From Ruditapes philippinarum (Eukaryota): DNA of 64,000 nucleotides. Shown here one piece after another: positions 1 through 64,000 of the stretch (the first letter of the stretch is position 1; every line of letters starts with the position of its first letter). The notes under the pieces are model-generated. The model searched no databases. It saw only the letters and a list, made by a program, of their open reading frames with translations, and was not told the DNA's origin. The stretch lies in contig NW_026863984.1 in assembly GCF_026571515.1 (NCBI RefSeq), positions 124,001 through 188,000 on the forward strand, written 5' to 3'. Both the position numbers and the translations under genes were made by a program.

Positions 1-1009
1 GATTTAGATCTTCAAAAGATTGTTAAATTTAAATTATTTATATTCATTGTTTTGTGAATTGTACTTTGTCTAGCTTTATGCTGACTGCTGCCGTAAATTG
101 ACAATTTTATTATGACGATCCATGGATCTACTCTCAGCTATGTCTGTATTTCGCTATTCGATGTATTAGTTATGATGGTCACGATGATGATTGTAATGAA
201 AACCTTTTAAAAAAAAAATATGATAGATCTACATAAATAATACGATGATCTAGCTAGGTCAGTAGGTGCACTTTGCTATTTTCAATGGCGTTAAGAATGG
301 TGGAAGCAAGAAATTTTTGTTAACTTGTGCTAATTGTCCTGAATTAGGAAAAAAATGTGTCTATTAATCTAACAGGTTCATAATAAATCAGTTATTATTA
401 GCTAATCAGTTTTAAAATATATTTTATTTGCTTTTAAATCTTCAAAATAGATCTATAATTTTCTTTTTGGTGGACGAGATTGGAAGAATGTGATTAAAGA
501 CAATACACTACTGGTCTGTATGGGAAATGTGGAAATAAATGCGATGGTGATCAGCAGCGTCTTGTGATGACTCCTGATATTTGATGAATTGTTGTATGAG
601 ATAAATTGGTGTCTGATGTTAGTAGAGCTAGTAGTTTAGTTCCTTACAGTATTAGGTGAGGTATTTCCTGTTTAAATGTTTATTTTATACATTATTTTAC
701 AATGTGAAACCTAGGTTTAGATCTACAAGTTGAACAAATTAATTATTCAGTTATATTTCAGTATTTGTTATCATAGATGTGAATACATTGCCTTATTTTA
801 GGGCCTATTGTTTTCATGGTAAAATTAAGTATGCATAATAAGCAAATTATGTTGGATAAGAAGGGGTTAAAATCACATTAAATGGAAATTGATAAATTAA
901 TAATGCACAAATAATAAAAAGATGCAGACTTCAATGCAACATCAGTCACATGATTAAGATATTAGATAATAATAATTATAGTAAATTAATAAAGTTTACA
1001 TTATATAAA

Positions 1010-1137
1010 NNNNNNNNNNNNNNNNNNNNNNNNNNNNNNNNNNNNNNNNNNNNNNNNNNNNNNNNNNNNNNNNNNNNNNNNNNNNNNNNNNNNNNNNNNN
1101 NNNNNNNNNNNNNNNNNNNNNNNNNNNNNNNNNNNNN
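1010..1137. other. Assembly gap
   Basis: Run of N flanked by AAT-rich low-complexity sequence. Confidence 1.
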
Positions 1138-4100
1138 ATAATAAGACAATCATGAATTCATAATTATAATAAAAATAAGAAATTATTAATAATAATAAAT
1201 TGATAATAATAATAATTTTAAATAGACTATGTTGTTTATAATTCATGGTGTAGGCTACATTACAGTACAGATTTATAACAAATTATATTTGTCACACAAT
1301 TTATTGCAATTTTTAGTTGACAAGTTGTAGTTCACTTTTCATTGTAAAATTTATTTTCCATTGCACCTTTTATTTACTTTACACAACATAAAAAGATAAA
1401 TATTTTAATATAATAAATGGATAGCTAATTTATTAAATGATTATGAACCTCTTTTGATGATTTAGTCATAGTGAACACCATCCAAATATAAAACTTTAAA
1501 TTTGAAAGTATATCATTTACTTTTTATTTTTTCTTATAGTTTGACAATAGATCTACACATAATTAAACTTAAAACTTTAATTTAGAGGGTAGAAGTTTTA
1601 AATTTAGAGGTTAAAAGTTTTCCATTTCTTAGGATTTCTTGTAATCTCATGCTATATGATAGGTACTCATTCCCCTAAGCTAGTGATAAAAGTGAACACG
1701 CTTCTTAAATTTTAGTGTTAAACACTGTTGATAATATTTACACAAAATCAGGCATTCAACGTTTAACTTTTCTTTGTTGAATGTTATTCAAAGGAAAATC
1801 ATTCAAGACAATTTTCTCTTGGCTTTAGTATAATACCCAACTTTGGTTGAATTGCAAGACCAATTTTTATGTAAACTAATAGAGGATGTGAGGTTTGATA
1901 TTTAAAAAGTTAATATAAATCGTCTTACTTTAATTTCGATGTTGAAACAATATTTTATTGTGAAAAAGTACACCCTATTAAATTTCAAAATAACATGGTT
2001 ATGATATTAAAATGACATTGTGCCTATTTTGTCATGGTCAAGTTATGCTGAATTGTCTTTATGTTTCAAATAATTGACTGAAAAAGGTTATTGACCTACA
2101 GCTGATATTTTAAAATGTTAAGGATAAAATATAAGTATGCCTAAAATATAAAAAGACTGTCCCAAACTTTTTATAAATTGAACATTTTGGGTAATTTCCA
2201 ATGGCATTGATTTATCGTTCATAAATGGAAAGTACATAATATTGTCATTATAAAAATTGAAAGGAATTATGGCAAGATTTAAACTTATTTGACTTTCACC
2301 TGTTCATTCAATACACTCATTATAATTAAAGCCTTGGATGGGCATTATGCATTATGTCAAAAATATCTATTACATACTGTTTAATACTGTTTACATTCTA
2401 TTAGTGTCAATTAAATGTACAAATATTTTTATAATTTTGTAATAAATTATTATGCACTTCAGAGTCCATCTAAGCTCTTGATATTTATATAATTTTTGTT
2501 CTTAAAATGATTGCCTTTTTATCTTCATGGTAATTATTAATAAACTTTGTTGATTTCTGTCTGGATTATTTTATTAACAATAAACATAATAAGGCACATG
2601 AAAAACACTAACTTTACAATGTTTAAATAAAATGATGCAAATACTTTGGCAATGTTCTAAGGTTTCACTTTGTTCAAAGCTTAAATTATCATATTATTAG
2701 GCTATTATTTTTTTTCAGCAGCTACTTAATTTGATAATCAAAAATGTCTTGGCTGAAAATCAGCAAATGCTTGGCTGAAAATCAGCAAATGCTTTCTGTA
2801 TTGCAGATAGATTATTGAGTGTGGCTTTCAATTAAAATAAAATGTAAATACATGTGTATTATTATAATCAATGTTTATTTAAGTCTATTAATTGGTTGAA
2901 TTGACTAATAACCAATACAGAATCAAACAACTTTTAACTGACAGTATAGCTGGATGCTGCAAACTGACCAGTGAAAGAATATTTTGTGTAATTGCTGATA
3001 ACACTGGCAGTAGAATTTATGTCCAACAAAAAGCTTAAACCATTTAGTATGTTTTTGGCCAATAAAGATATTTCATTAGTAAATATTCCATGAAATCTAT
3101 TATTAATTGTTTCAAATCTTTTTACAGCTCAGTTAAGTATATTAGTATAAGTACCTATTTTAAATAAGCGCTTCACACAGTTGTAAGAAAGACAGTTCAG
3201 GATTGACCAGGATGGGTGGTGTGAAATGCTGCAAATTGAAAAATATAGCTCGAACCTATGTTCAATTGTGGCAACCTATGTACAATTGTGGGGTAAAAAA
3301 ATAGGACAATTTCTAACACGTTAATATTGCATGCTATTCTAATGACAATAGCTGCTAAGCATACTAAAATGTAATGCCAGTGTTCTGCCTTGTCGAAGAT
3401 ATGATGAATTAAATTGTTGCTAGTTTTCTTTACGCATGGAGCGTAAGTGTTTACATCATGCGATTTAACCTGATTAATGTAACATTATTAAACATGTTGG
3501 TTGAATTGGAAGGATTCGAACCCATGGAGTGCAATTGGAAATATCTGCTATGAGTCATGCAGGTCTCACGATCTTGATGGTCACTATTGTATTGGGCATA
3601 TGTTTTCGGCGCGTTGGTTGGTGGCTGCCCCCGGGGGACCCTCGCCCACTTTGCGGCCCTCCAACCTTTCAGAACCATAATATTGAAAATTGGTGAAAAA
3701 ACGTTGGGGTTATGGAGTTCAATTATTATTAAGATGAGTGCTGAAAAATGTGCAGCGAGTTGCATACCTTTACTAAATATGTATATATAAATCAATTTTT
3801 TATTTTTTGTGGGAAATGAAGGTAATTGAATTAAAAGCATATACCAAATATTAAAACATGTTTCAAATGAAAAATACTGCAGTTTACATGGTTTTGGGGG
3901 GTGGGAGGGTTGTGGGGTGGGTGGCTGATCAGCGCGCCGAACACCTATGGCATAGAGTGGTTCAGGAAATGTATATTTGAAAAGTTGATGTGTTGATGCA
4001 TAATTTATAGTTCAGTTGATTGAATGCACTTATTGTATACATGTATCTAGCACATATTTGAAGCAGTTTGAACGTTATTGCTAAATTAATATCTCGAAAA

Positions 4101-5930
4101 AATGCACTGTCAAATGTTTATACATTTAGCTAGCACATATTTGGAGCAGTTTGAATGCTTTTGCTAAATTCTTGTCAAGAGAAATGGCACTGAACTCGAG
4201 ATCTTGATGGTTACTACCCAAATTATTGTGTTTCAGATAGTGTCATATTTGATTATGAGCGCTAGTATATGCATATTTGTTGGAATGCTGCTTTATTTGC
4301 TAAGTTGAATTACCTTCATGGCAGTGTTGTATTATAAATCATAGAATGGCTGGGCACGACTAATTTTTTTTTAAGTATTCAATTCGCCGGAGCCAATAAT
4401 AGTATGATATTGGCGAAGCCAATATTATATGTTATTGGCGGAGCCTTCGACTGGAAAACGGGAAATCTCCCGTTCACCATCCGAAGTCTAGTGGCGGCCG
4501 GCGAATAGACATTTTGTGATACTGGCGATACTGGTTTCTGCTTCCCAGAACCAATTTCGCGCAACAGTGTCAATGCTGTGTTGTTGCTCATATACATTTG
4601 TGAAAATTGACTATTTTGTGAATGAAGAATTGAAAGACTAGTATTGCTTTGATCAATTATTTTCTAGAACATACTGTTCCAAAAAGCTATACAGTTTGTT
4701 CCATTTGCTTGTTTTGATTTTGTGTCATTTGTTTGCTTTGCTATGGATGCCCTAACAGGGTTTTGTATGCCCGGTATCCAAACTTTTTGGCTTTTATTAA
4801 TGGAGTCGTGCCCATAAAATGCCAAAGATAAACTAAGACATTACTCAGTGAGATAAATTACATATGCCACTATGTATGACTATAAAATAAAATTAGTTAA
4901 AGTATGATATTGTTTTGTTGTTGTCCCAAATAACAATATTATTATCAATGTATCAAATATTTTTAAGTCTTTGTGTACAGTGATGTTGAAACAGACCGTT
5001 TCTGATAAAAACCCGTTCATTTAAGGCAATGATTTATATTTTCGTAAGGCTTCAATTATGAATTACACAGTTATTAGTTATAAGTTACCACTGCTTAGAA
5101 TACAAATTCAAACGTAAATATCTTCTTATTTCTATTTTACATAGGAATCAATTACAAAGAGAATCTATACTAGCTCAAACGTCTATACGCTACAATTTCG
5201 GAACGATGTTTTCTTCTTCTCCTTTTTTTTTTGGGGGGGGGGAGGGGAGGGGAGGGGTGTTGTGTTGTTTTTTTGTTGTTTTTTTGTTGTTTTTTTCAGC
5301 ATTCATAATAATAAAGAAAAGTCACTAAATACGTCTATATTTAAACGAACCTTGATTATTAAATATATACAGACTTTATAAAAACTACTCGTATTTTGCA
5401 AAAGAAATATTTGTGTGCACACACAAAGCTACATGTACTTATCTATCCTATATTTCTCACGGTAGTCCTTCTGTTTGGCCGGATGTTCTATTTTCATTCT
5501 TCATTCAATAAATAATAATAAAAATTAACACTCACTGTTTATCAATTAGACAAGTTTATGGTACGTCCTATAATTATCTTTTTAATATTTTCACTTCGAT
5601 TATTCAATTTACATAAAAGAATCCCCTTTAATCCTTTTATCAATTTTAATTGTATTTATGTCATTCTATTTAATAATCACGAACGAACTCTTTATCACAG
5701 TGTTTTCAGCGTAAATGTATTTGCATCGTATGCTTTAATTTCCAGTATCAAAAAAACTATTATAATACTATGTTTATGATTTCAGATGGGACAGTGCGAT
5801 GTTTTGAGAAGAAAGTATCATTTTGCTATAGGGATGAAATCTTCCAAAGATGAAGTTGAAGTTATTTTGGACGCATAGATGCCTACAGAGTAGATACAGA
5901 AGCATTTATTGACAGTGGTGTTTATATATT

Positions 5931-6152
5931 AACCCGCGTCACGACAAAACCAACATAGTGCGTTTGCGACCAGCATGGATCGAGACCAGCCTGCGCATCC
6001 GCGCAGTCTGATCAGGATCCATGCTGTTCGCTATCAGTTTCTCTACTAGTAATAGGGTTTGTAAGCGAACTGCATGGATCCTGATCTGACTGCGCGGATG
6101 CACATGCTGGTCTGGATCCATGCTGGTCGCAAACGCATTCGTGACGCGGCTC
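5931..6152. mobile_element. ~235-bp palindromic MITE family (GAGCC...GGCTC ends), copy 1
   Basis: Shares the CGTCACGACAAAACCAACAT...GCGACCAGCATGGATC...GTCTGATCAGGATCCATGCTGTTCGCT arm. Small deletion in the right arm. Confidence 0.85.
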
Positions 6153-6494
6153 ATATAACTAATGTTTTTATTTTTTTAACATTTCATACTGAATTACTCA
6201 TCATATTTTGGAATCAGTGATTTTGCAAGGATATCAATTGCATAGTTATGAATATAATACTTATTGCTGATGCAGACAAAAAGTATTATTTTTGTTCCAA
6301 AGATACTTTTTATTCAAACATTAATACTTTTTTGTTTTTCATTTATACTTTTAGAGAGAGAAAAAACTTTTTGTAGGAACCAGTTTTAATGAGTTTCTTT
6401 CTCATTTAATATAGATCTACTTGTCCCGACAAAGGACACAGGAAAGTAAATCAGCAGTTTTCACGTATTTTGTCACAATCAATAATTCATTAAT

Positions 6495-6729
6495 GAGCCG
6501 TGTCACGACAAAACCAACATAATGGGTTTGCGACCAGCATGGATCAAGACCAGCCTGCGCATCCGCGCAGTCTGATCAGGATCCATGCTGTTCGCTATCA
6601 GTTTCTCTACTTGTTATAGGGTTTGTAAGCGAACAGCATTGATCCTGATCAGACTGCGCGGATGCGCAGGCTGGTCTGGATCCATGCTGGTCGCAAACCC
6701 ATTATGTTGGTTTTGTCGTGACGCGGCTC
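6495..6729. mobile_element. Palindromic MITE, copy 2 (full length)
   Basis: ~100-bp inverted arms GAGCCGTGTCACGACAAAACC...GGTTTTGTCGTGACGCGGCTC with AT-rich 4-bp flanks. Confidence 0.9.
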
Positions 6730-8457
6730 ATTTATAGTACATATATAAAGTTATTTTGTAAAGTACAATTCATTGAATACATTAAAACCTATGAGTATTT
6801 TATAAGCGTACTGAAGACTCATCATAAAAAAATCGAAATTCAATACAAAAAATGAGCTGCCAACAGTAAAGAGCCTGATTGGAATGCGCGAAAAAGACTT
6901 GCCTAATTCTTTTGTTGGTACCAACGGCTTACCGCCTAGTTTTCTACAGGTTGAGAGCTAAAACTTTAATGTAAAGAACACATGTTTGTTTCAATATCAG
7001 AAAACCAAAAATTGGATACGACTAAGTGTAGAGCCTTGTCATACTGCCCAGTCTGGCTCTAAACTGGTGGTAAATGTTTCAGTCCAAACAGATAAAGGGA
7101 TACGATAATTGAAAAGATAGTTGTTGAAATGTGTAATGATGCAAAAGAGTACCATCATTAGAAGTTATTCATCCGCGTGTGTATCTGAATTTCTGTTTTC
7201 ACAGAGAATGTATAATTAACTTGTTTATGCATAAGCTGCATATGTTTAGCGTCTGGGTCTGATAAGGGATTGAGTAAAATAACATAAATATTATTGTAGT
7301 TTAATTGTGAAAAATCATTAATTATATTAATACACATAACATATTCATGACAGGATTTTATGAAGTTAAGCTGTTTCTTGGTACTTATTATTATTGGTAA
7401 TTATTACTTACTTATTGGTAATTATTTGAATGTGATATAAAAATATCCCGCTAAGTCAAGTCCTGTTGAAATATCAAATGGTCCCGTTTTTTTGTTTTTT
7501 GTTCATTAAACAGATAAAAAAAATTAAGAACGTCTAAAACGGCAAAATTAAAACACTGCAGTCTTGGTTTGATTGTGCCTTCTTTCTTTCAAATATGTAA
7601 CCACTGGATGCTATAAAGGAAACATATTTAGTGCCACTTTAAACGGGTGACACCTTAATTACATTGAAGTCACATACATTTTATTTTTATCACGTTCTAA
7701 GGGAACATAAATGATTACTAGCAATAACCAATTGCCTAAAGATATTCGTAACTATGCGTTTAAATATCGCTCGTCTATACAAAGTTACATTACGCATAAC
7801 ATGATGTCAGCAAAAAGAAATAAAATGTAATTCTGTTCACATTTTATAATTTATCGACTTATTGTCGCGGATACAATTATTTAGATTACATTTTGAACCT
7901 GATTAAGATTTTGATATTCAGTACCTTTGACATAAAAAATATTTTTTCTTCGGATCTAATCATTTCTATAGCTATAACTATGTACCATAATGACTTCAAC
8001 TTTGAACTTTTTTGCCTTCAATCATTTGATGAAAAGTAAGATTTCACACTAATAAGTAGTGTAGTTTGTAATAAAAAAGTCATACGATAACACAATCAAC
8101 CTACATCTATTCATACAATATTGTACCAGTTGTTCAACCTAATATAAATGTCACTACCGCAGAGAGGTTTAAAATTACCACTATGTGACAATTTATGACA
8201 GAAAATTCAAAATTTGGAAAAGAGGCGTACATACAAATGTATATTATTTAGGATGTATTTGGTTTTCTTATGGTTTCTTTTTATACTGTTAGCGTGTTCT
8301 ATATCAATTTGTATAGGGAGAAGAATAATTAAAAAAAATGTATTTTACCATTTTCATATGGAAACAATCCTACACAATTTAAAATTGCTAGTAAGTTCAG
8401 TACTAAAGATGATATACTCGTATTAAGGATGTAAACCTTCCCTTCTATGGAGTATTT

Positions 8458-8666
8458 GAGCCGCGTCACGACAAAACCAATATAATGTGTTTGCGACCAG
8501 CATGGATCCTGACCAGGATCCATGCAGTTCGCTTACAGACCGTATAACAAGTAGAGAAACTTATAGCGAACAACATGAATCCTAATCAGACTGCGCGGAT
8601 GTGCAGGCTGGTCTTGATATATGCTGGTCGCAAACCCATTATGTTGGTTTTGTCATGACGCGGCTC
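8458..8666. mobile_element. Palindromic MITE, copy 3
   Basis: Same ends, with an internal deletion in the left arm between GGATCC repeats. Confidence 0.85.
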
Positions 8667-9988
8667 ATATAACGCCTTTAATAGTGCTGTGAATAAAAAT
8701 AGAGGGTTAATGCACCTTTTTTCATGCATTAAATCTGCAGCAGCACATTGATACATTTGAAGCTGGCAATGTTCGCTAGAATTCCGAGTGCTTTTGCCGA
8801 TGTTATTGCACGAAAGAAGTGCATAAGTAAAATATACGTCTGATTTTGGAACAACTACGCGAGGTCGCGTTATTAAATCCGAAAATATGCGTTTTCTTCT
8901 CATTTAATGTATGCGTGCATTCGAAAAGGCACAAACCAATTTTTTTATTTAATCCCGACAGCCCAGCATTTTTTATTTGTTTTCGTTTATTTGTTTAATT
9001 AGTTTTACTTTTATTTTCTTGATTTTTTTTCGTGTGTTTCTTTGATTTTTCCCCTTTCCTTTCTATAGACAACCCGGATATTTGTTGAATGTATAATTGC
9101 TGCAGATGTGGCTGGTGACTGATATTTACGTACATTTGCTTTGCCTAATTTTATCTTGACATGTAAACACACATTGTATGTGCAATAACGCGCTTTGTAT
9201 TGACTCATTTTAATACTATTTGTATGATAAACTAATTTTTGTTTTTATTATAATAATTTATGCGGTAACTTATGAAACATATTTTATAAAAAAAAAGACA
9301 AATTTCGTATAATGCAAAACTCTCACGCTTTTTTTTAATAAACTAACCACCAAAATATCTGGAGTTTTTTTTTAAATCTAAGATATGGATATATAGAATT
9401 TATCATGAATTGAATATCCAAGGACGTAACATTATATATTGCGTCTTCATGTTTCATTGAACTAATCATATCTTGTTTATTTCATTTCATATATTTTGAT
9501 AAGACACATAAGCTGAAAATGCTCCCGGCTAATATATCTTTTGTCAGAGCAGCATTAGCTTGTCGCGTGGTTTGCATAGAGGTCATATCCGTGTGGGTGG
9601 ATATAAACAAATTTAAATCTTAAATATATGTTATTGTTAGTTGAAACCCGCGTGGCTGTATAACATAAGCATGTGAGAAAAAAACATAAAGTCATTCAAT
9701 GGAAATATTTATATCTATTGACGTCCATACTTATTTAATTATTTCAGGATACCGATCTGCGTGTCACTATATCAACATTTACATTTAAACCAATAACAGT
9801 TTTTACTTAACCTTGACATTTACGGTCAAGAGGTCGCATATACGTTCTTATCAAAATCGGGTATGTTTATACTCTGTTAAGCATATAAAAATCATGAAGA
9901 AAATATCCATACTTTAAAACTAGCTTCACTAAATACCTTAAAAGTTCGTATTCTTTTATCAACTTTGCCAAAAGCATTTATCAATTAA

Positions 9989-10730
9989 AGCTGCTCGCCT
10001 CCAGATGAGCAAAAATATTTCGATAAAATCAAACCTGAGAAAAATGTACCAAGATTTTAGGAAAAGTATAAAGATTCAAAATTCTAGTAATTATTTACAT
10101 GTAATATGCGATTTATGACCGATTTTTCAGTATATATAGAGGATATTCAAGTTTTTTCTATAAATACATGATTTATTTTCATCGAGTGGTATGAAAATAA
10201 ATATTTCATGAGTGGCAGTAGCCACGGGTGAAATATGGTAATTTTCATGCCACAAGATGAAAATAAATCATGTATTTATAGAAAGAACTTGAATTTTCTG
10301 TTTATAATATACGATTTTCTCCTTTTTGACATTAAAATTTGAAAGACTTTCCTGGAAATTTTGTGTACTGGCAGAATTTTAAAAAAAGTAGTCCGGCATC
10401 ACACCAGTGAAAATACGGAAAAAATGATTCACTGCAGTGAAAAATAAATTTTTACAGTAAAAATACGGAAAATGAAAATACGCATTTTATTTCATCAATA
10501 TTTCTCAATATTTCATTTTTAAGTATATAATAAATAACTTTATTTCGCATTACTAACGCAGTAAGGGCTATTTTTGCTTTATTTTTGCCTCTTTATGGTT
10601 AGTTACATGGGTTGTACATGTAAGTGCCATTGATAATGTGTAAATTGCATTATTTTGGTAATTTCACAAGATTGTATTCTTACATAGATTTTCAAATTTT
10701 CATGAAAGTATCATGAATCTGCGTGCGGCG
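9989..10730. mobile_element. Kolobok-like element, second copy, interrupted by a ~400-bp insertion
   Basis: TTAA|AGCTGCTCGCCTCCAGATGAGC... is colinear with 39178-39510 on both sides of the insertion at ~10133-10535, and ends ...GAATCTGCGTGCGGCG|TTAA. Confidence 0.7.
10133..10535. mobile_element. Hairpin-containing non-autonomous element (Crypton-like), intact copy
   Basis: Long subterminal hairpin TTCAAGTTTTTTCTATAAATACATGATTTATTTTCATC...GATGAAAATAAATCATGTATTTATAGAAAGAACTTGAA centred on TTTCATGAGTGGCAGTAGCCACGGGTGAAA. A second, interrupted copy lies at ~54240-56990. The family assignment is inference. Confidence 0.6.
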
Positions 10731-13617
10731 TTAAACAGAAGAATTTAAAAACTTAAAACAGGGACAGTGGAAATCCTGATTAGACGATACGGGTGTACAG
10801 GTTGGATTTTGTCTGCACTGGTGGCAAAAATAAATATTCAAATGCATTCAGCAAGCTTTAGGTTTATTGAAATATTGTCCTGTAAATATATATACCAGTC
10901 TGAGAATGTTTCTAGCAGGTATTTTGTGACTGTCATCTTAGTTAGTACTAAAAATATTTATCGTGAATGATGTTGTTTTTCCTGTGAAAAGAAAAACAGG
11001 GCTTGGTTTTATATTTTAGGCATTTCCGAATCAAACTACTAAAAGTGAATTTTAAATAGTATGATTATTTATTGCCTAATCAAATTTCATAGATGTGCAA
11101 GATTGTCTGCCTCTTTAGTGGTCGTAAAGATTGATGAACAAATTGTTTTTTTCTAGTTGACTTTCAAATGGTGGGGTATTTATTTATACTGAGGATACAG
11201 AGTTTACATTGCGAGTAGGTTCAAGTCCTGCTAGGATATTATTATTTTTTTAATTCTTCTTATTGCATGGAATAAATTTGCAAAATTTTATAATAATTTA
11301 CTCATTTTAGTGTTGAAAATAGTGTTCAATAACAACTTATAAGACATTTATATTAAACATTCCCAAACCTCCATCACATATTCTTTTCGATTAATAACCA
11401 CATTTTTTGAGACATATTATTTCATCTATGGGTGTTTCTACCACTTCTAAATTTAGTCATAGATGTAAAAGAGAAAACTGTTATTATGAAAGCATATTTG
11501 TTGGTGTTGTTCGATAATTTATTTAGATCAGATCGTTTTCTTTTTCTTTTTTTTTCTTAGATCCTGTAACACACGAGACCGTTTCGTAGGTAATCCCTAT
11601 TTGTACCACATACAAATATCTTTCTGATATTACAACGTAGACATTTGTTTTTAAGTAAATAAGATGTAAAAATAGTTGTTTTTTTTTAATCCTATAAATC
11701 AATTTTGGTTTTATCCTGGGTTAAACTGTTTTTACTCAACTGCTAGAATACACTTGTTAATCTAATTTCTAAATATGTTTCATTAAATCAAACATATTAT
11801 CATTATTTTACAACCATTTTGTAGTGTGGAGTATATTCTCTTTTCTTTTACTTCTCTTTCATAGGATTTTAAAAATAAATAAGATTAACAAGAGTATACT
11901 AGTTCTTATATGTTTTATATGTAAATAAACAAATTATATGTGATAATAGTTACATATGTCTCTTATAAATCTCAGTTGATTGGACTTACATGTATTTTAA
12001 ATGTATATGTTTTTTTATGTACTGTATTTGTAAATGTGAGAAAGAGACTGAAATAAACGAATAATAATAATAATAATAATGTACAAAAATATGACCTTGG
12101 TCACAGTTAGTCTAAATTTCCTTGTCAAGACATTAATATATCCCCTCTCTTACCAATTTTAATGGTATGCTTTAATCTTTTATATAACATTTGACACTGT
12201 ATACGGCTATCATGACCATTTCACGCTGATCATTTTACGCTATTATCTAGACTTAGTGACAAAATATACCAATTGAATTTAATGATGCTTTTTTACAAAC
12301 CCTGTATACTTTCGCCCACGTACTACTTTAAAAATGGTTCAAAACAAATATCATGAATCACGTTTGTTATTGAAAGCAAATTTTTGCTGACGCAAAACGT
12401 TTATATATGTTCACTTTAAATTTATATAAAAAAGTAAAGAAAATTAAAAGATAAATACGAATCGTGACTTTTGGTGCAAGATTCTTCTCACATTTCTCTT
12501 AACAAGTATTTCAAAGTACTTTTCAAATATTATTACTAGATGCGTTGATTTAAGTGTCACACACTGATAAAATCAAAACATAAATTGATGTCATTTGAAA
12601 CAACTTTGATTATGTGTTCAAAACTAGTCACGAAAAAAGGGTAGGAATAAATTTGGAAATAATACAAGATATATAGTATTGCCATGCCCATGGTGTAAAA
12701 ACACCTACGCGTTTGATTTTATAATCGATTCGTGAAATAATTAAATTAAAGATTATCATTATCATGCTTTATCAAAATATACAAACTTTCTTTGTGTAAA
12801 CACAATTTTACGTAAAATCTGTTTTATATTAATCTAAAAGTTTTTATATCAACCGTCTACCTATAGTTAAACTATAGGAATTGCTCAAGATCCATTTCAG
12901 AAAACTGACGAAAATTTGACGACAATATCATTCTTCGTTTTAAGATTCAGAGCCCCTACGTACCCTAGTAGTTCCCCCCCCCCCCCGCATATTCATCGAT
13001 TAAGCACTACTAATAACTAACACATATTGGAGTTATTCTGTCTTGAAACTGTTACCCTCTTGACTGGAAATCGGAAGTGAGGAGCCATTTGCTACCAGTA
13101 TAGAGTCCGGTCAGCCGTGCGTCAATCCATGACATATATTCGGAAGGTTAAGGGTTAAAATATCGTAAATAATTGAAACAGTTACGCTAATGTCATGCAT
13201 TCCTTTAGATTCTTCAAGAATTGATTGAGGTAATTTATATATGGAAGTACGGAGGGCGACGTGGTTAACTCTTTCTTAATTTTCTCAAGGGCACGGGCTT
13301 GTTCGCTTGATTGGTTTGTTTGTTTGGTTTTGGTATATTTTTGCGCGACTACGGGTTAATTTTAAGCGTTTTTCTCTATTTATAATTTCATGGTAACTAT
13401 TGTATCTTTTTAACTTTCTAGTTAACTTTTTATACCACAAGGTAACATGTTTTTATTATCTCGTAAACAGTTTATTTTTCTTTTCTAACGTTCTCGTGCT
13501 AACTTGTTAAATATTCTCTATTGTCTTGTTGTCACGATATCCGGCATAATCCTTTTACGCTTTCGTACGTATGCAAAACCAAACAATTTGCGATATTTTA
13601 AACGAACCAGTCAACTA

Positions 13618-13714
13618 TGACCCGCGTGACGTTTGACGGGTAGTGTATATAAAAATACAAAATTTGTAGAAAACGGATTCATTATTCTTTCGATTAAGAG
13701 ACACTGTCGTAAAG
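13618..13714 (+). promoter_or_regulatory. Putative core promoter and non-coding first exon of peroxidase A
   Basis: TATATAAA at 13646-13653, Inr-like TCATT at 13679-13683 and a strong donor AAG|GTAAGT at 13714/13715. The ATG exon has an acceptor just 2 nt before the ATG (TACAG|GC-ATG), so an upstream exon is required. The upstream motif TGACCCGCGTGA..GGGTAG is shared with paralog B. Confidence 0.65.
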
Positions 13715-13958
13715 GTAAGTTTTTCACATTTGAATTTGATTTCGATTTAAAAATTAAACTATTTTCAATTGATAGTTATCAGTAAAATAAATAATTATCA
13801 ATATTACTAATATTTAATTATTATATTCGTTATTCTTATTATTTTTATTTTATATTATTTTATAATACACTGTACTTATTTTAATTCTGATAATCATTTA
13901 TTGTTTGTGTTTTTGTTGTTTGTTGTCCTCGTTGTTGTTATCTTTTATTATAGTTATT

Positions 13959-14097
13959 NNNNNNNNNNNNNNNNNNNNNNNNNNNNNNNNNNNNNNNNNN
14001 NNNNNNNNNNNNNNNNNNNNNNNNNNNNNNNNNNNNNNNNNNNNNNNNNNNNNNNNNNNNNNNNNNNNNNNNNNNNNNNNNNNNNNNNNNNNNNNNN
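13959..14097. other. Assembly gap (within putative intron 1 of gene A)
   Basis: Run of N flanked by (ATT)n. Confidence 1.
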
Positions 14098-16147
14098 TTG
14101 TTCTATCATTAATACTTTTATCATTATCATTAAATTTTTCATTATTATAAATATAATTATTATTATTATTATAATTATTATTATTAATAATAACAATTCG
14201 GAATAACTAGTCATCCTGATATTAAACGGTTTGTAATCTTTATTTTTAACTCGTGAATCAATATGATAATTACCCATTTAGTTTACAAATCTAGCATGTT
14301 TCAGTTTTGTTTGACTAATACGTAAGGAGCATAAACGTTATATGATGCATATATTGATGCATAAAATTGTAACTTTGTAAGTTATAAATAGGTATTTTTT
14401 TAAAATTACACACGTAAGTATACATTAAAGGTGAAGAAAACATTAATTTCGGGATGAAAGCACGAGACTACGCGCCGTTGACGCACGTTATGATACGCGT
14501 GACATAGTGCATGTAGTGTACCAAGAAAAATAGCTTACTGCAATGACGGTCCGGTAGTTTTTCGACCTAGAACATAACATTTATATTCCAAATCGCTTTC
14601 TTTATACCGAATTAGGCTAGTTCTACGTATACATGCACGTAGAGTTATAATGTACATTTATATCGTGAATAAACATCTGCATTGTTTTAATTTGAGCTCT
14701 TGGGACTTTGGCTAAAATTTGTGCTTCGCGCTTTTGCAGACGTTTAATAGTGAACAAGATATATTAACCTTATAAAATAAGTCATCGTCGGTTACCAATT
14801 GTAAATATTTCTTACATACTATGTAATCTAGATACTGTTGTATGAACGAAATATATACCGTGGGTAACCGACGATGATGAAGCGTGTATATGCCAATAAT
14901 TTTCAAGAAACACCAGTCAAATATTCTTAAATGATAAACAAGATCAACAAGGAAAGTCGGCGCTCTAAAGGCACCTTCTCTTTGAGCCTTCTCTAAATAG
15001 TATATAGAAACACATGAATCTTTTCATTTATACTGATGTTTATATTTACTCCCAAATAGCGAAACAAATTGTTACTTTAAATCAAATACTTCAAAATCAG
15101 TTCAGCCTTTTCTTAGTTATAAGAGGAAAAGGTGTAAAATTTCAATCGAGCTTTGTGCCCTAAAAGTTTTATCTCATAAATTTCATTAATTGCATCTATA
15201 TCATAGAATACGAAATGTTTTGTAAGTAATTTTAAGCTAGGTTGAACCGAGTTTTGGATTTAAAAAAAGCAAAAAAAGACGTCAGTAAATGGTTGTTTCA
15301 TCTATTTATAATATCCAAACATCCTATCTAAGACATAAATCATGATGAAAATAAGTGCAAGCAATTTATTTCTATAAAGGTTATTATACCGCATTCACCG
15401 GCCTGTGAAATTAAAATCAAAATTGTTTCAAAAGTTCATATCGGGTACACAGTCGACCTAAAATGTTTCAATTTTATTTATATTTCTATTTGTCAAGTTC
15501 AATTATTAACCGATGAGCTTGGTCGCGTATACACATGTTTTTCTTTATTGAAAACTTACCCTGTTCTGGTATTGCTTTGGTTCAAGTCATATTCAAGGAT
15601 TTGCAATTTATATGGCGAAGAGTAGTGGTTTTTAGACTTATTAAGATCAAGACAGTATGTTATCTAATACGACACCAGTACAAGTTTTTTGTGGAATATA
15701 CAATGTAAGGGGTATATGAGCGAATTATGTACACAACTGAAAACAAAAACCAGTTTTGTGTCACCTAATATAGAACTAATACTGCAAATTTGCACCAGTA
15801 AAAAAAAATAGCCAAACATAGACAATGATAATAAATTTATGCAATTTACTTTATGTTCTTTGTTCTGAAACACATGCTCTTGAAAAAAAAATTATTCACT
15901 TGCGGAAGATACAATCTTTATAAGAACGGTTTAATATTCTAATTGCCTACAAATAGTACAAATAGTAGAACATTGATTGATATATAAAATCATAATTCTT
16001 AATGTTGTTGTCGATGTAGTAACTCTTAATGTAATACCGTGTTTATTATTACATGTATTACATAAGAAAATAATGACTGACAAATTATTGTTAGAATTTT
16101 TACGTTCATATGTATATTTCACCGTACACTGCCACTTTTTTACAGGC

Positions 16148-19100
16148 ATGCGGTTTTGTATACTTGTCATAGCCCTATGTGGCATATACGCCACAGTTGA
16201 ATGCTTACCAAAGGCTGTATATGACAGCAAAAGCGATGGGAATCATCTAGATCTAATCAGGGAGATTGAAGACGCTTTGGAAGAGAGCAAGAGACACAAT
16301 CGTCCCGCTAACATCCACTCAAATCATGGCTCAGCCACAAGGGTAAACAGTAAGCAATCGAAAGCCATTCAACAAGACACGAATGATCCCCCATATGCCA
16401 ACGTCGAGAAGAGCTATATTGAAGTAGCAAGAAAAGTTGCGGATGCGTTCATGGAAGATAGAAAGACCAAGAGCCAAGGTTTGTAGAAATTATTATAAAT
16501 AAAATAAAAAAGTGTTGTTATAACAATCAATTAGTAATTTAGAAAGTGATGTTTTAACGTAAAAATAACAGGGAAATGTTTATTAACCATGTTATAAATT
16601 TGCTATAATGGGATTTTTGTATTGTCTTCATTTCCTATTCACATTTTACGGCTTCGAATGTCGAGATATTTTTCGATGATTTTAAAAATTCATTATAAAT
16701 AAAATACAGTCATGTTTTTATTCTTTTTTGTCACAATATATTCAATTGATTTTTAAGGTTGTACTGCTACGTTAACCAGTGCTTAATATTCAAGCGCTTT
16801 AAGTAAAATATCGAGGCGTTTGCGCATAATAAAACATGCCCTCAGCATTTTTTGTAGTGTCTTTAAAAACTGCATGACGGTCAATTTTTATGACATTTAC
16901 CAATTACCATTAACCAATTTAAAAATCATACAATTATTTGTTGTGCATATCTGGTCAATACAATGTATTTGGTAAAAAGATTTTGTCGCCTTAAATGTTT
17001 TGATCTTTGCTTACACCTACTTTAAAGTTGAATAAGTTAATGGTATCAACAAATTAATGATATCTTATTCCGAACATATTTATTAAATTTAATTGATATA
17101 GTGTCTCATTAAATTGTTAAAATTTATGGTGACTTGGGTTTGAAAACATTAGACCGATTGACCGCGACATTTTCTGATTATATTTGAAAGAATGAAAGCA
17201 AGTATTAAATGGAATGAGCAGGAGAAAGAAATATATCATAACGTATGAGTAACGTCGTAGACAGCTGTGTTGTTCATATCTGCACTATCAAAATTTAATA
17301 TGAAAGAAATTATTAAAGTGGCATTATGCACATTTAAGGGTAAACAGTGAGTGAGCAGATAAAAGACAAAATAAGTTTTTATATTGCCATAATTCCTTTC
17401 AGTTATAATTTGTCTGAAACGTTTAGTTTGTAAAAGGAGTAGGACAGTCTTTTGATATTTAAGACAGATTTTAAATGTTATCCAAAACATTTTCCAAAGT
17501 AAACTGTTGGTCAAACACCATTTTAACAGTCACTCTTTTGAAATAAAATGTCAATTCAGCTCATATTGACTATGAAAGTATGGACATAATGTCACTTTAA
17601 CTCTAATATTACTTGAACCATAGCATACGTCAACTTTGAGGTACGTTTGTGGGGAGACGATTGTTTTAATAATATTGTAATCAACTTTACTGTTCTTTTT
17701 GTCCCTTTACTATGATATTACAAGATTGTCCAGCTAGATGACGTTTTTGCTGTTTAGAAACTTACTTGAAAAGCTGGTACTTTAAGAATGAAGATATAAC
17801 TCGGCTAATACTTTTACTAAGTCAGCCTGATCCGTCTTATTAACCATTACTAGGCACAAAACAAAAGTAATAACATCCTCTGCAGTATATAATCAGTCGT
17901 TGCTGTAAATCCATGACGAGCTTCAAAATACCAAGCTGTCCCTAATATTGATAATGAACAGCTCATAGAACACACTTGATAAAAATTTAACAGGTTAAGT
18001 TTATGACCAACAAAACGTCAGTATTTGTTTCTTTTAAGGTTCTCATTTTGAAGGCCCCGGTACAGCTAGAGAGGCACTGCGTAGCTTTAATCGGCCGAGC
18101 TCAAAAATAAGAAAGCTTATAGAACAACAAGAAAAGAGAAATGCGGAGCTTGAAACCTTACTTTTGTTGTAAGTGTAGTGCATATAATATATACTATTCT
18201 TTATATCGATGTTGTTTCAGTAGAATATTATTCTTTATGGTACAATGATTTTATACTTATATTCACAAATTTTCAATCACATCGGCTTCCTGTGAAAATC
18301 AGTTTGAATTTAATTGCGCAGTTTCTTTCCCTGATCTATAATTTGTAGTATCTACAAACTCACATTAAAATGAGTGAAGATATTGTAAACAAAAAACGGA
18401 CGTGTAATGCAACAATATTCCGAAATAAAATGTTAAATATGAAGATGTTCATATAATTTTACGTTTACTTAAGATTTTATGATTTGATTTAGTGGCTATC
18501 ACATTATGCAAACACGATAGGCTTATGCAAACGTTTAATCAAATTGAGCCTGCACAATGTCATTTTTGCTGTTTAGAGCGTCCTGTAGGGATTTGGTGTA
18601 TTTTTCTGTTGTTATTTTTTTCTTCTGTTTGACAGCAATAACAATGTTGAGAAACTATGTTAACTTCAAATGAACATTACAATTTCCTTACAAGAAATTG
18701 TTTGCGTGTATTGTATCTGTCTTGAATTGGATTCGAACTTGCGACCTACAAGCAAGTACAAAGTCCTAAAAATAAAAATAAGTTGAAATTATCTTCCAAC
18801 TCGGAAACTTGGAAAAGTCACTATATGATTTTTTTCGCGAGAATTTGCAAATTAATTTTTTTTTGTGAGAAATTAGAAAAATATGTTTTATGAAATAAAG
18901 GGCCACTGGAGAAAATCAAGATCTTCTTAGAGAAGTAGACGTAGATCTTACTGCAAGAAATGCGCAAGCCGATCCGTCTTGTGACATAGCAGTTGACTGC
19001 AGCGCCATAACAAACAGAACTTTCGTTGACACCATTGAGTTTAGGAATATTGATGGAATTTGCAACAATCAAAATAATTATACTTGGGGAATGACTTACG

Positions 19101-22100
19101 TTCAACACCGACGATTGTTAGATGATACTTATAATGACGGTTTGTTTGCTATTTTAACACTTTAATTAGAATATCCAAAAAGTTTACAGCTTATGTGCTG
19201 TTTATCATTGGAAATCGCTTAATGGCAGCTTTGTGGCTTTCGTTTACTTAGACACCATACCCTCCTTTCATAGAATAATACTACTGTATCATATTGAAGG
19301 TTCCATGATAACCGCTGTATGAACACATCTGCGGATATTTCTTAATTAAAAATTTCACCATGTTCATGTTTAAATGTTGAATTCTGATCAAGTCGGTGAT
19401 CGAGTGCGCGGACGGTTACTTGCACATTCATGTACATTCCCTGAACACACTCAATCAAACCGAGCCTGTACAATTTTCAATTTTGTCGTTTTGAGCGTTC
19501 TTAAAAGTTATGTGTTCTCATTTTTATGGTGATGAGTGCCTCGTTCCGTGAACTTTGATTTTCCTTGTTGAACGCAAGGGGAACATGTTAAATGTATGAA
19601 GAATTACAAGTTTTCTCTGCTAAGTTAGTTTAAACACAATTCTGTACTTTCGCTAGATTTTGACGCAAACTTGAAATTTAATTTAAACTAGTCTCGAGTC
19701 CACCTCATGAACTTACCATTACTCGGATTATAACCATAATCATTTGGTTGGTTTTTAACCAGACACCTTAACCACTTGGCCACAGGTCCATTTCATCTAT
19801 GTCTGTTCATCTGTTATATTTTAACTAGTATTTAAGGTGACTCTCTGTGGCATAATATATTTTGTATACTAATTCGGCAATAATCACACCGCTACATATA
19901 TAGATTTATTCACAATTTTAAAAACGAAATCCAAATAAAACATGTCTTAATCGGTGAGAATATAAACTTTGATACAATAAGTTATATATCATTTAGTTAA
20001 TTCGAACATTTACTGAACAACAAATGTAATGATTATAGCATCTTCCATGTCTAAATTGCTATTTCCTTTTTTCTTCAGATAAATGGCATTTACGTCAATT
20101 TAGCGTTACAAGTACGAGAAGACCACGTAATGACGTACGTTTACCGTCTGCACGTCACATCAGCAATATCGTCCACAGCAGTACGACTCAACCAAAGCCG
20201 GACAACGACGATAACATTTCCCTGGCTTTATTCTATTTTATGCAGTTTATAGATCACGATTTGGCAAAAACTCCTGAAGGTACGACGCACTTTGTGTAAT
20301 TTTGTTCTTTGTTTGTTTATTTTTAAATTAGTAAGTTCGTTTGACATATTTTAAAATGCCTAAGTTCATTGACTTGTCGTTTGTTTGTCTAGTTTTACGC
20401 TGATTTGAACACATTTTGGGAAGTCAGTCCACCTTACCGGAATATCAAGATAGACAATAACTAAACGAGAATGTATTGATTTTTGGTAATCGGCTTATAA
20501 TCCAACATGATATTTGGCTCTAAAATAAAATTATCATTAAACTTCATGTCCCTGATTAATTGTCTTGGAGAAGTTTTGTAATTATGATCGAACCAGAGGC
20601 ACGTAAAATATGCAAGGCTGACGGACTTTCGTTGCAATCTGAATTGCGACCCTATGCAGTTTGGTACCGAAAGTGTCAATCACTTGGCTTGATACTTGTG
20701 CTTATTTTTTTCCTAAAAACTTTCCTCAAATAACATCCAAAATAACATTAAGTGATTGAAGACAAACATGATGGCATTACTATTAAAAGTAGCAAACAGT
20801 TTAGCACAAAACAATTATTTATTGCTATTTTGTAACTATAAAGGTGAAGTAGGAAACAACAGAATTTGCTGTGACGAAGACGTTGACAGACCAGGGTAAG
20901 TAATAGATTGAGAAAAAAAAACTTTGTAAGAGTCAGCCCAACATGCAAGAGCCTAGAAATGTTTAATGCTTAAGCATTGGACAATGTCATTAATTTGTAC
21001 ATACTGATTAATTAAGTTTGATTGTGTACGACGCTACATACTTAATTATACACTCTCAAATCTGTTCCTGGAAGCAACCGACAGTTAGCAATAAATGTCA
21101 ATGTTTTCGCTTTTGGAAACATTGGCTTGCCCCTGACGGAATTTGAACATACGCGGCCAGCAATTCTTAAAAATAATTTATACAATCTTTGGTTAATTAC
21201 TCGGGCAGCATGCCGCCACTTCAAAAAAATGTATAATCATGTTTTTTGTTGTTTATTTAAGCGGTTTCTGCCTTCCAATAAAAGCCGAGGTTGAAGAGAG
21301 TCATTTTGCATCGGATTATTGTATGGATGCGAGAAGGAGTTTTACCTTATTCCGTTGTAACGATGGTAAATAATGTTTTGCAAGTAAGGAAAAGAAAACA
21401 GAAAGAACAAAACAAAACTGATAAAAAATTAAATGAGAACTTATTGATTCTGCTGTTTTACTTTTTTCATAGAAGTAAAAGTGAAAATGAGCATAAATTG
21501 TATTGGGAATTGTACTTCAAGAGTGGCTTCATTGTAATAAATTAAAAAGAATGCGTAGCATTTATCCTTAACACAAATTGAGTAAAGGATAAAAAAATTC
21601 AACCATTATAAAAGATAGGATAAGAAGTATTTTCTAAAGATTTCTTTCCATTTGGCTATCGGGTCGTATTTATGCAACACTTTACAATCATAATAAATAA
21701 GAAAACTATAAAAAAAACCTACAAATTAAACAATACTTCTGTCATTTTACGTCCTCAACAATCAAACGATACAAAACAATACAAGTGAGGTGTAGAGAAA
21801 AATTATTTTCATGCTTTTTAGCCACACTGTTCCAGAATCAGATAAATGCAGTAACGTCATATCTTGACGCCAGCATGGTATATGGATCCACCTTAGAAGA
21901 GGAGGAAAGTTTAAGAACGTGGACAGGAGGTTAGCAATATTTGCGTATTTTGACAACATATGAAAACCGTAGTTATATGTATTGACCCATTGGATGCAAA
22001 CTGTTTTTTGTAATAAAATTAAACTGAGGCAAATCATATTTTTGTTAGATGCAAATTCTTCTACTGAACCCTATTTTGTACGCTTTAATTTTAAAATTAA

Positions 22101-25100
22101 AAAGAAAATTTGAAAAGTTATTAAAAAACGCTCAAACAGAGAACTTGAAGATGTTGGAATATGCCTGTTCATGGACGGTATTGTTAAATGCAAGCTACCA
22201 TACACGCCCCTAGCACTAGCTAAAGCAGTATTCGAGATTTATGTTTTGTGAACGATGCCTCGCCCTGTTTTCTCCTTTATTTACGTATTTTTTTTAAACC
22301 AAGGGAATTATGTCTTAATTTCTGCCACTTCTTCTGTTCTAAATATGTCCATACTTTACCTATTAACATTGATTCCTTATGAAAATTTACCTGAAGAAAA
22401 GTTTCAATAGTATTTGTCCCAACTGGTTTCGTCATTCAAATTTTTTGATGAAATTAATCAGTTTTGAAAGATATTGTAGAAAATGAAGACTTCAAACTAC
22501 ATGTATATCGGCAGGGCTATTAGCTCCTTTGTAGAGGCTAACTTGTTTATAAAATTCATTCACTACATGTATAGTTACGAATCGGTTGTTGTTGGTTTTT
22601 TTTAATTATTCTATTCTTTATTCATTTATTAATTAAATTTAATCGTCCAGTAATTTATTTATTTATCAGCTCTTATTTATGAATTTTTCTAGTTATTTAT
22701 TCATCTATTTATTGTTTTTTTCTTTATGTATTTATTTATGTATTTATTTATTTATTAATTTAAAGATTTTGCGCAAAAGTTACATTAGTAACCTATTGGT
22801 CTTCATTTTTGAATGTGTGCTTAATATTTTTTCAATTTTATTCTGCTGTAGTCTCAAAATGCCTATTTATCCATTTGTGTCACCTGTCATATTATGTTCC
22901 TATTTTAACTGAGATAATATTTGCAGGATGGTTATTAGAGAGCAGTAATAGATTCCTTCCAAATGCGTCAGATGCGTCTGATCTACCGTGTAATGTAACA
23001 GACCCGGACTATAGATATTGTTACAAAACAGGTAAAATGCTAAAATTTGGATGCTTGTCTTTTCTATTCACCTGTGAAATAATTAAAATTTCTCCGATAT
23101 TGTACACCATTGAAACAAATATAGCTTTCAGTATTGAAGTTAAGGTTTTGGTTCTTGAATAACACATATTTTTTATGATTATTACTGCTTTGATACCAGA
23201 CGTCCAGTTAACAATGACCCAGATTTATAGATTTTGTAAAGAAAGTCAGTTGTCGTTTAAAGGACGAGATGATGCCCTTTGATTTGTTTGTGTCGTACTA
23301 ATTGTATTCTTTCATTTTTAATAAATATTTTTATATATAAACATGTATAGGCTTTATGGTTATAGATAAATAAAGTTTACCTTAAAAAGGAACCAATACA
23401 TTGTTGCTATATCATTTAGTATTTGTCTTATTACATAGGTGACACAAGAGCAAACGTTCATCCAGGACTGACGAGTTATCATACAATATTTGTCCGGGAG
23501 CATAACCGTATTGCCACACTTCTTGCTGAAATAAGACCCGCATGGACTGATGAGAGAATTTACCAGGAGACGAGGAAAATAATAGGAGCACTTATACAAC
23601 GTATTGTTTATAAGTATGTAACATATTGAAAAGTAAGACAAATAAGAAAACCATGTGAGTCAATGTTAAAGATATACTACTGTAACCCAACGAATATTCG
23701 CGACCAATTAATATTCGCTTTATTCGCGGATGGCCACGAAGCGTGAATATTTGTTTGCGCGAATAAGTCCGCACAATTTCGCGAATAAATTGGAGAGAAT
23801 TTTTTATTTTAGACGTGGTTATGCAAAGCTACTTGACCGGATATATTCGAATTTTACGGGCACCTGCTAGGAAGTAATGAATTGTTATGAATATTGCCAT
23901 AAAGCAATAAAAACACAAACTAAGTAAACTACTACTATTTTAAAAATATCAAAAGAACTCTATGTCAACATAGCAATCAAAATAAACATCTACATTTTAA
24001 TACCGTTTATGAAATACTAGTAGACCTATTGTCAATCACGTTCCGTATAGGGTACTATACGGAGCATGTGTCAGTTTTAAAATTCTTCATATTTACACTT
24101 CTATACTAAGTAAATGCACACAATGTACTCGCAATTATTTTAAAATAAATGTTTGAATAAATCGTTTGACAATAGTGGGAAAACTATCGAGCATCACAAA
24201 AGGCTATTGTTTTTGGATCCTATAAAATAATTGTTTGCGTTAATTGTTAAGAAACCTATCGAGCATCACAAAAGGGTATTGGGTGTACATATTTACAAAC
24301 TGTGAAATACAAGATGGTTTCATACTAGTATCGAATTTCTTAAAGACTTTTCTAGATAAAATGAAGACGAACGTTGCGTACATGTACATATATAGAGAAA
24401 ATGTTTTGCTGAATTGTGATCACAATTCACTTACCAATACAATATAAGGCTAGCGTATTGTTAATCCCATTTAAGACACCAATAATGACCTCAATTATTG
24501 AAAATTTATAGTCGGCTAATGGATTTTACTGCCCCATCGGACTTTCCAATCCGCGAAATTTTTTTTTGGGGAAATCAAGAAAACGCGGAAATTAATATTC
24601 GCGAATATGTCCAACCTCGGCAAAATGCGAAAATTTGTATTCGCGAATATAAATTGGGTTACAGTATGCTCATCCTTGACTTAAATATTTTACTCAAAGA
24701 ACTTTTTTAAAGTCTATACAATTCTTACTGAACATAGCTATATTTTTTTTTAATAAACAACGAATAAACTATGTATGGGAAGCTGCGTTACTTGTTACAG
24801 TCCAAGTAAAGTTTGTATTTTCTTTAAAAACAGCTGCCAGTTATTTTATTGACACTATAAATTCATATTGTGACAGAGTTAAAAACATAACATATCTACT
24901 TTGTGTGGAGTAAAACATGTTTATTTTATATCTATAAAGAGACTGTGTAGCAGTTATAATTTCTTTCCAATATTTGATTTCAGCTTAGTATACTTTTATA
25001 CATTTGAGAATAACGAGTTAAATATAGAATCTGAAAGCAGTATTGATTTATAAGAAGGACCCACATTCAACTCTGAATGACAGTAATTACCTAGAAACAG

Positions 25101-28100
25101 AACTTAGTAAATCACCTTTGAAAACTAATTGAATATAAATTACTTAGGTGATGGAATATGTATACAACGTCTTCATATATTTATTACATGCATTAAATTT
25201 CAAAATCTGAAACATAATACCTTTTTTAAACTGTTAACTCGTTTCTTTCAGCGAGATGTTACCAGTACTTTTCCGTCAATCAGAGTTAGATTTGTATGGC
25301 GTTTCCAGTACTTACTCATACGATTCTTCCATCGATTCATCCATGACACAGGCGTTTTCAATGGCATATAGGTATATAATAGCATATACATATACAGTGT
25401 AACAATATGCATTGATAAGTGGTAATAAATTGTTTAAAGCCTGATAATGATATCCAATGAAAAAAGTGACTTAATAACATGCATTAGGAAAAACAATCAA
25501 TCGAATGCCCTTTCAGACACGAAGAAGTGAATGTCACAACTAAATTTGCCTGACACATGTAATAAAAAGTCATCTCACATTTTGCAACTAGTTGATAACT
25601 AAATTGTATAAAAATGGAAAAAAAGACATTTGTTTCAATAGATTCAATTAACTATTTGAACGCGGGCTTTGTGTCGGAATGCCCTTGAGACCATGGACTT
25701 GTTTACCGTCATTTTTTTCTTCATTTTTCCCCCCCATTTTTTAACTTTCCACTATCAATTGAGGGCATATCACGGTGAAAATATAAGGTTAGTCGACTGC
25801 TCAAATGCACGTCTATACAGGCTGGATTGGATCTAAACTAATGACAAAATCTAAAATCTATTTCCTTTTGGTTCAATAAGGATAAGAAATAAAGTTGTCT
25901 GACCAGTTTTTTACAGGTTTTAACAGCATTATATCAGATTGAATGATATATCTGACACTAACAATTGACTATTATATTTATAAAGTAAGACATGATCACA
26001 CTACACATATCATACCGCGGGATCACTTAAAAGTCTAGAAAAAGCGGGAACCCATCGGAAGCATAAATCACAACAAAATTACATGAAAAAATACAGACTC
26101 GGTTTGATAGAGTCTGTACATGAAAGATAATGACAAAGTGGAACATCCCTGAAGCCCCCTAGCACCGACTTAAGCGGTACTCAGTTTGCAACATTTAACA
26201 TTCGAACCAATTTAAAACATTTGTTATATATAATACAGTAAAAACAGACTAATAAAATTGCTTGCACGGTATCTACATAATTATTTTCAGAATTTGAAAG
26301 AAAAGGTAAAGCATGCGCTAATGGGCATGAACTGTGCTTAATCCATTTGAAATGTTTTCGGCTGTGATTATCCCCCGTTTCAATGTGATTTTCTAAGTTG
26401 TAATGTAATGTAGAAAATTAATTTCCATTTGTCCGATATATTCTCCCGAGAGGTGTCGCCAGTAGTATCATGCACGAGGTTTACGTATTTGACTGGGTAA
26501 ATTTTTTGCTCATTCAGTTTTTTCGCAGCCGGCTAAACATAAACATAATTTCGGGCAATACTTTGTTACATCTCATAATAGTTTTAAGTGGATTTTTATA
26601 TTAAGATCATTTCTGATATACGATATATGTTCATATATTCTTAAAGTTATTTAATAACGTATTCATTTATTATGAATGTATGTTTCTGAATCACGGGGGT
26701 TGAAGGGAAATATTATTGTTCTTTTCAAAAAATTAGGAAAAGGAAAATATAAACGTCCCCTCCACCCCGAAAAACTAATAAAATGCAAAATAAGGAAAGG
26801 AAAACAAGCAATTTTTTTTGTTTGAAGACATTATGTATCTTCATTATGAACGAATGAAAGGAGATATATACATATGGTTTCATCTGAAACATTTCGTCTA
26901 CAATATGTCAAGTTGAAATCAGAGACTCAAATGTATTTAGATGTAAATGGAAAATCGGCATACCGGTGAAATGATAGCCATAGCACATTGTATTTCTATT
27001 TTAAAATAGCTTCAAGTAGTATTCGACATTCATATGTTAATTTTACCATTTTAAGAAATTTTGACATAACATTTAACAGCTTATCACCACAAAACGAGCA
27101 TTCTGCTTCTACAGTGTTTCTTTTTACCAATCTTAATACCATAGATGTTGCCGCTTCACATGCCGAATGTATTATTAACTTTACCAGCTTCTTTTTGTTT
27201 TAATAGTGTTCATTACCAGTTTTGAGAATAGCGAAATGAAAATTCAAAATAAGTCAGCCAACAAAGATGTTTCCGTGTTTAATACTGTGTCAAAGGTAAA
27301 TAACTTCTAGTTATAGCAGATTCAAGGGCTACGTGATACATGACAGACTTTTGAAATGTTTCTTTATTTCCTTCTAAGATATCACAATCTGATGCCTGCA
27401 AAGTTGCATTTGGCTGAAGAATTGAGCTCTGAGGAGACACCAGTAGCAAATTTTGAAGAGGTTAACCAAGAGAACGTGTTTCAGAGACCACATTATCTTA
27501 TCAAGGACCATTATAAAGGAATCGACGAACTTGCTCTTGGATTTGTAAAAAGTGAATGCCCATATGTTAGTAGGTAAGACTCACTTTGTCATCACTTATC
27601 ATACATTAGAATGATCCATTATCGAATAATCACTAACTGTGTGCCCGTTTGTATAAAATTGTGCCGCTTCATTTTTTCTTTCATTTATTCTTGTTCTTAA
27701 TGGCCCTCCCGTTTAATGCAGTTTCAGATTACCTTGCAGCTTTCCCGACGTACCAGACGATGTCATGTATCATTTGAAATCTTTACATTTTAAATTTTTA
27801 TAACCTGATTTACAATAGCATATAATTATATTTTATCACATTTATATAATTTTATCATAAAGCCATATAATTGTATAAAGCAATCCATTTTAAAATTCAG
27901 AATAATGAATGATGCTTCCCGAAATCTTCTATTTTTGGATGAAAACGGAGACTCGTTCGATCTTGCTTCGTTGAACATCATGCGCGGTAGGGAATGGGGC
28001 ATGCCAACATATACGTCTTACCGCGAGTATTGCGGACTGGGAGCGGCAACGGCATGGAGTGATCTCTTAAGTACAACCGAACAAGAGGACATAGATAAGA

Positions 28101-31100
28101 TGTCATCAGTGTATGCGTAAGTGGTATATTCCTATTTTTGTCATTAATGGTTTTTTTGTATGTATGCATGTTTTTTTTCTTTGCTTTGGTTTGGTATGAA
28201 AACATCTGCGGAAGTTTCTAATTCAAAATTTTACTATTTCATGTTTAAATGTTGAATTCTGCTTAAGCCGGTGCTAGGGGTCGTGGACTGTAACTTGCAC
28301 TTTCCAGTACCGTCCATGAACAGGCTCAATCAAACCGAGCCTGCAACATGTTCAATTTTGCCGTGTTGGATTTTCTTAAGGGTTTCTGAATGTATCTATT
28401 TTGTTCGTGATAACTTAAAAAAGATACATTTGTGTGTGTTTGCAAACATGCTTTTCTTAGACAAGTACAACTAAAAATTTAATCAGCTTTTACTTTATAA
28501 TTGCGAAAAATGATTTGTGAATAGTTCAGTGTCGTTTTAGCCTTTCTAGTGTAAAAATCACAATTTGTTTCTTATGAGAACCCATAGCTTTTTTGTTAAA
28601 AGACAGACAGCTACATACAGGGCGAAACAAAGCATACGAAGTTTTTTGTAACGGATTCAAAATATTTTAATTCAGAAGTATTTCTGAAAAACTACTACAG
28701 TATATTTCTCTCTTCGGAAATTTAAATCTATGGTTCTGTATGCCTTTGTTTGTCAAATGAATTAAAGGTAAGAATTTGTTAGTTTAACATATTGGACTTA
28801 GTTTATTAAGTATAGCCATTAACGTGTTTAACTAAGAGACTCGTGACATATTTTTGCAGCGATGTACGTGACGTGGATCCGTGGACAGGATTTGTAACAG
28901 AAAAGAAGCTAACTGGCTCCATTTCGGGCCCGACGCAGACCTGTCTTGTAGCCAAACACTTTGCCAATTTAAAGCACGGGGACAGGTTCTGGTATGAAAA
29001 TGCTGAATTCGGTTTCACTGGTGGTAAGTGGCACGTTTTATTGCCGCCTTAATTAAACTAAACCTGAAAAATGTAAACTTTAAGGAAATTCAGATATGCA
29101 TACTACCTTCACTTAAAGTAGGTCAGAGCTTTGGATTTCACAGCTCCTAAAGGGATACCAGAGTTGAATATTTGACCTTAAGTAAAGAAATTGAAGAGAC
29201 CCACATAAATCTTAGCTCAGGTTAATAAAGTAAGTTAAATTGAATTGCAATTTGCATGTTTGTCCTTTAATTTAAAGTTTCATTTTTTTCTCTTTAACTT
29301 AAAGTGTTTCATAGCTTTTTCACTTTTGGCTAGTCAAAGCTTGATATTTATTAAACTAAAGGCCGTTCAAGTTGTTAATTATAACTTATGTACACTCACT
29401 GTCAGGATATTTAAAGCTTGATAACTAAAATGAAATGAGCCGCGTCATGACAAAACCAACATAGTGCGTCTGCGACCAGCATGGATCCAGACCAGCCTGC
29501 GCTTCAGCGCAGTCTGATCAGGATCCATGCTGTTCGCTTACAAACCCTATAACAAGTAGGGAAACTGATAGCGAACAGTATGGATCCTGGTCAGACTGTG
29601 CGGATGCGCAGGCTGGTCTGGATCCATGCTGGTCGCAAACCCATTATGTGGGTTTTTCATAACGCGGCTCAAATGAAGTTTTATTTCTCAGAATAACGAA
29701 AAGAATGATATAATTAAGAGTAAGCTTAACTAAAGAGTGATAAATCAGTGTATATCAAATCTTTTAGTTTAGTATCAAGTTAAGTTAACTATACAAACGT
29801 TTGTTTAGGGCGTACCATTTTGTATTAGCTTTGCGTAACGGATATTAACCTTTATATGTCGACTTACTTTTTGGCAATTTTTTAATAGCACTAGATAAAA
29901 GCTTTAAATTCCACTTTTATTTCAACGAGGATCAAATCTTTATATTTGATCTCTGATTAAAGATGTTATAACAAAGCCCTTATATTTCTAATAATAATAA
30001 TAATATAACTAATATTACATCTCATCCTTAAAGTATATTCTAAATAACATACATATATGTATAAAGATATTTTTATTACAGACAAGTTAGCACAAATACA
30101 GACCAAAACTTTGGCTAGAATCCTCTGTGACAACCTTGGCGTTACAAAGATGAGGTCAGAGGTGTTCCGGACGAATTCTGATTGGTATGGATCTTAATAA
30201 ACTGAAAATTATAATCCATTTGTTTAACAAATAGCATTACTTTTAATGAGCTAAACCGTTAAGTAAAGGTCGTATTTAAAATTCCATATGAGCCAAATCA
30301 CTGCTCAACATTTTAGATATTCCTTCAAGCTTCCTTAAAAATGTTTGAAACTGTTTTTATATTATGTTATACCCCCTGGCGTTCGGCCGTCCGTCTCTGT
30401 CTCTCCGTCCGTCCGTCCGTTAGCAATTTGGTTTCCGGAGCATAACTTAAGTTCCATTTGGCCCACAATATTCAAACTTCATAGGATGATTGTACATATT
30501 GGGTAGAAGACTCCTATTGATTTTGGGGTCACAAGGTCAAAGGTCAAGGTCACTATCGCCTTAAATATGAAAACAGTTTCCGGAGCATAACTTAAGTTTC
30601 ATTAGGCCCACAGTGTTCAAAATTCATAGGATGATTGTCCATATTGGGTAGAAGATCCCTATTGATTTTGGGGTCACAATGTCAAAGTTCAAGGACGCTA
30701 TTACCTCAAAACTGAAAACAGTTTCCAGAGCATAAATTAAGTTCCATTTGGCCCACACTATTCAAACTTTATAGGAGGATTGCTATTTGAAGGCGGTAAT
30801 TCTTTATTTAATTTATGTAATGTCTTACAAATGCTTCATCCTTAATAAAAAAAAGAAAAACACTTTCGGGCATATAATGCTCCGCCTAGCGGTGCACTTG
30901 TTATTACTTGTTATGGCTGGGGATTTATGTATAGGTATTAAAATATTAAGCTATACATTAACTATATTCCGCTGTTTCAATTGGTACTGTTAAACTGTAT
31001 TACTATCGTTGTCTTATAAATTTGATGTCGATTGTTATTCGATACTTGTTGATTAAGTCTAATTGCCACTTTAAAATTCTTTTTCAAACCGTCATATATA

Positions 31101-32178
31101 TTAATCTATTTAGTCCATATACTGAATAGATGAGTGTCATTGGCTTTTCAAAGTAAACGTCAAGTATTAAAGCCGTTAACGAAAACAGTATCTGAATGAT
31201 GGTTGTAGCGTCTCTAATTATGTACGTAACTTCTATGTATCATCAAAATTGTGAGTTTGAAAGCTAACTTTTAAAAAATAAATCATGTGTCATGACAAAA
31301 CCAACATAATGGGTTTGCGACCAGCATGGATCCAGACCAGCCTGCGCGTACGCGCAGTCTTATCAGGATCCATGCTGTTCGCTTACAAACCCTATAACAA
31401 GTAGAGAAACTGATCGCGAACAGCATGGGTCCAGGCCCGGCTTTCACTAACGTTCTCAAACTGAGATATATCTCAACTTAAGATTGTCTCGGTATTGACT
31501 GAGATTCTTACTCACCTGAGAAAAATCTCAAGTTGGCTTTCACTAAACTTTTTTTCAACATTTGAGAATTTTCTCAACTGAGACTGTTCTTTTTTTTCTC
31601 AAGACATAAGCGGCTATCTTAGTGAACATTGTTGATGGGTTTCTATGACTAAAACATAGCATAGTGTGTTCGTTTTTGTACGTGGTATATCATGTATATA
31701 TTAATATAGTTGCTGTTTTGATGTAAGATGACGCAACAGGGAAACGTTTTGTATATTTATTACATTAAGATCTATATTTTCTTGTTTTATTTAAAAAGAA
31801 CAACAACAACAAGAAACAATCAATGACAAAAAACAACAAAAAGCAATTGCAAATGTGTGAATATTTGATCGCTAATGAAAATGATTTATCAAGAATGAAT
31901 GTACATTAAAAGAAAACAAAATCTGAGCTGAGTTTTTTACTTTGAGAACGTTAGTGAAAGCCGGGCCTGATCAGACTGCGCAGATGTGCAGGCTGGTCTG
32001 GATCCATGCTTGTCGCAAACGCATTATGTTGGTTTTGTCATGACGTGGCTCAAATCATGTGTCATGCAACACGCATTTAATTAAACACAACATTCTTGAT
32101 TGATTTTTTTTTTTCAGGAAAAGCTGTGATGAGATACGTACGGCGACTGGCGGAGATTGGGACTTAAGCGGTTGGTAG
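16148..32178 (+). CDS. Secreted animal heme peroxidase (peroxidase-cyclooxygenase superfamily; chorion peroxidase/peroxinectin-like architecture), paralog A, 767 aa, with atypical YRYH proximal motif
   Basis: Manual GT-AG splicing gives an uninterrupted 2304-nt frame: join(16148-16478,18039-18168,18901-19139,20079-20279,20844-20895,21262-21365,21822-21929,22927-23031,23439-23613,25252-25371,27379-27573,27901-28116,28860-29023,30082-30184,32118-32178). Signal peptide MRFCILVIALCGIYATVEC. Family motifs: FRNIDGICNN..WG, LPSARHIS, QFIDHD (distal Gln/Asp/His), QINAVTSYLDASMVYGS (Ca2+ site), GDTRAN (distal Arg), FVREHNRIA, YQETRKIIGA, AYRYH (proximal His), DLASLNIMRGREWG, GDRFWYE, LARILCDN. Exon phases match paralog B. 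Confidence 0.93.
19320..19502 (+). repeat. ~180-bp dispersed intronic repeat, copy in gene A
   Basis: TGAACACATCTG...TGTTTAAATGTTGAATTCTG...CAATCAAACCGAGCCTG...TTCAATTTTGTCG..TTGAGCGTTCTT, homologous to 28197-28380 and 49686-49868. Confidence 0.75.
23680..24664. mobile_element. TA-flanked non-autonomous DNA transposon (Tc1/mariner-type MITE) in an intron of gene A
   Basis: TA|CTGTAACCCAA...TTGGGTTACAG|TA with multiple subterminal TATTCGCGAATA palindromes. Confidence 0.75.
28197..28380 (+). repeat. ~180-bp dispersed intronic repeat, second copy in gene A
   Basis: Colinear with 19320-19502 and 49686-49868. Confidence 0.75.
29437..29670. mobile_element. Palindromic MITE, copy 4 (intron of gene A), with 4-bp TSD AAAT
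   Basis: AAAT|GAGCCGCGTC...AACGCGGCTC|AAAT. GAG ends plus a 4-bp AWWT target suggest a Sola-type element (inference). Confidence 0.9.
30365..30902 (+). mobile_element. Helentron-associated interspersed element (HINE; pearl/CvA-like structure)
   Basis: 5' TATACCCCC, (GTCC)n microsatellite and ~145-bp tandem cores (GTTTCCGGAGCATAAC at 30431, ~30576, 30721; GGTCAAAGGTCAAGGTCA). The 3' end is GGGCATATAATGCTCCGCCTAGCGGTGCACTTGTT with a short hairpin. Confidence 0.7.
31289..32051. mobile_element. Palindromic MITE, copy 5, interrupted by a nested element
   Basis: MITE sequence runs 31289-31434 and resumes at 31967-32051. Confidence 0.85.
31435..31966. mobile_element. Non-autonomous PIF/Harbinger-like element nested in MITE copy 5
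   Basis: 26-bp perfect TIR GCCCGGCTTTCACTAACGTTCTCAAA. It is flanked by CAG (31432-31434) and CTG (31967-31969) at a site that reads CTG in uninterrupted MITE copies (CWG target). Confidence 0.75.
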
Positions 32179-32273
32179 TCGGAATGGCAAGTTTTCATCA
32201 ACTGAAATCATGCTTAAAATTGCAGTTGAAAGACAACAAAATTATGATGTTTTATTCGAAACAAATAATTAAG

Positions 32274-32523
32274 AATAAAACTGATATTTCAGCATGAAAC
32301 TAAAATTTTAGCAATGAAACGTTATTCTAGCACGAAACTGGTATGTTTTATCATGAAACTGATATTTTAGTCTGAAACTGGTATCTTTTTTTAAAAACCA
32401 GATGTTTTCAATTTCAGATATAATTTTATATCTTCCATTCACATATTTTATCTATTAATATTGATTACATATATTTTGTGAAATTTTCTATTCACTATGC
32501 ACACATGATTGTTTTAAAATAAA
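32274..32523 (+). terminator. Candidate polyadenylation signals of peroxidase A
   Basis: AATAAA at 32274-32279 and 32518-32523, downstream of the stop codon at 32178. The second is followed by T/GT-rich sequence. Confidence 0.4.
32277..32390 (+). repeat. ~19-bp tandem repeat in the 3' UTR of gene A
   Basis: About six degenerate AAACTGATATTTtAGCATG units. Confidence 0.55.
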
Positions 32524-32900
32524 CATCATTTCAAAGTGTTATTGAAATGGGTTTTTTTTCACTCTTGTAGTTGTACATTCCTATTTTATTCCTACGTTTA
32601 CTCAGTAAATATATAATTATATCGAAAATTCTTTGTCATACTTGTTTTTATTCTATAAAAAGATGTAAAAGAAATGACCCAAGACGTTGATATTTGATGT
32701 ATGATGTAGTGTTTACAGTACTTTGAGTGCCTTGATTCGAACTTATCACATTTTTGTAATTTATCATTCTTTATCATAGAAAAGGTAGCTGAAAAATGAA
32801 AAAGAAAACCCTTTCTTACGAATGATTGTGTTTCTTTGCAATATGATAACTAATTGTCCATTTAGTGCTATACATAAAAGCAAATTCTAGCACCCACACG

Positions 32901-33395
32901 ATTAAACAGATCATGAAAAGTGGGCATCAGATAGAAACATGCGCGAATAGCTTCTTTGACCTTACGATTACGTTATTCAAAATTCTAACACGACCCGCAT
33001 TTTTCCCTATTGAACATAGAAGAACAGAAAGTGTGTGTTATTATGCAACAGATGCACAGTTTGACGTTCTATATTTAGACATGTGACGTAATCATTATAC
33101 ACGCGACGTAACCACTAAAAATCCGACGCGCTGAAAATAAGTACGGAAACAAATCAGGCGCAATTTTGCTTAGCTATCAAGTACGGCAACATTTATTTGT
33201 TGATGTCGTGTTAGAATCGAAATAATATATCCAAATTAGTGATTTTATCGCTTGATAACATCACTGTTTGTCGTTCGGATGCGCATCATTATATCACTCG
33301 GGCTACGCCCTCGTGATATAATTCCTCGCATCCAAACTCCAAACAGTGATGTTATTGAGCGATAAAATCACTGTTTGGGATATATTATTTCTTAA
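32901..33395. mobile_element. Hairpin-containing non-autonomous element (Crypton-like, second family)
   Basis: ~170-bp imperfect hairpin 33219-33391 (GAAATAATATATCC...GGATATATTATTTC) centred on TCACTCGGGCTACGCCCTCGTGA and ending in TTAA. The left boundary is approximate. Confidence 0.5.
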
Positions 33396-36016
33396 GTAGT
33401 AGTACATCATTGTGTACATCATTGTGTACACAAAAGTTAAAATAAAAACTAGCTAGCAATTGAATTTCCACGTACTAATTTAGAGCCAAAGTTAAAATTC
33501 AATAAGCCCGAGAGAATGTCGGAAACTTGTACAAATTCAAAGATAATCATCAAATACTCGGAGTTAATAAACTTGGAAAAGGCACAGTCTTTTGAATTAC
33601 CTTTATCAAAGTTTATATTTGTAAATGAAAAGCATGTGACATTGCGTTTTGCATGTACATAAAACCCAGATTACCTGCAATATTCATATGAACTATATTA
33701 ATTACAAATGTTTTTAAAGTAACTAATCATTATGTTTTCTTTGAATATAAAATTCTACATGATTCGAAAACGTGGTCGCTGACCCTTTTATATCTTTAAC
33801 GATTAAAATGTTTGTGATCACATTTTAAGATCGTGAAAAGTTTAACTAAAATTGATTATATATTATTCATTCTTTCGATTGTCTAAATTAAACATTTGCC
33901 TTTTGATTTTGATGTAGATTTGTGTGCCAATGTGATTAGTGATTTTCACCCATTCTTCTCATATCCATGCGTAATATCAACACGAATCCATGTAAATACA
34001 AACATTGGTGAAGGTAACACCTATTAAAAGTGCTATCTTTTCTGAGGTACATGTGTTGGGATGACATAAACAACTCAATATGAACATCTGATTTCAATAA
34101 CTGTATTTTCAACTCTAATATCAAATGTACAAAATATGATAAACAAGATCAACTTAAATGATAAATAATTTGTAACTGATTAGGAATTCAAAGAAAATAA
34201 TAATAGGCACATAAAGGGGAAGGGGACAGGAGACCAGGGGAAGGGGGGGGGGGGGTAATCAAAGAAATAAAAACTAGAGGCAATGGGGAAGATACTTACC
34301 GTAGATTAACAAAAGTGACGTCAACGTCACGTCGCGGTAAAATGATACGTACGTAATAGCGCCAAAGTCTATAAGACGTCTTACCGTCTAATACGCGTAA
34401 TATCTAACAACATGTTCGTAAAAACACTAAAATTTGAATTATTTATTAAACAACCGTTTTTTTTCTTGACGTTTGTATTTAAGTTGACATTCCACTATAG
34501 TTATGAAATTTACAATATATTTATCCAATTTACGCTCTATAGAGTATAAATATTTTATCAAACAAAAATGATGTGACTTAATTTTTTCACCATAAATGTT
34601 TATTGCAATTTCCAAAACATTGTCATTGTTACTGTGATTTATGGGCGTTTCTATTACATTTTTAACGTTTTATAACGTATACACTTACTATTATATTGCA
34701 TCCGGCTGAAAACGTATAAAATTAAAGTTAAAAAAGAAAGTTTATAAGTAGGATCCATTTGCATTAAGCACCTTTATCAGCGATCAAAAGAAGTGTTAAA
34801 CGTTTATTTTGCCTGACAGAGTATTAAACCATGAAGCGTCAAATATGCGTACTTAGTCAATTTAGTTATGTGTTTGAACTTATCTTATTGTTAACTTTAC
34901 AGTGACATTGCTGTTAGTTATAAAATATACGTTCCAGTGGATTAATTTTAAAGGTGTCATTTATGCATATTGCATATACTAATTAAATATATAGAAAAAA
35001 TAAAATAAAGTACTTTATTCTTTTGATACAATGACTTATGAAACTATTATGTCAATAATGCATAGAAAATGTTTTTTGCGGAGTCAAATACGTATGTTTA
35101 TATACATTAAAAAATCATTACAGAACTACATTACAGCACATTTTAAATGAAATAATAGTACTACCTAAGGAAGATATATGTATTTGCATTACTTCTCTTA
35201 ATATTCCGCCTTTTTTCTTTTTTTTTCTTTTTTTAGAAAATACCATTTATCATCCTTTTCAAAAAAAACAAACAAGAAAAGACCATGATCTGTCGGCACA
35301 GAATATGTAGTCGTCAGAAGACTAAGGGTTAAACTGTAAATATATAATATTAGTACTGCTATTGAAAAAGAATACGTTCAAAAGGTCGCAAATACAAGTA
35401 CGTCAAATGGCACGCATCAAGAGTATCAAATTATCTTTAATGACAACATCAAATATTGAAAAATGGTAATAAAGTTTATATTGGTAAGTATTTATCTTTA
35501 TAAACATAATGTTATTGAATATGATTAATAATCATCATGTCGATTAGTAAAATTGAATGTTGATATAGTTCTTTGTTTGCTGGATTTAAAACATGCATTG
35601 TAAAGGTCTCATTGCGACTCTCTCGCATTACTGGCAGAGGAGAAATACCTCGGTTGCTTCTTTAAGCGGACCCCTGAGAAGAAAATACGACCTCTGGTAA
35701 ATTAAGCGGATAGCCTCTTCGCATCCAATGTATCCAAGCGGTCAGAGTCAAGTGTTTTGAAGTCTGCTACAAAAATTTAAAAATGAAGATAATTTATATT
35801 TGTAAGATTGCATACAAAAATTGAAAATGCAATAAAGTATTCTTTTAGCGCATCTTTTAAAATACGATGCTCGAATGTTATGTTTAACATATAGTGCGAT
35901 AAATTTCTGTTTTTCTTAAATTCTTTAAATTCATAATACTTTATCCTTAAGTTACCGAAACATTCGTGGATATATTCAAGGACTAAATAACCTTTTTTCT
36001 CAATGTGTTTTGTTGT

Positions 36017-36052
<36 letters not shown>

Positions 36053-37379
36053 TTTTTTTTTGTTTTTTCGTTTTTTTTTACATAAAATTACGAAGTAAAA
36101 TTTACGTTTTTTTAATCTTAAAAAATAATTAATTGTCAATTCCTTATATTTCTATAAAACGGGAATGCTTTTAACCATTACTTTCTAATTATTTTAACAA
36201 TTTTGATTAATGCTTTTTTAATGACGCAAAATATATATTATCTTTGAAATTGAAATAAGTATGAAAACATCCGGGACTTTTATATTAATATAACATAGCT
36301 ATACTATAACTTCAACCACCTGCGGCAATATAGTTCACGGTGAATGGTGTGATTCGAACGTTTCAACAAAATACAAAATGGTATCATATGAGCCTAATTT
36401 AAGTCATCATTCAAACCTTCACACGACAAGGATGAAATAACAGTTTTAAATTATCCATATTATATTTCAGAGAGTTAAACAAAAAAAAAACACTTTAGTT
36501 ACAAATAGTTAACCAAACACCTACGCAGACGACATTATTGAGTGACTGAAGTTGCAGTCTTTGTTAATTTTTGAGATATATGGTAGTTTTTATACATCTA
36601 GACTATGAGAGAACTATCAAACATTCATTGGATTAAGAAGGTTCACAAATGAATTTTCTTCATCATGGTTTGTGACGTCATTGAAGCGTAAAATTGGTAT
36701 TCAAAGCTTGTTCATCTTTGTTCAAACCAGTATTCATATAATCGATTTGGCATGCGTATTATATATGGATTCACATTGTTATTAACAATAAAAGCGCGCC
36801 AATGAACAAATTTTTTCCACTGTTTTTATATAGGGTAAATAATAAACGAATAGTAACATGACGGAAAACAAATCTCCAAAACGGCTTAAGAAGCTCAGCT
36901 TAGCATCATTGATGGACTGCATGAACTAAAGATATCGAGGCAGCTCGTCCCCTGCGTCCTGTTTCGTACCTGAATAGTCACGACTGGGCAGCAGAGAGAG
37001 CATGTCTTGCTCATAGAAGCTATAAAAAACATTAGAACTCCAAATGATGGCATGTCAAACTAAGGGAATAGCAAATACAAGTACAAACTTAGATATGCAA
37101 AATTAACTGATTCCGTCACTTCCAAATTTTATCCCCTTATAGTTAAAAACATCACACAAATTTATTGGCAATTTCAACAAGCACTTAAGTAGATATTTGT
37201 TATATTTGAAGTGTATTTGCACAGATACTTGATGAAAGTCATTGATATGTGAAGAAAAAATTTACTTTTTTCGAAAATACTAGTATCACGTATCATATAA
37301 ACATATCTAACACGCAATCCTGAACGCCTTGTTTGCGAAATGAAGACTTTGGTCTATTTTAAGACAGGGCATCCACCTG

Positions 37380-37477
37380 TGACCTGCGTGATAATTGCTG
37401 GGTAGAATGCATAATAAGTGATATCACTTTTTTTATTCAGTCATCATTTCCAAGGCGTGCTTATCTCGTCGATAGAG
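37380..37477 (+). promoter_or_regulatory. Putative core promoter and non-coding first exon of peroxidase B
   Basis: TGACCTGCGTGA (37380) and GGGTAG (37400) have the same spacing as in gene A. CATAATAA at ~37410, Inr TCAGT at 37437-37441, donor GAG|GTAGGT at 37477/37478. The ATG exon is preceded by TTTTTCAG|AC-ATG. Confidence 0.6.
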
Positions 37478-39177
37478 GTAGGTCTTTTATATTGAAAAAT
37501 ATAATTTTAAAGTTTTTTTATCCCTTTGTCTTATTTTAAGTTGTTTAAATTTTGTTTTGTTTTTTATTTACAATTTTGATTAAAATCTCAATATTTAATC
37601 TCATTTATCGTTTATATTTTCTTTTATTATTTTATTATAAAATATATAATCCTTACTAAAGTACGTATATATTATAATTACTAAATTAAATTTTGGTAAT
37701 CAATATCCTAACTATATATTTGTTGTTGTACATGTAATTATTACCATTAGCATATGGATTAATTATTTTGAAAATAGTAATTATATCAGTGATGATGTTA
37801 TTAATATTGATAATAATGATGTTAATGATAATGATAATAATGATGATTAAGTTTATATATTAAATTAAAATGATGAAATTTATCGTACTCGTATAGCATC
37901 ATTCTTGCAACATCTGATATTCATAGATGTGTTCTAATAAATATAAATTTAAATTCGTTACAAAGATCAATTTAGTGTTTTTCTTTTATCATGAATGCAT
38001 ACCAAATTAATGCAGCTTTTCCCGCCTAGTCATAGTTACGTAAAGCGTGTTTGTGAACATAAAAAAAATTCTGATTGTAACTTGTGCTAATTGCTATATC
38101 TAATGTCAAAAACAATTGTTGGCTGATACATTTTTTCTGCTGCTAAGACGAAAATGGCATCAGGGGAAATCGAAAAAAAAGACATAGATCATCAAATCAA
38201 TTTTTCTTAAATAAAATATGTCCATGTATTTTTTATTAAAGTCTTCTTCAAAGGTCTACACTGAGAACAAATTCTGTTTTACGAAACATTATGTCTTTTA
38301 TATGTTTTCTGATGCAGGAACAATCATAATAATATCATTTAAGAAAAATACATGCACGCAGATGAAATCGAAAAACAACTTAAACAAAAAAAAACAACTG
38401 GAAATTGTTTTACAAATATAAACAATATTTTGCTTCAAGGTTCATTAGCCAAATGTAGTTACTCATTATGTGTTTACGGCTTAAAATACGTAAAAAAAAC
38501 AACCAAATAAAACATGTAACGCATATAAAAAATAATTTATAGTCACACAAAGTGGTGTCAAATGCTTAAATGTTTTGGTTGAGTTGATTATGTTCAGTTT
38601 AACATCCCTACAACATATTATGTATTTCATATGTTTCGACATATATGTTTGATAAACCGCTTTAATGCTACTTGCTTTCTGTAAAACATCAATAAAAAAT
38701 TTATGATATAAAGTTAGCTCATTGTCAGATACGCTCAGAAACCTACAACTTTTTTATTCTTACATGTAGCTAACTTAAACTCTATGTCGACCAGTGGCAA
38801 CATAATCATTTATTTTCAAAAGCTTGAAACTTGTCTGTCAAAAAAAAGAAAAGATATCAAGTCAGCGAGTCAGGTACGTGGAACTGCCGATACAAACTGA
38901 AACGAGATCTGTATATTTTACAAATATATTTAAACAAATGCAATGGTAAATGTTCACTTGCGTTAAAATGAAGATCATTTTGAATAAATTCTAATCGTTC
39001 CAAATAAAGAATATTTCTGTCGTTCAGTATGGCTGTTGTCGACACCTTAAAAGTAGAAAAAATATCACCAAAACAATTTTATGCTGAGGTTCAAATAACC
39101 TTTAGAAAGCAATCACGTCATTTTATCCAATTTTGTAATCGCAATTGGATATCAAGTTTAAATGACTATATGTTTAA

Positions 39178-39510
39178 AGCTGCACGCCTCCAGATGAGCC
39201 AAAATATTTCAAGAAAATGAAAATTGAGAAAAATGTACTAATATTTCAAGAAAGGTAAAAACAATCAAGATCAATGTTATTTGCGATTTAAGACTGATTT
39301 TGCAGTATTTTATCACCATATTTTTACTGCTTTACTTAAGTAGTAAGGGCTTTTTTTGCACATTTTGACCTCTTTTTGGTTATTTGCATGGATTGTAAGC
39401 GCCAACTGCAATATGTTGATAACTTTATTTGTTCACCTCACAATATTTTACTGTCAAATACATTTTCAAAATTTTCATGAAATTTAACATGAATCTGGAG
39501 GCGTGCTGCT
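39178..39510. mobile_element. Kolobok-like non-autonomous element (TTAA TSD, AG termini)
   Basis: TTAA|AGCTGCACGCCTCCAGAT...ATCTGGAGGCGTGCTGCT|TTAA. Confidence 0.8.
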
Positions 39511-40390
39511 TTAAAACAGCTATTCTTATTACATTATCCTCTTTTTGATACGACAAAAAAAATATAAAAAAGATACTTTTATACAAAATCATTGTACACA
39601 ATCATGCAACGAAGAAATAAAAACCTTCTATTAATTCATGTCACGTACAATTTAAAATATCATATTACCCGCCAACGATAATCAAGATAAAAAGGACCTT
39701 TGTAACGAATTAATGATACTGCAGATTCGTTTGTTAACATTTAAGATACCAGATACTGAAGAAATAAACGACACTTAAAAAACTGCTTTATTTTGGGTAC
39801 ATGTATCAGTCAAATGCCGTAAAGCTTAAGAACACTCTGTCATTCTCATGCAAAGAAAAATGTTAATTATTGAATGTTGTATGCTGCTCGTAAATCTATT
39901 TCACTTCGAATGGCATTGAACAGCTCATTAGATATCGAAGGTAATTAATTCTTTTGTAGACGAAACAAATAAATCTTATACATCAAAATTCCTTATGGTT
40001 CATTAATCTATTTATTTCATAAATTCTTTAATATTCACCACTAGCATTGTATCATCCGTTATGTAATCACTTAAAACTTTAAACGCATCATTATTGAATC
40101 AAGGAAAGCTTTTCTTGAATAGATGATAGAGAGAGAGAGTATGTTAAAGTTTTTAAGGAAGATCATGACGCATTATTTTCCATTATCTACTACATAAGAT
40201 ATGCACATTGCCGTCTTATGAGTGACATAATGATTTGAAGTAGTTCAAATACAGCGTATATATACTAGTTGCGTAAACACGTTTAAAGATAACCGGAGGT
40301 TTAACTTAGTGATTAGCCAGAATAAAAGATAATAATTGATACATTAGTCTTCTTTTTTTTTTGTTTTCTTTATCGTTTTATTTTTCAGAC

Positions 40391-43300
40391 ATGCGCTGTG
40401 TACTTTTCATTGTTTTGTGCGGCTTTTACGCCGGTATTGACTGCTTACCAAACACTGGAAGTGTCGACAACATAATGGATGAGAAATATCTAGATATTAT
40501 CAGGGAGATCGCAGAAGCCGTAGAAGAAAGTGAAAGGCAAAACGACCCACCGAACATTGATTCTAACCACGAAACATTCTCAAGAGGACGTGATGAAAGT
40601 AAACACGCGAAAGCAATTCAACAAAACACAAACGACCCTCCGTATACCGACACCGAGAAGAGCTACCTTGAAGTCGCTAGAGAAGTTGCTGACGCATACA
40701 TGATAGAAAAGAAGGAAGCAGAAGGTGATTAGAACTTATTTTTTTAAACTGTGGCTAAAATGTATAAAACAATTTTTTATGTATAAATATAACCTTTTAA
40801 AACTTGTACACAGATTTAAGTATGCGAATGAAATTGATAAAAAAATATCCAATATCCACAACACAATAACTAAGAATCGTGGTGCTAAAATGCTTATCAA
40901 CGTTTATAGTTTCTTCTCATAACGATACAAAACTGGTTAATCTAACAGTGATGCTCGGTGCTACAGTTAATGTGTGATTGTACCGTCTTAACCCGGGGTA
41001 CTAACACTCTTTTACAGTTAAAACTTTGTAAATTTATCAATAATAAACACAATGTTTTGGTAACTCTATTGTGAGCGGTAGAGTACCTTGAACTTTAACG
41101 ATAAAAAAAACGTTTGCTCCCCAGGATAAGATGAGAATTATATATTCCTAATGCATGAGAGTACTAAAAGTATTTTTGCAGATGAATAGACAAGAAGTAT
41201 ATGTAAACAATAATTATCATAACCTTTTTCTCAATTAGCATTTTCTGCTAACCAGACTTTTAAGCAGATACTATCACCCGAGACAAAAGCTTTTCTAGCA
41301 GATGATCCATGTACATTTTGCAACAAGGCACTGGTCTCCTCATTGGCACTGTTGTCTGTCTTCTTTATGCGGTTTTGTTTTGTTTGCTTTGGGAACATTA
41401 ATTTGTTAAGAACTCATCCGATGTGAGATGTATTCATTAAAGCTGCCTTACCTGTCAAATATTATCTACGTTAAAGAGTCCGACGTAGCAGGCTCTGGCT
41501 CAGCTGTAGCTGCACTACGTAGCTTCAATCGTCCAAGCGCAAGAATTAGACAGCTTTTAGATGAACAGGCTAGAGAAGAGGCAGAATTAGAGACCTTAAG
41601 TTTACTGTAAGTAGGATAAAATAAAGTGAATATTCAAAATGAATATTATCTTATGATCTTAAAGGAACTCTACTGTTACACTTAGTTTTTGTAAGACTTT
41701 AAGATCTTTTGTTTCATGCCTTTTGACATCAATAAAGCTCCTTACAGTCTTTGATTATTTTAAACGTGTTTTAAGGCATGTGTGATTATACCTTAAATGA
41801 CGCATAACGATTGATAATTTAGCTGTATTCGAGCTTTGCATGTATACAAATAGAACTTTACCCACAGGCGAAAGTAGCATGATTATTTTGTATTTTTTTA
41901 TCAATGTCAATCATACATAAGCCATATCAAGATCTAAATTATTTTGAAGAATGATTATAAACAGTGTACTTTTTAAGTTCGATGTAAATTATTCCAAAAC
42001 ACTAACTTGTATATAAACTGCTGCTTCAATAACTAAAGGCAAGGATGTCGTTGACTAACACTAACTCAATAGATTCTTTAAATGTTCAAAAACTCAGACA
42101 TTCACGATTACTTCAGGCAAAAATTCTTAAGCACGGTTCAACACATGCATGGTATGTGTTTGTAATAAAATTAATAAAAACGTTATTAATCGAGGTAATA
42201 TTTATTACATTAATAGCTATTCTGACGGTGATAAAAAATGAACTGAAAAACTATACCTTACATTCTACATAAATCTGATTATTCTTTTTCATCAACGGCA
42301 GAGTTGCTGGTGAAGACTCAGATTTGCTAAGAGAAGTCAACGTTCGATTGACTGCAGGAAGTGCAAAGGACGATCCGTCGTGCGGTATTACTATTGACTG
42401 CAGTAAGGCGGACAATAGAACTTTTGTAGACAACATTGAGTTTAGAACCATAGATGGCATATGCAATAATCGGAACAATTATACATGGGGAATGACATAT
42501 GTTCAACACCGGAGATTATTACCAGATACCTATCACAATGGTTTGTATATCACTTTATCAATGTTTAAATCACGCCTTGTAAACAACAGAGAAACTTTTT
42601 TTCTGTATACGATAAAGCGCTCTATCGCTACTTTCGACCTAATGCTCGTCGGTTACTTTAAGCGTTAGCATAGGTAAAATGACATCTTATTTTATCACAT
42701 TTATAATAAGGCATTACTATACTTTATTGGCGGGAAAGAATGTCACGCGTATCTATCTTATTATTTAATGCAGCTTGCTTCTATTGTCAAATTTTTGCAT
42801 AAAAAGTCGATAATGTATGCGTACTTGTGATATTCTATGCATGACAATATTTTAAATTCAAATATTTCTAACATCTTAACCAAATTATTGTTTTCTTGAA
42901 TGTCTTAATAATGCCAACAAATATGGTTGTAATATGTTACTATATGAGCTGCGTCATGACAAAACCAACATAATAATATTGTAAGTGAAATCTTATCCGC
43001 GCCGTCTGATCAGGATCCATGCTGTTCGCTTACAAACCCTATAACAAGTAGAGAAACTGATAACGAACAGCATGGATCCTGATCATACTGTGCGGATAAA
43101 ATTTCACTTACAATAGGCGAAACTTAAATCTTAATACTGCTATATAAAAGAGACAAGATATTCTGTATCTAAAATATGCGTTCTTGTATCATGTTAAATG
43201 CCTTCGACGTGGATATCACAGTGATATGATTCAATGAAAACTACATCTTGTTTAAGGAAACAGTACATAAACTCTGTGTGTAAACGTACGTTGTGTCAAT

Positions 43301-46300
43301 ATTGAACATTTCCCTTCTTTTTGCACTTATCATAACAGTTTCAAATAATTCCCTAAAATACATTGATATGTATTAATCCCTAGTGAATTCAGGAGAACAA
43401 TGACTACCAAATTCAGAGGTCATATTCTTACTAATACTACCTATACCCGTGCATGTTAAGCACTTGTGTTGAAAACAGCAGCAAATTCTATATTTTAATT
43501 CGTAACAATTTCTAACATTCCCTTTGCTTCTTTTCCAGGAAAATGGCATTTACGTCAATTAAGCGTTACTAGTACGAGACGCCCACGTAATGACGTACGT
43601 TTACCGTCTGCACGTAACATCAGCAATGTCGTCCACAGCAGTACGACTCAACCAAAGCCGGACAACGACGATAACATTTCCCTTGCTATATTTTATTTCA
43701 TGCAGTTTATAGATCACGATTTGGCAAAAACTCCCGAAGGTTTGTAATTAATATTGGAAATTCTATATGCGTATTAAGTTTTAACAGGCTTAATCAAACC
43801 GATCCTGCAAAATTTCAATTTTTCCCGTTTTTGGCATTCATTAAGTTCCATTTTTCTCTATTTAACAAAGTGAATGTCTATCGATATGCTGTATTTGAAA
43901 AAAACATCATCTGAAAATTAATGATTATGTAGACAATCTTTTTTTTAAGGCGGGTGGGGGTGAGGGTGCAAAGGTTGATAAAAAGGATTTGTGTAATTAC
44001 TTTATAACAATCCACGTTAATTGTTATATGTCTGTAAGTTATAAACATGCTATGAGATCCTGTTTACAGTATATGGGAACACGGTTCTCTGCAAAAAACC
44101 AATTTAAACAACCAAAAGATAACTAACCAATTACAAAAGCGTTACAAAGCATGCTTACAATTAACCACACTATTTTCACATTACAGGTCACGTGTCTTCA
44201 AAAAGAGATTGTTGCAAGGAAAACGTAGACAGGCCAAGGTGAATTGTAGATTTTAATTTGCAATTTCAATAAGAAACAGAACAAACCTGATTTTAATTCT
44301 TTTATAAAATCTTCGAACAAAAAATTTGCTGTAATATATATATTAAATGACTGGTCTCTGCATCTGTTACAGCACCATACGCTGACATTAAGTATCTATC
44401 TTATACAGAAAACCTTAATTAGTCTTCGCACTTATGTCATTATTGTAATATTCGGCTAATCATCTCGGTCAAACAAATTCCCTTACCCAGTATGGCGTCC
44501 TATAATTTAACAAATCTGCAAAAAAGTTAAAGCAAACATCACACAAAGCTATATTACCAATATTGTATGATATAATCATATTTTTTCTTTCTTCATATAT
44601 TTTCATATTATACCAAATGTCTGGGCAATACCGAACATACAAATGGCGTTCAAACAAAAACATATTTGCAATAATTCATTTCAATGCTATAATAAACTGA
44701 AAGGTAACAATACTGCATATTCTGATGTGGGATTATATGATTTGTTATTTTAGATTATTTTGTATGCCTATTAAAGCGGAGGTTGCAGAGAGTCATTTTA
44801 AAACGGATTATTGTATGGATTCGAGGAGAAGTTTCACCTTATTCCGTTGTAACGACAGTAAGTATATATTTAGATTTCAACTATTTTGTTGCTGTTATGC
44901 AGATGAACATTTTTATTTTGTTTGACAATTATGCGAAGTAAAGCAAAGTACAAAAATTGATCATAGATTTGTCGCATGCACAATTTACTTGGCTGTTCAG
45001 AGTTCTTGATATTGGAGAAAAGGTTTCATTTTTAAAAAAGTATCCACATTTGTTTGGAAATCAATACAAACGCCATTGTCACAATTGTTCGAGGTATTTA
45101 ATGTTTAAACACATGTTAAAGGCATGCATATGTCCCAATGTTATTGAACCCCTAATATCGCAAGAGAATTAACCGTTCGTGCTGTTGGAAAATACTCTGC
45201 AGTATTTGACACTCGGTCAGTACTTATTATAAAATTTAAAAATTTGCCCTAAAAATTGATAAGATTTTTTGTCATGATTGGTAAATGATCAAGTCCATAG
45301 AAGATATTTAACGTGATGAAGCTAAATAAAGAATATTACTTTAAAGAAACATTTGAGCCGCGTCATGACAAAACCAACATAATGCGTTTGCGACCAGCAT
45401 GGATCCAGACCAGCCTGCGCATCCGCACAGTCTGATCAGAATCCATGCAGCTCGCTTTCAGTTTCTCTACTTGTAAAACGGTTGGTAAGCGAACAGCATG
45501 GATCCTGATCAGACTGCGCGGATGCGCAGGCTGGTCTGGATCCATGCTGTCACAAAGCCATTATGTTGGTTTTGTCGTGACGCGGCTCATTAAGTCTATA
45601 ATGGAGGGCCTGTTATAGAACATATACAATGAATAATTACTCTGATGATATTTGACATAATTTAAAACGCGACAGAATTATACATTGAAGTTGTTGAAAA
45701 GTCTAAAAAATATGATGGGATAGTTCATGTATTAATATAGCGGATAATAAATTTTTATAGAACAAAATATTATCATTTATCATATAAATGTTCATTCTAC
45801 GTACAACACTTAGAATTGAATCGTCAATTTTTCAAGCAACAATTCATAATGATTTCCAAAGGATTCTACTGTATTTTTTATTAATATTTAAACTAATTAT
45901 GAAAAATGTGAGCATTGTGGACCTATCCACTGTAATGAACTTTTCTAGAAAGTGGGTTCCAGAACCAGATAAATGAGATTACGTCTTATCTTGATGCAAG
46001 TATGGTTTATGGATCTACGGTGGCTGAGGAGAAGCAGCTCAGAACTGGAATTGGTGGTAAGTCCTGTTTTTATTGCCTCGGCTACCTGGATGGGGGAATA
46101 TAAGATCTGCTCTTGTCCGTCGGTCCCGGTATCTTGCTGATACTTATCATAAAGTAAAATGTTGTGATGGATCTGTGCCAGCTTGTCCCTAGATGTTGAG
46201 ACATTTGCACAAGCAAACTGTTTGTACGCATATGCGAACATTTGAGGCAAATTCTAATTAATCGATTCTATTACACATAAAATATTTGCAAATTTGTTGT

Positions 46301-49300
46301 TAACAGTTAATCATCATGATTGATGTAAGTTATTTTTTGTACTTAGTCTTGCAGGTATCGATTAAGGTTTTTAGTTTGTTATCACCGTGTTCTTTCTTAC
46401 GTTGCTTTCAATGTAGAGAGCTGATGTAGCACTTTATATTAATATAAGAAACCTGTCTGATAGACATTTCCTTAACTTTCTTAATGAAAAACATTTTATG
46501 GGCGTTTAAATTCTAAGATGATGGAAATTTCTGTTAATATGATAACAGAATTGTAATGATTTGAACTTTCACGAAAAAAGAAATGAAAAGAAAAAAAGCT
46601 TTTATTAAACTCCGGTTTCAGTCTGTTCAATGGATTTATTTACACTGAGCAATACCTCTGCTCTGATTTGATCATAAGTAAACTTTCTCGTTTTTCGGCG
46701 ATTCCTCCACTTTACAATCAAAATCGAATATAAATTGGTGTAAAAAGACATGAATTAGCCGACTTTACGTGTATATCAGCGATTATAAAGGCGAGATTTT
46801 AGTATTTAATCATTCAAGCACCTTGTCCGCTTTATGTCAGAATTCGTTAATTAGTGTGGTTCTCAAACACATACTCTTTAGTTTCATTTTATGTCGATAT
46901 AAAATGTCCCGAAGAATACACAATTTTATTGTAATTTCGTAATAAAACATTCAACAGGCTGTCAAGAAAATATGCATCCCTTTAAACTCTGAATCAAACA
47001 AAGAAATTACGTGTAGGAATACATATAGATATATATTGAAAATCCCTTATTACCATGTTTGTTCTGGAAATGACATTTCAGGTTGGTTGGCTGAAAGCAG
47101 TAACAGATTTCTGCCTAACTCCTCTCATGCGTCTGACTTACCGTGCAATTCAACTGACCCGAATTATAAATTTTGCTATGAAGCAGGTAAGAAAACTTTA
47201 GAACAACAACATCTTATATTGCCAGTTCGCACAACATTATTATATGAATGGATTTCTTAATGTAAATGTCAGCATTACCAAAGGAAAATAGTAATCAAAT
47301 AAACATTATATTTTAGTAAGAAATGGTTTGACAATCATTTATTACAGATTGTTATTTTCTTATACTTTTCCTATAATATATATTGTTGAAATCGTCGAAA
47401 AAAGCGATGCTTGTCCAGTTTTGGGAAATTGTTCACTTCAAGTTTTTTATAGAAAAGACTTGATTTAGAAAAACATGTTATCATATCAAAACATAGCATG
47501 ATTGTTTGAATTTAGTTTTATGGAATTTATTTAACCTTTAACAAGATTTTTTTTTATTTTGGGGTTTAAATATAATCTAATTACGTAGGTGACACAAGAG
47601 CAAACGTTCACCCAGGACTGACAAGTTATCATACAATATTTGTGCGGGAGCATAACCGTATTGCAACACTTTTTGCCGAAATAAGACCCGAATGGAGTGA
47701 CGATAGAATTTACCAGGAGACGAGGAAAATAATAGGAGCACTTATACAACGTATTGTTTATAAGTGAGTACATTATAAAGCATTTGAAGTTTAAGTACAC
47801 TATAGGAAATTACTCATATACATTGATAAGTTTACAATCCAATATGAAATAAACTATTTGAAACAAACTGTATTCAAGTAATGTTCGTATTAAAATGTAT
47901 GATGTAGGAGTATAACATATATTATTATTATTATAAATTATCGGCATCCTGTCTATCGTAACAAAGACAGGAGAGCAACTCATCTTGCAAAGTACCACAA
48001 TAGGCTAAACGTGTACATGTACAGTTTGTATATCACGCAACATTGAAGGAATATATTTAAATAACAACATCTTAGAGAGAAAATAAAACCAATGGTAAGT
48101 TATGCGCAGAAATACAATAGTTAATATAAACGATACAATAGCACAATTAGTAGACGGGAACTGAATATGCCAGCCAATATTCAGTATAGGAGAGATGAAA
48201 TCAGTAGTTTATTAAGTTTGGAAACCGAAAACAAAAGAAGAAAATTGATTTAAAAATCATCAAGAGCAGAAACGCTAACACAATACGTTAGAAATAAGAA
48301 GACAAATTTGTTATGGACCAAAATACTTACAAAGCAAAATAAAACATTGTTAAACTTCCCCCATAAAGAAATATAATTGTCGTTCATATTAGGATACATA
48401 TTTTAGCGATACAGATGAAGACACAAGTGTGCTTAAAAGATAAAGAACATAGTACACAAAGGACTGAATTTTTAGTTTAATAAACAATTCGTAACGCATT
48501 GAATACCAAATTTATGCAATCATTTTGGGACTCGACATGGAAAATAAAACCATGAAACATTTTATGAATATAAGCAAGGAAAAACTTGAAAAAAAAGATC
48601 CGCGAAGATTGTTTGCGAATTAAGATATGTACAACAAGCCAAACATGTATAAATTGCTTGATTTGTTTATATAAGATATCAAAATATAGCAGTGCAATAC
48701 AGGGTGTATGCACTTTTATCTATGCGCCAACATCTACAGAAGCACGAGAACGCATTTAAAGCTGTATACCTTTCAGATGAGCCAAATGATTTCAAGAAAA
48801 TCAATTTTGTGACAAATGTGTTAAGATGTTAAGAAAAGAAAAAATATTTACAATTCAAGTAGTGATTAACATCTTATTTGCAATGACAGTATGTATCGTC
48901 ATATTTCTAATACGTGACTTAGCCGTAAGGGCTATTTATTGCATTTGGTAGTTTATGTGGATTGAATGTGACGTTTGCAATGCGTATTTGTTTTCTTTTA
49001 CAGGACAATTTTGTAATTTTTAAAAACATTTACAAAAAAATGAAAATAGGCATGCATCCGTAGGCGTGTTGCTTAAAAAGCCATGCCCGCATAGCGTGGC
49101 GCCCTGAATTATGCATATTAAAAACGTGCAAAAACGAGACGTGCTTGTCATGCATGTTTTCTTACCCGTTTATGAATACATGCGTGAGCAGTTTTTATGC
49201 AAGAACAGTTATGGTAGCCCTGATAATAATAATTGTTTTATCTCATAATCTTTATAAAGATTTTTCTTTATTTTGCTTGTTGTTTTTATAGCGAATTGTT

Positions 49301-52300
49301 ACCAGTTCTTTTCCGTCAATCGGAGCTGGTCTCGTATGGAGTTGCCACCAATTACTCATACAATTCTTCCATTGATGCGTCGATGACACAGGCGTTTTCA
49401 ATGGCATACAGGTAACAATATGCCATGTATACAAATACTAATATCGTTTTTCTATCGTTTGTAAAATGGCGGTAAGGAGTGTTTTATCTTTTTTTTAATT
49501 TCATTATATTTTTACAATAACAAACAATTATTTGCACATGTCAGGCATCTAAATGTTATTTTTTGTTCGTGCAGATAATGAACCTTAGGCCTGTGGGAAG
49601 ATCATAATTGAAAGAACAAAGTATTCCAGACTGAATCCCATACGATTATTTAAAAACAGGTTTTTAAAATACCTGAAGACTTACATGAACACATCTGTGC
49701 ATGTTTCTGTATTAAAATGTCACCACTTTCGTGTTTAAATGTTGAGTTCTGCTTAAGCCGGTGCTAAGAGGCGTGGACGGTAACTTGCATTTTCCACTAC
49801 CGTCCATGAAAAGGATCAATCAAACCAAGCCTGCAATCTTTTCAATTTTGTCGATTTGAGCGTTCTTTGGGGATTCCGTCTTTTTTCCCCTTTTTATAAT
49901 AACTCGTACTTTTTGTCTAAAATAAGTGTTTAATTTTATGATGCCCAAGACAACATACTCTTAATACGCCAATAAATTTTCACAAAGGTGATACTTATGG
50001 TCTTATGACGTGCGAAATTGCAATTGAGAGTAAATGTTATTCCATTTTGTATGTAGAAATGTCCTTCGTCAAACAAAGAAATGCATTAGATAATATGTCT
50101 CATCTCAGTCGTGGTCGAGGGGTTAGAGTCGATGACTTCTTATCCAGTTACCTCTCTCGCGTGGGTTCGATAGCCGGGCAATGCTTTGGGAGTTTAGCGC
50201 GGAGGAAGGTAGTCTAGTACTGGTGTAACACTCCAGGAACGATGGTTAGGAAACTACCCGCCTATATGGCTTAAATACTGTTGGGAAAAGGTGTAAAATG
50301 AAACAAACAAACAAACTCAGCCAGAAGGGACAAACGGTCAATTCGGCAATTGAGCGCTAGATAAAGAAGAAAATGCAGCAATGAAGTTGTATGTTGAAGT
50401 TTAGAACGATTTAAACAAAGAGCAAATGATTATGAAACAAAGATTGGCTCTAGAAAATAGTATATTTCATCGAAGAAAATATTGAATCAAGACGTACAAC
50501 ATTAGTATATATGTTATGCCATTGAGACTATTTATAGCTTCTTCCGATATTATACACAGTATTAATTGTTCAAAAGATACTGCTTTTGTACACTATTATC
50601 TTCATTTAAGATATCACCAACTGATGCCTGCGAAGCTGCATTTGGCTGAGGAAGTGGCTTCTGAGGAAACACCGGTGGTGAATTTTAAAGAGGAAAATCA
50701 AGAAAATGTTATTATGAGGCCAAATTATGTCAACAGAGATAACTATAAAGGAATCGATGAAATTGCTCTTGGACTCTTGGTGAGCAAATGCCCGTATGTC
50801 GATAGGTAAGATACATAATTTTATACATAATCAGATTTAAGACATAACCGGCTAAATAAGTACTTCCACAGTTTTAACATGAATAGCTCTAAAAAGTCTG
50901 TATATAAAAAGTCTTATACATGTAAGAGTGCATGTTTAAATGATACAATATTTGAGTTATCATTGGCTCAATTTTGCTGAACTTCTAATAAATACACTAG
51001 CGGGAACTATTACTATTCCAGGGGCCTCCGTGGCCGACTGGTTACAGTCGCTGACTTGAGATCACAGGTCCCTCACCACTGTAGGTTCGATCTTCACTCG
51101 GGTCGAAATCTTTCATGTGAGGAAGCCATCCAGCTGGCTTACGGAAGAATGGTGGCTTTACCCAGGTGCCCGCTCGTACCTGAAATAATGCCCGGAGGGG
51201 CACCTGGGGTCTTCTTCCACCAATAAAGCTGGAAAATAATCGACGAAAAATCTCGGCGGGACGCTCTAGGATGACCCGACTTGAGTGTACGGTCGCCCAT
51301 ATGGGTTTTCCGGCGGCGACCTTAAATAAACGCATTAAAAAGAATTGCTATTCCGTTGATTTGGACAATATGGATGCAAAATTTGATATGGGAATATTTA
51401 TACATTCACACTTTTCCTATGAATTAAGTGTACAGGTGTTCCTTGTATTTCTTTAATCTTTCTTTGATTTTGAAGACATAGCCACATTCATTACAGTCGA
51501 CATTGGTTCAAAATTATAGAAAAGGAGCCAAGTTGCCCAGAATGTGTCATAAGATGTATGTCATAACGTTAGAGGAAGGTTTTCGCACCCACTTTTTCAT
51601 TCTTTAAAAAAATCTAAGTACGTATATTGCGGCTAGCGGGTATGACCATATAGCCATATAGAGCCAAATTCCTTGAAAGTTGAAAATGACCGTATTTTTT
51701 TTTTTTTGAGAATTTCTCTAATTGAAGGAGGACACGCACTTAAGTAGTATGAGGTCCCGGGTTTTGCGCCTGTGTCTTGTCATAGACATTGCATTTACTT
51801 TATATCAAATACATGTATTTAAAATGTCTGCTAAGGAACAAAGTCATATATTTCAATATCATGTCATGTCATATAATATCATATCATATCATAGCATGTT
51901 ATGTCATTTCATATCTTGTCATATCAATGATATCATATCATATCAAACATGTATCATATCATTGCATTTCATATCATATCATTGCATGAAATGCGATGTG
52001 GTATCATAACACATCAAACCATTTAAAGGCATGTCATTTCATATCTTGTCATATCAATGATATCATATCATACATGTATCATATCATTGCATTTCATATC
52101 ATATCATTGCATGAAATGCCATGTGGTATGATATCATAACACATCAAATCATTTAAAGGCATGTCATTTCATATCGGTATCATATCGATATCATATCATA
52201 TCATACCATTTCATTTCATTTCATATCATATTATATCATATTATATTGCTAATGTATTTTAATGTAGGGTAATGAATGATGCTACAAGAAATCTGCTATT

Positions 52301-55300
52301 TTTGGATAAAGACGGAAACTCTTTCGATCTAGCTGCGTTGAACATCATGCGCGGTAGAGAATGGGGCATGCCAACATATACGTCTTACCGTGCATTGTGT
52401 GGGCTCGGAAATACAACGGCTTGGAGTGATCTCTCAAACACAACACTACAAGAGGATGTAGATAAGATGGCATCGGTGTATGCGTATGTATCAGTTTTAA
52501 TACAATATCATTATTTTTCATAGGCTACCTATTTTAAGAATCTTCGTAGATAGGTGAAATAACAAAATGAAGATCCAAGAAAATTTAATTTCGTNNNNNN
52601 NNNNNNNNNNNNNNNNNNNNNNNNNNNNNNNNNNNNNNNNNNNNNNNNNNNNNNNNNNNNNNNNNNNNNNNNNNNNNNNNNNNNNNNNNNNNNNNNNNNN
52701 NNNNNNNNNNNNNNNNNNNNNNNNNNNNNNNNNNNNNNNNNNNNNNNNNNNNNNNNNNNNNNNNNNNNNNNNNNNNNNNNNNNNNNNNNNNNNNNNNNNN
52801 NNNNNNNNNNNNNNNNNNNNNNNNNNNNNNNNNNNNNNNNNNNNNNNNNNNNNNNNNNNNTGATATTGCTGTATTACTATTATTATAATTATTATCATTT
52901 TTATTATTATTATTATATCTTATGATTATTTTAAATTTTCAGACGCCAAGACAGGTAATTTCACTATTTATAATTATATCATTGACAGGAAAATGCCTTA
53001 AACGCTACATTTTTTACAGCGATGTACGTGATGTTGATCTTTGGACGGGAATAATGACAGAAAAGAAGCTACCGGGCTCAATTTCCGGTGCCACACAAAC
53101 CTGTCTTTTAGCTAAGCATTTTGCTAATTTAAAGCACGGGGACAGGTTCTGGTATGAAAATCCAACAACTGGCTTTACAGGTGGTAAGTTGTTAAGTCCA
53201 CACAAATTCAAACCAGGTCTACCTACCTAAGAAAATTGTATAAATGTCTTTTTTTTTGTGAAAAAATATTAGTGACTCTACTGTGTTTTTTTTTAATGAA
53301 CGGACCGAAAATAGTTGATTTTGGTGTTTAACTGTATGTAAGTGGTATTCGTGTGCAACATTTCAGATTATTTATTCACACAACTTCACAGAGGTAATCA
53401 ATTTTAATGCGCGAATCTGCCTAAAAGCCCGAAAACATAGATAACTACTTTAGTACCGAGTACATTTACGAATTATCTATTGCAAAGTGTTCCGTTTAAT
53501 GAGCACCATTTAAACGGTGCAAGAATTTTAAATTATACGATTTTAATCTATCAGACTTCGATGTAGTTCCTTTAAATATCATACATCAATCTGTTAGGAA
53601 CATTGAATAACATCTTTTATCGAAAGAGAAATAAACAGCACAATATGAAAAAATAAATAAAAAGTCATTTTTTGATAACTAATATGGGCTAAGAGAGGCT
53701 TAATGGTTCACCTTTTTACATAAATATACTAAATTGATTATGTTTTGTTTATGTTACAGCTCAGCTACAGCAAATACAGTCGAAAACATTAGCAAGAGTG
53801 CTTTGTGACAATCTTGGCGTAACGAAGATGAGGCCAGAGGTGTTCCGATCAAATTCTGATTGGTATATAACAAAAAAAATATGTTTTTTTCTAGTGTACA
53901 ACATTGCATATTTGAATTCAAATCGCTACATATGCAACGTTTGATATCTGTTTTTAATGGAGAAATTTCGCCTCGCCCGAGGATCAAACAATCGTCTCCA
54001 GAATTAAAAATCAGATGCTCTCAATGTCATAGTCTGTGAATCGCACACATTGCAAACCAAGTCCAGATTTTCCTAAATAGTCATTTACAGTATCAATTAT
54101 ACACGAATATTGAGATTTGTAACGCAAGCGTTTGAAATTAAAGTTGAGATATTGACTCTTTTGAAGAAACTTGCAAATATATTACATTGGTGATTTACCA
54201 AAAATCATTTTAAGAATTTATTGTATATTAAATTAATAGTGGAAACTCAAGTTCTTTTCTATAAAGCGAGTGGTATGAAAATAAATATTTCATGAGTGGC
54301 GGGACCCACGAGTGAAGTATTATAATTTTCACACCACAAGATAAAAATGAATCTTATATTAATTTTATAACAGAAAAAACTTGAAGTGTCTGTTCATTAT
54401 ATACATTTTCCTTTTTTTTGACATAACAATTGAAAGTTTTCCCCTTAAATTTTGTATATCGCACGCCCGTTTAACTCACAACGAGTGTAAAATGTTCATC
54501 GGTAAAAATGTTGTGAGCAACTTCCGTTCCTCGTTGTGAGCACCCATCTAGGACGTGTGACACGATAAACAAGGTGAGTTTTTCATAATTTTTGAAGATT
54601 TCAGACAATTATGTAAAAAAATCGGAATGCAGTTAGCTAGCGATGTGTTTTCCGAGTATGCACATGTAAAGATATTTCCTGTTGGTAGACAATTTGATGG
54701 AAATACCATGTGCAGGCACTCGGGGAAGCTGGAAAACTGGAGACAACTTCTCTCCAGACCAAATTTAACATTGAAAACGTCGATTCTGGTAAAGTTTTTG
54801 TGCATTCTAACCTGTAACAGATGCCCACAAGTCTTCAGCGTAAATTATTACCTGAAAGTCTTCATAGAAACGAAGATATACCCTTTTTTGCTTTAATCCT
54901 CGTTGTGAGCACCATAACTTCGTTGTGAGCAAGACAAGCGCAGTGCGTGTCTGGTTTTATATGTAATTCAGATGGTGAAAATATAATTTTCAATCTACCA
55001 AAGCAATTAAAACGTTTTTGCACAGCAGCATTTCTTTGAAAGACGTTGTGCATACCCCGAAGAGAGGCATTTTAGTTTTGAACTGTCAGTCCGTCTGTCC
55101 GTCAATCCGTCCGAAAACTATAACATTGGCCATAACTTCCTTATAAGTAAGTGGAATTAATTCATATTTGGAAACAGTATTTGTTTTTGGATAGAAGGTC
55201 ATTCAGGGGTTAAGATAAAAAAATACAGATCAGTTTGAAGGTCTTGTCTAAAGGGGTGTTGTGTCCAAATATGAGTAGAATCCGTATAATAAGGAAGTTA

Positions 55301-64000: not shown

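What the first reader, a model, noticed from the sequence alone, without database searches (positions are those of the whole stretch)
25361..27400. Secreted peroxidase with a cyclooxygenase/dioxygenase-type proximal motif (AYRYHxLMP): candidate tyrosyl-radical enzyme
Seen: splicing 25252-25371 to 27379-27573 gives ...AFSMA-Y521-R-Y-H524-NLMP (Tyr codon 25367-25369, His codon 27383-27385). Paralog B independently gives A-Y522-R-Y-H525-QLMP (49407-49409, 50615-50617), so this is not a sequencing error. Y and H are adjacent within one exon, so the usual Gly before the His is truly absent. Established: MPO/LPO/peroxidasin-type enzymes have A-F-R-(F/Y)-G-H. The fatty-acid dioxygenase branches have a catalytic Tyr at His-3: COX Y385-H-W-H388-P-L-M-P, plant alpha-dioxygenase YRMH, fungal linoleate diol synthase YRWH. 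Inference: a signal-peptide-bearing, disulfide-rich animal peroxidase scaffold with a Ca2+ motif has acquired (one-residue deletion plus Tyr) or retained the radical-Tyr geometry. It may oxygenate fatty acids (extracellular oxylipin or prostanoid synthesis) or drive radical cross-linking. Caveat: I cannot identify equivalents of COX Arg120/Ser530, the COX EGF and membrane-binding domains, or the alpha-DOX carboxylate-binding His/Arg.
Basis: partly seen in the sequence, partly recalled or inferred. Interest (0 to 1): 0.9.

Follow-up and report, generated by a model that had tools for sequence, protein, structure and literature searches.

The report
Bivalve haem peroxidases missing one glycine
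The window holds two expressed, tandem clam genes for secreted myeloperoxidase-type haem peroxidases that have lost the glycine before the iron-binding histidine; the resulting Tyr-Arg-Tyr-His motif looks like cyclooxygenase, but relatives swap that tyrosine for phenylalanine, so a cyclooxygenase-like radical enzyme is unlikely.

Summary
Gene A (16148-32178) and gene B (40391-57122) each have 15 exons. Each reads A-Y-R-Y-H-(N/Q)-L-M-P across a phase-2 intron inside the Arg codon.

Canonical peroxidase paralogs in the same genome share that intron, and their next exon begins x-G-H. So one Gly codon is truly missing inside exon 11.

An intron-free public contig protein (P0137) matches gene A exons 8-15 with exactly one residue at each junction. 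No micro-exon exists.

Two more copies exist: C on the same contig (CYRYH) and D on another contig (AYRFH). Relatives occur in Mercenaria, Mactra and Dreissena.

The cyclooxygenase reading is mostly not supported:
- **Branch:** sequence and predicted fold are myeloperoxidase/lactoperoxidase-like, far from COX and alpha-dioxygenase.
- **Origin:** the Gly-less clade arose once, nested among canonical bivalve peroxidases, so the spacing is derived, not retained.
- **The Tyr is ordinary:** it is the usual Phe/Tyr site of A-A-[FY]-R-[FY]-G-H.
- **The Tyr is not conserved:** it switched Y/F at least four times, and the earliest-branching, intron-free (so presumably transcribed) member has Phe at both sites.

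Most likely this is a lineage-specific secreted peroxidase with a remodelled proximal pocket and at most one (Asp) haem ester link. Interest is modest.

The parts
16148..32178 (+). Gene A, a 15-exon secreted haem peroxidase of about 767 aa. Exons: 16148-16478, 18039-18168, 18901-19139, 20079-20279, 20844-20895, 21262-21365, 21822-21929, 22927-23031, 23439-23613, 25252-25371, 27379-27573, 27901-28116, 28860-29023, 30082-30184, 32118-32178.
   Evidence: All introns are GT-AG and the frame is consistent. Pfam PF03098 was found exon by exon. Junctions of exons 8-15 are confirmed by the transcript-derived protein P0137. Junctions of exons 1-7 are inferred from orthologs P0004 and P0014.
40391..57122 (+). 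Gene B, the tandem paralog, about 768 aa. Exons: 40391-40724, 41477-41606, 42302-42540, 43539-43739, 44187-44238, 44754-44857, 45949-46056, 47082-47186, 47589-47763, 49292-49411, 50611-50805, 52268-52483, 53020-53183, 53760-53862, 57062-57122.
   Evidence: Exon-by-exon tblastn against gene A. AG/GT flanks and exon lengths equal those of A. An N run at 52595-52860 lies in intron 12 and was left untouched.
25252..25371 (+). Gene A exon 10. It ends ...A-F-S-M-A-Y plus the first two bases of the Arg codon. The Tyr at His-3 is coded at 25367-25369.
27379..27573 (+). Gene A exon 11. It begins with the last base of the Arg codon, then Y-H-N-L-M-P. The proximal His codon is at 27383-27385, and no Gly codon lies between Arg and His.
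49292..49411 (+). Gene B exon 10. The Tyr at His-3 is coded at 49407-49409.
50611..50805 (+). Gene B exon 11, starting (R)-Y-H-Q-L-M-P. The His codon is at 50615-50617.
20079..20279 (+). Gene A exon 4 with the distal motif F-M-Q-F-I-D-H-D. The distal Gln, the haem-linking Asp and the distal His are kept. Met replaces the canonical Gly of W-G-Q-F.
23439..23613 (+). Gene A exon 9 with G-D-T-R-A-N-V-H-P-G-L. The catalytic Arg is kept, the MPO Glu242 position is Val, and the Met243 position is His.
21822..21929 (+). Gene A exon 7 with the Ca2+-site motif T-S-Y-L-D-A-S-M-V-Y-G-S.
27901..28116 (+). Gene A exon 12 with L-N-I-M-R-G-R-E-W-G. The Asn partner of the proximal His is kept. The clade-specific His to Trp change turns the canonical R-G-R-D-H-G into R-G-R-E-W-G.

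Best explanation
Genes A and B belong to a clade of secreted, Ca2+-binding, myeloperoxidase-fold haem peroxidases. So do copy C further down the contig and copy D on another contig. I found the clade only in a few bivalve genera (Mercenaria, Mactra, Dreissena) and in unnamed transcript-like contigs.

On the stem of this clade one Gly codon was deleted inside the exon that carries the proximal His. The canonical A-[FY]-R-[FY]-G-H became A-[FY]-R-[FY]-H. The same stem also carries H to W in R-G-R-D-H-G. A G to M change in W-G-Q-F is seen in all members but the earliest-branching one.

Shown: the enzymes keep every residue needed for peroxidase chemistry. These are the distal His and Gln, the catalytic Arg, the proximal His with its Asn partner, and the Ca2+ site. 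They lack the haem-linking Glu, as many other bivalve peroxidases do.

Inferred: they most likely use H2O2 to oxidise small extracellular substrates such as phenolics, protein tyrosines or halides, with at most one (Asp) ester link to the haem. The Tyr at His-3 is the ordinary aromatic packing residue of the proximal helix, not a radical site.
For: - Branch: Pfam PF03098 on 8 of 10 exon translations at or above the 25-bit gathering cut-off. PDB sequence search of ortholog P0004 gives MPO 8.6e-69 and LPO about 1e-61, against alpha-DOX 5.5e-18 and COX-1 7e-18.
- Fold: AF2 model of ortholog P0014 has pLDDT 87.5. Foldseek TM-score normalised by target length is 0.85-0.89 to MPO/LPO, 0.67-0.69 to alpha-DOX and 0.62-0.63 to COX-2.
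- Origin: in the trees the Gly-less clade has 100/100 support and a single change of Gly state. It is nested with 99/98 support beside canonical Potamilus and Dreissena A[FY]RMGH enzymes, with bacterial and other animal G-H enzymes outside.
- The Tyr site: His-3 is Tyr in 9 and Phe in 5 of the 14 clade rows in the tree, with at least 4 changes. Basal P0136 reads AFRFHN. Canonical enzymes often have Tyr at the homologous site.
- Selection: dN/dS of A versus B is 0.18.
- Spliced product: the intron-free contig protein P0137 matches gene A.
- Catalytic motifs were read directly.
Against: No activity, haem-binding or tissue data exist for any member. The proximal His sits one residue closer to the conserved Arg than in every characterised peroxidase of this branch, so haem geometry and reactivity could be altered in unforeseen ways. 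All four copies in this genome do carry Tyr at His-3. In the AF2 model Y-R-Y is non-helical, whereas the canonical sister model has a continuous helix. The models contain no haem and I could not inspect coordinates.
Confidence: 0.7

Rival explanations
1. The Gly deletion re-registers the proximal helix so that the Tyr at His-3 takes the place of COX Tyr385 or alpha-DOX Tyr379. Compound I oxidises it to a radical, which abstracts hydrogen from a fatty acid (extracellular oxylipin or prostanoid synthesis).
For: The Y-R-x-H spacing is identical to alpha-DOX. The papers give Y379/H382 for rice alpha-DOX and Y385/H388 for COX (PMC8720084, PMC13049297). All four copies in this genome carry the Tyr. 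Insect peroxinectin-type peroxidases (Pxt) are reported to make PGH2 (PMC6375067), so the branch is not barred from such chemistry.
Against: - The Tyr is not conserved in the clade: at least 4 Y/F switches, and the basal member, from an intron-free contig, has Phe at both sites. True dioxygenases keep it invariant.
- The state is derived, not ancestral.
- The overall fold and sequence are MPO-like.
- Full-length orthologs carry PF03098 only, with no EGF or membrane-binding module. The N-terminal region is a charged helical stretch.
- The AF2 model breaks the helix at Y-R-Y.
- Molluscs are reported to have ordinary COX genes (PMC4420034).
Confidence: 0.07
2. The proteins are catalytically weak or inactive haem proteins that act through binding, as described for peroxinectins: cell adhesion, opsonin-like or matrix roles. 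The proximal-pocket changes would reflect relaxed catalytic constraint.
For: The haem-linking Glu is lost and the proximal motif is altered. Some Dreissena members also replace the haem-linking Asp by Ser or Thr. Peroxinectins are described as adhesion proteins (PMC4420034).
Against: The distal His, Gln and Arg, the proximal His and Asn, and the Ca2+ site are all conserved across the clade. The paralogs are under purifying selection. I did not look for an integrin-binding KGD/RGD motif.
Confidence: 0.15
3. The motif is an annotation, assembly or splicing artefact, for example a missed micro-exon or a wrong acceptor.
For: The motif spans an intron, and exon 11 alone has no Pfam hit at E <= 0.1.
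Against: The intron position and phase are conserved with canonical paralogs. Three tandem copies and a fourth elsewhere agree. The intron-free transcript-derived P0137 is identical across the junction. Other intron-free contigs and NCBI models from three genera agree. The introns hold no conserved island.
Confidence: 0.01

Closest known systems
Canonical bivalve 'peroxidase-like' enzymes of the R-x-N-V type (for example Dreissena P0028 A-Y-R-M-G-H, Potamilus P0041, Crassostrea P0045)
   Same: Same MPO-like domain, same exon/intron layout at the proximal motif, same loss of the haem-linking Glu (R-x-N-V), and same G-H-x-x-I-P tail with Pro at His+4. The nearest sisters even share an earlier one-residue deletion in the same helix.
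   Different: They keep the Gly before the His, His in R-G-R-D-H-G and Gly in W-G-Q-F. Their AF2 model has a continuous helix through the motif.
Myeloperoxidase, lactoperoxidase and eosinophil peroxidase (solved structures)
   Same: Best sequence and fold matches. The distal Q-x-x-D-H, the catalytic Arg, the proximal His-Asn pair and the Ca2+ site are shared.
   Different: About 30% identity. No Glu ester link (Val), no Met sulfonium link (His), the proximal His one residue closer to the Arg, and a long charged helical N-terminal region.
Cyclooxygenases, plant and cyanobacterial alpha-dioxygenases, and fungal linoleate dioxygenases
   Same: Same superfamily (PF03098) and the same Tyr-x-x-His spacing.
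   Different: Distant in sequence (E about 1e-17 against 1e-68) and in fold (TM 0.62-0.69 against 0.85-0.89). No EGF, membrane-binding or base domain. The Tyr is not invariant in the clade. The spacing arose secondarily.
Insect Pxt / peroxinectin reported as a COX-like PGH2 producer
   Same: A peroxinectin-branch haem peroxidase proposed to oxygenate arachidonate (PMC6375067).
   Different: I did not examine Pxt sequences. The arthropod peroxidases in my set have the canonical G-H motif, except one barnacle model.

Membership tests
Animal haem peroxidase, MPO/peroxinectin branch (PF03098) | Pfam An_peroxidase match above the gathering score | tested here: met
   Exon by exon: 94.8, 65.0, 60.4, 38.5, 34.8 and 29.6 bits against a cut-off of 25. 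Orthologs carry PF03098.
Animal haem peroxidase, MPO/peroxinectin branch (PF03098) | Distal Gln-x-x-Asp-His and catalytic Arg (G-D-x-R) | tested here: met
   F-M-Q-F-I-D-H-D and G-D-T-R-A-N in A and B, conserved in the clade.
Animal haem peroxidase, MPO/peroxinectin branch (PF03098) | Haem-linking Glu (R-x-x-E) | tested here: not met
   R-A-N-V-H in A, B and C. Val is shared with many bivalve canonical enzymes.
Animal haem peroxidase, MPO/peroxinectin branch (PF03098) | Proximal motif A-[FY]-R-[FY]-G-H with Gly before the His | tested here: not met
   The His is present but the Gly is absent. All of the roughly 100 other homologs with a recognisable motif, bacterial ones included, keep G-H, except one barnacle model.
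Animal haem peroxidase, MPO/peroxinectin branch (PF03098) | Asn partner of the proximal His and the Ca2+ site (D-H-D plus T-x-x-x-D-x-S) | tested here: met
   L-N-I-M-R-G-R and T-S-Y-L-D-A-S.
Animal haem peroxidase, MPO/peroxinectin branch (PF03098) | MPO-like fold | tested here: met
   Ortholog P0014 model gives TM 0.85-0.89 to MPO/LPO. The window's own spliced protein was not folded.
Fatty-acid dioxygenases (COX / alpha-DOX / LDS branch) | Tyr three residues before the proximal His | tested here: met
   Present in A, B, C and D.
Fatty-acid dioxygenases (COX / alpha-DOX / LDS branch) | That Tyr is invariant among relatives | tested here: not met
   Phe in 5 of the 14 clade rows in the tree, with at least 4 switches, and the basal member has F/F. 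The invariance in true DOX enzymes is taken from PMC13049297 and PMC8720084.
Fatty-acid dioxygenases (COX / alpha-DOX / LDS branch) | Closer in sequence, fold and descent to COX/alpha-DOX than to MPO-type enzymes | tested here: not met
   No COX or alpha-DOX sequence could be put in the trees.
Fatty-acid dioxygenases (COX / alpha-DOX / LDS branch) | EGF plus membrane-binding domain (COX) or base domain (alpha-DOX) | tested here: not met
   Full-length orthologs carry PF03098 only. The N-terminus is a signal peptide followed by charged helices.
Fatty-acid dioxygenases (COX / alpha-DOX / LDS branch) | Substrate channel residues (COX Arg120, Tyr348, Ser530; alpha-DOX His311, Arg559) and a cavity next to the Tyr | not testable with these tools
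   Model coordinates and residue-level structural alignments are not returned by the tools.

The most novel reading that the evidence does not exclude
In the Tyr-bearing members, which include all four copies in this genome, the loss of the Gly puts a Tyr at the COX Tyr385 / alpha-DOX Tyr379 position on an MPO scaffold. That Tyr would then support radical chemistry, either fatty-acid oxygenation or protein cross-linking. This would be a convergent re-invention of the cyclooxygenase radical site in a secreted peroxidase.
Probability: 0.07. Interest if true: 0.85.

Novelty: new variant of a known kind. Interest (0 to 1): 0.3.

Why it matters
The A-[FY]-R-[FY]-G-H proximal motif is kept almost without exception from bacteria to vertebrates in the MPO-type branch. 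A clade under purifying selection, with a spliced product on record, that has removed the Gly is a natural experiment on how the position of the proximal His tunes haem reactivity. The clade has also changed a nearly invariant His to Trp on the neighbouring helix and has lost the Glu ester link. It also shows that the COX/alpha-DOX-like Y-R-x-H spacing can arise secondarily, which warns against inferring radical chemistry from that motif alone. The practical value is modest: a defined, small gene family for biochemical study in clams.

Tried and rejected
I infer that they are transcripts only because the coding sequence is uninterrupted on contigs far shorter than the genes.
- The joined (spliced) protein of the window was never sent to any search, fold or alignment tool. 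All searches used single exons by reference or database proteins. In one script the exon coordinates were concatenated only to count length, frame and stops; nothing joined was printed or saved.
- Micro-exon and alternative splice sites: rejected.
- 'Retention of an ancestral COX-like state': rejected by the trees.
- Alternative alignment (G to H plus H to N, as HMMER drew it for P0004, which has H-H): rejected. The window genes have a single His, and the gapless tail with Pro at His+4 fits a Gly deletion.
- Residue-level superposition on COX, alpha-DOX and MPO: not possible, because no coordinates are returned.
- Presence of a bona fide COX gene in this genome: not tested, because I had no COX sequence by reference.
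- A word search of earlier notes of this scan found nothing relevant.
Full report
**What is in the window**

The window is G000:C12471:124001-188000 of a 1.41-Gb, AT-rich genome. On the + strand lie two tandem genes of the animal haem peroxidase family. Pfam PF03098 was found exon by exon, with scores up to 94.8 bits against a cut-off of 25.

- Gene A spans 16148-32178 and gene B spans 40391-57122.
- Each has 15 exons, all with GT-AG introns and matching exon lengths.
- Each begins with a hydrophobic signal-peptide-like N-terminus. This is read by eye; no predictor was run.
- A third copy, C, lies about 30 kb downstream on the same contig (L018).
- A fourth copy, D, lies on contig C9243.

- In A, exon 10 ends GCA TAT AG|gt at 25371 and exon 11 starts ag|A TAT CAC AAT CTG ATG CCT at 27379. 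This gives A-Y-R-Y-H-N-L-M-P.
- B gives A-Y-R-Y-H-Q-L-M-P at 49411/50611.
- C gives C-Y-R-Y-H-N-L-M-P and D gives A-Y-R-F-H-N-L-M-P.

Three lines of evidence show that this is not a splicing artefact.

1. Canonical peroxidase paralogs of the same genome have the same phase-2 intron inside the Arg codon, and their next exon begins x-G-H. Examples are AAYR|MGHSWI, AAFR|FGHSQI, R|MGHTWIP and R|VGHTWIP. One Gly codon is therefore missing within exon 11, four to six bases after the acceptor.
2. The introns of A, B and C share no collinear conserved island that could be a micro-exon.
3. A second protein search returned P0137. It is 376 aa, from the Logan source, on a contig of at most 1313 nt.
   - The whole-codon peptides of gene A exons 8-15 map onto it in order.
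   - 365 of 371 residues are identical, and exactly one residue (the split codon) lies between successive exons.
   - Exon 10 maps to residues 92-130, then R131, and exon 11 maps to residues 132-195.
   - An uninterrupted coding sequence on a 1.3-kb contig, for a gene that spreads over 9 kb here, can only come from spliced RNA. No processed copy exists in the assembly.

**What the proteins are**

The following features are kept:

- the distal motif F-M-Q-F-I-D-H-D, with Gln, the haem-linking Asp and the distal His;
- the catalytic Arg in G-D-T-R-A-N;
- the Ca2+ motif T-S-Y-L-D-A-S-M-V-Y-G-S;
- the Asn partner of the proximal His in L-N-I-M-R-G-R.

The MPO Glu242 position is Val and the Met243 position is His. 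Val at that site is common in other bivalve peroxidases.

A and B differ at dS 0.89 with dN/dS 0.18 over 559 codons, so both are under purifying selection.

**Relatives**

A profile of exon 11 from A, B and C was scored against 1.84 billion representative proteins. It found only 13 proteins. The full-length ones and their close kin are:

- predicted proteins of Mercenaria mercenaria, Mactra antiquata and Dreissena polymorpha, annotated as 'peroxidasin homolog pxn-2-like', 'peroxidase mlt-7-like' and similar names;
- several intron-free Logan contigs.

All of them read [AGV]-[YF]-R-[YF]-H-[NH]-[LM]-M-P. About 100 further homologs, from bacteria to vertebrates, read A-A-[FYLM]-R-[FYMVIL]-G-H. 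Tyr at the first aromatic site is frequent among them. The single exception is a barnacle gene model reading AAFRLHS.

**Which branch**

- By sequence against solved structures, ortholog P0004 hits MPO at 8.6e-69, LPO at about 1e-61 and Dictyostelium peroxidase A at 3.5e-47. Alpha-dioxygenase scores 5.5e-18 and COX-1 scores 7e-18.
- An AlphaFold2 model of ortholog P0014 has pLDDT 87.5. It superposes on MPO/LPO at TM 0.85-0.89 (normalised by target length), on alpha-DOX at 0.67-0.69 and on COX-2 at 0.62-0.63.
- In a 54-sequence tree rooted on bacterial enzymes, the Gly-less sequences form one clade (support 100 in both trees), and so too in a careful 27-sequence tree.
- That clade is nested with 97-99 support beside canonical Potamilus and Dreissena enzymes that read A-[FY]-R-M-G-H.
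- Loss of the Gly needs a single change.
- MAFFT also shows that these sisters share an earlier one-residue deletion in the same helix.
- Gene A, represented by P0137, groups with Mercenaria P0004/P0014 and Mactra P0012 (99/98).

The COX/alpha-DOX-like spacing is therefore derived, not retained.

**Is the Tyr special?**

- It occupies the ordinary Phe/Tyr site of the canonical motif.
- Downstream, H-N-L-M-P lines up without gaps with the canonical bivalve H-S-[LQ]-I-P. The only real difference is the missing Gly.
- Within the clade the His-3 residue is Tyr in 9 and Phe in 5 of the 14 tree sequences, with at least four changes.
- The recent Mactra paralogs read AYRFH and AFRYH.
- The earliest-branching member, P0136, comes from an intron-free 2.8-kb contig. 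It reads AFRFHN, with no Tyr at His-3 or His-1.
- In COX, fungal dioxygenases and alpha-dioxygenases the catalytic Tyr is reported as invariant (PMC13049297, PMC8720084).
- In the P0014 model the helix ends before Y-R-Y and resumes at the His. In a model of the canonical sister P0028 the helix runs unbroken through A-Y-R-M-G-H-S-W. This suggests that the deletion is absorbed locally and does not rotate the whole helix.
- That last point is weak evidence: the models have no haem and I could not see coordinates.

**Other changes fixed on the same stem**

- His to Trp in the nearly invariant R-G-R-D-H-G.
- Gly to Met in W-G-Q-F, in all members but the basal P0136.

Together with the shifted Arg, these changes point to a remodelled proximal and propionate environment. 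That is an inference.

**Verdict**

The sequence observation is correct and is now supported at the transcript level. The best reading (about 0.7) is a lineage-specific secreted haem peroxidase clade with a derived one-residue deletion next to the proximal His.

The tyrosyl-radical dioxygenase idea is not excluded for the Tyr-bearing members. Insect peroxinectins are claimed to make PGH2 (PMC6375067). It nevertheless loses its main support, which was a special and conserved Tyr, and I put it near 0.07.

The splice-artefact rival is refuted. An adhesion-type, weakly catalytic protein remains possible (about 0.15).

The proteins are already in public databases as generic peroxidase predictions. 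In the limited literature searches I ran I found no description of the Gly-less motif.

Noticed in passing
L018:3934-8215 (G000:C12471:~216900-221200) and L024/L014 (G000:C9243:~305900-310300, minus strand): Two further members of the Gly-less clade lie outside the window. Copy C reads CYRYHNLMP and is tandem with A and B. Copy D reads AYR|FHNLMP and has G-D-K-R-S-N-I-H.
   Followed up: partly
window 29465-29659, 31310-31447, 42960-43079, 45383-45505, 60092-60214, 62169-62291: A high-copy interspersed repeat recurs in the introns and flanks of both genes. Its open frames translate to near-identical peptides (...DQHGSRPACA.AQSDQDPCCSL...).
   Followed up: no
P0082 (Amphibalanus amphitrite gene model): This is the only other Gly-less proximal motif (AAFRLHS) among about 130 homologs. 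It sits in an arthropod clade, so it is either an independent loss or a gene-model error.
   Followed up: no
P0018, P0008, P0021 (Dreissena members of the clade): The haem-linking Asp of Q-F-I-D-H-D is replaced by Ser or Thr. These copies may have no covalent haem link at all.
   Followed up: no
P0136 (Logan contig, 692 aa): The earliest-branching clade member combines the Gly-less AFRFHN and R-G-R-E-W-G with a canonical W-G-Q-F distal motif. This suggests an order of events: the proximal changes came first.
   Followed up: partly
window 52595-52860 (also 1010-1137 and 13959-14097): N runs. The first lies in intron 12 of gene B and affects no exon. They were left as they are.
   Followed up: no
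G000:C8420:351110-353593 (L002): A peroxidase copy has most of the domain in one 514-codon open frame and a canonical AAMRFGHS motif, unlike the many-exon layout of the other paralogs.
   Followed up: no
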